A DNA stretch of 40,141 nucleotides from a virus. Each line of letters starts with the position of its first letter. Positions within the stretch are counted from its first letter, which is position 1. The position numbers and the translations under genes were made by a program. This document shows, piece after piece, positions 1 through 40,141 of the stretch. The stretch is taken from the IMG/VR virus record IMGVR_UViG_3300033412_000035; one strand, written 5' to 3'. A model generated the notes under the pieces. That model was not told the DNA's origin, searched no databases, and worked only from the letters and a program-made list of their open reading frames with translations.

Positions 1-126
1 TGTCGGTCGCGTTCGAGGCATTGCCGACGAGCGAGAACTCGCGCAGGAGCGGAGTTGCCACGACCCAGTCGTGGGCGTAGTCCATCATCGTCGGCGCGAT
101 GATGGAGCTGTAGTAGACGTCGTTCG
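1..126. repeat. Terminal overlap, left copy (identical to 40016-40141)
   Basis: tgtcggtcgcgttcgaggcattgccgacg...gtagtagacgtcgttcg is found letter for letter at both window ends. Confidence 0.95.
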
Positions 127-154
127 CAGAAGTGGTGGTGGTCTCGGATGCCAT
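1..154 (-). CDS. Major capsid protein, 5' end (gene wraps the circular junction)
   Basis: The reverse strand reads ATG(154-152) = MASETTTTSANDVYYSSIIAPTMMDYAHDW. This is in frame with ORF 39222-40103 through the overlap: 154 equals 40169, and 40169-39222+1 = 948 nt = 316 codons. AAGAGG lies 8 nt upstream. Confidence 0.8.
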   Translation of the reverse strand, partial: MASETTTTSANDVYYSSIIAPTMMDYAHDWVVATPLLREFSLVGNASNATD

Positions 155-159
155 GGCTG

Positions 160-843
160 CTACCTCTTGTTTTCATCGAAGCCGACGAGCCGCCGGCCCC
201 GCATGTACTGCTCGGCCTGCTGGCGCACAAACCGCTGCATCTGGCGCCGACCGCCCTTGGCGGCGGTGATCCGTGCCAGGTCGTCTTCGGTCCACTTGAG
301 CGGGTTCGTGCCCGGCTGGTCCCATGCGGGCGCACTCACGGCCGCGCCACCGTCGGAGACGGGGCGACCGGTCGCGGTCTCTGCTGACTTCTTGGTGGGG
401 TTCACGGTTGACTCCTGGGCCGTCCGCTTGACCCCGAACACCTCCGCCTGGTCGGCGACGAATGCCCCGATATCCTCCGGGCTCTCCATCTTCAGCAGCT
501 TGCGAACCGTCTCGCGCTGCTTGGGGGAGAACCCGTACTCGGACATCGCATCATTCACGCGGTTGACCCGATCGACGACGGTCTCCACGTCGAGCGGTGC
601 GTGCTGCGTCGCTTCCTCAGGCTCAGCGCTCTTGGCCTTCGCCTTCGTCCCCTGCTGCTTTGACATCCCTTCGACGAGCCGGCGCATGTTGGCGAACATG
701 CTGTCGGTGGCCGACTTGAGGGTAGTCTGCAGCTGCTCGGCGGTGACGTACTGCGGTGTCGCGGCCGACTCGGCTGCAGGGGTCTCCCCCTGTGCGGTCT
801 CCGTTCCTTGCGCCTGGGTGCCGGTGTTCTCTGGGTCTGCCAT
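160..843 (-). CDS. Putative scaffolding protein
   Basis: 227 aa, acidic, Ala/Glu/Thr/Gln-rich and helical-looking. The stop is 5 nt before the capsid ATG. The call is positional only. Confidence 0.5.
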   Translation of the reverse strand: MADPENTGTQAQGTETAQGETPAAESAATPQYVTAEQLQTTLKSATDSMFANMRRLVEGMSKQQGTKAKAKSAEPEEATQHAPLDVETVVDRVNRVNDAMSEYGFSPKQRETVRKLLKMESPEDIGAFVADQAEVFGVKRTAQESTVNPTKKSAETATGRPVSDGGAAVSAPAWDQPGTNPLKWTEDDLARITAAKGGRRQMQRFVRQQAEQYMRGRRLVGFDENKR

Positions 844-920
844 TGCTTTCCTCTCAACCGACCATCAAGAGCCGTCGTCGCTCGTCGCCCGTTGTGGCCG
901 GCGGCGCCATGCGTGCCAGT

Positions 921-1316
921 TCAGGCAACGCAGAGGTAGTTGATGACGTAGTGCTTGGTATCGACCGGCAGCACGCTGAACGTGAAGACCGCGCCGGTGG
1001 TCGTGGACGTCCAGGTGCATTTGCCCGTATCGATCGAGTTGTCGTTGGTCGTCGGCAGGAAGCAGAAGGGCGGCGACTTGAAAGCGCCGTCGGCGAACGT
1101 GAACGTCACGGTCGCCGTCGCCTGCGCGAAACCGGTGCCGCCGGCCGTGATGGTGATCTGGCCGCGCTGGTCGGTCGATCCGGAGGCCACGGCAACGCTC
1201 GCGGTCGAGCCCCAGCCGACGCCGAGCGCGAAACTCGCCGCAGTCGGTGCGGTCAGCTGCAACGAACCGTCGATTCGCCCGCCGGCGGATGAGCTATTCC
1301 CCTGAAGCTGCGCCAT
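921..1316 (-). CDS. Hypothetical head-module protein (131 aa, beta-rich)
   Basis: GAGGAGGAGAAGGA precedes the ATG at 1316. It sits between the portal and scaffold genes. No motif recognised. Confidence 0.6.
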   Translation of the reverse strand: MAQLQGNSSSAGGRIDGSLQLTAPTAASFALGVGWGSTASVAVASGSTDQRGQITITAGGTGFAQATATVTFTFADGAFKSPPFCFLPTTNDNSIDTGKCTWTSTTTGAVFTFSVLPVDTKHYVINYLCVA

Positions 1317-1620
1317 CGTCCTTCTCCTCCTCGGCCGGAATCACCGGCTCGTCTTGCTCGACCGAGACCGCCGGCAACTCGCTCGGCGCCTCCTCGGGCT
1401 TCTTGGTGATGAGCACCTCGATGCAGTAGCGGTCACCGTCGAGCTCGCCGCCCTTGAGCCACTCGCGGCCCGGCGCCTCCTCGAATGGGACGTCGAAGAC
1501 CGCGGTGATGCGCACCGGGCCAAACTTCCGGTCGTACTCCGCACCCGGCTGCTCGCCCGTGCTCGTGAGGTAGCCGCGGAGGGACCGCAGGCTGCCCGCG
1601 AAAGAGAATCCTTCGTTCAT
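1294..1620 (-). CDS. Hypothetical protein (108 aa)
   Basis: ATGA overlap with the portal stop (1617-1620). Acidic C-terminus. Confidence 0.6.
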   Translation of the reverse strand: MNEGFSFAGSLRSLRGYLTSTGEQPGAEYDRKFGPVRITAVFDVPFEEAPGREWLKGGELDGDRYCIEVLITKKPEEAPSELPAVSVEQDEPVIPAEEEKDDGAASGE

Positions 1621-3119
1621 TGCATCGCTCCCTGTTGGGGCTGGGCCGGGTTCGCCTGGTCGGCCGCCGTCTGCTGGGTGTCCATGCCTCCGCTCGCCGC
1701 CTGGAGTCCGCGCATGAGCACGACGCGCTTGGTTTCGACCCGGACGTTCTCCGCGATCTCGTCCATCGCATCCTGCTCCGTCAGATCCGGGTCACGATCC
1801 ATGAGCTCGTCACGGGTGTTTGTGAGGCCGAGCGTCCGCGCCTTCTCGAAGATGGTCAGTTCCTCCATCGGTTCGCGCGGCATCTGGATGTCACCGAAGT
1901 TGATGGACCAGCCGTCGGTGCTGAATGAGCTGTCGGGCAGGTCCACGGACAGGACTTCGGCGGTCACCGTCGCCAGCTCGCGCTCGAACTCGCGGAACGG
2001 CGTCTCCTGTTCGAGCCGGCGTTCGCGGATGCCGACGTGCCGGAGCTCGATCTCGTAGCCGCTGGTCGCGCCTGCGTGATGCAGGATGGCTGGCGGGATG
2101 CCGTAGTTGGCGGCGGCGCGCTCGAGGATGTTGTCGGCGGTGTCGCGGAAGATCGCGAGGTCCATCGACATGTCCACCGAGTTGATCGTGGTTCCGTCCG
2201 GCATCTCGATCGGAACCTCGGTGTCCATGGCCTGAGCGCGCGCCAGTCGCGTGACGTCGCCAGCGATGATCGGGACCTTGGTCGCCGACTTGGACTCCTT
2301 GAGGAGGAGGACGTTTTCGAACCAGACCGCCAGGTGGGCGGAGACCAGGTCCTCGCCGCCCATCGAGTCGAAGAGCTGCCCGGGCGGCGCGTCGAGGGCC
2401 AGGAGCACGCCGGGCAGCCGCTTAAAGCCGTGCTCGCGGACCGTCTCCTGCATCACGATCCCGCTCGCGGTAACCCGGAAGTACTCGCTGTCGGTCACGG
2501 CCAGGAACGCAGGCCGGTCCTGCGCCATGTCCCCCATGCGCGGCGACATGACCTGCTGGTCGATGAGCACGCAGATGAGGCGCGTCGGCTCGAGCGGGTG
2601 CGTGACGAGGTAGAGGCAGTGCGGCTCGACGATCTCGAGACGCGGCATCCGGGCGCCGTTCCAGTTGACGACCCGCGGGTAAATCCACAGGTACTTGTGG
2701 AGAAGCGCGAGCCGCTGGTACTGGCGCGCCTTCTCGTGGTGCCCCGTCTGCCGCTGGACTTCCTGATAGGCGAGGTTCGCGGTGCTGTCGGCGACGGTGC
2801 GCGCGGCCGGCTTGCGATAGAGCGTCGCCAGCTCGTGCACGATGCGCTTGATGACGTTGTTGTAGCGGGCCTTCTCGATCCAGATGTCCCGCTTGGCCTT
2901 CACCTCCTTGTCGGCGAAGACCTTGTCGATGTAGTCGGCGAGGTACTGCGAGCCGCCGTCCCGGTAGAGCTCGGCGCGCCGGCGCGCTCGCTCGCGCCGC
3001 TTGGTCTCGGCGTCGTTGCTGAGGTACCGGTCGCGCAGCCAGCGGCCAACGTCCTCCCACTCGAGCGCGGGCGCCTGCGCGCCGCTTGGTAGCTCGGCTA
3101 GCACTTCCCGGATCCCCAT
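1617..3119 (-). CDS. Putative portal protein
   Basis: 500 aa, immediately downstream of terL with a TGATG overlap at 3119. The call rests on size and position only. Confidence 0.6.
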   Translation of the reverse strand: MGIREVLAELPSGAQAPALEWEDVGRWLRDRYLSNDAETKRRERARRRAELYRDGGSQYLADYIDKVFADKEVKAKRDIWIEKARYNNVIKRIVHELATLYRKPAARTVADSTANLAYQEVQRQTGHHEKARQYQRLALLHKYLWIYPRVVNWNGARMPRLEIVEPHCLYLVTHPLEPTRLICVLIDQQVMSPRMGDMAQDRPAFLAVTDSEYFRVTASGIVMQETVREHGFKRLPGVLLALDAPPGQLFDSMGGEDLVSAHLAVWFENVLLLKESKSATKVPIIAGDVTRLARAQAMDTEVPIEMPDGTTINSVDMSMDLAIFRDTADNILERAAANYGIPPAILHHAGATSGYEIELRHVGIRERRLEQETPFREFERELATVTAEVLSVDLPDSSFSTDGWSINFGDIQMPREPMEELTIFEKARTLGLTNTRDELMDRDPDLTEQDAMDEIAENVRVETKRVVLMRGLQAASGGMDTQQTAADQANPAQPQQGAMQ

Positions 3120-4780
3120 CAGGCTGCGACCTCAATGCGCGGCTTCTCGAGCGTCCACAGCGCATAGCGAAGGGCGGCCGGCCAGTGAGAGAGGTCGGCC
3201 ACGCCCTTCTTCTGCGTCTCCGCGTCGCCGGCCGCGTCACGCTCTGACAGCTCGATCGACTCGACCAGCTTCGGGGCCGCCGGCTGCCGATGGCTGTCGC
3301 AGGCGATGAACAGCCGACGCTCCTGGGCCGCGTTGCAGAGGAGCGCCGCGACCATGTTGATCCCGGCCTCCTTCGGCACGCGGCCGGGACCGGTGCCCGC
3401 CTTGGCGTAGGCGGCCGGCATGATGTCGAGCCCGGCGTTGCGGAAGAGCTTGTAGACGGACCGATCCGGCCGCTGTGCATCGTTGCCCGAGTCGCTGTAG
3501 GGGTCGGCACGGATGAGCGCGCGCAGGCAGTCAGCCCGTCGCTGGCCCCGGAAGTCCTTCTGGTAGCAGCCCCACTTCTGGAGCCGCTCCTGGAGCGCCA
3601 GGACGTGCGTCTCCGTCAGCCCACCCTCGGTCGTGACCTCGTCCACCACCCACCAGGCGTGCTTGCGCGTCCCCTGGATGAGGTACGCCTTGAGCAACAC
3701 CGAGACGTGCTGGAGCTTCCCGGGGTCGTGCCCGACCAGGATCGAGTTGTACGGCCCCCACTCGTTGAGGACGCGTTGCGTGACGTCCTCGGCCCCGATC
3801 TCCGGTACCGGGCGCAGGTTCTTGTCCCGCTCCCAGGTGTGATAGACCATCCGCTCCGGGCCGACGTCGAGGGCGAGGCCGCGGCGGCGCCACTCGCGCT
3901 CGGACACGTTGCGACGCATCCGGTCCCAGTGGTCCGGCCAGACGAACGGGTTCTGGTCGTAGGGGATGCGGAGGATGCGCCAGTCCGGCGACGCGAGCCG
4001 GCTGTCGCGGAAGGTCCGCCACTTCGGAGAGTCCTTGGCGGTCGCGGTCCCGAGACGGCGCGAGGTGCGGACGCCACGGAGACGGGCCTCGATGTCAGCG
4101 TCGGCGCCGCCTTCAACCGTGTCCTGGAGCTCGTCGTCGAGCGAGAAGGCCCAGGTAAAGCCCTGCACCGGGCTCCCGGTCGCCGCCGACTGCTTCTTGG
4201 TCGAGCGGAACTGGATGACGTGCCCGGTGACGAACCGAAGCTCGCGCGCGTCCGCGTACCAGGTCGCCCAGACGCCCGGCCGCATGGACTTGGCGTCGTC
4301 GGTCGGGATGCGCTCGCGGACCGCCTTGACCAGCGTGAGGAGGCGCTCGTGGGTCGGCGCCGTCGCCCCGCCGAAGACGAAGACGCCGGCCATCGCCATG
4401 CGGATGATCTGGACGACGGCCCAGGCGGCGCCGGTCACGGTCTTTCCCCCGCCCTCAGCCGCGTAGAGCAGCGTACGAGTCGCAGTCTCTTGCTGACCGA
4501 GGACCACTTCGGCCTGGATCTCCGAGACGTGCCAGACGAGGTGTCTCTCCGCCGGGCCGATGAACCGCCGGAGGACCAGGTCCCAGCGCCCGCCGATCCG
4601 CTCCGTACGGACCAGGGTGAGCGGTGGTTTGCCCGGAAGCCGAACCGAGCCCGCCGGGTCCTGCCGGACCACCCGAAGCTCGACGGCGAGGTCGATGAAC
4701 CGTTCACCACGTCGGCCTCTAGTTAGAGACTCCGCTTCCCTGGTCAGGGAGTTGCGGAGCTTGGTCCGTAAACTGGACAC
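3119..4780 (-). CDS. terL: Terminase large subunit
   Basis: 553 aa. Walker A-like AAEGGGKT, Walker B-like FSLDDELQD, and a later VGHDPG nuclease-type acidic motif. Confidence 0.85.
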   Translation of the reverse strand: MSSLRTKLRNSLTREAESLTRGRRGERFIDLAVELRVVRQDPAGSVRLPGKPPLTLVRTERIGGRWDLVLRRFIGPAERHLVWHVSEIQAEVVLGQQETATRTLLYAAEGGGKTVTGAAWAVVQIIRMAMAGVFVFGGATAPTHERLLTLVKAVRERIPTDDAKSMRPGVWATWYADARELRFVTGHVIQFRSTKKQSAATGSPVQGFTWAFSLDDELQDTVEGGADADIEARLRGVRTSRRLGTATAKDSPKWRTFRDSRLASPDWRILRIPYDQNPFVWPDHWDRMRRNVSEREWRRRGLALDVGPERMVYHTWERDKNLRPVPEIGAEDVTQRVLNEWGPYNSILVGHDPGKLQHVSVLLKAYLIQGTRKHAWWVVDEVTTEGGLTETHVLALQERLQKWGCYQKDFRGQRRADCLRALIRADPYSDSGNDAQRPDRSVYKLFRNAGLDIMPAAYAKAGTGPGRVPKEAGINMVAALLCNAAQERRLFIACDSHRQPAAPKLVESIELSERDAAGDAETQKKGVADLSHWPAALRYALWTLEKPRIEVAA

Positions 4781-5132
4781 CCGACTCCATCGCGGCGCGC
4801 TCCCTCCGGTCGGACTCGAGCTGCGCCGCCAGCTCGCGGAGATGGTCGAGCTCCTCGCGCTTGTCTTCGGCCTCGGCGGCGAGACGGATGCCGCGCAGGG
4901 CGGTGCCGAGCTCCTTCTCGCGGCTGTACGACACGCCCGCCAGGAGCTCGGCGATGATGCAGCCGGTCAGGTTCAGCCGGCCGTCAGCCGTACGCAGGTG
5001 GCGCACGACCTCATCCGGCCGGATAGGTTCGTCGGTCTCGACCTGGGGCGCGGCCGCTCGGCGGCTCGGCGTGGGAGGGGTCACCTTCCGAGCGGCCGCG
5101 CCCCGGCCAGAGCTTTTGCGTTCCCCCGCCAC
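4719..5132 (-). CDS. Putative small terminase subunit
   Basis: 137 aa. Basic N-terminus followed by a helical/coiled region. First gene of the late block, directly upstream of terL. GTG start; the exact start is uncertain. Confidence 0.4.
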   Translation of the reverse strand: MAGERKSSGRGAAARKVTPPTPSRRAAAPQVETDEPIRPDEVVRHLRTADGRLNLTGCIIAELLAGVSYSREKELGTALRGIRLAAEAEDKREELDHLRELAAQLESDRRERAAMESGVQFTDQAPQLPDQGSGVSN

Positions 5133-5165
5133 TGCCCTCCATTGGGCAGATCACTGCGGCGGTCG

Positions 5166-5217
5166 GATAGACAGCGCCTTGATAGCAGTTGCTATCGAGT
5201 CACTGAGAACTGATAGC
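5166..5217. promoter_or_regulatory. GATAG(C) repeat cluster, a candidate operator in the divergent RHH / late-operon control region
   Basis: GATAG at 5166, GATAGC at 5181 and GCTATC at 5191 (an inverted pair with a 4-nt spacer), and GATAGC at 5212. CACTG also occurs three times nearby. Confidence 0.45.
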
Positions 5218-5224
5218 TTGGTCC

Positions 5225-5392
5225 GTGTACGAGAAACGAGACAGGAATCTCTATCTCAGGCTCTCGGAAACGGAGCTTTCCGCCGCAGAAGCAGCCGCCG
5301 ACAGCGAGGGGATCACGATCCAGCAGTGGATCCGGTTCGCGCTCCGACGGCTACTAGGGCTCAGTGCACCAGGCGCGCCGAAGAGTCACTAG
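5225..5392 (+). CDS. Ribbon-helix-helix (Arc/CopG-like) DNA-binding protein, 55 aa
   Basis: GTG start. VYEKRDRNLYLRLSETELSAAEAAADSEGITIQQWIRFALRRLLGLSAPGAPKSH shows the beta-strand / helix / helix RHH pattern. Below the 60-aa cut-off of the ORF track. Confidence 0.65.
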   Translation: MYEKRDRNLYLRLSETELSAAEAAADSEGITIQQWIRFALRRLLGLSAPGAPKSH

Positions 5393-6105
5393 CCGAAGAA
5401 GAAGCTCTGGACCTTGCCGCCAAGCGAGAAGCCGGAGCCCTGCCGGAAGCCGGACAAGAACGCCTCGAACGCGCGCGCGCGGCCGCCCTGCCCCGCCTTC
5501 CACGCCTCGACGATGTGCTCCTGGAAGGACGCGTCGATCGCGGCGACGACCTTCGGATCGTTCCAGATGGTCTCGGGCTTCACGAACCGGTTGAAGGCGT
5601 CCGTTATGTTCGCGAACTCGGCCGCGTTCCTCGACGTCGAGGGGTCGAGCCGGTTGGCCGCGACGTTCACCGTCCAGCCCTTCTCCGTCTTGTTCTCGGT
5701 CGCGACCACCGACTCGCGCAGGCGGCCCGAGTGGTTGAGGTACCGGGCCTCGCCGCTCTTCGGGGCCATGTTCCCGATGCGCCCGCCACCGAAGCGCTTC
5801 TGCGCCCAGGGCTTGCCCGCGTCGTAGGCGAGCTCCTGGCGGGTGCGGGTGTAGAGCGTCGAGTCCTTGACCGTCTCCTGGACCCCGCCGATGCGTTCCT
5901 TCATGACCTCGGCGATCGCGGCGGCCGGACCGGCGCCGAGCTGGATCTCATCGAAGTTCACGACCAACGGCTCCGATTGGATCTCGATGGTCATGCGCGC
6001 CTTGCCCCGCGTGCCGTCCTGGCGCTCGCGACCCTGCCGGCCCTTGATGGCGCCGGAGCTAAGGTTCGAGTAGTCGGAGAGGACGATGAAGTCACCGTCG
6101 GCCAT
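5389..6105 (-). CDS. Hypothetical protein (238 aa), last gene of the early-left operon
   Basis: TAATG overlap with the upstream gene at 6105. No motif recognised. Confidence 0.65.
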   Translation of the reverse strand: MADGDFIVLSDYSNLSSGAIKGRQGRERQDGTRGKARMTIEIQSEPLVVNFDEIQLGAGPAAAIAEVMKERIGGVQETVKDSTLYTRTRQELAYDAGKPWAQKRFGGGRIGNMAPKSGEARYLNHSGRLRESVVATENKTEKGWTVNVAANRLDPSTSRNAAEFANITDAFNRFVKPETIWNDPKVVAAIDASFQEHIVEAWKAGQGGRARAFEAFLSGFRQGSGFSLGGKVQSFFFG

Positions 6106-6443
6106 TATTCCTCTTCGCCGCGCGCGCCCGCCAAGATCCGCCGAATCCCTTCGCGCAGCCCCTGTTCAGTCAGGGGAGCACCTTCGGCATATACGTTCAG
6201 CGACACGGTCCACGGTTGAACGAACAGCCCGGCCCCGGTCGTCACCCAAGGCTCCTCTTCGCGCCTGCGCGGGTGGTCGGCACGGGTTGGCGGCGACAAC
6301 TCGCGCTCGTGGGCATGGCAGCAGGTCCCGGCCGCGTGCGCGACGTCGCAACTCCAGCGGCTGCTTTGGAACCGCCCGCCGCAGCAGGGGCAGTCGTATA
6401 CGCCGGAGGTCCCCTTCGCGCCGTCTGAGTCGAACCAGGGCAT
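6105..6443 (-). CDS. Cys/His-rich hypothetical protein (112 aa)
   Basis: The ATG at 6443 lies 4 nt after the ligase stop. Contains CPCCGGRF...C...CCHAH. Only the 3' part of track ORF 6105-6653 is used. Confidence 0.55.
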   Translation of the reverse strand: MPWFDSDGAKGTSGVYDCPCCGGRFQSSRWSCDVAHAAGTCCHAHERELSPPTRADHPRRREEEPWVTTGAGLFVQPWTVSLNVYAEGAPLTEQGLREGIRRILAGARGEEE

Positions 6444-6447
6444 CAGT

Positions 6448-7317
6448 TCACATGACGAGCGTACCATCCAGGTCTGGCCTCGTGCGCACGATCCGAGCGA
6501 ACCGGGGCGCGCTGGTGCCCTCGTAGAACCCCTCGCACCGGACCTCGACCATCTGGCCGCGCTCGAGCACCAGCCCCGCGGCCGACACCGCGAACCGGCG
6601 CCCGGCCCAGAGCAGGCTCGCGGCCCGGCCGTCCGAGCTGAGCACGACCGCATCCAGCGTCTCGCTCGGCTTGACCTTGCGCTTGGCCCCGCGCGCGCCG
6701 AGCGGGGCGTCCAGGTTCACCACGACCAGGCCCTCGCCGTCCGATCGCTCGACCCAGTCCGCCCACGCCTCAGCGACGCGACAGGTCGGCCGCTGGTCGA
6801 TGATGGGCGCCACCCGCCAGTCGGTCGGGACCGGGCGACAGAAACGCCCCGTGGATCGGCTGCGCGCCCCGTGGTCGTCCTCGCACCAGGGGAGGCGCGC
6901 GCCGTAGCACTCGACCTCGGACTGGGCACGCCACAGAGCATCGCGCCGGACCGAGTACGGCTCGCGCCCCAGGTACCGGCCGCCGATCCGGATCGCGTCG
7001 AACAGGTGAAGCGCCCGCCACCCGCGCGAGGCCGCGGACCTGTTGCCCGCCTCCGTGTGCGCCTCGAGCTCGCCCACCAGCTCGGAGCCGGGAAGGCCGA
7101 TGCACGCGCCCATGAGGTCAGACACGAGCAAACGAGGGAACGGGCGCGCCGCCCTCGAGTAGAGCTGGGCGATGCGGCCGCGCTGATCGAGGTGGACGCG
7201 CGCATAGACCCCGTCGATCTTCGGCTGCACGACCCAGCGCGGGCCGAGCTCGCGGACGTCGGCGAGGGAGAGACGTCCAGCGGCGCCGGCGTAGTCGATG
7301 GGACGGGTGCGGGTCAT
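6448..7317 (-). CDS. lig: ATP-dependent DNA ligase (minimal NTase + OB type)
   Basis: Motif I QPKIDGVYA (KxDG), motif III LVGELEA, motif IV EGLVVV, motif V KRKVKP, and a C-terminal RFARIVRTRPD. Confidence 0.85.
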   Translation of the reverse strand: MTRTRPIDYAGAAGRLSLADVRELGPRWVVQPKIDGVYARVHLDQRGRIAQLYSRAARPFPRLLVSDLMGACIGLPGSELVGELEAHTEAGNRSAASRGWRALHLFDAIRIGGRYLGREPYSVRRDALWRAQSEVECYGARLPWCEDDHGARSRSTGRFCRPVPTDWRVAPIIDQRPTCRVAEAWADWVERSDGEGLVVVNLDAPLGARGAKRKVKPSETLDAVVLSSDGRAASLLWAGRRFAVSAAGLVLERGQMVEVRCEGFYEGTSAPRFARIVRTRPDLDGTLVM

Positions 7318-7520
7318 GGCATCCGCTCAACCAGTTCCTCGATCTCCATCTCGAGGTTGCGAATATGCCCCACGGCCTCGACCAGGGCGACGGCGAGGTC
7401 TGGGCCTGCCGCGTGGAGCTTCGCGATCGCGTCCGCGTCTCCCCGCTTCGCTCGATCCAGAAGCTTCCGCATCTCCCGAGCGAGGTCGTGGAGGTCCTTG
7501 GGGCCGTCGTTGGCGGTCAT
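7314..7520 (-). CDS. Hypothetical helical protein (68 aa)
   Basis: AGGATGG precedes the internal ATG at 7520. ATGA overlap with the ligase start. The upstream extension to 7646 uses TTA/TTT/AAC codons that are atypical for this genome. Confidence 0.55.
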   Translation of the reverse strand: MTANDGPKDLHDLAREMRKLLDRAKRGDADAIAKLHAAGPDLAVALVEAVGHIRNLEMEIEELVERMP

Positions 7521-7538
7521 GTCACCATCCTGAGACAC

Positions 7539-7550
7539 CTCGAGCTCGAG
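7539..7550. promoter_or_regulatory. Perfect 12-bp palindrome CTCGAGCTCGAG upstream of the ligase sub-operon
   Basis: Read directly. It lies about 20 nt upstream of the ATG at 7520, inside the 281-nt non-coding gap. Confidence 0.3.
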
Positions 7551-7801
7551 CGCAGCGTGACGGCAATGTCGCTCCGATCCGGACCGGCCGCGTAAGGGTA
7601 CCAAAATCCTGTGAAATTCGTTTAAGACCCGAGCTTTGGCGCCCAACTGCGCCGCGCGCGCCGTCGGATCTCGACCCCGTGGGGTCCACCTATCGAACGC
7701 TTGCTCGAGGCGACCGCGTCACCGCTGACACAGCACCAAAAGCAAGGGCCGCCGAGTTTCCCCGACGACACTTGAGCCGACAGCACGCTGCCGGCGGGAA
7801 C

Positions 7802-7972
7802 CTACTTCTTCCGCCGCTCCTTCTCTTTCGCGACGACCCCCATCGCGCGCTCGAGCAGGCGCCTTATGGCCATCAGCTCATCCCCAGAAAGAGCGTGGCC
7901 GTAATGCTTCACGAGTTCTTCCGTCCACTCCGCGATCTCGACCACGCTTGCTGTATCGAAGTCGATCACCAT
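7802..7972 (-). CDS. Hypothetical small protein (56 aa)
   Basis: MVIDFDTASVVEIAEWTEELVKHYGHALSGDELMAIRRLLERAMGVVAKEKERRKK. The ATG lies 1 nt after the TAA of the DGQHR gene. Not in the track. Confidence 0.5.
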   Translation of the reverse strand: MVIDFDTASVVEIAEWTEELVKHYGHALSGDELMAIRRLLERAMGVVAKEKERRKK

Positions 7973-7973
7973 G

Positions 7974-8936
7974 TTAATGAGCCGCCCACGCCGGCGACGG
8001 GAGCATCGGCTTCTTGCCGGTCTCCTGTTCTATTCGCTTGACCACTACATTCTTGATGCGAACGTAGCATGGCGAGCGGTCTCGATCGTTGAGGTTGCGA
8101 CCCACCAACCAATCTACATACCCAGAGTCAGCAGACAGCGACATCAGCGCCTTCCTGAAAAGCTCCGGGGATATGCGCTTGACCCTGCTTTGCGCCGGAA
8201 CTTCTAGAACCAGGCGACGGTAAAGCCACATCGTTATGGTGAGCGACAGGTTGCCCCAGAGCCGAAAGTTCTCGTGGTCGCGACCCCATGCGGCTAGGGC
8301 TATCTGGAGGAACCCCGCAAGCCTTCGGATGTCCTCCTCGCTGGTCTCGCGAGCGACCGACATTGCACTTTCACCGCCTGCGGTCGGGACCTCCTTGGCA
8401 GATGCCGACCAACAACGCAGGACCGCGCTCATACCAAGCAGCGGCGCGTTGGTTCCTCGTCGAATCTGGTCGTATCCAACAAACGGGCACTCCTGGCGCA
8501 GAAGAGATAGCGCACTGAACGCTCCCTCGAGCCCTCGCAGGATGTCATCCGGTCGCATCCGCACGAGTTGCGAGTTGAGATTTACGTACTCCTCCCCCAT
8601 CGCAGCCATGTCCTCAAAATAATGCACTCGAATATCGACATACCCCTCTTCGCACCCGGAAAGCAGAAACGCCTCGCGCCTGTGCTGACCGTCGAGCAGG
8701 TATATTCGCTTTCCAACGATCCCGAGAGTCATCACCCCGGGGATAACCCCATCATCCTGCTTAATGGCATCCGCCACGGAGCGCACTTTCTCGTTGACCC
8801 GTAATGGACGCTGAAACGTAGGAAGCTCCCACGTCCGCACCAGCTCAGGAGTCACTAGAACCGTATCCACGGTAGTCCTTGTCACTCGTTGCGGCGCGCT
8901 ACTCGGTTTGACGATCTTGAGCTGCGGTATAGACAT
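7974..8936 (-). CDS. DGQHR-motif ParB/Srx-superfamily protein (DndB-like), 320 aa
   Basis: AAGGGAGGA lies 6 nt before the ATG at 8936. The sequence KRIYLLDGQHRREAF contains the DGQHR signature. The gene sits in a marked low-GC stretch. Confidence 0.7.
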   Translation of the reverse strand: MSIPQLKIVKPSSAPQRVTRTTVDTVLVTPELVRTWELPTFQRPLRVNEKVRSVADAIKQDDGVIPGVMTLGIVGKRIYLLDGQHRREAFLLSGCEEGYVDIRVHYFEDMAAMGEEYVNLNSQLVRMRPDDILRGLEGAFSALSLLRQECPFVGYDQIRRGTNAPLLGMSAVLRCWSASAKEVPTAGGESAMSVARETSEEDIRRLAGFLQIALAAWGRDHENFRLWGNLSLTITMWLYRRLVLEVPAQSRVKRISPELFRKALMSLSADSGYVDWLVGRNLNDRDRSPCYVRIKNVVVKRIEQETGKKPMLPSPAWAAH

Positions 8937-8980
8937 CGTTGATCCTCCCTTGTTCGAACCCGTGCCGGCCCCACCTTGGC

Positions 8981-9229
8981 TCATCTCGCCGCCCACCTCT
9001 CGCACGGCCCGAGCTGCATGACGCCCGCGACCTTGCCCCAGGTCTGGGCCCGCTCGAGCGCACGCGTGCACAGGCGATAGGAATCGGCGCAACCCATCAT
9101 CTGGTGCGCCTCGCCGTCCTTCACCAGCGCGGGAAAACACCACAAGTTCGGCGCGTCCTCGTGCACGGCGGTGACCGGCAGGCGCGACGCACACGCGGCC
9201 AGGAGCAGGCCGAGGAGCATGAGCCTCAC
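8981..9229 (-). CDS. Small lipoprotein (82 aa)
   Basis: The GTG at 9229 overlaps the VRR-NUC stop (GTGA). The N-terminus VRLMLLGLLLAAC has an LAAC lipobox, and the mature part has four more Cys. Hidden inside track ORF 8981-9610. Confidence 0.6.
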   Translation of the reverse strand: MRLMLLGLLLAACASRLPVTAVHEDAPNLWCFPALVKDGEAHQMMGCADSYRLCTRALERAQTWGKVAGVMQLGPCERWAAR

Positions 9230-9513
9230 GACACCGCCCCCACCGCCTTCAACGCATCCTCCGACGAGTAGACGACCTGGACTGGTAGCGTCGCCTGCTC
9301 GCACGCGAGGAAGAACTCGCGCTGCCCCGGCGACAGGTCCTCGCCCGGGCGCTTGACCTCGAGCAGGTGCCATCGCCCCCTGAAGCCCACGAGGAGGTCG
9401 GGCACGTCCTTGGCCGATATCTGCCACACGAGCGCGCCGGCGATCCTGAGCGCGCGGATGATGCCGGCCTCGTTGGCGTCGCGGCGGGAGGCGTACTTGA
9501 ACGCGTACCTCAC
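9226..9513 (-). CDS. VRR-NUC (PD-(D/E)xK) nuclease
   Basis: AGGAGG lies 5 nt before the GTG at 9513, which overlaps the upstream stop (GTGA). Motifs VPDLLV...HLLEVKRPGEDLSPGQREF. Confidence 0.7.
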   Translation of the reverse strand: MRYAFKYASRRDANEAGIIRALRIAGALVWQISAKDVPDLLVGFRGRWHLLEVKRPGEDLSPGQREFFLACEQATLPVQVVYSSEDALKAVGAVS

Positions 9514-9704
9514 GCCTGCCTCCTGTGCTTCCGCCGCTGCCATGCGTCGCGCGCGTCCCCGAGGCAGGCATGGCATCGGTCGGCGTGCGATGCGGGCGCG
9601 ACGAGGCCATAATCCACGCAGACCTTGGCGTTGCGTCGTCGTGCGCGCAGGGCCCGGACCCGCTCGGTGTTCGTAGCGTGGCGCGTGAAGAACTGTCGTC
9701 GCAT
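9510..9704 (-). CDS. Small Cys/His protein (64 aa)
   Basis: AAAGGAGGGG precedes the ATG at 9704. Contains KVCVDYG...DRCHAC. Confidence 0.55.
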   Translation of the reverse strand: MRRQFFTRHATNTERVRALRARRRNAKVCVDYGLVAPASHADRCHACLGDARDAWQRRKHRRQA

Positions 9705-9946
9705 CACCCCTCCTTTCGCAGCCGCCATACCCACCACCGCTGCGTGAACCCTCGCCATAGGATGCGGTCGTACCAGGGCTGCTCCTGGGCGTAGAGCTCG
9801 GCGTCGGCGGAGTCGCGCAGCTCGCCTTGGCGCATCCCTCGACGGGCGCGCACGAGCTCGGTCGCGGAGTCGCCCGGGTCGCCTAGCCGAGTCTTCGCGT
9901 TCTGCGCGGACTCGAGCATCACGTAGCGGTGGGCCCAGGACCTCAT
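9704..9946 (-). CDS. Hypothetical protein (80 aa)
   Basis: GGGAGGGAAG precedes the ATG at 9946. ATGA overlap with the upstream stop. Confidence 0.5.
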   Translation of the reverse strand: MRSWAHRYVMLESAQNAKTRLGDPGDSATELVRARRGMRQGELRDSADAELYAQEQPWYDRILWRGFTQRWWVWRLRKEG

Positions 9947-10116
9947 GCGTCTTCCCTCCCGATTACATCCGTGTCTCCGGGCTTGAGCGGACACTGCCAA
10001 GTTTTCGGGTCCCAGCGCGTCACCACAATCTTCCCTGCCCACGGCTCGTCGAGGAGGAGCATCCGCAGCCGACCACGACGGTTGTCCACGGCGAGGATCT
10101 CGACGCGGCACCTCAC
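9943..10116 (-). CDS. Hypothetical protein (57 aa)
   Basis: The GTG at 10116 overlaps the upstream stop (GTGA). VRCRVEILAVDNRRGRLRMLLLDEPWAGKIVVTRWDPKTWQCPLKPGD. Confidence 0.45.
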   Translation of the reverse strand: MRCRVEILAVDNRRGRLRMLLLDEPWAGKIVVTRWDPKTWQCPLKPGDTDVIGREDA

Positions 10117-10268
10117 CGCTTGACCTCGCACCCGTAGAAGCAGGCCGGCGCGACGCCCCGGACCGAGAACGGCCCGCTCACGTCGGTCTCCTCGGCCCGA
10201 TGGATCACGAAGATCCGCGTGACGGCCGGGCCGCCGCAGTTCATGCAGTAGCGGACCTGGAGCCTCAT
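10113..10268 (-). CDS. Zinc-ribbon micro-protein (51 aa)
   Basis: MRLQVRYCMNCGGPAV...ACFYGCEVKR has CxxC ... CxxxC. ATGA overlap at 10265-10268, with AGGGAGGA upstream. Not in the track. Confidence 0.55.
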   Translation of the reverse strand: MRLQVRYCMNCGGPAVTRIFVIHRAEETDVSGPFSVRGVAPACFYGCEVKR

Positions 10269-10732
10269 ACGTCCTCCCTGCGCGCCCCGCGCTTCTTCGG
10301 GCCGTCGGACTTCGGGCGCTTGAACATCGCCTCAAGCGCCTCGATCGTGTCTCTGCCACCCGAAAGGCTTCCCAGGAACGCCTTGTCGTGATCGGTCAGC
10401 TCACGCCTGACCTTCGCCGCCCTGATGACCTCCTCGGTCCTGTCCACGAGGTCGCGGAGCCTCTCAGCCTGTTCCCGGTCGAGTCGGTCGTAGCAGTCGG
10501 ACGGGCGCATATAGCCCTTCGCGTCCTCGAGGTAGCGATTGACGCAGACGAGCTTCCCGGGGTCGCCCGGAGCCTGGCGAAGCTTCTCGGTCACGAAGCC
10601 GCAGACAGCGCAAGGCCCGGCCGGACGATCCCGGAGCTGCGGCACCGCTCGCACTGGCCCGCCGGTTCGGTAGCGGTCGGCCCGCCGAGCCGCCAGCATG
10701 TCCGCCTCGAATTCGTCCTCGTCGTCGCTCAC
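10265..10732 (-). CDS. Hypothetical protein (155 aa)
   Basis: Overlaps the replication gene stop by 4 nt. Acidic N-terminus, CAVCG motif. Confidence 0.6.
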   Translation of the reverse strand: MSDDEDEFEADMLAARRADRYRTGGPVRAVPQLRDRPAGPCAVCGFVTEKLRQAPGDPGKLVCVNRYLEDAKGYMRPSDCYDRLDREQAERLRDLVDRTEEVIRAAKVRRELTDHDKAFLGSLSGGRDTIEALEAMFKRPKSDGPKKRGARREDV

Positions 10733-11730
10733 GTTGCGTCACCTCGCCCCAGAAGTTCACGAACCACCCTGCTTGGAGCCGGCGCCGGCGGTCCTGCGCG
10801 CGGCTTCTGCGCGTTCGAGCTGTCGTAGGCGGCCTTCGCCTCGGCCAGGTAGTCCGCGAACTTCTCGGGCCCGAAGAGCGTGGAAGGCCGGAGGTACTCG
10901 TTCATCCGCTCGTCGTCGGACCATCGGTTTGCGCGGTCCCAGACGACCATCCGCAGGTCGAGTTCGCTGTACCCGTCGCGCAAAAGCCGAACGATTCGGC
11001 GAGCGTGTATCAGCGTGGTTGGCCGGTAGTCGCGCCCGCTGCGTTCCGAGAGCTTCCCCAGGACGGCCTCGACGGACGCCTTCTCGTCCGCGGTCGGGTC
11101 GGCTGGCTTTGGCTTCTTGCGCCGATGCCTCGCCTGTCTGACTCCCGTCCCCTCTGCCAGTTCGAAATCGGACGGATCCCCCCCTTTGGGGGGTAAGGGG
11201 GGTTCTGGATCTGGATCTCTTGGAGCAGGAGAAGGAGAAGGAGAAGGAGCGCTGGATTGGGCTGGACGACCGCTGGACGACCGCTGGACGACCGCTGGAC
11301 CGGCTGGGTCCAGCCGGCTGGATGACCGCTGGCTAACCATGCGACCTTTCTCGTCGCGGGTGGCTGTCGCAGCTCGAGCCTTACCGCCGGCCTGTGCGGT
11401 CGATCGGCTGTCCTCGAGCCACTCGATCCGCCCCTCTGTTCCCTTCACCCGCACGTGACGGCACCCGGGCGGGTGTTGGTCGGGCTCCGAGCAGTCCATC
11501 CATTCGCCGAGAGCCGCCTGAACGATGTGGGTAGCCGGATCGTCGCCCTCGAAGAACGCGGCCAGAAAAAAGTACGGGATGTCGTATCTGCATCTCTCCG
11601 TGCACCAGGACCAGACCCGGGCCATCTTGATGAGCGCATGGTCGGAGTCGGCGAGCCCGGCGCGCTTGGCCAGGACGGTAAACCGGGGGTCGGTGAACGC
11701 CTGCGGCTCGATCCTGACTGACGCCCCCAT
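10729..11730 (-). CDS. Replication initiator-like protein with a conserved phage C-terminal domain
   Basis: The C-terminus VEAVLGKLSERSGRDYRPTTLIHARRIVRLLRDGYSELDLRMVVWDRANRWSDDERMNEYLRPSTLFGPEKFADYL matches the phage replication-protein C-terminal domain (TIGR02220-type pattern YLRPxTLF...KF). The central linker is Ser/Pro-rich. Confidence 0.7.
   Translation of the reverse strand: MGASVRIEPQAFTDPRFTVLAKRAGLADSDHALIKMARVWSWCTERCRYDIPYFFLAAFFEGDDPATHIVQAALGEWMDCSEPDQHPPGCRHVRVKGTEGRIEWLEDSRSTAQAGGKARAATATRDEKGRMVSQRSSSRLDPAGPAVVQRSSSGRPAQSSAPSPSPSPAPRDPDPEPPLPPKGGDPSDFELAEGTGVRQARHRRKKPKPADPTADEKASVEAVLGKLSERSGRDYRPTTLIHARRIVRLLRDGYSELDLRMVVWDRANRWSDDERMNEYLRPSTLFGPEKFADYLAEAKAAYDSSNAQKPRAGPPAPAPSRVVRELLGRGDAT
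11178..11340. repeat. Iteron-like repeat field inside the replication gene (candidate ori)
   Basis: C7-TTT-G6 inverted repeat (11178-11193), CTGGAT x2, GGAGAA x3.5, and GCTGG(A) starting at 11251, 11261, 11272, 11283, 11294, 11303, 11317 and 11328 (mostly 11-nt phasing). Also a 12-bp palindrome CCAGCCGGCTGG at 11310-11321. Confidence 0.55.
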
Positions 11731-11898
11731 CTACCGGTCCTCCTTCGCGCCCACGTACCAGCACGGCCCGCAGACCGGCTGAGGCCCCGGGTCCAGCGCT
11801 GCGACGCGCCTCGTCTGGCCGCACCGCGAGCAGACCTGGGGGCGGTCGAGGTCCCGGGCCGCGAAGACGGAGACCTCACGCTCGTCGTCGGAGCCCAT
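11731..11898 (-). CDS. Zinc-ribbon micro-protein (55 aa), first gene of the early-left operon
   Basis: CAGGAGGCGG precedes the ATG at 11898. Contains CSRCG...CGPC. The TAG stop directly abuts the ATG of the replication gene. Not in the track. Confidence 0.55.
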   Translation of the reverse strand: MGSDDEREVSVFAARDLDRPQVCSRCGQTRRVAALDPGPQPVCGPCWYVGAKEDR

Positions 11899-11931
11899 CT
11901 AGGCCGCCTCCTGTCGTGCTACGATTGGTGG

Positions 11932-12414
11932 ATGCGATTGCGGTGGGCGGCTCTCGTGGCCGCGGTGTCGGTCCAGTCCTGCGCGGCGAGAGGGAGCTAC
12001 CACCCGGCCGAGCGAAGTGCCCGAGCCAGCTCGAGGGCGCTCTACGCAGCTGCTCTGCGCGCGCTCGAGGAGGGCGGCGTCACCGTCGAGACCAAGGACG
12101 TTGACGGCGGCATCCTGGTTACTGCATGGGAGCGGGGGGACGACTTCTCGATCCCGATGCGCTACCGGTGGCGTGTCATCGTGGATGACGGGCGCGTTCG
12201 GGTCCTGTCCGACTGCCAGAACCAGGGCGTGGGCCCGTTCGACTCGAAGGACTGGAAGCCTTGCGACCAGCAGCCGGCCGAGCGAGGAGCCGAGGCCTCC
12301 AGGCTGGCTGACGAGATAGCGGCGACCGCGCGGACTGAGCCGACGGCAGCTCCGCCGGCGAGCGCGACGTCCTCGCAGCAGGCCTCCGTCCCGATAGACG
12401 CCGGCCCTCAGTAG
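11932..12414 (+). CDS. Putative lipoprotein (160 aa), moron-like
   Basis: The N-terminus MRLRWAALVAAVSVQSC is a signal peptide plus a lipobox-like VQSC. It is a lone plus-strand gene between the early-left operon and the repressor gene. Confidence 0.55.
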   Translation: MRLRWAALVAAVSVQSCAARGSYHPAERSARASSRALYAAALRALEEGGVTVETKDVDGGILVTAWERGDDFSIPMRYRWRVIVDDGRVRVLSDCQNQGVGPFDSKDWKPCDQQPAERGAEASRLADEIAATARTEPTAAPPASATSSQQASVPIDAGPQ

Positions 12415-12421
12415 ACTGCTA

Positions 12422-12440
12422 CGGGAGCTATACACTCCCG
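12422..12440. terminator. Hairpin between convergent genes (weak terminator candidate)
   Basis: CGGGAG-ctataca-CTCCCG: a 6-bp stem with a 7-nt loop and no U tract. Confidence 0.25.
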
Positions 12441-12495
12441 ACGGCGAAGTCCGCAGAAAGCCACGGCTTCCGACATGTCCCCCCATGCCGGAGCC

Positions 12496-12729
12496 TTAGC
12501 CCGCCTGCCGGATCTGGCCCCAGAAAACCTCGAGCGTGATGCCGCAGGCGCGGCAGAACGCAGCAAGGTTCTCGTGTGAGGGCTCGGAGCGACCCGAGAA
12601 CCAGAAGGAAACCGCAGAGTCGGTTACGCCGCAGAGCTCAGCAATGACCGTCTGCCGAAGACCGGCCTGCCCAGCGAAGTGCTCTAGGCGCTCACGAATA
12701 TTGAGCGCCTCGGGTTTTACTTGACTCAC
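12496..12729 (-). CDS. XRE/Cro-CI family HTH regulator (77 aa), candidate prophage repressor
   Basis: LRQTVIAELCGVTDSAVSFWFSGRSEPSHENL is a typical HTH_3 core. The gene is monocistronic and divergent from the early-right operon. GTG start. Confidence 0.75.
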   Translation of the reverse strand: MSQVKPEALNIRERLEHFAGQAGLRQTVIAELCGVTDSAVSFWFSGRSEPSHENLAAFCRACGITLEVFWGQIRQAG

Positions 12730-12748
12730 AGGGCATTCTTAACAGACC

Positions 12749-12776
12749 CTCTAATTTAGCGTCAATCAAATTAGAG
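12749..12776. promoter_or_regulatory. Operator candidate: 9-bp inverted repeat CTCTAATTT-N10-AAATTAGAG
   Basis: Read directly in the AT-richer gap between the divergent HTH genes. TTGACG lies on the minus strand inside the spacer. Confidence 0.55.
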
Positions 12777-12812
12777 CCCTGCTTGAGACATGCTGCGCTA
12801 TCCCTGGTCGGA

Positions 12813-13154
12813 ATGGACGACCGCTCAGAGCGGGTACTCGTCGCCACCAAAGACTGGCGGGTGAAGGCGAAAGAGGCGTTTAGAAGCCTTAAACGTGGCT
12901 CTATGGCCGAATGCGCAAGGGAGATCGGCTGCAGCCAGGCCCTCGTCAACAAAATTCTGTCAGGGGAGATCGTCACCTCCGAGATGGTGGGGCCGATCTC
13001 CGATTGGCTGAGGGCGAAAGGGGCTGAGGTGCCACGCCCGCAAGCCGAGATTTCCTCGGAAGCCCAGCGCGAGCTTCTAGACGAGGCTCGTCGCCTCGAC
13101 CCCGAGTCATTCCAGAAGCTGCTTGAGTTTATTCGAGCTGTTCGCCGTCGGTAG
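12813..13154 (+). CDS. Cro-like HTH regulator (113 aa from ATG 12813; 123 aa if from TTG 12783)
   Basis: MAECAREIGCSQALVNKILSGE is an HTH-like core. First gene of the early-right operon. Confidence 0.6.
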   Translation: MDDRSERVLVATKDWRVKAKEAFRSLKRGSMAECAREIGCSQALVNKILSGEIVTSEMVGPISDWLRAKGAEVPRPQAEISSEAQRELLDEARRLDPESFQKLLEFIRAVRRR

Positions 13155-13231
13155 TAGCGAACACCACAGAAACACCTGCCGGTAGGCATTATGTTGTCCG
13201 ACGGGTGCTGGTCCACGACCGAGAGCGCGAC

Positions 13232-13369
13232 ATGAGGGAACTCGAGGAGCATGTACGCGAGCTCTGGGACGAGGAACCAGCGCTCATCGAGGTCGCGCTC
13301 AAGTACGCACGACTCCTGGCGCGAGATGCCCGGGAGCGATTCTTGAGAAAGGGTCAAGTTTGCGCTTGA
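13232..13369 (+). CDS. Possible small helical protein (45 aa)
   Basis: MRELEEHVRELWDEEPALIEVALKYARLLARDARERFLRKGQVCA. GC3-rich codons but a weak RBS. Not in the track. Confidence 0.3.
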   Translation: MRELEEHVRELWDEEPALIEVALKYARLLARDARERFLRKGQVCA

Positions 13370-13408
13370 CCTGAGGTGCCATTCTTGAGTATCGGTTAAG
13401 TCACCGAT
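13339..13408 (+). promoter_or_regulatory. Repeat and hairpin cluster before gene 13407
   Basis: ATTCTTGAG at 13339 and 13381 flank the hairpin GGTCAAG-tttgcg-CTTGACC (13352-13371). A second hairpin, ATCGGT-taagtc-ACCGAT (13391-13408), covers the ATG at 13407. Confidence 0.35.
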
Positions 13409-13715
13409 GCAAGAGAATCACCGGCCGCCTACACCGTCCACCGTTACCACCCGCGCCCTCGCCGGCGCCGCCTCCGAGCTGGCTGAGTCCCGCCACACGA
13501 TGGAGGCGGCCGGCTCGGTCATCGACGTCTTGGTCCAGCAACGGGACTTCTACCGCGCCGGGATGGCCGAAGCCGACCGGTCCGCCAAGAACTACCAGGC
13601 GGCCGGGCTCGCGCTCCTGGGCCTGCTCGGGGACCGACTCCCGCTGCGGACGGCGGAGGCCCGTGAGGTCTTCGAGGCGGCCCGCGACGCGCTCCTGAAC
13701 AAGGTGCGGCCGTGA
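13407..13715 (+). CDS. Hypothetical protein (102 aa)
   Basis: Track ORF. Helical. The next gene overlaps it by GTGA. Confidence 0.55.
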   Translation: MQENHRPPTPSTVTTRALAGAASELAESRHTMEAAGSVIDVLVQQRDFYRAGMAEADRSAKNYQAAGLALLGLLGDRLPLRTAEAREVFEAARDALLNKVRP

Positions 13716-13894
13716 CTACCCCCGACTGCACGCCGGCCGGCCACGAGCGGCTCAAGGCGAACCAGGAGGCGTGGGCGGGGCTGGAGCTGCTCGGTCGCCA
13801 GGAGGTGCCGGGGTTCGACGACGAGGCGGCCTACGAGCTGGAGCTGCGGCAGTGCGCGTGCGGCTCGACGCTGGCGGTGGAGGTGGCGCCATGA
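13712..13894 (+). CDS. Hypothetical protein (60 aa)
   Basis: GTGA and ATGA overlaps at its two ends. Confidence 0.5.
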   Translation: MTTPDCTPAGHERLKANQEAWAGLELLGRQEVPGFDDEAAYELELRQCACGSTLAVEVAP

Positions 13895-14202
13895 CGTGGA
13901 AAGAGCGCATCGAGCGCCTGCGCGCGGTGCCGGGCGGGCGCTTGGAGGTGAGAGATTTCTTCCCGGCTGGCCGGCCACCATATCGGTACGCAGAACTTAA
14001 GGTCGCCATGCCGTCACCGGATGCGGACTGGCGCCCCGCCGTAGCCGCTGTCGAGGCTGCCATCGCAACCGACGGCCACGCCACGGTGTGGACTCATTAC
14101 GAGACGCTCGTGATCGAGGTCTGTATCACCCGCCCCCTCGAGCCTGACGAAATCGAAGGCGTCGAGGTCCCCTGCCTCAGTCGGCCGGTTGAGGTCCCAT
14201 GA
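13891..14202 (+). CDS. Hypothetical protein (103 aa)
   Basis: GGAGGTGG precedes the ATG at 13891. Uses the 3' part of track ORF 13771-14202. Confidence 0.55.
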   Translation: MTWKERIERLRAVPGGRLEVRDFFPAGRPPYRYAELKVAMPSPDADWRPAVAAVEAAIATDGHATVWTHYETLVIEVCITRPLEPDEIEGVEVPCLSRPVEVP

Positions 14203-14419
14203 CCAACTATCGTCGGGACCCGAAGTACCTCACCACCTGCGAGGTCTGCGGCCAGGGGATCGTGCCGTGGAATGGGGGTACCTCGTCGCCGTGTGCCGTC
14301 GCTCTCCGCTCGCCGGCCGAGGGGAGGGCTCCGGCGCCGAGCGCGTCTGCGGCCCACGGTGCGGCGCGTCGTACGCCGTGAAAGCCATACGAAGGCTCGA
14401 GGAGGAGACCAAGAGATGA
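14199..14419 (+). CDS. Zinc-ribbon protein split over two frames (needs a -1 shift or one extra G at 14274-14278)
   Basis: The 5' part, [26 protein letters not shown], starts by ATGA coupling at 14199. The 3' part, ...[46 protein letters not shown], ends by ATGA coupling with recT at 14416-14419 in the -1 frame. Confidence 0.5.
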
Positions 14420-15204
14420 GCGAGGCACTCCAGAAATCAGTGATCGGTCGCGATCAGATTGAACTGGTCAAGACGACAATCTGCCGCGGCTCCACCGACG
14501 ACGAGCTCCAGCTCTTCGTTGCCACATGCAACCGCCTCGGACTCGACCCGTTCGCGCGACAGGTGTTCGCCGTCAAGCGATGGGACTCGAAGCTCAAGCA
14601 AGAGGTGATGGCCATCCAGACCAGCATCGACGGCTATCGTCTGGTCGCCGCGCGAACCGGCCAGTACGACGGACAGGAGGGTCCGTACTGGTGCGGTGAC
14701 GACGGCCAGTGGCATGACGTCTGGCTCAGCAAGTCGTCGCCGCGCGCAGCCAAGGTCGTCGTCTACCGCAAGGGCTGTAGCCATCCGTTCCCCGGAATCG
14801 CGCACTGGTCGAGTTACGTCGCCACGACCAAGGAGGGAACTCCGACCACGATGTGGCAGAGGATGCCCGAGGTGATGCTCGGGAAATGCGCCGAGGCGCT
14901 AGCGCTTCGCAAGGCGTTCCCGGCTGAGCTGTCTGGCGTCTACACCAGGGAGGAGATGGAGCAGTCTGATAACGAGCCTCTGCCGCGGGGCCTGCGAGTG
15001 GTCCATCGCGAGGCGACGACGGATGTTGACCAGGCTCCTCTCGAGGATCGCATCCTCGCGGCTACAACCCTGGACGACCTCGGGAGACTCGTCGGTGAAC
15101 TGAAGCGAGCCGATGCCGATACCCGAGAGCGGCTGCGCCCGATCTACACGCAGCGGCGCGCGGAGCTGCTCCAGGCGGAGACGAAGAGGGATCCGGCCCC
15201 ATGA
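14416..15204 (+). CDS. recT: RecT-family single-strand annealing recombinase
   Basis: GGAGGAGA precedes the ATG at 14416. Motifs [31 protein letters not shown] and [16 protein letters not shown]. Confidence 0.85.
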
Positions 15205-15581
15205 AGCGACGGAAGGGAACGTTTGGCATCCTCGACGTCGAGAACATCGACGAGAAGATCGATGAACTGAACGAGACGCTGGGAAGACCGAAACCGAAGA
15301 AGAAACCCGCAACCGACTCCGCCCGCCACGCCCGCAACCGCGCCGCCCGACTCGCAGCCGGCCTGTGTGCCGACTGTGGACGCGAACGAGCGCGCCCGGG
15401 CAAGACGCAGTGCCAGGAGTGCGCGGACAGGCAGGAGAGCGCGCGCATCCGTCGGGCCCGGGGCGTCTTCCTGTACGGGCGCTGCGAGTGGTGTTTCGGC
15501 CGGCACCTGACCGCGCAGTGCCAACTCCGCCGCATCGGGATGAGGGCCGTCGTCATCGCGGGGAGAGAGGTGCCGCTGTGA
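15201..15581 (+). CDS. Cys-rich hypothetical protein (126 aa)
   Basis: ATGA overlap with recT. Contains CADCG...CQEC...CEWC. Confidence 0.6.
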
Positions 15582-15616
15582 CGCTTCAACGAGACGTGAA
15601 CGAGGAGGGACGGTAG

Positions 15617-15922
15617 ATGGCAAAGACAGCACCCAAGAAGGCGACCAACGGCGAGCGGCCGGTGGTGGTGACGACGGCGCACCGGGGCATTTTCTTCGGG
15701 TACGCGTCGGACACGGACGGGGAGACGATCCAGCTCAAGCGCGCGCGGCTGTGCGTGTACTGGTCGGCGGACTGTAAGGGCTTCATGGGCCTGGCGTCGG
15801 GCGGCCCCACGGCCTCGTGCAAGATCGGGCCGGCGGCTGACATCACGCTGCGATCGATCACGTCCGTGCTCGAGGTGACGCCCGAGGCGGTGGCGGCGTG
15901 GGAGCGGGCCCCGTGGGGGTGA
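15617..15922 (+). CDS. Hypothetical protein (101 aa)
   Basis: GAGGAGGGA precedes the ATG. No function recognised. Confidence 0.6.
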   Translation: MAKTAPKKATNGERPVVVTTAHRGIFFGYASDTDGETIQLKRARLCVYWSADCKGFMGLASGGPTASCKIGPAADITLRSITSVLEVTPEAVAAWERAPWG

Positions 15923-16479
15923 GTCCGCGGCTGCTGCGCGGCGAGCCGACCGCCTGGGCAGCGAGCGGCTCCGGCTACGGCTCCGGCGACGGCTACGGCT
16001 ACGGCCACGGCTACGGCTACGGCTACGGCTACGGCTACGGCTCCGGCTACGGCTCCGGCTACGGCTACGGCTACGGCGACGGCTACGGCTACGGCTCCGG
16101 CTACGGCTCCGGCTACGGCGACGGCTACGGCTACGGCTACGGCGACGGCTACGGCGACGGCTACGGCTACGGCTACGGCGACGGCTACGGCGACGGCTAC
16201 GGCTACGGCTACGGCTCCGGCTACGGCTCCGGCGACGGCTACGGCTACGGCGACGGCTACGGCTCGCTGGAGGACGTCGCTCGCTGCCAGCCCGACGAGT
16301 CCCTGGTCACCAAGCGGGTGCTGGCGGACCGGAAGGTGTGCTCCGACCAGCTCAAGCTGTTCATCAAGACGTTCCCCGACGGGATGCGGTGGCCGGCGCA
16401 GATCCAGGAAGCGGAGGCAGCCGGGCTCGACGTCTCGTGGGGCTGCACGAACCTCGGGCTCCTGAGGCCGGTCCCGTGA
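15919..16479 (+). CDS. (Gly-Tyr/Ser/Asp)x50 repeat protein with a unique 71-aa C-terminal domain
   Basis: The GTG at 15919 overlaps the upstream stop (GTGA). The repeat is in frame with the flanking unique sequence, and GAAGGAGG for the next gene follows the stop. Confidence 0.65.
   Translation: MSPRLLRGEPTAWAASGSGYGSGDGYGYGHGYGYGYGYGYGSGYGSGYGYGYGDGYGYGSGYGSGYGDGYGYGYGDGYGDGYGYGYGDGYGDGYGYGYGSGYGSGDGYGYGDGYGSLEDVARCQPDESLVTKRVLADRKVCSDQLKLFIKTFPDGMRWPAQIQEAEAAGLDVSWGCTNLGLLRPVP
15967..16266 (+). repeat. Hexanucleotide satellite (GGC-NNC)x50
   Basis: Every odd codon is GGC. The even codons are TAC (31), TCC/TCG (9), GAC (9) and CAC (1). There is a perfect 36-nt tandem duplication (16141-16176 = 16177-16212). 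Confidence 0.95.
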
Positions 16480-16495
16480 AGGAGGCGCTCTAACC

Positions 16496-16606
16496 ATGGC
16501 ACTCGCTATCGTGGCGGCTCTCACCGCCTTCGGGGGCATCAGCTACGCGATGGGCTATCGAACGGGCTGGAGGAGCAGGCAGAGGGCGACGGGGGCGCGG
16601 AGGTGA
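16496..16606 (+). CDS. Small single-TM protein (36 aa)
   Basis: MALAIVAALTAFGGISYAMGYRTGWRSRQRATGARR. GAAGGAGG lies 10 nt upstream. The stop overlaps the next GTG (GTGA). Not in the track. Confidence 0.45.
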   Translation: MALAIVAALTAFGGISYAMGYRTGWRSRQRATGARR

Positions 16607-17421
16607 AGGAGCGCCCCATCCTGTTCTCCGGCCCCATGGTCCGGGCAATCCTCGAGGGAAGGAAGACCCAGACGAGGCGGGTCGTTGACCTGTCTCGGCT
16701 CCGGGTCCGTCTGCCGCGCGCCGTCCATTCCGACCCGATTCCTGGCCTGCCCGGACTCAGCGCTAGGCCGGGGGTCCGCCCGGCCACGCTCAACCAGCAT
16801 GGAGCCGTCGCCACCATCTGCGCGAGCGCCGAGACGCTTGGCGGCTCGCTGGGGCTCAAGCCCGGCGAGTTCAACTTCGAGTGCCCCTACGCCGCCGGCG
16901 ACACGCATCTCGGCGACTACGGCAGCGGCCGCAAGGTCTGGACGGTCACTCCGAAGGCATCTCGGCTGTGGGTCCGCGAGGCATTCCGGTTCGAGGCTGG
17001 GTTCAACGACCTGCCGCCGCGCGAGGTCCCGGACGATGCGGAGGTCTGGTACGAGGCGACCGTAGATTGGCGCTACTCGAGCGCGGGCCGCCTACGCCCC
17101 GGCCAGTTCATGCCCCGCTGGGCCTCCCGCCTCACTCTCGAGGTGACCGGCGTCCGGGTCGAGAGGCTGCAGGACATCTCGGAGGAGGATGCGCGGGCGG
17201 AGGGCGTCGAGCCGTACACGCCGCCGCACGGCAACGTCTCACCCGATCAGCGGGTGCCCGGCCCCGGGTTCAACCGCGCACGCCTCGGCGACCAGCCTCA
17301 CCGGCTTCCGTTCGCCGACCTCTGGGACTCCATCAACGGCAAGCGCGCGCCCTGGTCGTCGAACCCGTGGGTCTGGGTCGTCGAGTTCCGGCGTGTCGAG
17401 GCCCAGGAGGCTGCCGCTTGA
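16603..17421 (+). CDS. ASCH/PUA-like domain protein (272 aa)
   Basis: The N-terminus ILFSGPMVRAILEGRKTQTRR and the C-terminus NPWVWVVEFRRV are patterns I associate with phage ASCH-domain proteins. Recalled from memory, not searched. Confidence 0.5.
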   Translation: MKERPILFSGPMVRAILEGRKTQTRRVVDLSRLRVRLPRAVHSDPIPGLPGLSARPGVRPATLNQHGAVATICASAETLGGSLGLKPGEFNFECPYAAGDTHLGDYGSGRKVWTVTPKASRLWVREAFRFEAGFNDLPPREVPDDAEVWYEATVDWRYSSAGRLRPGQFMPRWASRLTLEVTGVRVERLQDISEEDARAEGVEPYTPPHGNVSPDQRVPGPGFNRARLGDQPHRLPFADLWDSINGKRAPWSSNPWVWVVEFRRVEAQEAAA

Positions 17422-17488
17422 ACCAGCTCCTCGCCACCGTCGCCGAGGCCGCCGAGGTCCTCCGGGTGTCGCCGTCCTCGGAGGTACG

Positions 17489-17896
17489 ATGACCTCGTTC
17501 CTCACTGTCGCCCAGGTCGCCGAGGTCCATGGTCCCGGGGCCGCCTACGACGATGACATCATCCGTGCGATCGCGAGTCGGCGTCGTCGGTTCGGCGACC
17601 GCGACCGGGTCTGCTATTTCGCGCAGTGCGCGCGCACCGGCCTAATCAAGATCGGGATAACCGGAAACCTCGAGGAGCGGCTCGCCTGGCTCTCCTGCGC
17701 CACCGGCCTGGCGGTGAAGCTGCTCGGCGTCGTCCAGGACGTCCAGTGGCCCGAGGAGGTCCTGCATGCGCTGTTCGACCACTGGCGCGTGGACCGCAGC
17801 TTCGAATCGATCGGGACGATGCGCCTGGGCAGCGAGTGGTTCAGACCGGCGCCGGAACTGCTCGCGTTTATTGCGTCGGAGGCCGCCCTGCCGTGA
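17489..17896 (+). CDS. T5orf172 / GIY-YIG-superfamily domain protein (135 aa)
   Basis: GGAGG precedes the ATG at 17489. Motifs GLIKIGITGNLEERL...EEVLHALF...GSEWF. Confidence 0.65.
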   Translation: MTSFLTVAQVAEVHGPGAAYDDDIIRAIASRRRRFGDRDRVCYFAQCARTGLIKIGITGNLEERLAWLSCATGLAVKLLGVVQDVQWPEEVLHALFDHWRVDRSFESIGTMRLGSEWFRPAPELLAFIASEAALP

Positions 17897-17993
17897 GTCG
17901 TCGCACCGACGAGATAGCGGCTCGCGTCGAGGAACGGCTCGTGCGTAGACTTGTCCGGCACGGGATCTTGCCGCGTCGGGTTCTGGAGGACCG

Positions 17994-19004
17994 ATGCGAC
18001 AACGACGAAAGCGAGGACGAGTCTATGGACCTTACGAGGAGCCCGGGGGGTGGCGCGTCGTCGTCATCAACGCCAAGGGCGAGCGCACTAGTGCGACGTT
18101 TGCGCGAGAAAGAGAGGCAGTCGCGGAGCGGCTCGCCGCCGAACGCGAGCTCGAGACCGAGGTCATCACGGTGAGCCAGGCCTTGGTCAAGTATGAGGAG
18201 TACCAGGTCGCCAAGGGGAACAAGCCCCGGTCGATCGCGACCACCAAGGAGCGCCTGCGCAGCCTGCTGCGGGACCAGGAGGAGTGCCTCGTGGACCTCA
18301 CCCCTGCCCGCTGCCAGCGCCTCTACGACGACTTGGCGGCCCGGGTGGCGGTGGATACCCATCGCAACACATTGAACCAGGCGCGGACCTTCTTCCGGTG
18401 GGCGGAGAAACGCGGCTTCGTTCGGGCGAACCCGCTAGCGTCGGTGGACGGCATCGGCCGGCGCAGGCGCGGCAAGCCCCAGCTCAGGATCGACGAGGCG
18501 CGGGCGTTCGTGTCGGTGGCGGCCGCGATGGCACGGGCGGGCGATCGTGGAGCCCTGGGAGCCCTCATGGCGCTCCTGATGGGGATGCGAGCGAGCGAGA
18601 TTCTGCGGCTGGAGGCGCGCGACGTGGACGACGCGGGCCGGGTCATCTGGATCGACGACGCCAAGACCGAGGCCGGCCGGCGGACCCTGTACGTCCCGCC
18701 GGAGCTGACCGACCTGCTCAAGGCGGCGGCGGCCGAGGGCGGGCAGCTCTTACCGACCCAGGAGCACCAGTGGCTCAACCGGCAGGTACGCCACCTCTGC
18801 GGGCTGGCGGGCGTTCCACGGGTCTGCACCCACGGCCTGCGCGGGACCCACGCGACGCTGGGCACCGAGTTCGGGTCGTCGTCCCTGGTCGTCTCACAGG
18901 CGCTCGGGCACGCCAGCGAGGACATCACGCGGGCCCACTACACGCTGCCGGAAGCCTCGGCGGCAGCGGTCCAGCGGCGGGTCACCCTGAGGCTCAAGGA
19001 GTAG
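17994..19004 (+). CDS. int: Tyrosine integrase
   Basis: N-terminus RGRVYGPYEEPGGWRVVV. Catalytic-region motifs MGMRASEIL, HGLRGTHAT and LGHASEDITRAHY. Confidence 0.9.
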   Translation: MRQRRKRGRVYGPYEEPGGWRVVVINAKGERTSATFAREREAVAERLAAERELETEVITVSQALVKYEEYQVAKGNKPRSIATTKERLRSLLRDQEECLVDLTPARCQRLYDDLAARVAVDTHRNTLNQARTFFRWAEKRGFVRANPLASVDGIGRRRRGKPQLRIDEARAFVSVAAAMARAGDRGALGALMALLMGMRASEILRLEARDVDDAGRVIWIDDAKTEAGRRTLYVPPELTDLLKAAAAEGGQLLPTQEHQWLNRQVRHLCGLAGVPRVCTHGLRGTHATLGTEFGSSSLVVSQALGHASEDITRAHYTLPEASAAAVQRRVTLRLKE

Positions 19005-19020
19005 ACGTAAGTGAGGCAGA

Positions 19021-19043
19021 CGAACCTTTCCGAACCTTTTCCG
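19021..19043 (+). repeat. Tandem CGAACCTTT(T)C repeat just after int (candidate arm-type or accessory site)
   Basis: cgaacctttc cgaaccttttc read directly. Confidence 0.4.
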
Positions 19044-19070
19044 CGGCGAGTGCCGTCGGCCTCTAAGTTG

Positions 19071-19112
19071 TCGGGGCGATGGGATTTGAACCCACGGCCC
19101 CCAGACCCCCAG
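19071..19112 (-). other. attP core candidate: the 3' portion of a tRNA (T-arm plus acceptor 3' strand), not a full gene
   Basis: The reverse strand reads CTGGGGG TCTGG GGGCC GTGGG TTCAAAT CCCAT CGCCCCG A. There is a GTTCAAATC T-loop but no matching 5' acceptor strand upstream. The acceptor and loop are compatible with a Pro(GGG)-type tRNA; this assignment is tentative. Confidence 0.65.
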
Positions 19113-19258
19113 TCACAGGGACATCAACGATGTAGCAGATGTACGACAAACATTTTTCCCGATAGTGCGCAAGGTCCCGTGCAGACTCTGCGATCCGTCG
19201 GAAAAGATGGCCGGGAGTGTGCTCAGCCTGTACCGCCGCCTGCGGGTGAGGTGCGGCC

Positions 19259-19444
19259 GTGAAGCCCTTCGCGAAGCCGGAGAATGCCGCCGCCTTGGTC
19301 GCGCTTCGGCGGCTCGCCGATACCTTTCGATCCGTGAACGGCCGGATGCCGACGCAGGAAGAGTTGGACGTCGCGATCGATCGCGCGGGCCTGCCCTACC
19401 GGATCAGCGTTGAGCTGCTCAGCGGCGACCGGGGGTTCGCATGA
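19259..19444 (+). CDS. Hypothetical protein (61 aa)
   Basis: GTG start preceded by GGTGAGGTG. The sequence looks more protein-like than the overlapping frame 19165-19413. Confidence 0.5.
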   Translation: MKPFAKPENAAALVALRRLADTFRSVNGRMPTQEELDVAIDRAGLPYRISVELLSGDRGFA

Positions 19445-19920
19445 GGATCGACCTGGAAGAACTACGCGGGAAACTCGCGTCGTGGGGTTCGCCATGTGAG
19501 CACCGGGTGCCGAACGCGGGCGGGTCGGTCGAATCGCAGCTACACGGCGTCTGCATTTTCTGCTGGCGCGACCGCGGGGCCGCCCTGGCGATGGCGATTC
19601 CTGGCCTTGTTGCGGAGATACGGCAGATCCGCGACTTCGGGTCGGACGATCCGGCGGTCATCGCCAGGCTGGAGCGACTAGACGATGCAGGCGCCTCATC
19701 CGGCCCCCGCGCCCGCATCGAGGCCGCCCTGCCCCGGCTCAACCTGGACGAGCTCGAGGTCGCGGCCCTCATCGCCGAGCGCCTGGTCGCCGGACAGAAG
19801 GTCTACGGCCCGCTCGACCTGGCCACGGACCAGCGGGACTTCCGGCGCGAGGGGCACGAGGAGGCGGTGGACGCCGCCATCTACCTGGCCTGCGAGACCC
19901 TGAAGAGGAGGGGGACGTGA
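19441..19920 (+). CDS. Hypothetical protein (159 aa), Ead/Ea22-like flavour
   Basis: ATGA overlap upstream. AIPGLVAEIRQIR resembles the Ea22-type motif. Weak call. Confidence 0.5.
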   Translation: MRIDLEELRGKLASWGSPCEHRVPNAGGSVESQLHGVCIFCWRDRGAALAMAIPGLVAEIRQIRDFGSDDPAVIARLERLDDAGASSGPRARIEAALPRLNLDELEVAALIAERLVAGQKVYGPLDLATDQRDFRREGHEEAVDAAIYLACETLKRRGT

Positions 19921-20096
19921 GCGCAGCGTATGACATCGAGGAGGGTTCCGAGCCGGGCAGCGAGGGGGCGCAGGCGCGTAACTGCACCTGCCCAGTCTTG
20001 GACAACCACCACGGCAAGGGACGGTACGGGGACGGGAAGCGGTGCGGGTGGTTTGTTCGAGAGACCTGCCCGCTCCATGGAGGCACGAGGTCATGA
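19917..20096 (+). CDS. Cys/His micro-protein (59 aa)
   Basis: GTGA and ATGA overlaps at both ends. Contains NCTCPVLDNHHGKGRYGDGKRCGWFVRETCPLHGG. Not in the track. Confidence 0.55.
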   Translation: MSAAYDIEEGSEPGSEGAQARNCTCPVLDNHHGKGRYGDGKRCGWFVRETCPLHGGTRS

Positions 20097-21178
20097 CCAC
20101 CGACACCAAGCACCTGCGCGCGTTGCTCGAGGCGGCGACGCCGGGGCCGTTCGAGCCCGGGGTCTGCTTCGACGACGACAAGGACAAGGCGCGCGACGTC
20201 TACCTCGCGATGTTCGACGCAGGCACGCGGGACCACTTCTTCAACGTCTACCCGGTGCCGCAGGACGAGCGGATGCTGGCGATCGCGGTCACCGGCAACG
20301 GGCCATTCAGCGATGCAAACGCGCGCCTCATCGCCGCGCTCTTGACCGCCGCGCCGGGCATGATCGAGGAGCTGGAGCGGCTGCGGACTGAGGCCGAGGA
20401 GCGCGCGGACTCCGAAGCTGCACGGTGGCAGCGGCGAATCGAGGACACGATCGCCAGGGCCGGCCTCGAGCCCTTCGACGCCAGCGGCAACGAGAGCGGC
20501 GATCCGCTCGACTGGACCGACGACCAGGTTGGTCATGCGCTCGAGACATTGCGCGAGGAGCTGTCGGGTTGCGAGGGCAAGTACATGGCGCAACGTGCGC
20601 TCAAAGAGGAGGCGCAGGCCGAGCGCGACCAGCTCCGGGCCGAGGTCGAGCGGCTGCGTGACATCCTGCGCGCCCATGAGGAGGACATGAATCTCACGCT
20701 TGAGGAACTGGCCGGCAAGGCGAACGAGCTCCAAGTCGAGCGCGACCAGCTCCGGGCCGAGGTGGAACGGCTACGGCAGTTTGGTGCCGCCTATGACGAC
20801 GAGGGGCATCGTCGTGATATGCGAATCGCGGAACTCGAGGCCGAGGTCGCTCGCCTCAACGACGACCGCCTCACCTGCGAGAAGCGCATCCAGGAGCACA
20901 CGGGCGAGCGCAACGAGGCGCGGGCCGAGGTCGAGCGGCTGCGCAGCAAGGTCACGCGGATGATCGATGCAGCCGACCCATTCATCACCGGCGCCGAGGC
21001 CGAGCGGGACCGCCTGCGGGTGGCGCTGGAGAAGTATGGGACGCATCTCGCCATCCGATCCGAGCGGAGAGACTCGTATGGCATCGTGCACGTGGGCAGC
21101 GTTCCGTGTCCTGGGTTGGCCGGCGGCGAGTGCCTCTGCGGCTTCATTGCGGCCATCGCCGGCAAGGCGTCCCCATGA
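20093..21178 (+). CDS. Ead/Ea22-like coiled-coil protein (361 aa)
   Basis: N-terminus LRALLEAATPGPFEPG...NARLIAALLTAAPGMIEELERLR. Long heptad-like region with ERDQLRAEVERLR twice. Confidence 0.6.
   Translation: MTTDTKHLRALLEAATPGPFEPGVCFDDDKDKARDVYLAMFDAGTRDHFFNVYPVPQDERMLAIAVTGNGPFSDANARLIAALLTAAPGMIEELERLRTEAEERADSEAARWQRRIEDTIARAGLEPFDASGNESGDPLDWTDDQVGHALETLREELSGCEGKYMAQRALKEEAQAERDQLRAEVERLRDILRAHEEDMNLTLEELAGKANELQVERDQLRAEVERLRQFGAAYDDEGHRRDMRIAELEAEVARLNDDRLTCEKRIQEHTGERNEARAEVERLRSKVTRMIDAADPFITGAEAERDRLRVALEKYGTHLAIRSERRDSYGIVHVGSVPCPGLAGGECLCGFIAAIAGKASP
20621..20775 (+). repeat. Intragenic direct repeats encoding ERDQLRAEVERLR
   Basis: gagcgcgaccagctccgggccgaggt occurs at 20621 and 20738. 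A partial third copy, cgggccgaggtcgagcggctgcg, lies at 20921. Confidence 0.8.
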
Positions 21179-21705
21179 CCCGCGCCATCGCCGCCACGCT
21201 CGCCTCTGCCCGGGTCAAGAACTCGACCGCGCGCGACGACTGGCAGACGCCGCCGAAGGTCCTGGAGCGGGTGCGGATGGTCGGCCCGATCGTGCTCGAT
21301 CCGTGCACCTCGGAGGATAACCCGGTCGGCGCATCGTTCGCGCTCACCGAGCGGCAGGATGGCCTCGCGGTCGATTGGGCCGACGTGCTCGACGATGACA
21401 TTTACAGCGGCCTCGTCTTCGCAAATTTCCCCTACTCCCGCGCCAAACTATGGGCCGCCAAGATCGTCGAGGAGTCTACCTGTGGACTGGAGATCGTGAC
21501 CCTCTGCGCGGCCCGCCCGGACTCGCGTTGGTTCTTCAACCTGGTGTGGGACAGCGCGCAGGCGGTCTGCTTCTACCGGGGACGCCTGCGCTTCGTGGGC
21601 GCACCGAGCTCGGCCCCCTTCCCTTCGGCGCTCGTCTACCACGGGCCGTGCCCATGGGCCTTCGAGGCCGCGTTCGCCGACGCCGGGAAGGTCATCCGAC
21701 TGTGA
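21175..21705 (+). CDS. Phage Dam-type N6-adenine DNA methyltransferase
   Basis: ATGA overlap upstream. Motifs DDWQTPPKVLERV, LDPCTS, and FANFPYS (an NPPY-like motif). Confidence 0.75.
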   Translation: MTRAIAATLASARVKNSTARDDWQTPPKVLERVRMVGPIVLDPCTSEDNPVGASFALTERQDGLAVDWADVLDDDIYSGLVFANFPYSRAKLWAAKIVEESTCGLEIVTLCAARPDSRWFFNLVWDSAQAVCFYRGRLRFVGAPSSAPFPSALVYHGPCPWAFEAAFADAGKVIRL

Positions 21706-22307
21706 TCCTCCTCGACACCATCCTCTCCTGGTTCCGCACCGCCGCCGCCCCGGTCACCGGCCACGCCCCGGCGCCGCTCGAGATCGACGCGGAGGGCTGG
21801 CTCCACGGCGACCAGGTCGAGCGCTGGCCGAGCGTCAGGCACTACGCCGAGCCAATGCACCCGGCCGGCATCTGCTGGCACAGCACGTCGGTCGAACCGG
21901 GGACGCCGCTCTGGCGCCGGATCCAGACCTACCGCGAAGGCGTTGACCGAGCGTCCTCGTGGCACTTCCTGGTGGAGGCGGACGGGCGCATCTACCAATC
22001 GGTCTCGGCCGAACGCAGCGCCTGGCATTGCCGCGAGACGCCGCAGTGGAGGTCGTACTGCCCGGGCCCAGGCGGCGGTCCGAATCACCACCTCATCGGC
22101 ATCGAGATGGCAGCCACGGAAGCGTGCGAGCAGCCCGGGTACTCCTGGCCGGTCACCCAGCTCGCGGCAGCCAAGATGCTCGTCGGCTCGCTCCGAGAGC
22201 ACTACGACATTCAGTACAACTGGCTCTACCTCGAGCACCGCCAACTGGACCCGGCCCGACGCGGCGACCCGGGGCCGGACCTGGTGAAGCTGCTGAAGGG
22301 GGAATAA
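21702..22307 (+). CDS. N-acetylmuramoyl-L-alanine amidase (Amidase_2/PGRP-type) endolysin
   Basis: GTGA overlap upstream. Motifs ICWHSTS, SWHFLVEADGRIYQ, NHHLIGIE and HRQLDPARRGDPG. Confidence 0.8.
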   Translation: MILLDTILSWFRTAAAPVTGHAPAPLEIDAEGWLHGDQVERWPSVRHYAEPMHPAGICWHSTSVEPGTPLWRRIQTYREGVDRASSWHFLVEADGRIYQSVSAERSAWHCRETPQWRSYCPGPGGGPNHHLIGIEMAATEACEQPGYSWPVTQLAAAKMLVGSLREHYDIQYNWLYLEHRQLDPARRGDPGPDLVKLLKGE

Positions 22308-22311
22308 GGCG

Positions 22312-22560
22312 ATGAGGAGACTCTTGGTATATCTCGGAGTAGTCGCAGGCGGCTACGTCGCGATCTGGGTGCTGGTATGCCTTTTTCAAGGAAGCTTCGA
22401 GAACGCCAGCATCTCTGGCTATTGCGCCGAGCACGGCTACCCGGATCACACCACCCTGTTCGACCCGCTGCCATTACCGTCGAACTTCCACGGGGTGTGC
22501 CGCAAGCGCGTGAACGGCACGGACGTCATGGTAACTACTACCGAACTCGGGCGGCGCTGA
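22312..22560 (+). CDS. Membrane protein (82 aa, N-terminal TM), holin or lysis-accessory candidate
   Basis: MRRLLVYLGVVAGGYVAIWVLVCLF. Directly downstream of the endolysin. Lower-GC codons. Confidence 0.55.
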   Translation: MRRLLVYLGVVAGGYVAIWVLVCLFQGSFENASISGYCAEHGYPDHTTLFDPLPLPSNFHGVCRKRVNGTDVMVTTTELGRR

Positions 22561-22658
22561 TGGCGAGGATGATCCGCGTCAACTTCCCGCTCTGGTTCTA
22601 CCTGCTGTGGGTCATGAGTATAGGCGCGATGGGCTTCGTGCTCGGTCGCCTGTTCTAG
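22560..22658 (+). CDS. Small TM protein (32 aa)
   Basis: MARMIRVNFPLWFYLLWVMSIGAMGFVLGRLF. TGATG overlap with the upstream stop. Not listed as a separate track ORF. Confidence 0.45.
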   Translation: MARMIRVNFPLWFYLLWVMSIGAMGFVLGRLF

Positions 22659-22843
22659 GGCAACTTCCGCGCGATCCCGCAGCTCTCGCAGATGCCCTCG
22701 CCCTCGTTGTTGACGGCCTTGCAGTACTTGTTGAGGCAGCGCCAGAGCATCCCGGCGGCCAGGGCGAGCGACTCGACGACCGGCGCCTCAGCCCGGGTCG
22801 CGCGCTGGAGGAGCTGGCGGACGACGGCGGCCCGGACGGTCAC
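22655..22843 (-). CDS. Zinc-ribbon-like protein (62 aa), last gene of the late operon
   Basis: Contains CLNKYC...CESCG. Its stop shares the CTAG at 22655-22658 with the convergent plus-strand gene. Confidence 0.5.
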   Translation of the reverse strand: MTVRAAVVRQLLQRATRAEAPVVESLALAAGMLWRCLNKYCKAVNNEGEGICESCGIARKLP

Positions 22844-23043
22844 TCCAGCCGCCCCCTGACGTAGCCAAGCTCGAGCCGGACCTCGGCGACGAGGATGCGG
22901 ACCTCCTCGATCTTGCGCTTCATCTCGCGGGCCTCGGAGTCGAGGATGGGCGACCGCTCGCCGACGACCTCGGCATCGAGCGCCAGGTCCACGAGGAGCG
23001 CGTTGGCCTCGGCGAGCTTGCCGTCGGTTGTCAACGGGCCCAC
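22840..23043 (-). CDS. Hypothetical helical protein (67 aa)
   Basis: GTG at 23043, or a TTG at 23034 overlapping the upstream stop. Confidence 0.5.
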   Translation of the reverse strand: MGPLTTDGKLAEANALLVDLALDAEVVGERSPILDSEAREMKRKIEEVRILVAEVRLELGYVRGRLE

Positions 23044-23279
23044 CAGAGGACGACCGACACCAGGACGGCGGCGACGGCCCAGACGACCATGGACAGGGCC
23101 AGCCGGCGCACGGCCCGGCTCAGGTTCAGGACCTCTGTCCGCAACTCGGACAGGCCGGCCACGATCCCGAGCATCGTCACCCGATTCGCGGTCCCCGGGT
23201 GCGTCTCCTCCTCGTCCGGGTCCTGCTCGTATTCGATGCGGGCGCTGCCGTTGCTGCTGGTCGCGGTCGAGCGGGCCAT
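23031..23279 (-). CDS. C-terminally anchored membrane protein (82 aa)
   Basis: C-terminus LALSMVVWAVAAVLVSVVLWWAR. Confidence 0.55.
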   Translation of the reverse strand: MARSTATSSNGSARIEYEQDPDEEETHPGTANRVTMLGIVAGLSELRTEVLNLSRAVRRLALSMVVWAVAAVLVSVVLWWAR

Positions 23280-23283
23280 ACGT

Positions 23284-23388
23284 CTACTCCAGGGGCGGCT
23301 GCCGAATGTAGGCCCACATCCAGAGCAGGATCGCGACGTCGATCGGGATCAGGATGAGCCGGGCAGCCAGTGAGAGGTGGTCGGTCAC
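23284..23388 (-). CDS. Small TM protein (34 aa)
   Basis: VTDHLSLAARLILIPIDVAILLWMWAYIRQPPLE. The GTG overlaps the upstream stop (GTGA). Confidence 0.4.
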   Translation of the reverse strand: MTDHLSLAARLILIPIDVAILLWMWAYIRQPPLE

Positions 23389-23657
23389 TTCTTCCGGTGG
23401 TTCGCGAGGTCGGAAATCGCTTGCAGGTCGGCGGCGTCGGCGGCCGGGTCCTGGCCAGCGGGGCGGCGCTGGCTCTCGGCCTTCTTCACCGAGGAGCGGC
23501 CGGCCGTGTAGCCAAACGCGGCCAGCGCGGCGGACGCCAGCCCGACCACCTGCGCCGTCGTGCCGGTGCCGGGCAGAGCGCCAGAGGCGGCGGCCGCGCC
23601 GACGAGCTGCGCAGCGAGCGAGAGCCAAAATTCGGTCGTCTTCCATCCGGGCTTCAT
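23385..23657 (-). CDS. Holin-like two-TM protein (90 aa)
   Basis: GAAGGAA precedes the ATG at 23657, with an ATGA overlap. MKPGWKTTEFWLSLAAQLVGAAAASGAL...VVGLASAALAAFGY, followed by a charged tail. Confidence 0.5.
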   Translation of the reverse strand: MKPGWKTTEFWLSLAAQLVGAAAASGALPGTGTTAQVVGLASAALAAFGYTAGRSSVKKAESQRRPAGQDPAADAADLQAISDLANHRKK

Positions 23658-24043
23658 CGGGGGTTCCTTCTGCCGAACACGTCGGCCTTGGGTTGTGCGA
23701 CCTCCGCCGCTCTTTGCTGGAGCGCGGCGTCGATCCGAACCTGCTCGGTGGCCAGGTTCCCGACCTTGACCGTGAGCGCCTTGAGGTCGCCCTGCATCTC
23801 GACCTGGGCCGCGCGGGTGGTCTCGACCTGGTCCGCGACCCCGCGCGCCTGCCAGATGACGGTGACGGCCGCGGCCACCATCGATCCAACCAGGCCCCAG
23901 ATGCGGAGGCGCAGGCTCGCGAACGTCCGCGCCCCGGTCAGGAGCTTGCCCTCGCACAGCGATACCCGGTACTCCATCACGTCCGGGCTACTGGCCAGTC
24001 GGCGCGGATCCGGGGGCGTAGCGTCGTCGAAGTCGGCGCTCAT
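23654..24043 (-). CDS. TM plus coiled-coil protein (129 aa), i-spanin-like architecture
   Basis: ATGA overlap at 24040-24043. TM segment IWGLVGSMVAAAVTVIW, then a Gln/Ala-rich helix. Confidence 0.45.
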   Translation of the reverse strand: MSADFDDATPPDPRRLASSPDVMEYRVSLCEGKLLTGARTFASLRLRIWGLVGSMVAAAVTVIWQARGVADQVETTRAAQVEMQGDLKALTVKVGNLATEQVRIDAALQQRAAEVAQPKADVFGRRNPR

Positions 24044-25062
24044 GCCTCGTATTCCTCGAGGTGGACGCCGATGACGCGCCAGGAGCCGCTCGAGACCTTG
24101 GCCTGGACCCGCCAGGCCACGGTGGTCGCGGCCGGTGCGACCGCGACCGTCTTCCACTTGTCCGAGTCGGCGACGGCGATCCCGGTGAGGGCGAGGCTGT
24201 TCGTTCCATCGAAGAGGCGGACGTCGAGGGTTCCGGTGCCGGTGACGTTCCGGCCCTTCACCGCCAGCGTGCAGGGCACCGTGGTCCGCATCTCGGTGGT
24301 GTGGTTGTCGAGCGGCAGGTAGATGCGCGGCGCGGCCGAGAGGACGTCCACATAGGTCGTCGAGGAGATGACCGGCGCGACGCTGTCGCCGTAGTCGGGC
24401 TGAAAGCAGGGGTGGTGCGTGCCGGCGTGCCGCCAGAGCTCGTTGGCCGAGTCGATGAGGTCCTGGAGGTCGGCGGCGTAGATGGGCGCGTGCGTAAGGA
24501 AGGGCGACGGGTCGCAGGCGCCGGCGACCGTGTCATCAACGTGGCGGCCGAGCGTCCCCATGGCCATCGCGTAGGCGATGCGGATGCCGTCGTTGTAGGT
24601 GAGGTCGAGCTTATACTCGATGTTAGGGCTGAGGCCGGTGAGGGTGACCGACTTGTGGACGACGTCGTCCGGCACCACGGAGCTCGTCGTCGTGCGGCCG
24701 TTGAAGTAGACCTTGCTGTCGGCCATGACAACCGAGTCCGACAGCCGCGTGATCTTGCATTCGGCATAGGGGCTCGTGGCCGCGGCGTTGGTGCGAACGA
24801 GGCCGAGGAGGACATCGACCGAGGTCTGGTTGGGGCCGGTCCGGAAGTAGGGTGACCAGGAGGTACCCGCGGCGCCGCTTGCGCCCACCGCGTTGAGAGG
24901 CTGGCAGCGCGCCATGATGGCCCGGGTCTGGGTCGCGCAGATGTAGTTGAAGGCGTGCGCGACGCGGGCGAGGACGGAGGCGCCCGGGTTGAGACCGTTG
25001 TTCGCGTCCTTCTCCACGTGGAGGAGCGCAGGGACCGCCCGGGTGACGGCATGAAAGCTCAT
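24040..25062 (-). CDS. Tail/baseplate-associated protein (340 aa)
   Basis: ATGA overlap with the 1129-aa gene. Positional call only. Confidence 0.5.
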   Translation of the reverse strand: MSFHAVTRAVPALLHVEKDANNGLNPGASVLARVAHAFNYICATQTRAIMARCQPLNAVGASGAAGTSWSPYFRTGPNQTSVDVLLGLVRTNAAATSPYAECKITRLSDSVVMADSKVYFNGRTTTSSVVPDDVVHKSVTLTGLSPNIEYKLDLTYNDGIRIAYAMAMGTLGRHVDDTVAGACDPSPFLTHAPIYAADLQDLIDSANELWRHAGTHHPCFQPDYGDSVAPVISSTTYVDVLSAAPRIYLPLDNHTTEMRTTVPCTLAVKGRNVTGTGTLDVRLFDGTNSLALTGIAVADSDKWKTVAVAPAATTVAWRVQAKVSSGSWRVIGVHLEEYEA

Positions 25063-28000
25063 GAGACGACTCCGACGTAGAGCTCAGAGAGGGCGGTGAG
25101 CTGAGCTATCGAGGTCACGTCGCTGGTCTTGAGCTCGATCGATAGCCAGGTGCAGCCCGGGATGTCGGACATGACGATGTCGAGCGTCTGTTCGGTGAGC
25201 GCCGCGCCGGTTGCCGAGGTGGTGGTGAATTCGACCTGCCGGTAGGTACCCGGCGGCCAGGTGACCCCGGTCCGGCTCGAGCCACGCGGGTAGCCACGGC
25301 TCGAGGTGATCCGACAGGAGGCCGTCTTGCCTGCGGTCTGGCTGAAGAGCCAGGGCCGGATGTAGAGCTTGCGGCGGGCGTTCAGGTAGGGCGCTCCGCC
25401 GATGGGCACAGGATAGGCGCCCAGGAGCTCATAGCTCGTCGAGGTCGTGTTGAACGAGGTGTCCACGGTCCACGGCAGACTCACGGCCGACTTGAGCGAC
25501 ACCATGTGGTTGGCCATGAGGATGAGGTCGTGGACCAGGCCGGCATGGAGCGGCCGCCCGGCTGCGTAGTCGGCCGTCGGAATGAGCCGCGGTGCGGTAG
25601 TCGGGATCGAGCGGGTGAAGCCGAGGAGGTTGTCCGCCCCGTAGGCGTTCGGCAGCGCGAGCCCCTCGATGAGGTCGTCGGTCCCGGTCATGAACGCGCT
25701 GAGCTGCTGGCTCGCCTGGACTGCCGAATAGAGCTGGGGGACGACCCGATAACGCTTGGCCGTGTCGAACGTGGGTGACGTGAGCGTCGCGGTGAGCGTG
25801 AGAATGTGGTTGACCGTGTCGGGCGCGCTCGCGAGTACCCGGTCCCAGGCCAGGATGGATGTTGGGTCGGCCGGATCCACCTCCTCGATGCGCACCAGGT
25901 CGCCGGAAGCCCATCGCGTATCGTCCGTGGCATCCGACGAACGGCTGTAGTCATGGATGCGGATCTTGAGCTGCTTGGTGCTGCTCGAGTAGCCGGAGGT
26001 GAACGTGCCGGATGTGTAGGAGTAGTCAACCGATGCGCAGGGCGCGAGCGGGTAAACCCGATCCTCATCCACCAGCAGAAGCTGCACGGAGCCCGACAAC
26101 GATTCGCCCTCCTGCCCGAAGTTGATGGTCTTCGACAGGCAGATGCAGCCGCGGTTGGAGATGCCCTGCCGGCCCGAGACCGGGTCGCGAACGTCGTTGT
26201 CACTGAACGAGACGGTGTCGCCGGGCGCGATGTGAAAGAGCGTCGGGGCGATGGTCCGCTCGACCAGGCGCAGGGGTTTCGCGAAGTGCGGCATCGCCCG
26301 CTCGAGGAGCTGGCCGATTAGGTGCTGGACCGCGATCCCAGCCTTGGCCTGGTCGGAGCAGGCGGACGGAAGCTCGATGACGGCCTCGCGCGCGGTGCCG
26401 CCGTAGTCGGAGACCGACGACGGATCGCGGCAGGTGACCTCGTTCGCATAGGTCCCGTCCGGGCGCCGATTGAAGCGGACGGTGACGACGTTCCGCAGGT
26501 ACTCCTCGGTGACGCGCGCGCTCGCCCGGAGCATCCCCGGTTGCTCGGCCGGACCGGCCTTGTTGGTCTCGTCGAGCGTGTGCTCCGCGGTGAGCGGGTT
26601 TGGGCTCGGCAGCGTGACCAGCCGGTAGCCGCCATCCTTCCAGATGAGCCAGGCGAAGCGGAGCGCGAGCTCGGGGAGGATGTAATCGAGGAGCTTGGTC
26701 GGCTTGTCGATGACGATAAGCATCGACTCGGTCCGGCACTGCTGCTCGATGGCCTTGCACGAGTTGAAGAAGTCGGTTGAGAAGAGCGTTTCGGGGATAC
26801 CCGGGCAGCTCATGCCGAGCGGGAAGATGTCGTAGTCGGAGCTGTTGTTGCTGCGACCGTCGGTCGAGAGGAGCAGGCTCGAGAAGATGGTCGTGAACGA
26901 GCCAGACAGGATGACGACCTGGCGCACGGTGAAGACATCATCCGGGTCATCCACCGTTAGACCCACGTAGACATCGTTGCCCGACACGAAGCCGGCCACC
27001 CCGCCGGCGGCGCCGACGCCCGTGAGCTCGGTGTCGCTCGCCTTCTTGGCGAAGTGAAGGTGGCCGTTCCCTGCGATGATGAATCCCCAACTCTCGCCGG
27101 CCTGCGGGATGGCGTCGAAGGGGGCCGGCAGGAGCGACGGAATATCCACCCACTCGCCCTGCGTCTTTTCGAGGTCGATGGAGCAGCCGGCGGCCGAGTG
27201 CCCGATCTCGTAGAGTCCCTGGAAGGGCTTGACCCGGTACGGGGCGCCGCTGGACACGAAGGCGTATTCGGCCTTGTCGCCGCTATCGCGCACGACCCAG
27301 AGCGGCCGGCTATCGAACTCGTCGGTCAGCTCGTCATCGCTGCCGTAGCCGAGGAACAACATGGGAAATGCGTCCGTGCAGCCGAATATGAGCCAGCGCT
27401 GCTGGGACGTCGCGAACGTCGCGCCGATCTGGAGGCGCCGGCCGACGTCCATTTGCTTCAGGCCCACATGCCAATCGGCGTTGAGCCCGGCGGCGTTCGC
27501 GAGCCAGTTGTTGAGGGTCGAAAGAAACTCCTCGAGCGAGTAGTAGCCCTCCTGGACCTCGTCGGTGCTCCCGGGGGCGCCGGAGACCACGGTGAGCGTG
27601 GCGCTGGCGGACGAGACGTTCTCCTGAGCGTAGAACGCCTGGCCGGCGACCAGACGGATCCCGGGTTGGACGTAGCCTATCCACTGGTCCTTGAGGAGGG
27701 TGCAGTCGCGGATCTGCTTTCGCAGGTCCTCGCACTGGATGACGGTCGCGCCGAGTTCGCCCTCCGCCAGGCCGACGATGACCCCCGCGAACTCGAGCCG
27801 TGCCTGGCCGACGACATCCCAGACCCCGCCGACGACCCGGTGGCAGTAAAGCGCGACGTGCCGGCCGATCCAGGTCTGCGGCAGGTCAGTCACCTTCGAG
27901 GGCGACGAGACCGCGTAGTCGAAGTTGTCGGGGAAGGCGTGCGGCCGGGTGTAGGGACCTGCCTCGGCCTCGAAGGGCTCGAACGACTGGCTGTTGGTGA

Positions 28001-28448
28001 TGGTAAAGGTCGTGCCCGAGGCGGCCGACATCTCCATCCGCTTGGAACCGACGAAGATGGACTGGCCGGCGGTCGTCCAGCTCGAAGCGTCGCGCACGGT
28101 GAGCGTCCCGGTCCCGTCCGCGTTCGGCTGATAGAGGGCGCCTAGGTGCGTCTGCTTGGTCGGCTTGCTCTTCCAGACGGCGACGCCGAAGGTGTCGTTG
28201 GCGTCCGGCTGGATCTCGAACGTCAAGCTCGGGACGTCGAAGTCGGCCTGCCAGGGCGCGATGGACTCGCGCAGGCTGCCGCGGATCTTCAGGCCGGGCA
28301 GCGCGCGCGGCCAGGTTCCGCCGTAGGCGACCACGACCCGGTTGGGGTCGGCCGCGTCGCAGAGCACGTAGTCGTAGCCCTCGATGACGAGCGAGTAGCC
28401 GACCTGGACCGCCGCCTGCGTCGAGAGCGCTGTGCTCGTCGTGCCCAT
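25059..28448 (-). CDS. Large distal tail protein (Tal / central fibre-like, 1129 aa)
   Basis: Largest ORF in the genome. It follows the Dit-like gene after the tape measure. Positional call only. Confidence 0.6.
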   Translation of the reverse strand: MGTTSTALSTQAAVQVGYSLVIEGYDYVLCDAADPNRVVVAYGGTWPRALPGLKIRGSLRESIAPWQADFDVPSLTFEIQPDANDTFGVAVWKSKPTKQTHLGALYQPNADGTGTLTVRDASSWTTAGQSIFVGSKRMEMSAASGTTFTITNSQSFEPFEAEAGPYTRPHAFPDNFDYAVSSPSKVTDLPQTWIGRHVALYCHRVVGGVWDVVGQARLEFAGVIVGLAEGELGATVIQCEDLRKQIRDCTLLKDQWIGYVQPGIRLVAGQAFYAQENVSSASATLTVVSGAPGSTDEVQEGYYSLEEFLSTLNNWLANAAGLNADWHVGLKQMDVGRRLQIGATFATSQQRWLIFGCTDAFPMLFLGYGSDDELTDEFDSRPLWVVRDSGDKAEYAFVSSGAPYRVKPFQGLYEIGHSAAGCSIDLEKTQGEWVDIPSLLPAPFDAIPQAGESWGFIIAGNGHLHFAKKASDTELTGVGAAGGVAGFVSGNDVYVGLTVDDPDDVFTVRQVVILSGSFTTIFSSLLLSTDGRSNNSSDYDIFPLGMSCPGIPETLFSTDFFNSCKAIEQQCRTESMLIVIDKPTKLLDYILPELALRFAWLIWKDGGYRLVTLPSPNPLTAEHTLDETNKAGPAEQPGMLRASARVTEEYLRNVVTVRFNRRPDGTYANEVTCRDPSSVSDYGGTAREAVIELPSACSDQAKAGIAVQHLIGQLLERAMPHFAKPLRLVERTIAPTLFHIAPGDTVSFSDNDVRDPVSGRQGISNRGCICLSKTINFGQEGESLSGSVQLLLVDEDRVYPLAPCASVDYSYTSGTFTSGYSSSTKQLKIRIHDYSRSSDATDDTRWASGDLVRIEEVDPADPTSILAWDRVLASAPDTVNHILTLTATLTSPTFDTAKRYRVVPQLYSAVQASQQLSAFMTGTDDLIEGLALPNAYGADNLLGFTRSIPTTAPRLIPTADYAAGRPLHAGLVHDLILMANHMVSLKSAVSLPWTVDTSFNTTSTSYELLGAYPVPIGGAPYLNARRKLYIRPWLFSQTAGKTASCRITSSRGYPRGSSRTGVTWPPGTYRQVEFTTTSATGAALTEQTLDIVMSDIPGCTWLSIELKTSDVTSIAQLTALSELYVGVVS

Positions 28449-28451
28449 CGG

Positions 28452-29897
28452 CTAGAGCGTCCCGGCCTTGACCTCGACGGAGATCATCCACGCGGCCGCG
28501 GACGTGCCCCAGCTCGGATCGGCGACGAGCGCATTCGCCGCCGTGGCGACCTCAAGGGAGGCGTTCGTTGCTGTAGTTCCGACGTCAGCCTGCTCGGTGA
28601 AACCTATCCCTGGGGTCGCCGTTTGATTTGCCGCGGTGGCAACCGCGTAGAGATGGACGTTGTGAACGTCCTCGAATAGCGCAAGGGTGTTGGTCAGAGT
28701 CAGGACCGCCGAGCCGCTCGTAGTGACCGTTTGGACGATCGCCCCCGAGCCGTTCGTGCCGGATGTATCGACCCCGGAGAGCTCGATGAGCGCCCAGCAC
28801 CAGGAAAGATGCGACGTCGCGAAGGTAACCGTGATGGCACCGCTCGACGGCGACCCGCCGAGGGCGCGCCAGAGCGACAGCTTTCGCGTGCCGGTCCCGA
28901 CCGAGCCGACGTTGACCCAGGTCAAGCCGCATCCCGTAACCGAGGTCGGTACCTCGCCGAGTGTCGAGTGCGTGGCCTCAACGGCCAGGAGCTCGAGCCG
29001 GTTGGCTCCCGGGCTGACGCTCGCCGTCGCGAAGCTCGTGCCGTCCGTGGTCGAGCTCGAGCTCGTGAGGGTCGAGACGCCGATCGTCGCCCGCCCGACG
29101 CCCGAGCCGAGCCCCGCCGTCTCCGTGCCCGGGACCTGGATGAGGGGCGGGAGCTTGATGGCCCACATCCCGGTCCAGTTCTCTTGCATCTGGTTGGGCC
29201 GGAAGATGGAGGCGTCGGTCACCGCGTAGGTACCGAACGTCGTATCGTCGGAGGCGTCCGGGTACCAGCGAATCGGTCCGCTCGGGGTGCCCCACCCTGC
29301 CTCGCCGTAGACCCCGTCGAGCCAGAACTGCTCGAGCGACTGGTTGCCGGTCGTCTCGCTCGCGATCCAGGTCCGTTCGCGCCGGTTGGCCGGCCATCGG
29401 AGGTCGTCGAGCCGGACGCGGTGCTGCCCGTGGCGGGCGTAGACGTAGCCGGCGAAGTTTCCGACCGAGCGAAAGTCGCCCTCGGGGTAGCCGCGCCAGG
29501 TCCCGCCGCCGTTCAGGTTGGCGAATGGGCAGCTCGGCAGCCAGACCGACTTCATCGCCTTCTGCCCGACGTGGCTGGTCGCCGATCCCTCGTCCGCCGT
29601 GAACCCGAGGAGGTCGCGGAGGTCGGTCGAGATCCAGGTGATGAGCTTGGCGACGCCGAACGTGATGGTGACTACGCCGGTTCCGAACTCGCCGAGCGAC
29701 CCGGTGACCGTGCAGGTGGTCCCGGACGCGGTCGCGAACGCGGTCGCGACGGTGGCCAGGAAGTCGCTCGCCGTGGACCCGGTGCTCGACAGGTAGTAGG
29801 TGCCGGCCGCGATCGTGGCGGTGCCGGCGCCGACGGTCGCAGTCCAGCCGCCGGTCGGGACCGTGATCTGCGCCTCGAGCCGACCAAAGGTCCCCAT
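28452..29897 (-). CDS. Distal tail (Dit)-like protein with a C-terminal ~200-aa accessory module
   Basis: TGATG overlap with the tape measure stop. The C-terminal 199 aa are paralogous to the C-termini of the 33883-36093 and 36095-36817 products. Confidence 0.55.
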   Translation of the reverse strand: MGTFGRLEAQITVPTGGWTATVGAGTATIAAGTYYLSSTGSTASDFLATVATAFATASGTTCTVTGSLGEFGTGVVTITFGVAKLITWISTDLRDLLGFTADEGSATSHVGQKAMKSVWLPSCPFANLNGGGTWRGYPEGDFRSVGNFAGYVYARHGQHRVRLDDLRWPANRRERTWIASETTGNQSLEQFWLDGVYGEAGWGTPSGPIRWYPDASDDTTFGTYAVTDASIFRPNQMQENWTGMWAIKLPPLIQVPGTETAGLGSGVGRATIGVSTLTSSSSTTDGTSFATASVSPGANRLELLAVEATHSTLGEVPTSVTGCGLTWVNVGSVGTGTRKLSLWRALGGSPSSGAITVTFATSHLSWCWALIELSGVDTSGTNGSGAIVQTVTTSGSAVLTLTNTLALFEDVHNVHLYAVATAANQTATPGIGFTEQADVGTTATNASLEVATAANALVADPSWGTSAAAWMISVEVKAGTL

Positions 29898-31765
29898 CAG
29901 CGCCGCCCCCGGATCCGGTCGGTGTGGCCGCTATAGCTATTGCCCTTGCGGATGGCCTTGTAGATGAGCTGCTGCTGCTCGATGTCGGTGAGGCCGAAGA
30001 AGTCGCGGCCGAGCAAGATGACGGTCTGTTGCGTGCCGCCCTCGCCGCCCCGTCCGCCGCCTCCACCTCCACCGCCGAGGTGATAGCCAGCTCCCCCGCC
30101 GGAGCCGCCGCCGCCCGAGCCCCGGCTCGCGCTCGGGACCGAGCCAGCGCCGAGCGCGCGCGCGAGCAGGCCGAGCGCCACGGCTCCGGCGCTGGCCTCG
30201 GCGGCTGCGGCTCCGTACTGCGCGGCAGCGGCGAAGCCGGCCGGGTTTCCGAAGAGGCCCATGGCGAGAGCGCCAGCCGCCAGGACGCCGTCCTTGATGG
30301 CCTCGCCGGCGAGCTGGGCGGACCCCGAGAGCAGCGCGCTGGCCGCCATCTGCTTGAAGGCCTGGCTTGCCGATCCGGAGCCGGTGATCCAGGTCGCGAA
30401 GGCGCTGCCGGCCGCGTTCTGGATGCCGCGGAAGCCGATGACGATAGCGCTCATCTGCTCGGGCGAGCCGAAGATGGCCTCGAGCGCGTTGTGGACGCCC
30501 TGGAGCTGGAACTGGCGCTGCGCTTCGAGCGCCGCCTTGACGGACTCGTCCATCCCCGAGGTGAGACCGTGCATGTCGCGGAGAAACGCCCGGGTTGACT
30601 CGGCGTCGGCACTGATATCCCGGAAGCCGGACCGCTGCGACCTGTCCTGCTGATAGACGGAGGCGCCTGCCCGGTAGAGGTCGGCCAGGGCGCCCGGGAC
30701 CGCCGCCCCGACGTCGTAGGTGTTCCCGAAGTCGCGGAGGATGTCGCCGGGGGCGTTGGGATCGATGACCATCCCCGGCTTGCCCTTGGCGGAGAGCCGC
30801 TTGGCGAGCGCGACCCAGCCGAGCTGGGCTTTCGTGACGCCGGCGGCGAAGAGCTCCTGCACCGGACGCAGGAGCTGGTTCTCGTCCACGTGGAGCGAAG
30901 AGAGGTCGAAGTTGGTTGCCCCGTCCTGAGAGGGGGCGTTCTCAGCGCCCGGGCCCAGGAGGGGATGCTGCTTTCGGTAGGCCGCCTCGAGCCAGCCCGC
31001 CCTCTGCTCGTTGAAGGGCGTACCGAGATAGCTCACGGCATCGGCGAACGTGCCGACCAGCTTCGCCATGATCTCGAGCAACGGGGCCAGGCTGATGACG
31101 AGCTTTCCGGCCGCGCCCTTGAGGTCGTCGAAGGCGTTGTTCAGGCTCACGCCGGCGCGCCGGAAGTTGTCTCCGGCCATGGCCGTGTTTCCGCCGAGGC
31201 CCTTCCACAGGCCGTCGAGCTGCTTCAAGACCCCCTGCTCGTCGGTCGCCGTGATGCCGAATTCCTTGAGCGCCTTGGTATTGCCCTTGGCGATCGACTC
31301 GGTGAGCGCGTCGATGGTCGGCTTGAGCTCGACACCCATCGTCTTTTGCAGGGCGAGCGCGCCGTGGAGGACCTCTTCCATCTGCTCCTGGTTGAGCTTC
31401 CAGGTCCCGTGCATCGCCTTGCCGGCGAAGGCGAGGAGGTCGTCCTGCTCGACCAGGCCGGCGGTCGCGTCGGTCAGGCGGTCGATGTTGGCGCCGGCCG
31501 CTGCCGAGGCGAGGCGGAGATCCTCGAGGTAGGCGTTGGCGGCGACCTGCGCGCCCTTGTAGAGCGCGACCAGGCCGCCGACCGCCGCGCCGACCTTGAA
31601 CCAGGTCTTGACCTGGTCCTCGAGCGACGCGTTCTGCTTGTTAAGGTCGTCGAGCAGCGCCTTGGCCCGGTCGCGCTCGACGCCCTTCAGGCTCGCGATC
31701 GCGGCCTTGGCCTCCGCGGTCTCGGCGCGGAAGACGGTCAGGACCGTATTTTTGAAATCAGCCAT
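29897..31765 (-). CDS. Tape measure protein
   Basis: 622 aa, Ala/Leu/Gly-rich and helical, with internal hydrophobic stretches and a C-terminal Gly run (GSGGGGSGGGAGYHLGGGGGGGGRGG). It follows the chaperone pair. Confidence 0.7.
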   Translation of the reverse strand: MADFKNTVLTVFRAETAEAKAAIASLKGVERDRAKALLDDLNKQNASLEDQVKTWFKVGAAVGGLVALYKGAQVAANAYLEDLRLASAAAGANIDRLTDATAGLVEQDDLLAFAGKAMHGTWKLNQEQMEEVLHGALALQKTMGVELKPTIDALTESIAKGNTKALKEFGITATDEQGVLKQLDGLWKGLGGNTAMAGDNFRRAGVSLNNAFDDLKGAAGKLVISLAPLLEIMAKLVGTFADAVSYLGTPFNEQRAGWLEAAYRKQHPLLGPGAENAPSQDGATNFDLSSLHVDENQLLRPVQELFAAGVTKAQLGWVALAKRLSAKGKPGMVIDPNAPGDILRDFGNTYDVGAAVPGALADLYRAGASVYQQDRSQRSGFRDISADAESTRAFLRDMHGLTSGMDESVKAALEAQRQFQLQGVHNALEAIFGSPEQMSAIVIGFRGIQNAAGSAFATWITGSGSASQAFKQMAASALLSGSAQLAGEAIKDGVLAAGALAMGLFGNPAGFAAAAQYGAAAAEASAGAVALGLLARALGAGSVPSASRGSGGGGSGGGAGYHLGGGGGGGGRGGEGGTQQTVILLGRDFFGLTDIEQQQLIYKAIRKGNSYSGHTDRIRGRR

Positions 31766-32129
31766 CGCGGTCGCGGTTCATGCGGGCGGCCTGCATCTCG
31801 GAGACGGCGCAGGCTGCCACCTCGACGAGCTCGAGGAGGTGAGGGGAAGGTCGCTCCCGTCCGACGAAATGGTCGAGCTGCCCCTTGTCCCAGTGGAGGT
31901 GCGCCCGGAGCGCTTCCTGGGCGAGGGGGAGCTGGATGAGGTAGCCCGGGCAGGTGTCGGACTCAGGCCGGGGCGCGTCGCGCGGCAGCGGGTACTGACC
32001 GGGGTGCTGGGGTAGTCGAGGCAGGAATCCGCAATTCCATTCCTGATACCGGGCGCACTTCGCGCAGTCGAGGTATTCGGCCGCACCGGCGTGGCCCTTC
32101 GCCATGCCGTCGCGGCGAGCCTCGTACAC
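31758..32129 (-). CDS. Tail assembly chaperone T-like ORF / Cys-rich protein (123 aa)
   Basis: Lies between the G-like chaperone and the tape measure. Its frame is -1 relative to, and open across, the end of 32156-32611. Confidence 0.45.
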   Translation of the reverse strand: MYEARRDGMAKGHAGAAEYLDCAKCARYQEWNCGFLPRLPQHPGQYPLPRDAPRPESDTCPGYLIQLPLAQEALRAHLHWDKGQLDHFVGRERPSPHLLELVEVAACAVSEMQAARMNRDRDG

Positions 32130-32155
32130 GAAGGGTGCGATCCGGATGCCATCGA

Positions 32156-32611
32156 CTACCCCTTCCGAGGGCGCTGGGCGGCCCCTTCCGTCAGCTCGGG
32201 CAGGATGCCGGCGTCTTCGAGGAAGGCCATCTGCTCCTCGATGACCGCAGGCCAGCCGCGCCGCTCCGGGTCGGCCGCCCGCTTGATGTCGAGCTCGCCT
32301 CCGGCTGGGCCCTGGAAGCCGCGCACGCCGACCAGGGTCAGCGCCACCGCGTGGAGGCCGACCTGGAGGAGGCCGCCGTCCGAGCGGGCGAGCTGGTCGC
32401 CGAGCCAGGCGCGCTGCGTTGGCCGGAGCTGGCGGAAGCGCCAGACGGCCGGCTCGCCGCCACCCTCGCGCCTCGGGACCTGGCTGAAGTCGCCGGTCTC
32501 CTTCGCGCGCTCGTAGGCCTCCGCGAAGCCCTCAGCGGTCTGGTCGAGCGCCGGATCACCCCGGCTAATGAACTCGTAGTCACCCACGAGCGTCTGCGTC
32601 TTGAGCTGCAT
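32156..32611 (-). CDS. Tail assembly chaperone (gpG-like, 151 aa)
   Basis: GAGGGAGG precedes the ATG at 32611. Only the last 151 codons of track ORF 32156-33676 are used. The call rests on position. Confidence 0.55.
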   Translation of the reverse strand: MQLKTQTLVGDYEFISRGDPALDQTAEGFAEAYERAKETGDFSQVPRREGGGEPAVWRFRQLRPTQRAWLGDQLARSDGGLLQVGLHAVALTLVGVRGFQGPAGGELDIKRAADPERRGWPAVIEEQMAFLEDAGILPELTEGAAQRPRKG

Positions 32612-32622
32612 CGCGCCTCCCT

Positions 32623-33867
32623 CTACGCCATCGCGAGCCGCACCGGCGAGGCGGTGAGGTCGGTCGTGGTCGTCCCGCCGAGCTGGGCCTCGAAGGAGAC
32701 GCGCTCGCGGTTGTAGCCCTGGTGGTTGACCTGGATCGGAATCGCCTTGCAGATGGCCAGCCGCGGCCAGTACACGCCGAAACCGCGGCCGTCGGCGCAG
32801 GTCACGCTGTAGCAGGCGTGGTAGAAGACGCGCCCGGTGTTCTCGTCGGTGTCCGCGCGGGCGCGCCAGGTGTCGGGCCCGTCGTTGTCCACAGTGATAT
32901 CGAGCGTCGCCATGCCGGCCTTTCGTCGAGCAGCCTGGATAACCTGGCCCTCGGTGTTGCCGCCCGGCCCCATCAGCCCCTCGCCCGACCAGCCGAGGTC
33001 GAAGCCGATTTCGCGGAGCTTGCTCTCGCTCGAGCGGGTCACGGTGCCGACCGCGGCCCAGGCGAACGAGCCGTTGACGACCGGCGACGAGGCGTGGCGC
33101 TGCGGGACGGTCGCGCTCGGGAAGGTGGTCGAGGCGGTCACGACCGAGGAGACGCCGATCTCGATGGTCACCTCCGGGATCTGGCCCATCGACACGCCGC
33201 TGAACTGCGGGGCCGACAGCGGGAAGCAGCCGCGGAGGTCGTACTGGCCGTTCGAGGTGAGGACCCGGAGCCGGAAGGTGGTCGGGACCTCGAACTGGCT
33301 CGGGGTGAGGCAGTACGGGTAGATCATCTTGCCGGCGTAGAGGACGTCCCCGTTGTTCGGGGCGGCCGGCGCGGCCAGGAGGAGCGTGAGGTTGTTCGTC
33401 GAGTGGGCCGAGACCGGCAGGAACTGGCCGCCGACCCGGCCGTCGCCGATGGACCCGCCCCGGACCAGGGCGCCGGCGACGACGCCGCTCGCCGCGGTCG
33501 TGGTCGGGATGGTCGCCGTGCCGCCGGTGAAGGTCGTCCCGGTCGCCAGCGAGGAGGCGACGTTGCCGACGATCATCCCGAGGAAGGTCGCCAGGTCCGA
33601 GCTCGAGACCGCGCCGGCCTGGGTCGCGCCCATTCCGGTCATGCGCATCTTGAGCGTGACCTTCGCGCCGGTCCACGGCATCCGGACGTGCTGCGTCCCC
33701 TCCCAGGGCCGCTGCTTGACGAACGGGACCGGTTCCATGGCCCGCGAGCAGCCGGACAGGTCCACGGCGGTGATGAGGGGGAGCGCGGTGCCGAAGGTCG
33801 TCGAGACCTCGGCGAACGCAGCCTCCGTGTTGTACTGGACGTCTTGGAGTTCAGCGCTGTAGGTCAC
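32623..33867 (-). CDS. Putative major tail (tube) protein (414 aa)
   Basis: Directly upstream of the chaperone pair and tape measure. Positional call only. Confidence 0.45.
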   Translation of the reverse strand: MTYSAELQDVQYNTEAAFAEVSTTFGTALPLITAVDLSGCSRAMEPVPFVKQRPWEGTQHVRMPWTGAKVTLKMRMTGMGATQAGAVSSSDLATFLGMIVGNVASSLATGTTFTGGTATIPTTTAASGVVAGALVRGGSIGDGRVGGQFLPVSAHSTNNLTLLLAAPAAPNNGDVLYAGKMIYPYCLTPSQFEVPTTFRLRVLTSNGQYDLRGCFPLSAPQFSGVSMGQIPEVTIEIGVSSVVTASTTFPSATVPQRHASSPVVNGSFAWAAVGTVTRSSESKLREIGFDLGWSGEGLMGPGGNTEGQVIQAARRKAGMATLDITVDNDGPDTWRARADTDENTGRVFYHACYSVTCADGRGFGVYWPRLAICKAIPIQVNHQGYNRERVSFEAQLGGTTTTDLTASPVRLAMA

Positions 33868-33882
33868 AGTTCTTTCCTTGGC

Positions 33883-36093
33883 TCAGGCGGCCTTGATCTC
33901 GATGGACAGGAGGAGCGAGAGCGCCGACGTGCCCCAGGTCGGGTTGGCGGTCAGGGCATTGACCGCATCCGCCGTCTCGAGGGAGGCATTCGATAGCGTA
34001 ACCATCACGTCGCTGCGCTCCGTGAACCCAGTCGCCGGCGTCACGTCGCTTTGGTTGGCGGCCGTTGCGACCCCATAGGCGTGAACGTTGAAGGCATTCT
34101 CGAATGCCGCCAGGGTATGGCTCGCCCCAAGAGCGGCGGCTGTCACGGTCTTCTTGATCTGCTGGATGGCACCGCTGCCGTTCGTGCCGCTCGGATCGAT
34201 GTCCCGATAGGCCGCCACCGCCCAGCAGCACGACGTATGGCTGGTCGCATGGGTGATGGTCAGGGCGCCCATGATCGGCGAGCCGCCGCGCGCGCGCAGA
34301 AGCGTGATCCTGCGTGTCGGGTTGGTCGCCGGCAGCGTATCGACCTGCACCCAGGTCAGACCGGCGCCGGTCACGGTCGGGGCTTCAGCGGCGGTATTAT
34401 GGTTCGACTCCACCCAGATGAGGACCAGGTCGTTCGCAGTCGGCGTGATCGCCGCGGTCACGAAGGTCGTGCCGTCGGCGGTGGAGCTTCCGTCCGCGAG
34501 CTTCCCAATGATCGTGATTGGCGTCCGCGGCACCGCGGCGACGGTCACCGAGCGAGTCTTGCTGGAGCGCGCGCCGCCGCTATCGGTCGCCGTGAGCGTG
34601 ACGCTGTAGGTCCCATCCGCCGCGTAGGTGTGGTTCGGGTTCTGGGCCGTGTCGGTCCCGCCGTCGCCGAAGTCCCATGCCCAGGAAACGATGGTCCCGT
34701 CCGGGTCGGTGGACAGGTCCGTGCAGGTAATCCCGAGGCCGTGGCTGTCGAGAGAGAAGTCCGCCGTGGGCGGCTCGTTGGCCGGCGGGATGGCCATGTC
34801 GAAGCCGCGGTCGTATTCCAGCTCGAAGACGAGACGGAGAACGAAGCAGGCCGGCCGCTCGTCGATGTTGGTCGCGACCAGACGGGCGGCGTGGAGTCCG
34901 GTCCCCAGCCGATCGTAGTCGGCGTAGCCGCGCTCGCCGATCGCCGCCCGGATATCGTTGATGTCCCAGTCGATGAGGGTCTCGATGCGAACCCCGTAGC
35001 CGTCGATGAGCTTCGGATAGGCCACGAGGACGGTCTCGCTGTGGCGCACGAGATCCGTGTTCTGGTCGAGGTACTTCTCGTCCTGGTAGTCGAGACCGTG
35101 CACAATCTCGAAGCGACGCAGGGGGTCGATGGCCTGGTCGGCCCACGCAACGAATCCGCCGCCGCCCTCGGCGACGGGATCCCAGGGGCGGAACCGACCG
35201 AGCCCTGCGAGCTTCCTCGGCACCACGGCCCGGAGCGTCGTGACCTGCTGAGCGCGGATCCTCTCCCAGGTCGTCCCGCTGTCGGCGTAGCGCGCCGGCA
35301 TGAGGTCGGCCATGCGGTTGCCGAGCGTGATGAAGGAGTCGGCGTCGTAGTGCTGGACGCCGTCACGCAGCGCGAGATCGTCGGTCGGCGCGAGCGCCAC
35401 GCCTGGCACGAACTGGGCGACGCGTCGCTGGCGTTCGCGCGTGATGTCCGGCGACGTGAGGACGTCGGCCGGGCATAGCTCGTTGATGACGAACGGAACC
35501 GGCCCGTACTCCTGCCGGAACCTCGTGATGAACCATGCCAGCGCTCCGTAGTAGCCGCGCGCCACCGAATCGGAGGCGGAGTCGCCCTCGCCGTGAATCC
35601 AGAAGACGCCCGCGACCCGCGAGCCGGCCGGCAGCTCGGCCAGGCGGGCGTCGATGTACGTCGTCATGTACTCCCACAGGGAGTTGTCGGTGTCCGGCTC
35701 CCAGTACTGGTTGAGATTGGTCCCGCTCGTCGCCTCCTTGAGGAGCGCGATGTTGGTCCCGAACCGCTCGAGCAGCCGCCGTCCGGCCGATAGCTCGATA
35801 CCCATGGCGTTCCCGTAGGGGCCGACTTGGCTGCCCCATCCGGTCGAGACCTGGGCCGGGCCGCCCAAGAAATCCGTCGGGCACTCGCGCTCCTGGGCGT
35901 ACAGCAGGTCGTAGGGCGTCGCGTACCAGGCGTTGCCCGCCGACAGGTCCAGAGAGCTCGCGCCGCCGACCGCGTTGGACTGTCCCGCGATCAGGTAGAC
36001 GTCCAGCGGCCTGGTGCCGACGTCGGTCACGCGGTCACCGCCCGTGCAGGCTGCGAGGACAAGCAGCAACAGGAGTAGCGTCCGCGTCCGCAC
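33883..36093 (-). CDS. Signal-peptide/lipobox SASA-type carbohydrate acetylesterase + PKD domain + C-terminal accessory module (736 aa)
   Basis: MRTRTLLLLLLVLAAC (lipobox LAAC). LIAGQSNAVGG and VFWIHGEGDS are SASA/DUF303-type motifs. The PKD signature VSWAWDFGDGGTDTAQNPNHTYAADGTYSVTLTATDSGG is present. The last 201 aa are paralogous to the other two modules. Confidence 0.7.
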   Translation of the reverse strand: MRTRTLLLLLLVLAACTGGDRVTDVGTRPLDVYLIAGQSNAVGGASSLDLSAGNAWYATPYDLLYAQERECPTDFLGGPAQVSTGWGSQVGPYGNAMGIELSAGRRLLERFGTNIALLKEATSGTNLNQYWEPDTDNSLWEYMTTYIDARLAELPAGSRVAGVFWIHGEGDSASDSVARGYYGALAWFITRFRQEYGPVPFVINELCPADVLTSPDITRERQRRVAQFVPGVALAPTDDLALRDGVQHYDADSFITLGNRMADLMPARYADSGTTWERIRAQQVTTLRAVVPRKLAGLGRFRPWDPVAEGGGGFVAWADQAIDPLRRFEIVHGLDYQDEKYLDQNTDLVRHSETVLVAYPKLIDGYGVRIETLIDWDINDIRAAIGERGYADYDRLGTGLHAARLVATNIDERPACFVLRLVFELEYDRGFDMAIPPANEPPTADFSLDSHGLGITCTDLSTDPDGTIVSWAWDFGDGGTDTAQNPNHTYAADGTYSVTLTATDSGGARSSKTRSVTVAAVPRTPITIIGKLADGSSTADGTTFVTAAITPTANDLVLIWVESNHNTAAEAPTVTGAGLTWVQVDTLPATNPTRRITLLRARGGSPIMGALTITHATSHTSCCWAVAAYRDIDPSGTNGSGAIQQIKKTVTAAALGASHTLAAFENAFNVHAYGVATAANQSDVTPATGFTERSDVMVTLSNASLETADAVNALTANPTWGTSALSLLLSIEIKAA

Positions 36094-36094
36094 A

Positions 36095-36817
36095 TCAGCC
36101 CGCCTTCACCTCGACGGCCACCCAGATGGACGCCGAGGAGGTCGTCCAGCTGGGGTCGGCGCTGTTGTCGTTCACGGCATCGGCCGTCTCTAGCCCGCGG
36201 GATGGCAACGTATGCGAGACGTCTCCGCGCTCTTGGAAGCCAGTCGCTGGCGTCGTCGCCTCGCTGGCGGCGTGCGACACGCCGTAGGCGTGGACGTTGT
36301 TGGAATGCTCGAAGGCAGAGAGCGCGATGGTACAGGTCGTGTTCGCCGAGGCCGAGTTGGCCGTGTTTTGCACGATCGCGCCGCTACCGTTGGTTCCGCT
36401 CGTATCGACGTTCCGGTACTCGACCAGCGACCAGTGGCATCCGGTGGTCGCGTCGCCGGCGCCGAAGGCGATAGCGATCGTCCCAGGGCTCGGAGCGCTC
36501 CCCATGGCCCGATAGAGCACGATGAGCGCGCTCGTTCCCGCGGCCTTCCGGTTCACCTCGACCCAGGTCAGGCCGTTGCCGGTGATGCTCGTCGGGCCGC
36601 TCACCGTCGTGGCCGTCTGCACGACCCAGAGCAACTGGAGCGCGTTAGCCGTCGGCGTGACAGACGCCGTCGTGTAGCTGTTCTGATCGACGTTAGACTC
36701 GCCGGTCGTCAGATGCGCTGGAACGATCGTGGCCCGCCCCTGTCGCGCCGATGCGAACGTGGCCAGCCCAACCGGGTCGCCCCGTGACAGCCAGTCATCG
36801 AGTCCGGTCCGGTTCAC
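36095..36817 (-). CDS. Stand-alone copy of the tail accessory module (240 aa)
   Basis: The GTG overlaps the upstream stop (GTGA). Residues about 42-240 align with the C-termini of the Dit-like and esterase proteins (GLTWV, DTSGTNGSGAIVQ, NVHAYGV, VEVKAG). Confidence 0.65.
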   Translation of the reverse strand: MNRTGLDDWLSRGDPVGLATFASARQGRATIVPAHLTTGESNVDQNSYTTASVTPTANALQLLWVVQTATTVSGPTSITGNGLTWVEVNRKAAGTSALIVLYRAMGSAPSPGTIAIAFGAGDATTGCHWSLVEYRNVDTSGTNGSGAIVQNTANSASANTTCTIALSAFEHSNNVHAYGVSHAASEATTPATGFQERGDVSHTLPSRGLETADAVNDNSADPSWTTSSASIWVAVEVKAG

Positions 36818-37113
36818 GCCGGATCGAGCCTCGCGAGGGAGCAGTCGCCGGCCGTGGTCTGCTGGATGAAGTGAACGAATGCGTTCGTGGTCCCCGAGAC
36901 GTCCGGGTTAGCGAGCGGGATAACCATCCCGGCCTTGACGAAGATGTTGTTGGCCGTGTCGGCGGCGGCGGCTCCCCCGGTGACCGTGACCTTGATCCAG
37001 CAGTCCTGTTCGCAGGTGAAGAGATAGGTCTTGCCGTTATCCATCGGGTTCGTGAACTTCTGCGACGTCCCGCTGGTGGTGCCAACCTGCGTTGATGTGA
37101 TGGCGTAGGGCAC
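36814..37113 (-). CDS. Hypothetical small beta-rich protein (99 aa)
   Basis: GGAGGTGA precedes the GTG at 37113. Confidence 0.55.
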   Translation of the reverse strand: MPYAITSTQVGTTSGTSQKFTNPMDNGKTYLFTCEQDCWIKVTVTGGAAAADTANNIFVKAGMVIPLANPDVSGTTNAFVHFIQQTTAGDCSLARLDPA

Positions 37114-37116
37114 AAA

Positions 37117-38058
37117 TCACCTCCGAAAGATGGGAACGGCCGGGATCACGCCCCCGGCGCCGGTTGCATCGCTGGCGATCGGGACCTTCGGACCGGTCCG
37201 GAAGACCTTCCCCATGAACGCCCCGTACTGTTTCTCGGCGTCGTCCAGCGCAGCGGTGTCGCCGCGGCCGGCGAGCAGACTCATGCGCGCCAGGACGCAA
37301 CCGAATCGGAGGAGCGTGGCTCGATTGACCGCGTCCTGGCCGCGCACCCGGTCGTCGTCGAGGTCGATATCGACCAGGTCCCACCGGAACTGCTCGTAGG
37401 CCTCTTCGAGCAGCCGCCGCCCCTCGTCGCCCTGGTGGAGACCCGGCAGGCGCTGCCGATAGCCCGGGTACATCGCCTCGACGTCGGCCGGGAGGAGCGT
37501 ATGCCCCTTCGGGTAGCGGACGAGGTCGAAGTCCGAGTCGTGGACGTACGTGACCCCGCCGACTACGTAGACCCAACGGACGCGGTAGCCGGGGAATGCG
37601 TCCTGGTCGTCGGTAATCTTGCTCTTGTCCGCGACCCAGGTGGACGAGAGGCCGATGGTGAGGCGGCAGCCCTGGAAGGTGGCGCCGGCGGCGTAGTCGT
37701 TGGCCAGCGGGTCGCGTGCGGTCACCTGCGTCGAGGTCACCGCCTCGACCTCGACGATCTCCGTCTGGCCGCCCGCGTTCGTGACGAGGTACTGGCGGCC
37801 GACGACAATCCCGGTCGTCGAGGTGAGCGTCAGGAGCCGCGGGTTGGTCTGGCTGAGGCCGCTTGCGACGCTGACCGTCGTGTTGACCGAGTCGATGGCC
37901 GCGGTTCCGGTGGTTGCGCTCTCCGTCTGGGCGTCGTCCGCGGCGCCCATCTGATAGACGGTCACGCCCGTCACCGAGCCGGCCTGCCCCTCGGTCGCGT
38001 CCCAGATCAGGCTCTGACCGGTGACCCCGAAGATGATGCTCTGCGACCGACGGCTCAT
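37117..38058 (-). CDS. Hypothetical head-tail region protein (313 aa)
   Basis: The ATG at 38058 overlaps the upstream stop (ATGA). Confidence 0.55.
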   Translation of the reverse strand: MSRRSQSIIFGVTGQSLIWDATEGQAGSVTGVTVYQMGAADDAQTESATTGTAAIDSVNTTVSVASGLSQTNPRLLTLTSTTGIVVGRQYLVTNAGGQTEIVEVEAVTSTQVTARDPLANDYAAGATFQGCRLTIGLSSTWVADKSKITDDQDAFPGYRVRWVYVVGGVTYVHDSDFDLVRYPKGHTLLPADVEAMYPGYRQRLPGLHQGDEGRRLLEEAYEQFRWDLVDIDLDDDRVRGQDAVNRATLLRFGCVLARMSLLAGRGDTAALDDAEKQYGAFMGKVFRTGPKVPIASDATGAGGVIPAVPIFRR

Positions 38059-38633
38059 TTCACCCACCACGGGCCAAAGCGCCCGGTCGAGCGGTCGCAG
38101 ATGTCTTCGATCTTCCGCCGAAGGACTCGCTGCTGGTCGTCCAGCCGGAGCCCGGCGTATTCGCCCTTGCCCCGCTGGTAGTCCTGGAACGTCAGGATGA
38201 AGTCACGCGCCAGGTCGCCGCCCTCGTAGTCGATTTCACGGCTGGGCCGGAACATGCTCTTGGGTTTGACGAGCTGCCCGAGACGGTTCCAGGCCGCCTG
38301 CCACTTCGCGTCCATGCGGCGGAGCGGGGTATCGAGCAGACGGTCCTTCTTGGGCGCCTCCTGCGCGGGGATCGGGCGACGCCAGAACTTCGCTCCGGTC
38401 TCCTGGGCCATGTCCGCGGCCCGGTCGTCGCTGCGGAAGCGCTCGTGCGCGGCCGGCGCCTCGTCCTTGACGGGGGCCGGCTTCGCCTCGCGCAGCACGG
38501 CGTCCGCCTGCGCAAGGTCCTGGTTGACGATGCGCTCGAGCGCGCGCGAGTCCACCTCCGCCCCATGGGAGCGGACCGCCTTGGAGTAGTCCTCCATCAG
38601 CGTGCCCTTCACCCAGTGCGGATCGGCGGTCAC
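38055..38633 (-). CDS. Hypothetical protein (192 aa)
   Basis: The GTG at 38633 overlaps the upstream stop (GTGA). The 5' part of track ORF 38055-39203 was rejected. Confidence 0.45.
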   Translation of the reverse strand: MTADPHWVKGTLMEDYSKAVRSHGAEVDSRALERIVNQDLAQADAVLREAKPAPVKDEAPAAHERFRSDDRAADMAQETGAKFWRRPIPAQEAPKKDRLLDTPLRRMDAKWQAAWNRLGQLVKPKSMFRPSREIDYEGGDLARDFILTFQDYQRGKGEYAGLRLDDQQRVLRRKIEDICDRSTGRFGPWWVK

Positions 38634-39163
38634 TTCGCGTCCTTGTCCTTGCCCTTGGTCCCCTGCGTCATCGCGCGCAGGAGCTCCTGGTGATGGCGCT
38701 CGCGCTGCTCGGCGTCCTTCTCGCCCTGCGCCTTGTAGCGCTCGGCTCGCTCGGCCTCGACGACGCCATGACGCCCGCGCCGCACAGCCACCTCGGCATG
38801 GACGTGCCGGCAGCCCTTGCGGATGTCGTAGGAGCCAGGCTCGCAGGGCTTGCCGTCGCGCACCGTGCCGTCCAGCGACTCGCTCATGAGCTGGCCGGAG
38901 AGCATCAGCGCGAGCGGACAGGTATCGACCGGGAACCAGCCCTGGCCGAGCTTCACGGCCATGATCTGGTTGGCATAGTTGTCCGGGACCACGATGGAGG
39001 CCGCGGTGACGATCGGGACCCGGCACATGTTCCCCTGCGGATCGACCATGTGGCGATGCCGCATCCCCGGGTACTTCTCGACCCGCTTCTCGCCGTCCAC
39101 AAAGATCGTCCGCCGCGGCGGCGACCAGGTGGAGGCATCCATGATGTTGCTCTTGACGTTCAT
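38630..39163 (-). CDS. Hypothetical protein (177 aa)
   Basis: The ATG at 39163 (MNVKSNIMDAS) has GGAAGGGG upstream. The ATG at 39178 has no RBS and abuts the hairpin. Confidence 0.55.
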   Translation of the reverse strand: MNVKSNIMDASTWSPPRRTIFVDGEKRVEKYPGMRHRHMVDPQGNMCRVPIVTAASIVVPDNYANQIMAVKLGQGWFPVDTCPLALMLSGQLMSESLDGTVRDGKPCEPGSYDIRKGCRHVHAEVAVRRGRHGVVEAERAERYKAQGEKDAEQRERHHQELLRAMTQGTKGKDKDAK

Positions 39164-39180
39164 CTCGGCCCCTTCCATGA

Positions 39181-39212
39181 GGCGGGGAGGCCCGGACTGG
39201 CACCTCCCCGCC
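39181..39212 (-). terminator. GC-rich stem-loop immediately after the capsid gene (attenuator or mRNA-stabiliser candidate)
   Basis: GGCGGGGAGG-N12-CCTCCCCGCC: a perfect 10-bp stem starting 10 nt past the capsid stop, with no U tract. Confidence 0.4.
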
Positions 39213-39221
39213 GTGCTTCGA

Positions 39222-40141
39222 TCAGGCGTCGGTCACGATCTTGGTGTGGGCGGCGTCGAAGATTTCGCCCACGCCAGCGCGCATCGACGCGACGTACTCG
39301 GTGGCGCGCAGCGAGGCGTCCCGCTGGGTCTCGAGGCGGAACATGCGCTTCCAGACGATGCCCAGAGCCGCCATCGGGTCGTTGCCCGGGCCCGAGTGGA
39401 CCAGGCAGTCACCGACCACGTCGGCGCCCGCGTTGGCGGTGTCGGTCAGGCCCGCCGACCAGACCGGGTAGCCGCGGAAGAACAGCACCAGGCCATTGGT
39501 CATGCCGTTGTTCGGGCCAATGTTGGCGCCGAGGATCCGGTCGGTCGCCGTGGCATAGGTCGCGACCGAGGTGCTGGTCGCGGTGAGCGCGCCTTCGAGG
39601 TCGTTGACCTGCTGCTCGTCGAGCACGTAGGTCACGCCGTCCGGCGCGCGCACGCCGCGGGTGCGGATGCCGACCTGGGCCGCGAGCATCTGCGCGACGG
39701 TCAGATCCACGCCCGTGCTGCCGACACTGTTGGAGGCGTTCGCGAAGGTCGCCGCGACGTCGTCCTCGAGCGCGGTCATCAGGATCCGGGTCGAGTTGCC
39801 CAGCACGAGGCGGAGCCAGTCGATCCCGTCGATCGAATCCTCGTAGACGTTGTCGGTGATGGTCACCATGACCCCGTACTCCGAGGCGGTGAGCGTCACC
39901 TTGTTGGTCGAGAGCTGGGTGTTGCCGAGGTCGGTCGCCTCCGTGGCGTTGAACTCGGTGTCCACGCCGGTACCGCCGTCGCCGACGGTGCCCATGTTCG
40001 AGGCGAGCGACCAGATGTCGGTCGCGTTCGAGGCATTGCCGACGAGCGAGAACTCGCGCAGGAGCGGAGTTGCCACGACCCAGTCGTGGGCGTAGTCCAT
40101 CATCGTCGGCGCGATGATGGAGCTGTAGTAGACGTCGTTCG
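39222..40141 (-). CDS. Major capsid protein (HK97-fold type), 5' end continues at 154-1
   Basis: 315 aa in total. It follows the scaffold gene. The Thr/Ala/Gly-rich composition and the layout (...TLTASEYGVMVTITDN...) are typical of phage major capsid proteins. Call rests on position and general resemblance. Confidence 0.7.
   Translation of the reverse strand, partial: NDVYYSSIIAPTMMDYAHDWVVATPLLREFSLVGNASNATDIWSLASNMGTVGDGGTGVDTEFNATEATDLGNTQLSTNKVTLTASEYGVMVTITDNVYEDSIDGIDWLRLVLGNSTRILMTALEDDVAATFANASNSVGSTGVDLTVAQMLAAQVGIRTRGVRAPDGVTYVLDEQQVNDLEGALTATSTSVATYATATDRILGANIGPNNGMTNGLVLFFRGYPVWSAGLTDTANAGADVVGDCLVHSGPGNDPMAALGIVWKRMFRLETQRDASLRATEYVASMRAGVGEIFDAAHTKIVTDA
40016..40141. repeat. 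Terminal overlap, right copy (identical to 1-126)
   Basis: Same 126 nt as the window start. It lies inside the capsid gene, so it looks like an assembly or circularisation overlap rather than a packaging repeat. Confidence 0.95.

What the first reader, a model, noticed from the sequence alone, without database searches (positions are those of the whole stretch)
7590..8950. Sharp low-GC island carrying a DndB-like DGQHR protein plus a 56-aa partner ORF
**Seen directly.**
- Hand counts of 60-nt lines give 32/60 G+C at 8041-8100 and 28/60 at 8581-8640, against 46/60 at 9001-9060 just outside.
- The island holds a 320-aa ORF with a very strong RBS (AAGGGAGGA).
- That ORF has the signature LLDGQHRREAF. 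The DGQHR motif defines the DndB / DGQHR branch of the ParB/Srx superfamily, which is associated with DNA phosphorothioation and 7-deazaguanine clusters.
- A 56-aa ORF starts 1 nt after its stop.
- A 281-nt AT-richer non-coding stretch follows.

**Inference.** This looks like a horizontally acquired cassette. There are no dnd or dpd partner genes here, so an orphan phage DndB-like protein could be a DNA-binding regulator, a counter-defence factor against modification-based host systems, or a partition-type protein.
Basis: partly seen in the sequence, partly recalled or inferred. Interest (0 to 1): 0.65.

Follow-up and report, generated by a model that had tools for sequence, protein, structure and literature searches.

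The report
Acquired orphan ParB-like DGQHR phage gene
A temperate phage carries, in a stretch of foreign-looking low-GC DNA, a stand-alone nucleotide-switch-type (ParB/sulfiredoxin-fold) protein from a large, unnamed, phage-only family; it is a distant cousin of DndB, not DndB itself, and its small "partner" gene has no support.

Summary
The 320-aa ORF (7974-8936, minus strand), its AAGGGAGGA ribosome-binding site, the LLDGQHRREAF motif, the abutting 56-aa ORF, the 281-nt gap and all three hand GC counts check out. The low-GC core (7864-8958, 57.5% vs 68% GC) is the strongest compositional anomaly in a complete circular 40-kb temperate phage genome.

- **What the protein is.** It has a ParB/Srx-fold N-domain with all three DGQHR-domain motifs. 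It fails every curated model for DGQHR, DndB, DpdB, DUF262 and ParBc.
- **Its family.** It belongs to a distinct, highly conserved family (at least 1,461 clusters at 90% identity). The family is known almost only from metagenomic phage contigs and is absent from the cultured-phage and plasmid collections.
- **Its C-domain.** The confidently modelled, strongly basic C-terminal domain has no fold match among solved structures.
- **Acquisition.** Horizontal acquisition is supported. GC3 lies 4.2 SD below the other genes, orthologues elsewhere match their flanks, and distant relatives of this phage lack the gene.
- **The 56-aa ORF.** It has no homologue anywhere and is not a conserved partner.

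The most likely mechanism is an NTP-gated DNA-associated switch acting early in infection. This is inferred, not shown. The best functional lead is a link to DNA methyltransferases.

The parts
7974..8936 (-). 320-aa stand-alone DGQHR-motif ParB/Srx-fold protein. The N-domain spans about residues 20-125 (FQRP, DGQHRREAF, E116...N121). A novel basic helical C-domain spans about residues 128-320.
   Evidence: ORF and translation. Family alignment A1 with invariant Q42 R43 D82 G83 H85 R86 E116. AF2 pLDDT 86.7. Foldseek hits to ParB-N, Noc, PadC and Srx. C-domain pLDDT 92.7 with no PDB match.
8943..8951 (-). Shine-Dalgarno sequence AAGGGAGGA, 6 nt upstream of the ATG at 8936
   Evidence: Read directly from the sequence
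7802..7972 (-). 56-aa ORF abutting the stop codon (TAA-C-ATG). It is helical, with an acidic N-terminus and a basic C-terminus. It is an ORFan, and its status as a real gene or partner is unproven.
   Evidence: GC3 0.79, GC2 0.33. Only itself found among 5.8e9 proteins. No tblastn match in 50+ family loci.
7738..7769 (-). Terminator-like hairpin (9 pairs, 6 G-C) followed by CCTTGCTTTT, 33 nt after the 56-aa ORF. It probably marks the end of the transcription unit and the left end of the cassette.
   Evidence: Consensus scan. The same hairpin appears in the MFE fold. It is a pattern match only.
7864..8958 (.). Core of the low-GC segment (57.5% GC)
   Evidence: Likelihood-ratio segmentation: LLR 27.3 against a shuffle maximum of 13.3
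7521..7801 (.). 281-nt non-coding stretch (64.4% GC). It contains the terminator-like hairpin. It probably belongs to the phage backbone as a regulatory region upstream of the 68-aa and ligase unit, not to the island.
   Evidence: no Rfam family; fold z = -1.6. Relatives have comparable gaps, and L055 shares a GGGCGCCAAA motif with the window's gap.

Best explanation
The 320-aa gene encodes a stand-alone member of an unnamed, phage-borne branch of the ParB/sulfiredoxin superfamily. This phage acquired it horizontally as a roughly 1.2-kb unit (RBS, gene, ORFan, terminator-like hairpin). The unit sits in the variable slot between the Holliday-junction nuclease and the ligase, at the end of the early replication operon.

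**Proposed mechanism**
- The N-domain binds a nucleoside triphosphate. The proposed pocket is formed by the QR pair (FQRP), the DGQHRxxA loop (the GxxRxxA equivalent) and the E116/N121 helix.
- NTP binding and hydrolysis switch the protein, probably as a dimer, between states.
- The strongly basic, family-specific helical C-domain holds DNA.
- The protein acts on phage DNA during early replication and recombination. The DNA transaction it controls is unknown. The best lead is cooperation with, or control of, a DNA methyltransferase.

**Shown**
- The fold, the motifs, the family and its distribution, the orphan status and the compositional foreignness.

**Inferred**
- NTP binding, dimerisation, DNA binding and the biological role.

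**My split confidence**
- Identity as an orphan DGQHR-type ParB/Srx protein of a distinct phage family: about 0.85.
- Horizontal acquisition: about 0.75.
- NTP-gated DNA-associated switch: about 0.35-0.4.
For: **Fold**
- AF2 model with pLDDT 86.7.
- Foldseek matches pNOB8 ParB-N, Noc, CDP/CTP-bound ParB, PadC, Srx and SbnI/SerK at probability 0.97-1.0.
- Viral DUF262-only and DndB-annotated proteins match over the full length, TM up to 0.5.

**Motifs**
- Q42, R43, D82, G83, H85, R86 and E116 are invariant. Q84, A89 and N121 are conserved in at least 90% of 29 sequences that share only about 55-63% identity.
- These correspond to the QR / DGQHR / FxxxN trio (PMC4619093) and to GxxRxxA (PMC10164549).
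- 19 of 29 members weakly hit TIGR03187.

**C-domain**
- Net charge about +9 and pI about 9.3 across the family.
- pLDDT 92.7.

**Context**
- 37 loci lie in phage replication, recombination and nucleotide modules (RecT, ERF, YqaJ, NinB, PolA, DnaB, dNK, NT5C, NUDIX, UDG) with no conserved neighbour.
- MTase-related genes lie immediately upstream in four lineages.

**Acquisition**
- See, and the absence of the gene from relatives.

**Precedent**
- ParB, DpdB, DndB and the 5mYOX-associated ParB are NTP-binding DNA-transaction regulators (PMC12704722, PMC10164549, PMC13229309).
Against: - No biochemical data exist for any member.
- Sequence-level links to characterised families are all below threshold. 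hhalign against a Spo0J sequence recalled from memory was not significant.
- No HTH or other known DNA-binding fold was recognised in the C-domain.
- No conserved flanking DNA site was found.
- In the 5mYOX-associated ParB, mutating the NTP-pocket residues had little effect (PMC13229309). Motif conservation therefore does not prove NTP dependence.
- Many invariant acidic residues (D24, D82, D101, D130, D131) would also fit a catalytic role.
- The relatives used for the presence/absence test are distant (ligase 57-61% identical) and differ across the whole module.
Confidence: 0.5

Rival explanations
1. Accessory or activator of a DNA-modifying enzyme. The protein loads on DNA and stimulates or regulates a phage DNA methyltransferase, in the way DpdB assists DpdA or phage ParB176 activates its thymine dioxygenase. 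In this phage the partner would be the orphan Dam-like enzyme. This is a specific version of the switch model rather than a contradiction of it.
For: - Characterised DGQHR/DGQQR-branch relatives mostly work with DNA modification: DndB, DpdB, SspE and GmrSD.
- ParB-MTase fusions are common in phages (PMC12704722).
- ParB-dependent 5mYOX enzymes exist (PMC13229309).
- The gene immediately upstream is a MT-A70 methyltransferase gene in L001, apparently with a ParB-like N-terminal part. It is a ParB-N protein in L012. It is a domain shared with CcrM-like MTases in L011, L026, L028 and L030. It is an N6_N4 MTase overlapping the start in the P0004 contig.
- The window encodes a Dam-family MTase (PF05869, E = 4.4e-16; ORF 21106-21705).
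Against: - Most loci (about 30 of 38) have no adjacent MTase.
- MTases are common accessory genes in phage early regions anyway, and no background rate was measured.
- In this phage the only MTase is 12 kb away in another operon.
- No dnd, dpd, TGT or TET/JBP genes were found.
Confidence: 0.2
2. Defence or counter-defence factor. One version is a moron-like gene that protects the lysogen, as a DUF262-type sensor would. The other is a protein that neutralises a host modification-based system (Dnd, Ssp or Dpd), for example by occupying modified DNA.
For: - It is an accessory, horizontally moving gene in variable positions.
- Structural relatives include the GmrSD, BrxU and SspE-type NTPase domains.
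- One close homologue lies about 2 kb from a Hachiman (HamA + DEAD helicase) locus.
Against: - There is no PADLOC hit.
- No nuclease or other effector domain or partner was found.
- No own promoter was detected.
- Conservation is unusually high (55-63% identity) across phages binned with many bacterial phyla. This is atypical for host-specific arms-race proteins.
- The gene is embedded in replication and recombination operons.
Confidence: 0.12
3. An enzyme rather than a switch. It would be either a ParB-like nuclease acting on host or replicating DNA, or an Srx/SerK/SbnI-like phosphotransferase in nucleotide metabolism.
For: - Many acidic and basic residues are invariant in the N-domain and at the domain junction: D24, D82, D101, R103, E116, D130 and D131.
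- Foldseek also hits SbnI, SerK and Srx.
- dNK, NT5C and NUDIX genes are neighbours in some loci.
- Nuclease activity has been reported for some ParB/Srx proteins (PMC4619093).
Against: - No nuclease motif (HNH or EHxxP) is present.
- Fold matches to the kinases cover only the shared roughly 85-residue core.
- The neighbour associations are sporadic.
Confidence: 0.08
4. The low GC does not reflect recent transfer. It would be an intrinsic or selected property of the gene (amino-acid composition or expression tuning), and the gene is old in this lineage.
For: - The immunity region is equally low in GC without needing transfer.
- No donor is known: the best homologue is only 63% identical.
- The relatives available for comparison are distant.
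Against: - The deficit is at synonymous sites (GC3 0.664, z = -4.2).
- Orthologues in 36 other loci have the GC of their flanks and a GC3 of 0.68-0.95 that tracks the host genome.
- The right boundary is sharp and intergenic.
Confidence: 0.1

Closest known systems
DndB / DGQHR-domain proteins (TIGR03187, TIGR03233, PF14072)
   Same: - The QR, DGQHR and FxxxN motifs are shared.
- The size (about 320-360 aa) and the layout (ParB/Srx N-domain plus helical C-domain) are similar.
- 19 of 29 family members give weak TIGR03187 hits.
   Different: - Scores are far below the cut-offs: 14 bits against 58.85. There are no hits to the curated DndB models.
- No dndACDE genes are present.
- The gene is phage-borne and stand-alone.
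- A profile search finds only 346 representatives, so the family does not merge with the large DndB/DGQHR families.
DpdB (NF041060), the ATPase partner of the DpdA transglycosylase
   Same: ParB-fold N-domain with a DGQxR motif, a helical C-domain, and a predicted dimeric DNA-encircling ATPase (PMC10164549).
   Different: - Only 1 of 29 members hits NF041060, at E = 0.031.
- No dpdA or preQ0 genes are present.
DUF262 / GmrSD_N NTPase domain (PF03235; GmrSD, BrxU, SspE)
   Same: - It belongs to the same superfamily branch.
- There are sub-threshold PF03235 hits in several members.
- Full-length structural similarity exists to viral DUF262-only proteins, TM 0.46-0.50.
   Different: - The motif is DGQHR, not DGQQR.
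- There is no DUF1524 or HNH nuclease domain.
- The score is 13 bits against a cut-off of 33.2.
- BrxU matches only at probability 0.10.
Orphan phage ParB-CTPase-fold proteins (Kaljevic et al. 2025, PMC12704722) and 5mYOX-activating phage ParBs (PMC13229309)
   Same: It is a stand-alone ParB-fold protein on a mobile element with no ParA, and it sits near DNA-modification genes in some genomes.
   Different: - It does not hit PF02195, the model those surveys used.
- It is absent from INPHARED, one of their phage sources.
- It has a different C-terminal domain.
Canonical ParB / Noc / KorB CTP-dependent DNA clamps
   Same: They are the best PDB fold matches for the N-domain, and GxxRxxA maps onto DGQHRxxA.
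   Different: No HTH DNA-binding domain, C-terminal dimerisation domain, ParA or parS was recognised. Sequence similarity is not significant.

Membership tests
DGQHR domain (TIGR03187) | [quoted passage not shown] | tested here: met
   FQ42R43P, D82-G-Q-H-R86 and (F/Y)117-V-N-L-N121 are conserved in 29 aligned members. The motif definition comes from PMC4619093.
DGQHR domain (TIGR03187) | Score at or above the curated cut-off (58.85 bits) | tested here: not met
   14 bits, E = 0.032, covering only residues 67-107. The best of 29 relatives reaches E = 2.3e-4.
DndB (curated NCBIfam DndB models, e.g. TIGR03233; Pfam PF14072) | Match to the DndB family model | tested here: not met
   No NCBIfam DndB model hit at E <= 0.1. 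No PF14072 hit at E <= 1.
DndB / Dnd system | Encoded with dndCDE (and dndA/iscS), whose expression it regulates | tested here: not met
   PHROG and Pfam scans of about 45 ORFs of the complete circular genome found no dnd genes. None were found among 127 neighbours in 33 other loci.
DpdB (NF041060) / Dpd system | Match to the DpdB model and linkage to dpdA and 7-deazaguanine synthesis genes | tested here: not met
   1 of 29 members hits at E = 0.031. No TGT or Que genes are in the window or among the neighbours.
DUF262 / GmrSD_N (PF03235) | Score at or above the gathering threshold (33.2 bits) and a DGQQR motif, usually with a DUF1524/HNH domain | tested here: not met
   13.1 bits, E = 0.11. 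The motif is DGQHR. No nuclease domain is present, and the C-domain has no PDB match.
ParB/Srx fold superfamily | ParB/sulfiredoxin alpha/beta core with a GxxRxxA-type nucleotide loop | tested here: met
   Foldseek against the PDB gives probability 0.97-1.0 to ParB-N, Noc, PadC and Srx, best E = 3.6e-4. G83-x-x-R86-x-x-A89 is present.
Canonical ParB (PF02195 / TIGR00180, ParABS) | ParBc model match, an HTH domain, and a ParA partner with parS sites | tested here: not met
   No PF02195 hit at E <= 1. No ParA is in the genome. No conserved flanking site was found. An integrase is present.
ParB-CTPase-type NTP switch (functional class) | Binds and hydrolyses an NTP, with NTP-dependent N-domain dimerisation on DNA | not testable with these tools
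   This needs DRaCALA or ITC, NTPase assays and cross-linking. Only motif conservation is available.

The most novel reading that the evidence does not exclude
This is the first look at a phage-specific, deeply conserved family that joins a ParB/Srx NTP-binding module to a previously unseen basic helical domain. The family would form a new class of NTP-gated DNA clamp or regulator that many soil and freshwater phages use to control a DNA transaction, possibly methylation or recombination. It is independent of ParA, Dnd or Dpd. It was missed by the published ParB-fold survey read here, because that survey's search models do not detect it and its phage sources (INPHARED, Gut Phage Database) are unlikely to contain it.
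Probability: 0.3. Interest if true: 0.65.

Novelty: new variant of a known kind. Interest (0 to 1): 0.42.

Why it matters
ParB-fold NTP switches are now known to work well beyond chromosome segregation. Examples are DpdB, DndB, KorB and the phage activators of thymine dioxygenases. Surveys so far rely on Pfam ParBc and on cultured-phage collections. This family has at least 1,461 clusters at 90% identity and about 55-63% identity across phages assigned to many bacterial phyla. It has no Pfam, PHROG or NCBIfam model and no member in INPHARED or PLSDB.

It offers a compact, very conserved and well-modelled protein on which to test three things:
- which nucleotide a DGQHR pocket binds;
- what the new C-domain does;
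- whether orphan DGQHR proteins in phages work with DNA methyltransferases.

For this window alone, the result is modest. It is an ordinary acquired accessory gene in a mosaic temperate phage.

Tried and rejected
**Looking for a known family**
- Sequence searches against solved structures, with the single protein and with the family profile, found nothing relevant.
- PADLOC gave no defence-system hit.
- tblastn against INPHARED phages and PLSDB plasmids found no family member.
The only aligned stretch put DGQHRREA on AGERRFRA. I treat this as a lead only.

**Looking for a fused domain**
- Members with N-terminal extensions showed only DUF7694 in one protein, possibly a merged gene call. One protein has an internal duplication of the N-domain.

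**Looking for a conserved partner**
- BLAST clustering of all ORFs within 5 kb in 37 loci found no neighbour family in more than 5 loci.
- The 56-aa, 68-aa and lipoprotein products have no match in any family locus.

**Looking for a DNA or RNA element**
- The k-mer census of 1.5-kb flanks showed only generic GC-rich words, so no conserved DNA site was found.
- In 7200-9400, Rfam gave only one chance-level hit, and the 281-nt gap folds no better than shuffles (z = -1.6).
- No flanking direct or inverted repeats suggest transposition or site-specific insertion.

**Looking for close relatives of this phage**
- The best ligase homologue among 5.8 billion proteins is 61% identical, so the presence/absence test rests on distant relatives.

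**Other**
- The window's own contig could not be looked up.
- The 406-aa extension of the ORF (GTG at 9194) was rejected. It overlaps the lipoprotein gene, and homologues start at the ATG at 8936.
Full report
**1. Setting**

The window is a complete, circularly assembled phage genome. Its first and last 126 nt are identical.

It is about 68% GC and has the genes of a temperate tailed phage:
- an integrase (17994-19004, +);
- RecT (14272-15204, +);
- an amidase endolysin;
- a major-head-like protein (39222-40103, -);
- a replication initiator (10729-11730, -);
- a VRR-NUC nuclease (9226-9576, -);
- a short ATP-dependent ligase (6448-7317, -).

The finding lies at the end of the leftward early operon. 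The order on the minus strand is: replication initiator, a 155-aa gene, VRR-NUC, a small putative lipoprotein (8981-9229), the 320-aa gene, the 56-aa ORF, a 281-nt gap, a 68-aa ORF, the ligase, and then the terminase- and portal-like genes.

**2. The observation**

- The three hand counts are exact (32/60, 28/60 and 46/60).
- The ORF runs 7974-8936 on the minus strand and is 320 aa.
- AAGGGAGGA lies 6 nt before its ATG.
- LLDGQHRREAF is present.
- The 56-aa ORF begins one base after the stop codon.
- 281 nt without a credible ORF follow.

Homologues align from residue 1, which supports this start. An automatic call of 267 aa is too short, and the 406-aa ORF that overlaps the lipoprotein gene is too long.

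The GC dip is well beyond chance.
- A likelihood-ratio segmentation finds 7864-8958 (57.5% GC) with LLR 27.3. The maximum in 200 shuffles is 13.3.
- This is the lowest 1,460-nt stretch of the genome, about 4 SD below the mean.
- The deficit is at synonymous sites. GC3 is 0.664 against 0.876 +/- 0.051 in 32 other genes (z = -4.2), below the lowest of them at 0.749.
- The right edge is sharp and lies in the 44-nt spacer before the gene. The left edge fades across the 56-aa ORF and the gap.

Two qualifications apply.
- The 281-nt stretch is only slightly AT-richer (64.4% GC).
- A second island of equal depth (12597-13420) covers two divergent HTH genes, which is the immunity switch.

**3. What the protein is**

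Curated models do not recognise it.

| Model | Result | Cut-off |
|---|---|---|
| TIGR03187 (DGQHR) | 14 bits, E = 0.032, residues 67-107 only | 58.85 bits |
| PF03235 (GmrSD_N) | 13 bits | 33.2 bits |
| phrog_1033 (ParB-like) | E = 1.9e-4 | none curated |
| Curated DndB models (NCBIfam; Pfam PF14072), DpdB, ParBc (PF02195) | no hit for this protein | - |
| PADLOC models | no hit | - |
| PDB sequences | nothing relevant | - |

The fold is nevertheless clear.
- An AlphaFold2 model built on 29 homologues has a mean pLDDT of 86.7.
- Foldseek matches its N-domain to pNOB8 ParB-N, Noc, CDP/CTP-bound ParB, PadC, sulfiredoxin and SbnI/SerK with probability 0.97-1.0.
- In the viral structure library it matches an uncultured-phage homologue (33% identity). 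Over the full length (TM 0.44-0.50) it matches DUF262-only proteins and 'sulfur-modification'-annotated proteins.

The three motifs that define the DGQHR domain are all present and nearly invariant. The definition (a QR pair, DGQHR and FxxxN) comes from PMC4619093.
- QR pair: FQ42R43P.
- DGQHR: D82-G-Q-H-R86, followed by A89, which also gives GxxRxxA.
- FxxxN: (F/Y)117-VNL-N121, preceded by the invariant E116.

By analogy with ParB, Srx, SspE and DpdB, these positions line the nucleotide pocket (PMC10164549). That mapping is by analogy and was not tested here.

The C-terminal two-thirds (residues 128-320) were modelled alone.
- The model is very confident (pLDDT 92.7, pTM 0.89).
- It has no significant match in the PDB (best E = 2.3, TM <= 0.26). 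This includes the HTH domains of ParB and the C-domains of SspE and BrxU.
- It carries a net charge of about +9 in every member (family pI about 9.3).
- It is rich in invariant Trp, Arg and Asp residues, for example AWGRD, DWLVGR and RDRSPxYxRxK.

**4. The family**

| Search | Result |
|---|---|
| 5.8 billion proteins (clusters at 90% identity) | 1,461 clusters at E <= 1e-3; the best 120 are full-length, 54-63% identical and almost all unnamed |
| Family profile against 1.84 billion representatives at 50% identity | 346 hits, of which 186 at E <= 1e-30 |
| 185,579 species genomes | 10 loci, all on MAG contigs |
| IMG/VR viral contigs | 38 loci, about 31 of them near-full-length family members |
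| INPHARED phages | no member |
| PLSDB plasmids | no member |

The profile result means the family is sharply bounded. It does not merge into the very large DndB, DUF262 or ParB families.

The ten MAG contigs are assigned to Gemmatimonadaceae, Blastocatellia, Verrucomicrobiota, Burkholderiales, Rhizobiaceae, Patescibacteria, Actinomycetes and others. The gene is therefore essentially a phage gene of uncultured phages, mostly from GC-rich genomes.

Other phage DGQHR-motif proteins recovered by the same pattern scan are also unassigned by Pfam. Phages therefore carry a cloud of such orphans.

**5. Context**

In 37 loci the gene lies co-oriented inside early, replication and recombination modules. 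The neighbours include RecT, ERF, Mgm101, YqaJ, NinB, DUF3799, PolA, DnaB, DnaA_C, RusA-type genes, dNK, NT5C, NUDIX, UDG, HTH regulators and integrases.

No neighbour family recurs in more than 5 loci. No dnd, dpd, TGT or ParA genes appear.

One pattern stands out: the gene immediately upstream is methyltransferase-related in four lineages.
- In L001 it is a MT-A70 methyltransferase gene, apparently with a ParB-like N-terminal part.
- In L012 it is a ParB-N protein homologous to part of the L001 protein.
- In L011, L026, L028 and L030 it is a 211-238-aa protein whose core is shared with the CcrM-like MTases of Sinorhizobium and Rhizobium phages.
- In the contig of P0004, one of the closest homologues, it is an N6_N4 MTase overlapping the start.

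MTases also lie within 8 kb in several further loci. The window phage has a Dam-family MTase (PF05869, E = 4.4e-16; ORF 21106-21705 with LDPC...NFPYS). It is 12 kb away in another operon.

I did not measure a background rate, so this is a lead and not a result.

**6. The '56-aa partner' and the gap**

The 56-aa ORF has a coding-like codon-position GC pattern and was called as a gene. Against that:
- it has no homologue at all among 5.8 billion proteins;
- it has no tblastn match in any family locus;
- the genes that follow family members elsewhere are unrelated to it and to each other.

It is therefore not a conserved partner. It may be a lineage-specific small gene or not a gene at all.

A terminator-like hairpin with a T-run (7769-7738, minus strand) follows it by 33 nt. 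No sigma-70-like promoter precedes the cassette, so it is probably read through from the early operon.

The rest of the gap resembles the backbone. Distant relatives also have 126-415-nt gaps upstream of the ligase unit. L055 shares a GGGCGCCAAA motif with the window's gap, and L055 and L056 both carry an A-rich tract at the matching position.

**7. Was it acquired?**

- In 36 other loci the orthologue has the GC of its flanks (mean difference -0.005). Its GC3 is 0.68-0.95 and tracks the genome. Only in this window is it 10 points lower than its surroundings.
- The composition fits a donor of roughly 57-59% GC.
- The closest relatives of this phage that exist in the databases share the ligase (57-61% identity), the 238-aa protein, and the terminase- and portal-like genes. 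In the corresponding slot they carry RusA plus unrelated small genes. They have no DGQHR gene, no 56-aa ORF, no 68-aa ORF and no lipoprotein.
- These relatives are distant and the whole module is mosaic. This supports an accessory, exchangeable gene but does not date the event.
- No donor was found. The best homologue is 63% identical.
- No flanking repeats mark an insertion mechanism.

**8. How it most likely works**

Shown:
- a ParB/Srx N-domain with the DGQHR motif set intact and under strong constraint;
- a novel, strongly basic helical domain;
- stand-alone status;
- residence in phage DNA-metabolism modules;
- high conservation across phages of many hosts.

Inferred:
- the N-domain binds and probably hydrolyses an NTP. 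Specificity cannot be predicted; DndB-like proteins bind ATP and GTP, and ParB binds CTP (PMC12704722);
- nucleotide state controls self-association;
- the C-domain binds DNA.

The high conservation points to a universal substrate, DNA or a nucleotide, rather than a host-specific protein. That is why I rank the DNA-associated switch above a defence or counter-defence role.

The DNA transaction it serves is unknown. The superfamily precedents are DndB, DpdB, ParB-MTase fusions and the ParB-dependent thymine dioxygenases (PMC13229309). Together with the upstream MTase-related neighbours, they make DNA modification the best guess.

One caution comes from PMC13229309: pocket mutations there did not abolish function. 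Conserved motifs therefore do not guarantee an NTP requirement.

**9. Comparison and novelty**

In layout and motifs the protein resembles DndB, DpdB and DUF262-type proteins. It is not a member of any of those families, because model thresholds and genomic linkage were tested and not met (see the membership table).

The kind, an orphan ParB-fold protein on a mobile element, is known. This family, its C-domain and its absence from all curated libraries are not described in the papers I could search.

I rate it a new variant of a known kind. It is of moderate interest as a family and of low-to-moderate interest as a feature of this one phage.

Noticed in passing
window 1-126 and 40016-40141: The first and last 126 nt are identical. 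The window is a circularly assembled, complete phage genome of about 40.0 kb, so the absence of genes can be stated for the whole genome.
   Followed up: yes
window 12597-13420: A second low-GC island (57.6% GC, LLR 20.1) covers two divergently transcribed HTH genes (12496-12729 minus, 77 aa; 12783-13154 plus, 123 aa). This is probably the CI/Cro-type immunity switch between the leftward and rightward early operons.
   Followed up: partly
window 8981-9229 (-): A small ORF with a lipobox-like start (VRLMLLGLLLAAC...) lies between VRR-NUC and the DGQHR gene, at backbone GC (about 70%). It is a putative phage lipoprotein with no Pfam hit and no match in related loci.
   Followed up: partly
window 21106-21705 (+): ORF with ...DWQTPP...LDPC...NFPYS..., consistent with the Dam-family N6-adenine methyltransferase hit (PF05869, E = 4.4e-16) found in the genome-wide census. 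It lies just before the endolysin and overlaps the long form of the endolysin ORF. The assignment of the Pfam hit to this ORF is by eye, not by a per-protein scan.
   Followed up: partly
window 7974-8936 (-): The protein on record for this gene is a 267-aa N-terminally truncated call (P0001, 83% coverage). Homologues and the strong RBS support the 320-aa start at 8936.
   Followed up: yes
window 7521-7700; L055:9750-10010; L056:9570-10010: The gap upstream of the 68-aa and ligase unit shares a GGGCGCCAAA motif with L055. An AT-richer tract in the window (CTTAAACGAATTTCACAGGATTTTGG) lies where L055 and L056 both have GAAAAAACCCCAACAATT. This may be a conserved promoter or regulatory region at the early-late boundary.
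   Followed up: partly
L001:4797-5984 and L012:7318-7998, immediately upstream of the family gene: A canonical ParB-N-domain gene (in L001 apparently fused to MT-A70) directly precedes the DGQHR-family gene, giving two different ParB-fold proteins in tandem. P0325 (442 aa) carries an internal duplication of the N-domain with a degenerate first copy (LDGVLR).
   Followed up: partly
L011:7267-7980, L026:1673-2320, L028:7230-7934, L030:7352-7984: The 211-238-aa proteins just upstream of the family gene share a ...RLADEYDAAQERGE... domain. In Sinorhizobium phages phi2LM21 and phi3LM21 and in Rhizobium phage PPF1, this domain is an internal part of annotated CcrM-like DNA methyltransferases.
   Followed up: partly
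contig of P0004 (JGI 3300078620; no DNA held): One of the closest homologues sits after an N6_N4 methyltransferase and about 2 kb from a convergent DEAD-helicase plus HamA pair (a Hachiman-type defence locus), next to an Amidase_2 endolysin.
   Followed up: no
window 6448-7317 (-): The ATP-dependent DNA ligase is very short (289 aa) and below Pfam and NCBIfam cut-offs (PF01068 18.6 bits; phrog_114 E = 4.7e-14). It defines a family of about 186 proteins found on roughly 30-40-kb phage contigs that share the packaging module with this phage.
   Followed up: partly

What the first reader, a model, noticed from the sequence alone, without database searches (positions are those of the whole stretch)
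15919..16479. 50 consecutive Gly-X dipeptides encoded by a GGC-NAC hexanucleotide satellite in an early gene
**Seen directly.** Nt 15967-16266 consist only of GGC alternating with TAC (31), TCC/TCG (9), GAC (9) and CAC (1). This gives GSGYGSGDGYGYGHGYGYGYGYGYGS...

**Why I think it is coding.**
- The array is in frame with a GTGA-coupled start at 15919.
- It continues into a unique 71-aa C-terminal domain (LEDVARCQPDESLVTKRVLADRKVCSDQLKLFIKTFPDGMRWPAQIQEAEAAGLDVSWGCTNLGLL).
- That domain is followed by an RBS and a further coupled gene.

**Signs of recent expansion.**
- A perfect 36-nt tandem duplication (16141-16176 = 16177-16212).
- A second 32-nt identity (16081 vs 16201).
- These fit slippage or unequal recombination, so length is probably variable between isolates.

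**Inference.** I know of no characterised phage function for a Tyr-rich, FUS/resilin-like low-complexity segment sitting between recT and the integrase. It could be a disordered, condensate-forming or cross-linkable domain, or a length-variable spacer.
Basis: partly seen in the sequence, partly recalled or inferred. Interest (0 to 1): 0.75.

Follow-up and report, generated by a model that had tools for sequence, protein, structure and literature searches.

The report
Phage poly(Gly-Tyr) protein paired with DUF6948
A temperate phage gene really does encode 50 uninterrupted Gly-X pairs (mostly Gly-Tyr), and it belongs to a widespread, undescribed two-gene phage module whose repeat varies in length, breaks genome assemblies and marks the point where end domains are swapped.

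Summary
Nt 15967-16266 are 50 x (GGC-NNC): TAC 31, GAC 9, TCC 8, TCG 1, CAC 1. They are in frame with a GTG start (15913 or 15919) that overlaps the stop of the upstream gene.

The array is coding. The C-terminal 70 aa form a real folded domain (AF2 pLDDT 89-97) with 34 relatives, so it is not unique.

The upstream gene is DUF6948. In every related locus where the junction is visible (7/7 anchored on the C-domain, 31/31 anchored on DUF6948), DUF6948 is followed by a coupled gene encoding:
- a conserved N-motif (hhLRGxLPxW);
- a (Gly-[Tyr/Ser/Asp])n array of 8-80 pairs;
- a swappable end domain, or none.

Each array uses one Gly codon (GGC or GGG, depending on lineage). Ser is almost always TCC. 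His and Cys are virtually absent. This shows microsatellite-style concerted evolution plus selection on the protein.

DNA similarity between phages stops at the array. About a third to a half of contigs end inside it.

AF2 predicts the array to be disordered. No function is known for any part. My best inference is a multivalent, Tyr-driven self-associating scaffold that works with DUF6948 in early infection.

The parts
15617..15922 (+). DUF6948 gene (101 aa). It is the highly conserved upstream partner, and its stop at 15920-15922 overlaps the start of the array gene.
   Evidence: Pfam PF22253, E 8e-24. An alignment of 31 homologues has invariant TT.HRG.FFG, YW, GF.GLA..GP and IGPAADI.LR.IT motifs. 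It lies immediately upstream of an array gene in 7/7 and 31/31 related loci.
15913..16479 (+). Gly-X array protein gene (188 aa from GTG 15913, or 186 aa from GTG 15919; TGA at 16477-16479).
   Evidence: ORF listing and translation. The gene call on record for the Logan contig starts at 15913. GC3 of the unique C-terminal part is 0.96. Homologues with the same three-part layout exist.
15928..15966 (+). Conserved N-terminal motif, RLLRGEPTAWAAS. The family consensus is h-h-(L/I)-R-G-x-(L/V/P)-P-x-W-(A/T).
   Evidence: Found in 20 distinct relatives, regardless of which end domain follows the array. AF2 confidence is low (about 52) and the motif does not dock on the C-domain.
15967..16266 (+). 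Hexanucleotide satellite (GGC-NAC)50, encoding 50 Gly-X dipeptides (X = Y31, S9, D9, H1) and 31 GYG triplets.
   Evidence: Residues 19-119 have pLDDT <50 in the full-length model. All Gly codons are GGC, P about 1e-13. As RNA it is no more structured than shuffles, z = +3.3.
16110..16215 (+). Most recently expanded sub-array: a 36-nt period in 2.9 copies, with a 70-nt exact self-repeat at offset 36.
16267..16476 (+). Type-A C-terminal domain (70 aa; folded core about 16300-16455). The fold is strand, two helices, strand, two helices.
   Evidence: 36 hits among 1.84e9 representative proteins, best E 9e-14; 34 are credible. AF2 gives pLDDT 89.5 alone and about 97 in the full-length model. Relatives P0029 and P0030 carry the precomputed hit PF27195. 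There is no PDB match by sequence or fold.
16480..16606 (+). Context: RBS AGGAGG (16480-16485) and a 36-aa hydrophobic ORF (ATG 16496 to TGA 16604-16606), GTGA-coupled to the ASCH-like/phrog_874 gene at 16603-17421.
   Evidence: These downstream genes are not conserved in related loci.
14416..15581 (+). Context: RecT annealase gene (14416-15204) and a Cys-rich 126-aa ORF (15201-15581) in the same operon, directly upstream of the module.
   Evidence: Pfam RecT, E 3e-32. Gene calls on record. Recombination genes (YqaJ, RecT, ERF, AAA_24) recur upstream of the module in other loci. No + strand terminator-like site lies between 12.5 and 19.5 kb.

Best explanation
**Shown**
- The GGC-NAC satellite is the translated core of a phage early protein with three parts:
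  - a 13-aa conserved N-terminal motif;
  - a 100-residue strictly alternating Gly-X tract (Tyr-rich, mildly acidic, predicted disordered);
  - a small folded C-terminal domain.
- The gene is the translationally coupled downstream partner of a very conserved DUF6948 gene.
- DUF6948 + N-motif + array is a discrete mobile cassette in many uncultivated temperate phages. It often sits after the exonuclease/annealase recombination genes.
- The tract evolves like a hexanucleotide microsatellite. Slippage or unequal exchange changes the copy number, and each array is homogenised to one Gly codon.
- Selection on the protein restricts X to Tyr, Ser and Asp.
- The array is the boundary at which sequence similarity between phages ends and at which different end domains (type A as here, a DUF7666-like type B, others, or none) are joined.

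**Inferred**
- The many Tyr residues, spaced by Gly/Ser/Asp, act as multivalent 'stickers'. They would make the protein self-associate into a condensate, gel or amyloid-like assembly.
- Together with DUF6948, this assembly would concentrate or sequester whatever the end domain binds during early infection.
- Array length would tune that behaviour.
For: **The array is coding and selected as protein.**
- Across 46 distinct arrays (1,338 dipeptides), X is Y 41%, S 26% and D 25%.
- Ser is TCC 327, TCT 21, TCG 4 and AGC 0, so it derives almost entirely from codons one step from TAC or TAT.
- The transition neighbours of TAC are almost absent: CAC (His) 1 and TGC (Cys) 0.
- Gly is GGC or GGG, depending on the lineage, and 98% of arrays use a single Gly codon.

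**Real family.**
- 34 credible homologues of the C-domain (of 36 hits), most with N-motif + array.
- AF2 on the domain gives pLDDT 89.5-97.

**Obligate pairing with DUF6948.**
- 7/7 loci anchored on the C-domain have DUF6948 directly upstream, with overlapping starts in 6.
- 31/31 IMG/VR loci anchored on DUF6948 show the N-motif and/or an array next.
- Two NCBI MAG contigs show the same arrangement.
- DUF6948 has at least 2,909 clusters at 90% identity.

**The array itself is core.** Array-only proteins occur, identical in three samples (L077-L079) and in L074.

**Mosaic boundary.**
- blastn similarity of the window to relatives is confined to about 15635-16265.
- L045 and L021 are 98.7% identical from inside the array onward but unrelated upstream.
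- End-domain types are interspersed on the DUF6948 tree. The window (type A) groups with L044 (type B, 81% aa identity).

**Length variation.** 24 vs 31 pairs with 99.6% identical flanks.

**Disorder.** pLDDT <50 for residues 19-119.

**Self-assembly precedent.** The GYGYGYG heptapeptide self-assembles into fibrils with polar zippers (PMC8163036). From my own knowledge, [G/S]Y[G/S] is the sticker motif of the FUS low-complexity domain.

**Context.** Recombination genes lie upstream in about a third of loci.
Against: - No experiment or homology links any part to a function. DUF6948, the type-A domain and DUF7666 are all uncharacterised.
- Self-association is inferred only from composition.
- Nine Asp in the array add charge repulsion, which could keep the tract soluble and extended.
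- AF2 disorder fits a passive linker equally well.
- The partner of the N-motif is unknown, and AF2 does not dock it on the C-domain.
- Array lengths come from short-read assemblies, which often fail at these repeats.
Confidence: 0.45

Rival explanations
1. Passive spacer. The array is only a flexible, length-variable tether that sets the distance between the N-terminal motif (docked on DUF6948 or another partner) and the C-terminal binding domain.
For: - AF2 predicts disorder.
- The array lies between two conserved elements.
- Length ranges from 8 to 80 pairs with no obvious optimum.
Against: - Array-only proteins, and proteins with the array at the C-terminal end, have nothing to tether (L077-L079, L074, L047).
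- A spacer would not need 41-62% Tyr. The exclusion of His and Cys and the retention of Tyr point to a role for the side chains.
Confidence: 0.2
2. Substrate model. DUF6948 recognises the N-motif as a leader and acts on the Gly-Tyr tract, for example by cross-linking or modifying Tyr. The array would then be a repetitive 'core peptide' or material precursor.
For: - The pairing is obligate and translationally coupled.
- A conserved leader-like N-motif sits next to a hypervariable tract.
- DUF6948 is very conserved, with invariant or nearly invariant His, Arg, Cys, Asp, Tyr and Trp.
Against: - DUF6948 is only about 85 aa and matches no enzyme family or solved structure.
- The neighbourhood census of upstream ORFs found no protease, transporter or radical-SAM genes recurring across loci.
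- Folded C-terminal domains are atypical for such precursors.
Confidence: 0.12
3. Split SSB-like arrangement. DUF6948 is the nucleic-acid-binding core. The array protein supplies a detachable Gly-rich disordered linker and a partner-binding tip, as in the linker and tip of bacterial SSB.
For: - The module sits directly after annealase/exonuclease genes, where phage ssb genes commonly lie (my own knowledge).
- No SSB Pfam family was seen in the 71 upstream ORFs scanned.
- In L001 the two genes are in the same frame, separated by one TGA.
Against: - There is no evidence that DUF6948 has an OB fold.
- The array is acidic and Tyr-rich rather than Gly/Gln/Pro-rich.
- There is no acidic C-terminal tip; the protein ends LGLLRPVP.
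- Only about a third of loci have recombination genes nearby.
Confidence: 0.1
4. DNA-level element. The repeat matters as DNA, as a recombination hot spot that shuffles cassettes or as a replication or binding site. The encoded peptide would be incidental.
For: - Mosaic breakpoints coincide with the array.
- The array lies next to recT.
- Arrays from unrelated loci are 85-93% identical in DNA.
Against: - GGC-type and GGG-type arrays differ in DNA yet encode the same Gly-Tyr/Ser/Asp pattern.
- The X-codon spectrum shows selection on amino acids.
- The frame is always continuous with conserved coding flanks.
- Domain shuffling is better read as a by-product of the array.
Confidence: 0.08
5. Assembly artefact. 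The array, or its length, is a product of short-read assembly.
For: - About a third to a half of related contigs end inside such arrays.
- A k=31 assembly of the run that holds an identical DUF6948 protein stops 27 nt into the array.
- 16 55-mers in the region are non-unique.
Against: - Arrays in the same position and frame occur in more than 40 independent contigs from many samples.
- Three independent assemblies give an identical 73-aa array protein.
- All 77-mers of the window's array are unique.
- At most the copy number of the 36-nt unit is in doubt.
Confidence: 0.03

Closest known systems
FUS/EWS/TAF15 (FET) low-complexity domains
   Same: Both have dense [G/S]Y[G/S] triplets: 31 GYG in 100 residues here, against about 27 in 214 residues of FUS (my own knowledge). 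Both are predicted disordered. In FET proteins Tyr acts as the sticker and Gly/Ser as the spacer.
   Different: FET domains are Gln/Ser-rich degenerate repeats, not a strict dipeptide. They are eukaryotic and are not DNA-level microsatellites. Here Asp is a major component, and the tract is paired with a dedicated partner gene. Phase separation is untested.
Silk fibroin heavy-chain (Gly-X)n repeats
   Same: Strict alternation of Gly with a second residue over long stretches, including GY and GS units. The coding DNA is repetitive and length-polymorphic (my own knowledge).
   Different: In silk X is mostly Ala/Ser and the product is a secreted beta-sheet fibre. Here X is 62% Tyr, 18% Asp and 18% Ser, the protein is cytoplasmic and small, and AF2 predicts no beta structure.
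Designed prion-inspired heptapeptide GYGYGYG (with SYSYSYS and NYNYNYN)
   Same: It is identical to segments of this array. These peptides self-assemble into fibrils with polar zippers (PMC8163036).
   Different: These are synthetic 7-mers studied in vitro. The natural array is 100 residues long, is interrupted by Asp and Ser, and is flanked by other modules.
Bacterial SSB disordered linker plus C-terminal tip
   Same: A Gly-rich disordered segment ending in a protein-interaction element, encoded next to recombination genes.
   Different: There is no OB fold in the polypeptide and no acidic tip, and the composition differs (Tyr/Asp rather than Gly/Gln/Pro).
Collagen-like (Gly-X-Y)n repeats of phage tail fibres
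   Same: A Gly-periodic, length-variable coding repeat in phage genomes.
   Different: The period is 3, not 2. Those repeats are Pro-rich triple helices in structural genes. This array has period 2, no Pro, and lies in an early-gene region.
Tyr/Ser/Asp/Gly 'minimal code' of antibody CDRs and the Gly-Tyr repeats of bovine ultralong CDR H3 D segments
   Same: The restricted alphabet is the same (G, Y, S, D). In the bovine case the repeated GY codons serve as a mutational substrate (PMC7366855, listed; its role in recognition is from my own knowledge).
   Different: Those are short loops on a folded scaffold, diversified somatically. Here the tract is a long germline tandem array with no scaffold.

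Membership tests
   The window has a GTGA overlap at 15919-15922. The same holds in 6 other C-domain-anchored loci and 31 DUF6948-anchored loci.
   The window has RLLRGEPTAWAAS. Twenty relatives were aligned.
   The window has 50 pairs, all GGC, with X = Y31, S9, D9, H1.
Type-A end domain (probably Pfam PF27195) | Significant sequence similarity to family members over the whole domain. | tested here: met
   phmmer E values from 9e-14 to 1e-4 for 34 proteins. Invariant or near-invariant residues are A24, C25, F32, F36, P37, G39, P43, D45, A49, G53, W58 and L65.
Type-A end domain (probably Pfam PF27195) | A score above the gathering threshold of the PF27195 model. | not testable with these tools
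   PF27195 appears only as a precomputed hit on relatives P0029 and P0030. The model is not in the local Pfam copy, which returned no hits, and no paper names it.
FET/FUS-type Tyr-rich low-complexity (prion-like) domain | Dense [G/S]Y[G/S] motifs in a disordered segment. | tested here: met
   31 GYG triplets in 100 residues. pLDDT is <50 for residues 19-119.
FET/FUS-type Tyr-rich low-complexity (prion-like) domain | A Gln/Asn/Ser-rich degenerate repeat composition. | tested here: not met
   The window's array has no Gln or Asn. It is a strict dipeptide with 9 Asp.
FET/FUS-type Tyr-rich low-complexity (prion-like) domain | Tyr-dependent phase separation or hydrogel formation. | not testable with these tools
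   This needs purified protein or live-cell imaging.
Silk-fibroin-type (Gly-X)n | Strict Gly alternation. | tested here: met
   50/50.
Silk-fibroin-type (Gly-X)n | X is dominated by Ala/Ser, giving beta-sheet crystallites. | tested here: not met
   X is Tyr 62%, Asp 18%, Ser 18% and Ala 0. AF2 assigns no strands in the array.
Collagen-like repeat | Gly at every third residue. | tested here: not met
   The period is 2 residues (6 nt).
SSB (disordered linker plus tip) | An OB-fold DNA-binding domain and an acidic C-terminal tip. | tested here: not met
   There are no SSB or OB matches in Pfam or PDB for the array protein or for DUF6948. The C-terminus is LGLLRPVP. The fold of DUF6948 itself was not predicted.
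MORN_2 / YwqK-like repeat proteins | MORN_2 repeats. | tested here: not met
   The window protein has none. Only a separate subgroup carrying the type-A domain has them: P0007, P0016, P0017, P0027, L011, L025 and L043.

The most novel reading that the evidence does not exclude
DUF6948 plus the poly(Gly-Tyr/Ser/Asp) protein is a previously unrecognised, widespread phage system. In this reading a genetically hypervariable, FUS-like polymer forms a regulated intracellular material (a condensate or a functional amyloid). DUF6948 would act as its nucleator, chaperone or modifier. The array would also serve as a built-in junction for swapping effector domains. This would be the first dedicated Tyr-sticker low-complexity system described in viruses of prokaryotes.
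Probability: 0.3. Interest if true: 0.85.

Novelty: new variant of a known kind. Interest (0 to 1): 0.72.

Why it matters
- **A tractable natural system.** If the inferred mechanism holds, phages of soil and freshwater bacteria carry a compact two-gene system built around a nearly pure Gly-Tyr polymer. It would be a natural, genetically tunable counterpart of eukaryotic Tyr-rich low-complexity domains. It would suit tests of how sticker number and spacing control assembly in a bacterial cytoplasm.
- **A hidden gene class.** Independently of mechanism, the work defines a large, unannotated gene pair. DUF6948 has at least 2,909 clusters at 90% identity, all labelled 'hypothetical'.
- **A bias in metagenome assemblies.** A third to a half of contigs end inside the array, so this gene class has been systematically truncated in short-read assemblies.
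- **Domain shuffling.** A coding microsatellite marks the boundary at which different protein domains are joined in phage genomes.

Tried and rejected
**Spurious hits**
- Low-complexity hits were rejected: Pfam TrAA12 (24.8 bits against a cut-off of 30.9) and NCBIfam ser_rich_anae_1 (23.9 against 650).
- P0033 and P0036, from the representative search, match only through a WxSVCWSxELGLF repeat.
- Five of six genome-collection pattern hits, and about a third of the metagenome hits, were chance matches.

**Searches that found nothing**
- Single-sequence searches with the C-domain found nothing in the word-indexed protein search, in IMG/VR or in GenBank phages.
- Profile searches against PDB sequences and Foldseek against PDB gave no match for the type-A domain. 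PDB sequence searches gave none for DUF6948 or type B.
- The best BFVD match is an uncharacterised Siphoviridae protein.
- PADLOC had nothing for the module.
- Exact-sequence look-ups of the array protein and the ASCH-like protein were not on record.
- No sibling contig was found in IMG/VR with the exact 3' junction.
- Literature searches for DUF6948, DUF7666, PF27195 and the repeat strings found nothing relevant to phages.

**Hypotheses tested and rejected**
- That the N-motif docks on the C-domain and closes the array into a loop: AF2 does not support this.
- That the mRNA or DNA repeat forms a special structure: the RNA folds worse than shuffles, z = +3.3.
- That the reverse-strand ORF 15586-16539 (Ala-Val repeats) is real: it overlaps DUF6948 and uses the rare GTA codon, and it becomes Val-Pro in GGG-type lineages.
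- That type A and type B end domains are related: hhalign probability is 0.2%.
Full report
**1.

- Nt 15967-16266 are exactly 50 repeats of GGC followed by TAC (31), GAC (9), TCC (8), TCG (1) or CAC (1). They translate to GSGYGSGDGYGYGHGY....
- Tandem Repeats Finder gives this the highest score in the window (472).
- The 36-nt perfect duplication and the 32-nt identity are exact. They belong to a 36-nt period present in 2.9 copies (16110-16215), with a 70-nt exact self-repeat.
- Confident genes of the window use GGC for 55% of Gly codons, so 50/50 GGC has P about 1e-13. The array is therefore homogenised at the DNA level, not merely Gly-rich.

**2. The array is coding, in the Gly-X frame**

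- The frame is open from 15898 to TGA 16477-16479. Candidate GTG starts are at 15913 (the start in the gene call on record for the Logan contig) and 15919. Both overlap the stop of the upstream gene (15920-15922).
- The unique C-terminal 70 codons have GC3 = 0.96.
- The strongest argument is comparative. Related arrays use GGC-TAC in some lineages and GGG-TAC in others. The Gly-Tyr reading is conserved, while the other frames and the reverse strand are not.
- The 317-aa reverse-strand ORF (Ala-Val repeats) is a by-product.
- The array RNA is less structured than shuffled controls (z = +3.3).
- No + strand terminator-like site interrupts 12.5-19.5 kb.

**3. The C-terminal domain is real but not unique**

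- Pfam, PHROGs, NCBIfam and PADLOC gave nothing usable. Neither did a tblastn of GenBank phages or a word-indexed search.
- An exhaustive HMMER search of 1.84 billion representative proteins found 36 hits, best E 9e-14. Thirty-four are clearly homologous.
- With their alignment (A1), AlphaFold2 gives a confident small fold: strand, two helices, strand, two helices. pLDDT is 89.5 and pTM 0.73.
- There is no match in the PDB by sequence or fold. BFVD gives only an uncharacterised Siphoviridae protein.
- Two relatives carry a precomputed hit to PF27195. That family is newer than the local Pfam copy, so I could not name it.
- The domain also occurs alone (for example after an ERF annealase gene in L041). 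It also occurs at the N-terminus of MORN_2-repeat proteins, including four tandem paralogues in L025.

**4. The array protein is the obligate partner of DUF6948**

- The upstream gene (15617-15922) is DUF6948 (PF22253, E 8e-24).
- In all seven loci where a type-A array gene has its upstream region intact (the window, L001, L021, L031, L038, L040, L042), DUF6948 lies immediately upstream. It ends in ...PWG*, and the array gene starts by overlap in the -1 frame in six. In L001 it starts after a single in-frame TGA.
- The reverse test agrees. All 31 IMG/VR loci retrieved with the window's DUF6948 show the N-terminal motif and/or a Gly-X array next. In L046 an HNH homing-endonuclease gene is inserted between the two.
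- Two NCBI MAG contigs show the same arrangement.
- DUF6948 is abundant: at least 2,909 clusters at 90% identity, all 'hypothetical'.
- DUF6948 is unusually conserved, at about 75% identity with many invariant residues.
- It is absent from 50,697 GenBank phage records at tblastn sensitivity. It has no PDB, PHROG or NCBIfam match.

**5. The constant core and the variable end domain**

The constant core is DUF6948 + N-motif + array. The N-motif, h-h-(L/I)-R-G-x-(L/V/P)-P-x-W-(A/T), is seen in 20 distinct relatives. What follows the array varies:

| End domain | Loci |
|---|---|
| Type A | the window and 7 others |
| Type B, about 115 aa, distantly related to DUF7666 (hhalign E 2e-4), unrelated to type A | 16 loci |
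| DUF7666 placed before the array | L047, L048 |
| Another N-terminal domain | L053, L076 |
| None (array only); a 73-aa protein identical in three samples | L077-L079, L074 |

- On a DUF6948 tree these types are interspersed. The window (type A) groups with L044 (type B, 81% aa identity).
- blastn of window 13000-19500 against all loci gives similarity confined to about 15635-16265. Only three type-A loci extend further, into the C-domain.
- L045 and L021 are 98.7% identical from inside the array onward and unrelated upstream.
- The array is therefore a mosaic boundary at which modules are exchanged.

**6. How the array evolves**

- In 46 distinct arrays (1,338 dipeptides; 8-80 pairs, median 25), 98% use a single Gly codon.
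- X is Tyr 41%, Ser 26%, Asp 25%, Asn 3% and Thr 1.6%.
- Ser is TCC (327), TCT (21) or TCG (4), and never AGC. It therefore arises by point mutation of TAC or TAT and spreads by duplication.
- The transition neighbours of TAC are almost absent: His (CAC) 1 and Cys (TGC) 0.
- This pattern is concerted evolution of a hexanucleotide microsatellite under selection on the amino-acid alphabet.
- Close relatives differ in copy number: L045 has 24 pairs and L013 has 31, with 99.6% identity over 2.65 kb of flank.
- The window's array is among the longest uninterrupted runs. At 62% Tyr it is richer in Tyr than the family average.

**7. Assembly caveat**

- 13 of 36 DUF6948-anchored contigs and 11 of 21 C-domain-anchored array contigs end inside the array or at its edge.
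- A k=31 assembly of SRR9009773, which holds an identical DUF6948 protein, stops 27 nt into the array. That assembly is also fragmented elsewhere.
- In the window all 77-mers of the region are unique, but 16 55-mers are not.
- The array is therefore real, but the copy number of the 36-nt unit should be checked with long reads.

**8. Structure and context**

- Full-length AF2 (A4) gives pLDDT <50 for residues 19-119, about 52 for the N-motif and about 97 for the C-domain. The N-motif does not dock on the domain.
- A Pfam census of 71 ORFs within 4 kb upstream of DUF6948 in 30 loci shows YqaJ (4), RecT (3), ERF (2) and AAA_24 (1), plus regulators and integrases.
- In the window the order is:
  - RecT (14416-15204)
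  - a Cys-rich ORF (15201-15581)
  - DUF6948
  - the array gene
  - a 36-aa hydrophobic ORF
  - an ASCH-like/phrog_874 gene
  - a T5orf172 gene
  - the integrase
- The genes downstream of the module are not conserved among loci.

**9. Mechanism**

- *Shown:* a translated, disordered, Tyr-rich Gly-X tract. It is obligately coupled to DUF6948, hypervariable in length, selected in composition, and sits at the junction of swappable domains.
- *Inferred:* the 31 GYG units act as multivalent stickers.
  - GYGYGYG peptides self-assemble into fibrils with polar zippers (PMC8163036).
  - [G/S]Y[G/S] is the sticker of FUS-type domains (my own knowledge).
  - The protein would therefore self-associate into a condensate, gel or amyloid-like scaffold. 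DUF6948 would be its partner, and the end domain would supply a target.
- I give the whole statement 0.45. The shown parts alone deserve about 0.9, and the assembly mechanism about 0.35.
- Rivals are scored separately: passive spacer, substrate of DUF6948, split SSB-like pair, DNA-level element, and artefact.

**10. Comparison and novelty**

- The closest analogues are FET low-complexity domains and silk (Gly-X)n. The array fails defining features of both: it has no Gln/Asn and is a strict dipeptide, and X is not Ala/Ser with no predicted beta structure. It is not collagen-like, because the period is 2.
- No paper in the searchable library mentions DUF6948, DUF7666, PF27195 or these repeat strings in phages.
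- I rate it a new variant of a known kind, namely a Tyr/Gly low-complexity domain. It occurs in an undescribed phage two-gene module whose function is open.

Noticed in passing
window 11204-11300: Three adjacent tandem repeats: (TCTGGA)2.5, (GGAGAA)4.7 and a perfect 11-nt (CTGGACGACCG)3.6. They lie inside the Pro/Ser-rich linker of the Phg_2220_C gene (10729-11730, minus strand). They look like iterons and may mark the phage replication origin.
   Followed up: no
L005, L013, L015, L016, L020, L022, L024, L027, L029, L032, L037, L053, L058-L060, L062, L063, L065-L067, L069, L070, L075, L076: These contigs, from JGI, ENA, IMG/VR and NCBI MAGs, end inside or at the edge of the Gly-X array. This gene class is systematically truncated in short-read assemblies.
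   Followed up: partly
L001 5213-5464 and 5779-6225: Two nearby proteins of one phage, a Cys-rich ORF and the array protein, both end in DELYHAQ[F/W]. This suggests a shared C-terminal docking peptide.
   Followed up: no
L046 about 4300-4750: An HNH_3 homing-endonuclease gene is inserted between DUF6948 and its array gene. It is the only locus where the pair is split.
   Followed up: partly
L025 (four copies, minus strand), L011, L043: The type-A domain also heads MORN_2-repeat proteins. L025 carries four tandem paralogues, an arrangement reminiscent of immunity-protein arrays.
   Followed up: partly
P0023 and P0041 (proteins): In P0023 the first 16 or so residues of DUF6948 (AVLVTTAHRGVFFGY) are fused directly to a Gly-Tyr array and a type-A domain. 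P0041 is a DUF6948 with an internal N-terminal duplication.
   Followed up: no
L041, oriented coordinates about 5400-6487: A 56-aa type-A domain with no array and no DUF6948 lies directly after an ERF-family annealase gene.
   Followed up: no
window 16496-16606: A 36-aa hydrophobic ORF (MALAIVAALTAFGGISYAMGY...) has a strong AGGAGG RBS and is GTGA-coupled to the ASCH-like/phrog_874 gene at 16603-17421.
   Followed up: no
window 33883-36093 (minus strand): A 736-aa protein with a SASA carbohydrate-esterase domain and PKD domains. It may be a virion-associated enzyme that modifies a host surface polysaccharide receptor.
   Followed up: no
window 17489-17896: A T5orf172/MUG113 (GIY-YIG-related) gene lies just upstream of the integrase. 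It has weak PADLOC PDC-S57 hits, E 0.0025.
   Followed up: no

Follow-up and report, generated by a model that had tools for sequence, protein, structure and literature searches.

Why should three different proteins of one phage carry the same domain, and what could this domain do there? The question is raised by a viral sequence of 40,141 nt (IMGVR_UViG_3300033412_000035), referred to as a whole as the window. Here, proteins of 481, 736, and 240 aa had been predicted to share a module of about 200 residues, perhaps for glycan binding or adhesion. The phage is uncultured, siphovirus-like, and temperate (an integrase is present), and its host is possibly an actinobacterium. Two of the three carrier genes belong to the region for head-to-tail joining rather than to that of the tail tip.

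Three copies of one module

Pairwise BLASTP of the full proteins reveals one strong common segment for each pair of carriers: 208 aa with 54% identity between the 481-aa and 736-aa proteins (E = 2e-60), 215 aa with 50% identity between the 481-aa and 240-aa proteins (E = 5e-52), and 207 aa with 44% identity between the 736-aa and 240-aa proteins (E = 4e-47). The three segments thus align along their full length, as proposed, and these E values settle the question of significance in favor of homology. The mean column identity of the three-way alignment is 70%. The sequence blocks listed in the original prediction are all present (TASVxP, GLTWV, RAxGxxP, DxSGTNGSGAIxQ, NVHxY, GFxE, PxWxTS, and E(V/I)KA). 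The segments themselves had been identified correctly, but their starts were each placed around 15 residues too late. The module limits in Table 1 were set because homology begins that far upstream, at a common first strand GRATI/TPITI.

The family profile matches copy A at residues 276–491 of its stop-to-stop ORF (E = 4e-83) and copy B with E = 2.4e-76 (hmmsearch). When each module is compared with the whole window by tblastn, exactly three copies are found, and the next match has an E value of 0.034. At the DNA level, copies A and B still match detectably in just one stretch of 229 nt (66% identity), and copies B and C in one of 37 nt, in agreement with the proposed old paralogy. The similarity among the three modules is highly significant and their paralogy old, and the module is a domain both autonomous and mobile.

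Table 1. Carrier genes and features of the module-bearing proteins in the window
Feature	Coordinates	Strand	Basis
481-aa protein, ORF	28452-29897	-	
Module copy A (481-aa protein, residues 268-481, C-terminal)	28455..29096	-	BLASTP, hmmsearch
Dit-position scaffold (residues 1 to ~255) and Gly/Ser/Thr-rich linker (~256-267) of the 481-aa protein	29097..29897	-	
736-aa protein, ORF	33883-36093	-	
Module copy B (736-aa protein, residues ~524-736, C-terminal)	33886..34524	-	BLASTP, hmmsearch
Ig-like linker domain of the PKD type (736-aa protein, residues 441-518)	34540..34773	-	Pfam PKD_4, PKD
Embedded homologue of the 157-160-aa protein, residues 272-431 of the 736-aa protein	34801..35280	-	tblastn, alignment
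Carbohydrate O-acetyl-esterase domain, SASA/SGNH type (736-aa protein, residues 30-265)	35299..36006	-	Pfam PF03629
Lipoprotein signal peptide, predicted (736-aa protein), M-RTRT-LLLLLLVL-AAC, Cys16	36046..36093	-	Inspection of sequence
240-aa stand-alone protein, ORF	36095-36817	-	
Module copy C, residues 27-240 of the 240-aa protein	36098..36739	-	BLASTP, AF2
N-terminal ~26-residue peptide of the 240-aa protein	36740..36817	-	pLDDT 57-75, alignment of N-termini, BLASTP

Fold, family, and possible function

The AF2 model of the whole 240-aa protein (pLDDT 93.6, pTM 0.87) contains 13 beta-strands, and in the AF2 models the module is a confident compact domain between low-confidence linkers. 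As modeled, it is an independently folding all-beta domain of ~215 residues. Its family could not be named in the original prediction, and this remains so: no Pfam or NCBIfam model, enzyme families included, matches the module, and the PHROG match is weak and to a PHROG of unknown function. Profile searches find nothing credible among PDB sequences. Foldseek of the model against PDB finds nothing at E < 0.01 (best E = 0.018, all TM ≤ 0.36); the weak matches are cupins and viral jelly-rolls, and no solved CBM, lectin, GH, PL, or peptidase beta-sandwich fold is matched. The structural comparison proposed for recognizing a CBM or lectin fold is thus negative.

Foldseek finds 66 matches at E < 1e-3 in BFVD. 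They include "minor tail proteins" of cultured Mycobacterium and Gordonia phages (predicted structures, TM 0.6–0.8). Those of Mycobacterium phages Gaia, Hawkeye, Shauna1, and Tonenili resemble the module in predicted fold (E = 8e-9 to 1e-4, TM 0.6–0.7) and are encoded by tail-region genes, and PHROGs annotated as minor tail protein are matched by two members of the module family. However, their sequence identity to the module is 13–19%, and they are not recovered at E ≤ 1e-3 by tblastn of the module against 50,697 phage records.

The module belongs to a very large family without a name. At 50% identity, its members fall into at least 7,559 clusters with E ≤ 1e-3, of which 2,710 reach E ≤ 1e-30. 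The module is seen alone, in tandem arrays of 2–4, or at the N-terminus, C-terminus, or interior of bigger proteins. Among the best 120 family representatives, two copies are present in 54 proteins and three in 17; 20 proteins are built solely of tandem modules, and the module is N-terminal in 38 and C-terminal in 13. Evidence for a chaperone or trimerisation domain of the Peptidase_S74 type, which would have refuted the original prediction, was sought and not found: neither it nor a similar family is matched in Pfam, PHROG, or NCBIfam. Such domains are bound to the C-terminus of a fibre or spike, whereas the module can also be N-terminal, internal, repeated in tandem, or on its own.

Many family carriers have signal peptides. 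Bacterial toxins and adhesins are among them: Rhs/TcdB/SpvB toxins with Sec signals contain the module, and Big_1/Invasin_D3 stalks have it at their C-terminal tip (P0156 and P0123). It is also fused to F5/8-type-C with DUF4874/DUF4832, Laminin_G_3 (LamG), GDPD, FG-GAP, and SASA esterase plus PKD. Based on these families, the partner domains are adhesive or cell-envelope-acting. In a myovirus-like contig, the module gene comes directly after baseplate genes and a 782-aa fibre-like gene. SusE/SusF-type proteins are surface lipoproteins composed of tandem beta-sandwich binding domains. P0121 and P0130, which consist only of a lipoprotein signal and three or two modules, may be likened to them, in architecture alone.

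Tandem arrays, modules-only lipoproteins, Big_1 tips, and fusions with lectin-type domains or with enzymes active on glycans or teichoic acid together look like the signature of an extracellular binding module. CBMs are recognized as non-catalytic modules appended to carbohydrate-active enzymes, often in tandem, and the family shows this arrangement. We consider it somewhat better than an even chance (about 0.55) that the module is an extracellular adhesion module, probably glycan-binding, and its ligand is most probably a cell-envelope glycopolymer. What speaks for the glycan-binding or adhesion role originally proposed is the family context and the CBM-like layout after esterase and PKD, not a CBM or lectin fold. 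A further point in its favor is a slot for glycan enzymes beside the module: where the window has the esterase, relatives have right-handed beta-helix (pectate-lyase-like) genes. Against it stand the excess of N-terminal over C-terminal modules among the top representatives and the many stand-alone members that lack an extra peptide for particle attachment.

Rather than bind passively, the module could instead act as an enzyme on a cell-envelope polymer, for instance as a hydrolase, lyase, or esterase with a new beta-sandwich. T50, T84, R103, Q150, N174, and E236, polar residues of the active-site type, are kept together with W85 in at least 89% of 208 diverse copies, and the module stands beside other envelope-active enzymes. 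A catalytic site is one explanation of this conserved polar constellation; a structural network or a universal ligand site would explain it equally well. However, only one carboxylate is conserved, and there is no His, Tyr, or Cys within the 30 most conserved positions of these copies. The most conspicuous motif, the loop G[TS]NG[ST]G, is present in 75 of the 208 domain copies; its lack in around two thirds of them argues against a catalytic site. It is also missing from a divergent podovirus member. Besides, full-copy tandem arrays and modules-only proteins typify binding modules rather than catalytic domains, the module is already fused to bona fide catalytic domains at the usual position of a CBM, and the enzyme families and folds searched above give no match. 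Catalysis by the module is thus very improbable. A divergent member is labeled "putative transglutaminase" in GenBank (MW202733.1); this label, which would suit an enzyme, is automated and unverified.

Phage fibres and spikes usually have a virion-docking domain at the N-terminus. The module might likewise serve for virion docking or hetero-oligomerisation, the carriers co-assembling via module–module contacts or a common socket. In that case, the stand-alone and esterase proteins would be brought to the particle by the Dit-borne copies, with the conserved module as the anchor of variable enzymatic or lectin domains. Such a role would suit the 38 representatives with an N-terminal module, and ~25 of 79 viral loci, in which variable parts (GDPD, F5/8-C with DUF4832, or LamG) lie C-terminal to the module; the anchor-plus-variable-tip layout is classic. 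The module is common to three proteins of one phage, and its residues are strongly conserved across very different host phyla, which is easier to reconcile with a conserved protein partner than with host glycans that are diverse. On the other side, signal-peptide-bearing Rhs toxins, Big_1 adhesins, and lipoproteins of two or three modules are non-phage proteins, which would have no use for a virion socket. Many stand-alone members carry no cargo and consist of the bare module. The module is C-terminal and distal in the window, in the related phage L117, and in the Big_1 proteins, and the AF2 monomer is a confident globule without a partner. Two carrier genes are seen in only 3 of 82 other loci and three carrier genes in none of them, so co-assembly of multiple carriers cannot be the general role. 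Docking through the module is unlikely.

The three carriers

If the module is an adhesion module, each carrier could present it differently. The 481-aa gene is directly downstream of the gene at the tape-measure position (622 aa, Gly-rich) and upstream of a large gene (1129 aa) at the place of a Tal-like or hub gene, which is followed by a 340-aa gene. This order, conserved in the related phages L002, L163, L164, and L117, is the position of an evolved Dit. The "Dit-like" label is supported by gene order, while the hint from the fold is weak and without statistical support. A Dit fold would combine a tail-tube-like belt domain at the N-terminus with a galectin-like domain. The top Foldseek matches of the scaffold are tail-tube, Dit, tail-tip, and baseplate proteins (lambda 8k35_L, T1 9l9p_H, TP901-1 4v96_AV, DT57C 8hqz_H, and PVC) with E values of 0.47–5 (best 0.47) and TM of 0.2–0.5 over ~130 columns, and no Pfam Dit model matches the protein.

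Homologous scaffolds end where the module of the 481-aa protein begins. The best 120 of 168 scaffold homologues are 191–304 aa in length, nearly all 235–304 aa, the size of the scaffold alone, suggesting that the scaffold is usually module-free. In the AF2 model (pLDDT 92.3), the module is not inserted in a galectin-like domain but is a C-terminal appendage after a low-confidence linker (pLDDT 53–67). The analogy drawn with "evolved" Dit proteins is therefore loose: there is an extra module, but not as an insertion. The module would hang from the C-terminus on a flexible Gly/Ser/Thr linker, and six modules might ring the tail tip if the post-tape-measure protein is a hexameric Dit.

In the 240-aa protein, the module is preceded by a short peptide predicted to be disordered (Table 1). 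The peptide aligns with P0007 and P0010 by BLASTP and is conserved in a subgroup as ..W[LI]..GDP.ALA.FAS.KGGRA.I. As a candidate for docking, this peptide could attach the lone module to the particle.

The 736-aa gene starts with a GTG codon 1 nt past the 240-aa stop codon, and GAAGG lies 10 nt ahead of this start; the GC3 of its first 30 codons is 0.87. On inspection, its N-terminus contains a positively charged n-region (M-R-T-R-T), a hydrophobic h-region (LLLLLLVL), and L-A-A-C16, which fits the lipobox [LVI][ASTVI][GAS]C. The esterase domain matches PF03629 (SASA) with E = 6.4e-21 and 75.4 bits against a cutoff of 24.8. Its GQSN motif (residues 37–40) is within IAGQSNAVGG (35–44), the block carrying the nucleophile Ser. 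The PKD domain exceeds the gathering scores of both PKD_4 (E = 4.4e-20) and PKD (E = 1.1e-14). The segment between them corresponds to a separate gene for a 157–160-aa protein in related phages, directly upstream of their ~414-aa gene. It is 47.5% identical to the 160-aa protein of L002 (tblastn, E = 6.5e-45; a four-way alignment was also made). The 160-aa profile matches L002, L163, L164, and L162, and the segment has no match in Pfam, PHROG, or PDB.

The order of signal peptide, SASA, PKD, and module is reminiscent of modular carbohydrate-active enzymes (catalytic domain, PKD/Fn3 linker, and C-terminal CBM), as are the family fusions to GDPD, to DUF4874/DUF4832 with F5/8-C, and to LamG. Unlike these enzymes, the 736-aa protein embeds a protein of the phage structural operon between esterase and PKD, and its terminal module is no catalogued CBM. 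This module might hold the O-acetyl-esterase on its polysaccharide substrate.

For the 736-aa protein, the N-terminus of which reads as a textbook lipoprotein signal peptide, this makes the proposed display (three positions in all) uncertain. For this carrier only, it can be speculated, as a tentative alternative, that the protein is an exported, membrane-anchored lipoprotein esterase. Its module would target it to the receptor glycan of the infected or lysogenic cell, not the virion, and it would edit or destroy this glycan for superinfection exclusion or progeny release. The signal peptide with its well-placed start, the temperate lifestyle, the lipoproteins and secreted proteins elsewhere in the family, and the layout of a secreted carbohydrate-active enzyme are consistent with this. 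However, the sole copy of the 157–160-aa protein in the genome is in frame within this gene, and all relatives encode it as a signal-less gene of the virion operon. The gene is in the middle of the late structural operon, apparently translationally coupled to the upstream gene, and the same slot in relatives is occupied by signal-less genes for right-handed beta-helix (pectate-lyase-like) enzymes.

Exchange of the module and comparison with known phages

The stand-alone copy and the post-tape-measure (Dit-position) copy are kept in four or five related phages, and the third copy, in the 736-aa protein, is unique to the window. In the NJ tree, the Dit-borne modules of L002, L163, and L164 group together (98% bootstrap). 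Copy A of the window is outside this group and pairs with the esterase-borne copy B (72% bootstrap). Between L002 and L164, the scaffolds are 67% identical and the modules 90%; between L163 and L164, 74% and 59%; and between the window and these three phages, 54–56% and 43–45%. The module and scaffold trees are discordant, pointing to the swapping of the module as a cassette. This indicates that the module is an exchangeable cassette, exchanged at the linker independently of the scaffolds.

The lactococcal 936 phages (Skunavirus) offer the nearest comparison with such decoration. Their evolved Dit, major-tail-protein extension, and neck passage structure are decorations of this kind (Hayes et al. 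2019, Viruses 11:631, PMC6669499), and the CBMs on their neck, tail tube, and Dit bind host cells (PMC6669499). In both cases, several virion proteins (putative ones here), in the neck as well as at the tail tip, carry accessory beta-sandwich modules that are re-used as "bricks", and the Dit family has short "classical" and longer module-bearing forms. Triple carriage is rare in both: all three decorations occur at once in 1 of 113 phages of the 936 group (PMC6669499), comparable with the 0 of 82 other loci here. The modules of the 936 phages, however, have recognized CBM/BppA-like folds with carbohydrate or host binding demonstrated, whereas binding by the module here is predicted, and it is one and the same unnamed module at all positions, with no solved-fold match. 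Their Dit CBM is inserted in the galectin domain, unlike the C-terminal appendage here.

The module is most likely an exchangeable cell-surface binding module, as its family architectures and its exchange suggest. Through many weak, reversible contacts, virions could become concentrated and oriented at the host wall, or an enzyme could be held in place on it. Independent swapping of the module is the pattern expected of a host-range determinant. Decorating a phage with binding modules is a known strategy, and the module used for it here would be an undescribed part.

Three copies of one module in a temperate phage

A module is shared by three late proteins, as the original prediction claimed, and it is ~215 residues long. 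In BLASTP comparisons of the full proteins, each pair of carriers shares a single strong segment. The identity is 54% between the 481-aa and 736-aa proteins (E = 2e-60), 50% between the 481-aa and 240-aa proteins (E = 5e-52), and 44% between the 736-aa and 240-aa proteins (E = 4e-47). The mean column identity is 70% in the three-way alignment of the module, where all of the predicted sequence blocks are found. With each copy as a query, tblastn revealed exactly three copies in the whole window, and the next match has an E-value of 0.034. The predicted segments are correct, but their starts are not: the homology begins ~15 residues upstream, at a common first strand (GRATI or TPITI), and the module therefore corresponds to the residues listed in the table. 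The DNA of copies A and B can be aligned at 66% over 229 nt, and otherwise only short stretches are alignable. This indicates that the copies are old, in agreement with the predicted ancient paralogy.

Coordinates of the module carriers and associated features in the window and in related loci
Source	Feature	Position	Strand	Remark
Window	240-aa carrier	36095–36817	minus	Late operon; module = residues 27–240 (copy C)
Window	736-aa carrier	33883–36093	minus	Late operon; module = residues ~524–736 (copy B)
Window	481-aa carrier	28452–29897	minus	Late operon; module = residues 268–481 (copy A)
Window	Late operon	24040–40103	minus	
Window	RecT recombinase	14272–15204	plus	
Window	Tyrosine integrase	17994–19004	plus	
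Window	Amidase_2 endolysin	21450–22307	plus	
Window	Phg_2220_C protein	10729–11730	minus	
Window	Terminal direct repeat	1–126 and 40016–40141		Exact, 126 bp
Window	Fusion junction	~35280		GAC-AGC for ATG-AGC
Window	Slot			Esterase, fused in frame to the following gene
L163	Slot	871–1854		Pectate-lyase-like beta-helix protein (Pect-lyase_RHGA_epim, PF12708; 38.5 bits, cutoff 27)
L164	Slot	1270–2295		Weak Beta_helix match
L002	Slot	between 10720 and 10717		Empty
L117	Carrier of the Dit-borne module	3577–5097		
L117	Further module carrier	9389–11632		FG-GAP protein
L002	Compared for module transfer	15200–16642		
L164	Compared for module transfer	6462–7907		
L165	Podovirus member	5836–6744		MW202733.1, UOF81219.1

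The window ends in an exact direct repeat, and the major-capsid gene spans the two ends. These facts indicate that the genome is complete, circularly assembled and ~40.0 kb long. A tyrosine integrase is encoded alongside RecT and an Amidase_2 endolysin, and the phage is therefore temperate. No tRNA genes were found in the window. A steady rise of the cumulative GC skew starts at ~24 kb, at the beginning of the minus-strand late operon. The late genes start with the capsid, followed by 182-, 189-, 317- and 99-aa proteins, the 240-aa module protein and the 736-aa protein. Then come the 414-aa protein, two small proteins, a 622-aa Gly-rich protein at the tape-measure position, and the 481-, 1129- and 340-aa proteins. 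The 414-aa protein is presumed from its position to be the major tail protein.

Pfam, PHROGs and NCBIfam were scanned with the three carriers and 20 neighboring proteins. The ~15 structural proteins have no match in these databases or among PDB sequences; the exceptions are the esterase and PKD parts and the capsid, which weakly matches phrog_544 (E = 5e-6). The PDB was searched by sequence and by profile with the module, the scaffold of the 481-aa protein (its first ~255 residues), and the 160-aa, 414-aa and 1129-aa proteins, and nothing credible was returned. No cultured or annotated relatives were found among 50,697 phage records, either with a 9-kb megablast query or with the 240-, 1129- and 553-aa proteins as tblastn queries. 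No locus related to the 414-aa protein was found in IMG/VR, and one 1.3-kb contig was found in the metagenome set.

Five uncultured relatives were recovered. L002 is from farmland soil, L163 and L164 are from one NCBI metagenome assembly, and L162 is a fragment. The fifth, L117, is the contig NZ_DASUNI010000071.1, binned with a Microbacterium sp. MAG. This binning, which is not proof, is the sole hint of the host, and the GC content of 68% fits it. The identity of L117 to the window proteins is 50% for the 414-aa homologue, 54% for the tape measure and 42% for the 1129-aa protein. Besides the Dit-borne module, L117 has a carrier of a fourth kind: the gene follows that of the 340-aa homologue and encodes an FG-GAP protein of ~670 aa that has the module at its C-terminus.

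Copy C belongs to a stand-alone protein, in which the module is preceded by a 26-residue N-terminal peptide modeled with low confidence. This peptide is conserved in a subgroup of the stand-alone homologues. The stand-alone gene lies between the head and tail genes in the lineage of the window and in a Streptomyces prophage, and downstream of the baseplate and fiber genes in other phage genomes. The stand-alone gene of another locus, L167, and its adjoining 271-aa gene were considered as a split Dit-module pair, and this was rejected, as the 271-aa protein has no scaffold-profile match.

The composite esterase protein and its variable slot

The 736-aa protein starts with a predicted lipoprotein signal peptide (MRTRT-LLLLLLVL-AAC16). 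It is followed by a SASA/SGNH O-acetyl-esterase domain (PF03629, E = 6e-21) with the GQSN motif, a complete homologue of a 157–160-aa protein (47.5% identity, E = 6.5e-45), a PKD domain and finally the module. In L002, L163 and L164, the 157–160-aa protein is encoded by a separate, signal-less gene directly upstream of the 414-aa gene. The embedded homologue is its only copy in the window. A homologue search with the 160-aa segment as a query returned no protein. At the fusion junction, the start codon of the 160-aa protein has been replaced.

A slot that follows the stand-alone module gene and precedes the 157-aa gene is variable among the relatives. Its contents there, from right-handed beta-helix proteins to nothing at all, indicate that it takes up varying enzymes with glycan-depolymerase-type folds.

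It is puzzling that the 736-aa protein joins a lipoprotein signal to a conserved and otherwise signal-less protein of the virion operon. Either the protein is exported and would be a cell-surface esterase that edits receptors and has no part in the virion, or translation begins downstream too, such as at GTG at codon 22, or the signal peptide is inefficient. The original prediction that the module is displayed at three positions depends on this routing. Among internal starts, M261 and M265 were considered as the origin of a signal-less product with the 160-aa, PKD and module parts, and were rejected, as neither has a Shine-Dalgarno sequence. Inspection of the fusion revealed no internal start with such a sequence.

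Exchange of the module at the Dit position

The scaffold family includes 168 detected homologues. The best 120 of them are 191–304 aa long, nearly all 235–304 aa, the length of a scaffold with no module appended. The module-bearing form of ~480 aa is thus a derived minority. It is found in all five relatives in which the gene was seen. The scaffold, modeled without the module, has a pLDDT of 92.3 and a low-confidence linker at its end. Its best PDB matches are tail-tube-fold proteins of tail tips and baseplates (lambda, T1, TP901-1, DT57C, PVC/AFP and GTA), and they are not significant (E ≥ 0.47). The predicted Dit-like identity therefore stands on gene order and a weak hint from the fold. Tube-Dit-hub cores of 6:6:3 composition contain a hexameric Dit (PMC13252515). 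If this stoichiometry applies here, six copies of the module would be placed at the tail tip.

In a neighbor-joining tree (200 bootstraps), the Dit-borne modules of L002, L163 and L164 form one clade with 98% support. The Dit-borne module of the window is outside this clade and pairs with the esterase-borne copy of the same genome (72%). The stand-alone copies form two pairs, window and L163 (100%) and L002 and L164 (98%), which are not mutually closest. Between L002 and L164, the identity is 67% for the scaffold versus 90% for the module, and between L163 and L164 it is 74% versus 59%. The window shows 54–56% identity to the others in the scaffold and 43–45% in the module. These discordances indicate cassette exchange of the module, with the linker as the site. 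The comparison of L002 and L164 suggests either a recent transfer of the module or strong purifying selection on it. The third copy arose in the lineage of the window, from the same stock as the Dit-borne copy. General homogenization within genomes was considered and rejected: copies A and B of the window are the only ones that pair, and in the other genomes the stand-alone copies belong to different lineages from the Dit-borne ones.

It is unusual for one genome to have three carrier genes. Among 82 other loci, each covering ~10 kb on either side, three have two carrier genes. Accessory binding modules common to several virion proteins, including the long form of Dit, are already known. In lactococcal 936 phages, carbohydrate-binding modules (CBMs) on the neck, the tail tube and the evolved Dit bind host cells (PMC6669499). 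The presence of all three at once is rare in both cases: 1 of 113 in 936 phages (PMC6669499), and none of the 82 other loci here. The module family is very large, undescribed and without a solved fold, and its threefold use here is unusual and includes a composite esterase protein.

The module family and its possible function

No Pfam-A or NCBIfam model matches the module. Among PHROGs, the one notable match is phrog_38872, of unknown function, which is hit weakly in the window and by 24 of 68 members; two members match PHROGs annotated as minor tail protein. The AlphaFold2 model from the 68-sequence alignment is a confident all-beta domain of 13 strands (pLDDT 93.6, pTM 0.87). Foldseek found no similar solved structure at E < 0.01, and its weak matches are cupins and viral jelly-rolls (TM ≤ 0.36). 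Among predicted viral structures, there are 66 matches at E < 1e-3 with TM 0.6–0.8; some of them, at 13–19% identity, are "minor tail proteins" of Mycobacterium and Gordonia phages.

In an exhaustive search of 1.84 billion representatives, HMMER recovered at least 7559 clusters at 50% identity (E ≤ 1e-3), 2710 of them at E ≤ 1e-30. The members come from a wide range of taxa, including Gemmatimonadales (many), Acidobacteriota, CPR phyla, Nitrospiraceae, Geobacter, Streptomyces and Microbacterium. Against the 50,697 phage records, the family consensus matched only one metagenomic podovirus. This member (L165) follows an Ig-like (group 1) protein and lacks the DTSGTNGSGA loop. Its annotation as "putative transglutaminase" looks unsupported.

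Architectures were counted in the 120 top representatives, among which multi-copy proteins are overrepresented. Two copies are seen in 54 of them and three in 17, and 20 proteins consist of modules only. P0121 (685 aa) and P0130 (464 aa) are predicted lipoproteins of three and two tandem modules, respectively, and nothing else. Some stand-alone members have signal peptides. In Rhs/TcdB/SpvB toxins (such as the Rhs proteins P0122, P0133 and P0145), which have Sec signal peptides and Ntox33/44 toxin tips, 2–3 tandem modules are inserted in the RHS region. On Big_1/Invasin_D3 stalks, the module is at the C-terminal tip. Metallophos is a further partner, and on viral contigs the module is combined with F5/8-type-C plus DUF4874/DUF4832, Laminin_G_3, GDPD and FG-GAP.

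Most economically, the module is read as a domain that binds a ligand outside the cell, and this ligand is probably a cell-envelope glycopolymer. Tandem arrays, modules-only lipoproteins, the tip position on Ig-like stalks, fusions to envelope-active enzymes and lectin-type domains, the esterase-PKD-module layout of the window, cassette exchange, flexible linkers and tail-protein relatives all argue for this. Such a module would give the phage multivalent, reversible adhesion and would tether the esterase to its substrate. The predicted role in glycan binding or adhesion is partly supported, but no characterized homologue or CBM fold match was found for the module, which weighs against a firm claim of binding. 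Less probably, the module is a docking domain, which its frequently N-terminal position would fit (38 of the 120 top representatives, versus 13 C-terminal, 22 internal and 27 stand-alone).

The polar residues T50, T84, W85, R103, Q150, N174 and E236 are kept in at least 89% of 208 copies, and this set could be structural, ligand-binding or catalytic. The GTNGSG loop is seen in 75 of the 208 copies and is missing from the divergent podovirus member. It is unlikely to be catalytic, because it is not universal. Judging from strand alternation alone, the conserved loops beta2-3, beta4-5, beta6-7 and beta8-9 should be at one end of the sandwich.

It can be speculated that this module is the founding member of a new and very large family that binds cell-envelope glycopolymers and whose fold lacks a solved representative. 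As a plug-in targeting cassette, it would be common to tailed phages, Rhs/Tc-type polymorphic toxins, invasin-like adhesins and surface lipoproteins of many phyla. Through it, the tail tip of this phage and a receptor-modifying O-acetyl-esterase, in virion and lipoprotein forms, would both be attached to one and the same host polymer. The phage would then be a bacterial-virus analogue of combined receptor-binding and receptor-destroying systems. This broad reading is tentative, with a probability of roughly one in four.

If the module is merely structural or for docking, these proteins represent ordinary phage protein mosaicism. The discordance between module and scaffold is a clean natural case in which a single domain was exchanged as a cassette at a defined linker, and the esterase fusion is a concrete puzzle of how a phage routes a single polypeptide. 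If the binding role is true, the module would be a candidate for a new CBM family whose fold is unsolved. It would also give a handle for annotating phage tail proteins, Rhs toxins and adhesins, thousands of which are now "hypothetical", and would mark the cassette for host range in a phage lineage that is entirely uncultured.

What the first reader, a model, noticed from the sequence alone, without database searches (positions are those of the whole stretch)
33883..36093. Textbook lipoprotein signal on an esterase-PKD protein encoded inside the virion operon
**Seen directly.**
- The ORF starts VRTRTLLLLLLVLAAC: a basic n-region, a Leu-rich core and an L-A-A-C lipobox.
- GQSNAVGG and WIHGEGDS follow. 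This is the GQSN ... W-x-x-GE-x-D pair characteristic of SASA/DUF303 sialate-type O-acetylesterases.
- Next come a canonical PKD repeat (WDFGDG...NPxHTY...GxYxVxLTxTD) and then the shared C-terminal module.
- The gene is translationally packed between head-tail genes and the tail tube gene, which is an unusual place for a depolymerase.

**Inference.** Virion proteins assemble in the cytoplasm, so an SPII signal implies one of three things: the enzyme is exported by the infected cell or lysogen (receptor modification, superinfection exclusion, capsule or O-antigen deacetylation); translation starts at the internal GTG at 36030, giving a cytoplasmic form; or both isoforms exist.
Basis: partly seen in the sequence, partly recalled or inferred. 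Interest (0 to 1): 0.65.

Follow-up and report, generated by a model that had tools for sequence, protein, structure and literature searches.

The report
Lipoprotein-signal esterase fused to tail terminator
One gene of a 40-kb temperate soil phage joins a textbook export-and-lipid-anchor signal to a sugar-deacetylating enzyme and to the phage's own tail-capping protein, which must work inside the cell, so the gene probably makes two differently located products or carries a leftover signal.

Summary
ORF 33883..36093(-), 736 aa, begins MRTRTLLLLLLVLAAC and carries a SASA esterase, a PKD domain and a C-terminal module shared with the upstream gene.

**The signal is not chance.**
- It is the only strict lipobox hit among 1,492 open start positions in the window.
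- At least 17 homologous SASA esterases (45-57% identity) carry a lipoprotein signal with the Cys at the aligned position. One of them occupies the same gene slot in a related phage.

- Residues ~270-437 are the phage's tail terminator. The AF2 model matches only terminators (T5 p142, lambda gpU).
- Stand-alone 156-160-aa homologues lie directly upstream of the 412-414-aa major tail gene in relatives.
- The slot in front of the terminator is a swappable glycan-enzyme cassette: empty, beta-helix lyase, lipoprotein SASA, or SASA fused without a signal.

**Interpretation.** The gene is an enzyme-decorated tail terminator, a neck-collar-like display, that still carries an export signal. A terminator must act in the cytoplasm, so a short form from GTG 36030 is required. 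That start has its own Shine-Dalgarno-like motif and a stop/start relay. Whether the long lipoprotein form is also made cannot be settled in silico.

Kind: a new variant of known kinds. Interest is moderate to high.

The parts
33883..36093 (-). Whole ORF, 736 aa: signal + SASA esterase + tail-terminator domain + PKD + beta-sandwich module
36046..36093 (-). Residues 1-16, lipoprotein-type (SPII) signal MRTRTLLLLLLVLAAC. It has an n-region with R2 and R4, an h-region L6-L13, the lipobox L-A-A-C, and Cys16
   Evidence: It is the only strict lipobox hit among 1,492 starts. The Cys aligns with the lipobox Cys of 14 of the 19 aligned homologues
36028..36030 (-). In-frame GTG (codon 22), candidate start of a cytoplasmic isoform. 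It is preceded by GGGCGGTGA, and it is the nearest start upstream of the first conserved strand VYLIAGQSN
   Evidence: anti-SD duplex -10.1 kcal/mol, against -10.2 for GTG 36093. Homologues without a signal start 11 residues before GQSN
36027..36095 (-). 22-codon out-of-frame mini-ORF (MCGRGRYSCCCLSSQPARAVTA*). Its ATG shares the A of the upstream stop (TGATG), and its TGA overlaps GTG 36030 (GTGA). It is a possible termination-reinitiation relay to the short isoform
   Evidence: Read directly. My estimate is that such an arrangement arises by chance about 1 time in 20-25, so this is weak evidence
35299..36006 (-). SASA/DUF303 (SGNH-type) carbohydrate O-acetylesterase domain, residues 30-265
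   Evidence: Pfam PF03629, E 6e-21. Profile hit to PDB 2apj, E 1.4e-16. S39, D171 and H248 are invariant in the family
34783..35280 (-). Tail-terminator domain, residues ~272-437
   Evidence: AF2 model pLDDT 75, pTM 0.74. The top Foldseek PDB hits are all tail terminators: T5 p142, lambda gpU, T1, Milano, Mu, pyocin R2. Stand-alone homologues: L020 157 aa (E 1e-9), L025 156 aa (hhalign 97.9%, E 4e-13), L028 160 aa (50% identity)
34540..34773 (-). PKD (Ig-like) domain, residues 441-518
   Evidence: Pfam PKD_4 E 4e-20 and PKD E 1e-14. PDB ColH PKD domains
33889..34503 (-). C-terminal beta-sandwich module, residues 531-735, a paralogue of the upstream gene
   Evidence: 44% identity, E 5e-47. The model of the paralogue has pLDDT 94.7. 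Its fold matches phage proteins, including mycobacteriophage minor tail proteins
36095..36817 (-). Upstream 240-aa gene: a stand-alone copy of the module with two extra N-terminal helices. It is conserved at this position in relatives
32623..33867 (-). Downstream 414-aa gene, the presumed major tail protein (tube or sheath not resolved). It is always directly downstream of the terminator gene or domain
   Evidence: Synteny in L001, L020, L028 and L029. No Pfam, PHROG or phage-database hit

Best explanation
**Shown**
- The gene is the phage's tail-terminator gene grown into a mosaic: lipoprotein signal, SASA O-acetylesterase, terminator domain, PKD domain, and a minor-tail-type beta-sandwich module.
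- In this phage lineage the basic order is module gene, terminator gene, major tail gene.
- The space before the terminator is a cassette slot for enzymes that act on surface polysaccharide.

**Inferred**
- Here a SASA esterase of an exported-lipoprotein family was captured and fused in frame to the terminator.
- The esterase, PKD and module would then be displayed around the neck as a ring, six copies if the terminator forms its usual hexamer. There they would bind and deacetylate the host's surface glycan during adsorption.
- The lipoprotein signal is a real, inherited feature of that esterase family.
- A terminator has to cap the tail tube and dock the head in the cytoplasm. The virion form must therefore be made without a working signal, most likely from GTG 36030.
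- Initiation at GTG 36093 would give a second, Sec-exported, lipid-anchored form. It would deacetylate the receptor glycan on the infected cell envelope and so protect progeny from readsorbing to debris or block superinfection.
- My commitment is that both forms are made. The fixed mix of starts in TGATGTG (ATG of the relay mini-ORF and GTG of the long form) may set their ratio.
For: **The signal is real and inherited**
- Strict lipobox hit is unique among 1,492 starts.
- At least 17 homologues at 45-57% identity carry lipoprotein signals, with the Cys aligned.
- Some of them sit in cellular polysaccharide loci.
- In related phage contig L025 a lipobox-SASA gene (MRRYLVIVLMLAAAC) sits in the same slot, and its ATG overlaps the upstream stop.
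- In phage-like contig L013 the signal start has a strong SD.

**Terminator identity**
- Fold search returns only tail terminators at the top.
- Stand-alone homologues lie directly upstream of the 412-414-aa gene in L020, L025, L028 and L029.
- No separate terminator-sized gene lies between the esterase and the 414-aa gene, here or in L001-L007.

**Cassette slot:** empty in L028, beta-helix enzymes in L020 and L029, SASA in the others.

**Virion association**
- There are Rosetta-stone fusions of module, esterase and terminator (P0006; this gene).
- The module fold matches annotated phage minor tail proteins.

**Start sites**
- GTG 36093 and GTG 36030 have equal SD-like support, -10.2 and -10.1 kcal/mol.
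- GTG 36030 lies where signal-less homologues begin.
- GTG 36030 overlaps the stop of a mini-ORF coupled to the upstream gene.

**Terminator biology** (hexamer ring; needed to stop tube growth and join the head; some carry extra domains): PMC11784142.
Against: - Nothing here shows which start codons are used.
- All four fused relatives lack a signal, so the signal could be a recent, unselected carry-over.
- An internal start with an SD-like motif after the lipobox also occurs in a cellular homologue (L008). That feature is therefore not specific.
- The relay arrangement has a chance probability of roughly 0.04-0.05.
- No close relative carries the same 63 nt, so selection on it cannot be measured.
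- The terminator call rests on a model built from 5 sequences (pLDDT 75) and on TM-scores of 0.5-0.66. No Pfam or PHROG terminator family hits the protein.
- The host, and therefore its envelope type, is unknown.
- Esterase substrate and activity are untested.
Confidence: 0.45

Rival explanations
1. Only the short form is made. Translation starts at GTG 36030, possibly through the mini-ORF relay. The 63 nt upstream are an untranslated or non-productive remnant of the lipoprotein esterase gene that was captured and fused. The product is purely a virion protein: an esterase-decorated terminator.
For: - The terminator must be cytoplasmic.
- All other fused forms lack the signal and begin about 11 residues before GQSN.
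- GTG 36030 has a good SD-like motif at 5-nt spacing.
- ATG 36095, not GTG 36093, is the better-placed start behind the upstream stop, and it leads into the relay.
Against: - The signal is intact in every canonical feature, with no stop or frameshift and GC3 of 0.81. That is unexpected for drifting sequence unless the capture was very recent.
- GTG 36093 sits 1 nt behind the upstream stop, as coupled starts do throughout this operon.
- Related phages do translate lipobox-SASA genes from the coupled start (L025, L013).
Confidence: 0.3
2. Only the long form is made. The whole 736-aa protein is exported and lipid-anchored as a cell-envelope esterase that modifies the receptor or excludes superinfection. 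The terminator-like domain is a passenger, and another gene supplies terminator function.
For: - Textbook signal at the coupled start.
- The homologous esterases are exported lipoproteins.
- PKD and beta-sandwich modules suit a surface enzyme.
- Phage lipoproteins encoded beside tail genes are known: T5 Llp and the Cor family (PMC9586334).
Against: - No other terminator-sized gene lies next to the major tail gene.
- The domain keeps the residues that are invariant with stand-alone terminators.
- In L025 and L020 the terminator homologue has no signal.
- Loss of the terminator is lethal in model phages (PMC11784142).
Confidence: 0.1
3. The long form is made but the hydrophobic N-terminus does not act as an export signal. 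Fast folding or assembly could keep the protein in the cytoplasm. Alternatively, the genome is a defective recombinant that does not yield virions.
For: The gene is known only from one metagenomic genome, so viability is not demonstrated.
Against: - An eight-residue Leu/Val core with two Arg before it is a strong Sec/SRP signal by general knowledge.
- The genome assembles as a complete 40,015-bp circle with intact late genes.
Confidence: 0.1
4. The signal-like peptide is a chance upstream extension of the ORF in a GC-rich genome, where stop codons are rare.
For: Long spurious ORFs abound in this 68% GC window. The looser PROSITE-type rule gives 10 other, mostly out-of-frame, hits.
Against: The strict rule hits only this start. 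The homologous family carries the same signal at the same place.
Confidence: 0.03

Closest known systems
Tail terminator proteins (lambda gpU, T5 p142, SPP1 gp17)
   Same: The fold of residues ~270-437 matches. The gene lies directly upstream of the major tail gene. Stand-alone homologues in relatives have the usual size, 156-160 aa.
   Different: There is no sequence-family hit. Here it is the middle of a 736-aa protein, with an enzyme in front and PKD plus a beta-sandwich behind. PMC11784142 notes that terminators can carry extra domains, but I found no report of one carrying an esterase or a signal peptide.
Neck passage structure / collar-whisker decorations of lactococcal 936 and P335 phages
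   Same: Both are variable carbohydrate-binding, beta-helix or esterase-like modules displayed at the head-tail junction as accessory host-binding devices (PMC6669499). That matches the cassette behaviour seen here.
   Different: The NPS is a separate protein that forms its own ring through a BppU-like N-terminal domain. Here the display scaffold is the terminator itself. No homology was tested or seen.
Virion-borne O-antigen/capsule deacetylases of phages (e.g. the SGNH esterase tailspike gp63.1 of coliphage G7C; from my own knowledge)
   Same: A serine esterase is carried on the particle and modifies the receptor glycan instead of cutting it.
   Different: Those enzymes are tailspikes at the baseplate and have no signal peptide. 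This one would sit at the neck and belongs to the SASA (PF03629) branch.
Phage superinfection-exclusion lipoproteins Llp (T5) and Cor (T1, phi80)
   Same: They are phage-encoded SPII lipoproteins encoded next to tail or receptor-binding genes, and they switch off the phage's own receptor (PMC9586334). This is the closest functional analogue for the long isoform.
   Different: They are small (about 60-80 aa), non-enzymatic binders of FhuA. They are unrelated in sequence and are not fused to a structural protein.
Cellular SASA lipoprotein esterases (P0122-P0138, uncharacterised metagenomic proteins)
   Same: 45-57% identity over the esterase domain, with the same signal and lipobox position.
   Different: They are 273-316 aa and stop after the esterase domain. 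Where context is known they lie in polysaccharide-synthesis neighbourhoods, not in phage operons.

Membership tests
SASA / DUF303 carbohydrate esterases (Pfam PF03629) | Match to the family HMM above the curated cut-off | tested here: met
   75.4 bits against a cut-off of 24.8; residues 30-265 cover profile positions 2-224 of 226
SASA / DUF303 carbohydrate esterases (Pfam PF03629) | Catalytic motifs: Ser in GQSN, the W-x-Q/H-G-x-x-D block, and the C-terminal His | tested here: met
   S39, D171 and H248 are invariant in 19 aligned homologues. They align with GQSN, QGESD and His of solved 2apj and 1zmb
SASA / DUF303 carbohydrate esterases (Pfam PF03629) | O-acetylesterase activity and substrate | not testable with these tools
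   Needs an enzyme assay on pNP-acetate and on host polysaccharide
Bacterial lipoproteins (signal peptidase II substrates) | Basic n-region, uncharged hydrophobic core, lipobox [LVI][ASTVI][GAS]C with Cys at position 15-35 (PROSITE PS51257 logic) | tested here: met
   R2, R4; L6-L13; L-A-A-C16. Matches my implementations of both the PROSITE-type rule and the strict rule
Bacterial lipoproteins (signal peptidase II substrates) | Signal conserved at the same position in homologues | tested here: met
   14 of 19 aligned homologues, plus L025, have the Cys in the same column. The 4 phage fusion forms do not
Bacterial lipoproteins (signal peptidase II substrates) | Translation from this start, export, lipidation and cleavage | not testable with these tools
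   SignalP and LipoP are not available here. Needs reporter fusions, globomycin and lipid labelling
Tail terminator proteins (gpU / p142 type) | Terminator fold | tested here: met
   Foldseek top 30 hits are almost all terminators; E down to 1e-4, probability 1.00, TM up to 0.66. The model has moderate confidence
Tail terminator proteins (gpU / p142 type) | Gene directly upstream of the major tail gene, with stand-alone homologues of terminator size | tested here: met
   L020 157 aa, L025 156 aa, L028 160 aa, L029 157 aa
Tail terminator proteins (gpU / p142 type) | Sequence-profile membership of a described terminator family | tested here: not met
   No Pfam or PHROG hit for this region or for the stand-alone homologues. 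A PDB sequence profile found nothing
Tail terminator proteins (gpU / p142 type) | Hexameric ring that caps the tube and docks the head | not testable with these tools
   Needs cryo-EM or a multimer prediction
PKD domain | Match to the family HMM above the cut-off | tested here: met
   PKD_4 72 bits (cut-off 27) and PKD 54.6 bits (cut-off 23.5)
Neck passage structure (lactococcal NPS) | BppU-like N-terminal ring domain followed by a coiled coil | not tested
   Treated only as a functional analogue. Nothing in the domain map suggests these parts
Llp/Cor superinfection-exclusion lipoproteins | Small non-enzymatic lipoprotein that binds a TonB-dependent receptor | tested here: not met
   The protein is 736 aa and multi-domain with an enzyme. 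It is an analogue only

The most novel reading that the evidence does not exclude
One phage gene gives two products with opposite cellular locations, through a choice among overlapping start codons (TGATGTG) and a 22-codon relay mini-ORF.
- One product is a lipid-anchored, exported receptor-destroying esterase.
- The other is a cytoplasmic esterase-bearing tail terminator that forms an enzymatic collar on the virion.

The gene would also be a caught-in-the-act intermediate. It would sit between a host-derived exported lipoprotein gene (the state seen in L025) and a signal-less virion decoration (the state seen in L001-L007).
Probability: 0.35. Interest if true: 0.8.

Novelty: new variant of a known kind. 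Interest (0 to 1): 0.6.

Why it matters
- **A new way to mount an enzyme on a phage.** The tail terminator serves as scaffold for a swappable glycan-enzyme cassette at the neck. This widens where host-range determinants should be looked for in phage genomes, beyond the baseplate.
- **A testable route of gene capture.** If both isoforms exist, the same catalytic domain would serve adsorption (on the particle) and receptor destruction or exclusion (on the infected cell). It would offer a concrete test case for how phages turn captured host surface enzymes into virion parts.
- **A large unnamed phage domain.** The shared module belongs to a very large family with no Pfam entry: 3,052 cluster representatives at E <= 0.001. 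It is worth naming and characterising.

Tried and rejected
- **Family and phage-database searches.** PHROGs gave nothing for the esterase protein and only weak hits for its neighbours. tblastn of the terminase, the 414-aa protein and the esterase against 50,697 phage records found no relatives; the only hits were two to the PKD domain.
- **Genome representatives.** These gave only 26-29% identical SASA proteins, from Pirellulaceae, Phycisphaerae and others.
- **Viral and metagenome scans.** IMG/VR scans with the terminator and the 414-aa alignments found nothing.
- **Host identification failed.** There are no tRNAs and no named cluster members. The only hint is similar GC content (66-71%) in the phage and cellular-homologue contigs.
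- **Phylogeny.** A neighbour-joining tree of the esterase domain is star-like. It does not say whether the signal was kept or regained.
- **Shine-Dalgarno energies** do not separate the two GTG starts.
- **Conserved dual start rejected.** L025 also has an SD-like motif plus GTG after the lipobox. So does cellular homologue L008, because Glu-rich linkers mimic GGAGG. I therefore do not count this as evidence.
- **Start just before the terminator domain (M261/M265).** No SD-like motif is present.
- **Moron-like independent expression.** No promoter-like site was found in 32000..40141, and the terminator-like hits are at background level.
- **Module fold.** The PDB search gave only weak jelly-roll resemblances, TM <= 0.33. 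The L025 238-aa protein in the module position is unrelated to the module.
Full report
**1. The observation**

The ORF is as described: 33883..36093 on the minus strand, 736 aa, GTG start, N-terminus MRTRTLLLLLLVLAACTGGDRV.
- The upstream gene stops at TGA 36097-36095, so the two genes are 1 nt apart. The next gene starts 15 nt downstream.
- GTG 36030 is in frame, at codon 22.
- Pfam finds SASA (residues 30-265, 75.4 bits, cut-off 24.8) and PKD (441-518).
- A profile of the family hits the solved SASA/DUF303 esterases 2apj (E 1.4e-16) and 1zmb, with the GQSN, QGxxD and His columns aligned. S39, D171 and H248 are invariant in 19 homologues.
- The C-terminal module (531-735) is 44% identical to residues 35-239 of the upstream 240-aa protein, E 5e-47.

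**2. The genome**

- GC3-based gene finding shows one long late operon on the minus strand.
- Integrase, RecT and an Amidase_2 endolysin lie on the other strand.
- An exact 126-nt repeat at the two ends shows a circular 40,015-bp genome.
- This is therefore a complete temperate phage. It has no relative among 50,697 deposited phage genomes.

**3. Is the signal chance?**

I applied a strict rule: K/R near the start, an 11-residue uncharged stretch, and [LVI][ASTVI][GAS]C.
- It hits only this start among 1,492 start codons followed by at least 40 open codons in six frames. A looser PROSITE-type rule gives 11 hits.
- A search with residues 1-437 found 27 relatives. The 17 short ones (252-316 aa, 44-57% identity) all begin with a hydrophobic leader ending in a lipobox Cys. 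Examples are MTKYLFIFLLALAAC|T, MKDRFAVALIAALAGC and MRWILVLALAGC.
- That Cys aligns with C16 of the window protein.
- Two of these relatives lie in cellular polysaccharide neighbourhoods, next to epimerases, UDP-glucose dehydrogenase, sulfatase, glycosyltransferases and a polysaccharide deacetylase.
- One (P0131) lies in a phage-like contig next to a phage peptidase family. Its signal start has a strong SD.

The signal is therefore an inherited family trait.

**4.

Three full-length homologues come from syntenic phage contigs with this order: capsid 290, 75, 191, 186, 310, 95, 235 (module), esterase 408, then 411, 174, 82, tape measure 619, 479, 1150.
- These esterases have no signal. They start about 11 residues before GQSN and overlap the upstream stop by 4 nt.
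- Like the window protein, they carry about 150 extra residues after the SASA domain.

In other relatives this extra part is a separate gene directly upstream of the 412-414-aa gene:

| Contig | Size | Support |
|---|---|---|
| L020 | 157 aa | BLASTP E 1e-9 |
| L025 | 156 aa | hhalign 97.9%, E 4e-13 |
| L028 | 160 aa | 50% identity |
| L029 | 157 aa | aligned |

An AlphaFold2 model of residues 266-440 has pLDDT 75 and pTM 0.74. In the PDB it matches tail terminators and almost nothing else: T5 p142, lambda gpU, T1, Milano, Mu, pyocin R2 and others. E-values go down to 1e-4, probability is 1.00, and TM reaches 0.66. Fold, size and gene position agree that this segment is the tail terminator. 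No Pfam or PHROG terminator profile hits it, so it is a sequence-divergent member.

**5. The slot**

Comparing the lineages gives a simple picture. The base order is module gene, terminator gene, major tail gene, as in L028. Between module and terminator sits an optional enzyme:

| Contig(s) | Content of the slot |
|---|---|
| L028 | empty |
| L020 | 327-aa pectate-lyase-fold protein |
| L029 | 341-aa beta-helix protein |
| L025 | separate SASA with a lipoprotein signal; its ATG overlaps the upstream TGA |
| L001-L007 | SASA fused to the terminator, no signal |
| L005 | module-SASA-terminator triple fusion |
| window | signal-SASA-terminator-PKD-module |

An enzyme in front of the tail gene is thus a property of the lineage, not an oddity of this genome. 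The closest described analogue is the neck passage structure of lactococcal 936 phages. Its variable ends are carbohydrate-binding modules, beta-helices or esterase-related domains (PMC6669499).

**6. The module**

- The 240-aa protein models with pLDDT 94.7 as a beta-sandwich with two N-terminal helices.
- It has no convincing solved relative.
- It matches many predicted phage proteins, including mycobacteriophage 'minor tail proteins' and Sinorhizobium and Rhizobium phage proteins. TM is 0.6-0.8 and E goes down to 5e-20.
- The sequence family is very large and has no Pfam entry: 3,052 cluster representatives at E <= 0.001. Members occur alone, in tandem, or inside proteins of up to about 2,300 aa.
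- The repeated fusions of module, esterase and terminator argue that they sit together on the particle.

**7. The paradox and how I resolve it**

Terminators form a ring on the proximal end of the tube, stop its growth and provide the docking face for the head. Mutants give polytails or tails that cannot join heads (PMC11784142). That happens in the cytoplasm. An eight-residue Leu/Val core behind two arginines should send the protein through Sec, by general knowledge. So a form without a working signal must exist.
- The only in-frame start between the signal and the first conserved strand is GTG 36030.
- It is preceded by GGGCGGTGA. The anti-SD duplex energy is -10.1 kcal/mol, equal to the -10.2 of GTG 36093.
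- It lies where the signal-less homologues begin.
- Reading closely, the sequence behind the upstream gene is TGATGTG. The ATG shares its A with the stop and opens a 22-codon out-of-frame mini-ORF. That mini-ORF's TGA overlaps GTG 36030 as GTGA.
- This would let ribosomes that choose the ATG be handed on to the short-form start, while ribosomes that choose GTG 36093 make the lipoprotein.
- Given the peptide sequence, I estimate the arrangement arises by chance about 1 time in 20-25. It is a lead, not proof.

**8. What remains open**

I cannot tell whether the long form is made.

In favour:
- The signal is flawless.
- It sits at the coupled position.
- Related phages clearly translate lipobox-SASA genes (L025, L013).

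Against:
- Every other fused form has lost the signal.
- No diverged copy of the 63 nt exists to test for selection.
- SD-like motifs after the lipobox also occur in a cellular homologue.

My probabilities are:

| Outcome | Probability |
|---|---|
| Two isoforms | about 0.45 |
| Short form only | 0.30 |
| Long form only | 0.10 |
| Non-functional signal or defective genome | 0.10 |
| Chance | 0.03 |

A long form would be a late-expressed, lipid-anchored esterase. The best analogy is the receptor-silencing lipoproteins Llp and Cor, encoded beside tail genes (PMC9586334), but acting by enzymatic removal of acetyl groups.

No promoter-like site supports separate expression in lysogens. The host is unknown.

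**9. Verdict**

- It is a new variant of known kinds (decorated neck proteins, virion esterases, phage lipoproteins). The unusual point is that the signal sits on a protein that must also assemble in the cytoplasm.

Noticed in passing
window 1-126 and 40016-40141: An exact 126-nt direct repeat at the two ends of the window. The sequence is a circularly closed assembly of a 40,015-bp phage genome.
   Followed up: yes
window 11932-12414 (+): A second candidate lipoprotein: a 160-aa ORF with coding-like GC3 (0.84), starting MRLRWAALVAAVSVQSC|AARG. It lies in the non-structural half of the genome and has no Pfam hit. It could be a superinfection-exclusion protein or an o-spanin-like protein.
   Followed up: partly
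window 36095-36817 (-) and 33889-34503 (-): The shared module belongs to a very large protein family with no Pfam entry: 3,052 cluster representatives at E <= 0.001, found alone, in tandem, or inside proteins of up to about 2,300 aa. Its predicted beta-sandwich matches mycobacteriophage 'minor tail proteins' but no solved structure.
   Followed up: partly
L020:871-1854, L029:1270-2295, L025:774-1544, L028:7717-8199: In related phages the position in front of the terminator gene is a cassette slot. It is empty in L028, holds pectate-lyase or beta-helix proteins in L020 and L029, and holds a separate lipoprotein-signal SASA esterase in L025.
   Followed up: yes
L005:3857-5722 (P0006): A relative in which the module, the esterase and the terminator are one 621-aa protein with the module at the N-terminus. 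The separate 95-aa and 235-aa genes are missing.
   Followed up: partly
window 36069 (-): The public gene call for this protein (P0001, 728 aa) starts at the TTG of codon 9, inside the hydrophobic core. That start has no Shine-Dalgarno-like support (-3.5 kcal/mol) and looks like a gene-caller artefact.
   Followed up: yes
window 7974-9194 (-), within 8001-9000: GC content dips locally to 58% in a 68% GC genome, over a 406-aa ORF with no Pfam hit. This may be a recently acquired accessory gene.
   Followed up: no
window 32156-33867 (-) and 31758-32152 (-): It is not resolved whether this is a siphophage or a myophage. The series 414 aa, ~150 aa, ~123 aa, tape measure fits two readings. One is tube plus G/GT chaperones. 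The other is sheath, tube and chaperone, as in P2. The terminator model matches terminators of both kinds.
   Followed up: no
L008:10001-10855 and L011:10001-10897: The cellular lipoprotein homologues of the esterase sit beside sugar-nucleotide epimerases, UDP-glucose dehydrogenase, a sulfatase, glycosyltransferases, a polysaccharide deacetylase and a 969-aa PKD protein. These contigs have the same GC range as the phages (67-70%). This hints that the enzyme family acts on an acetylated exopolysaccharide of the host clade.
   Followed up: partly
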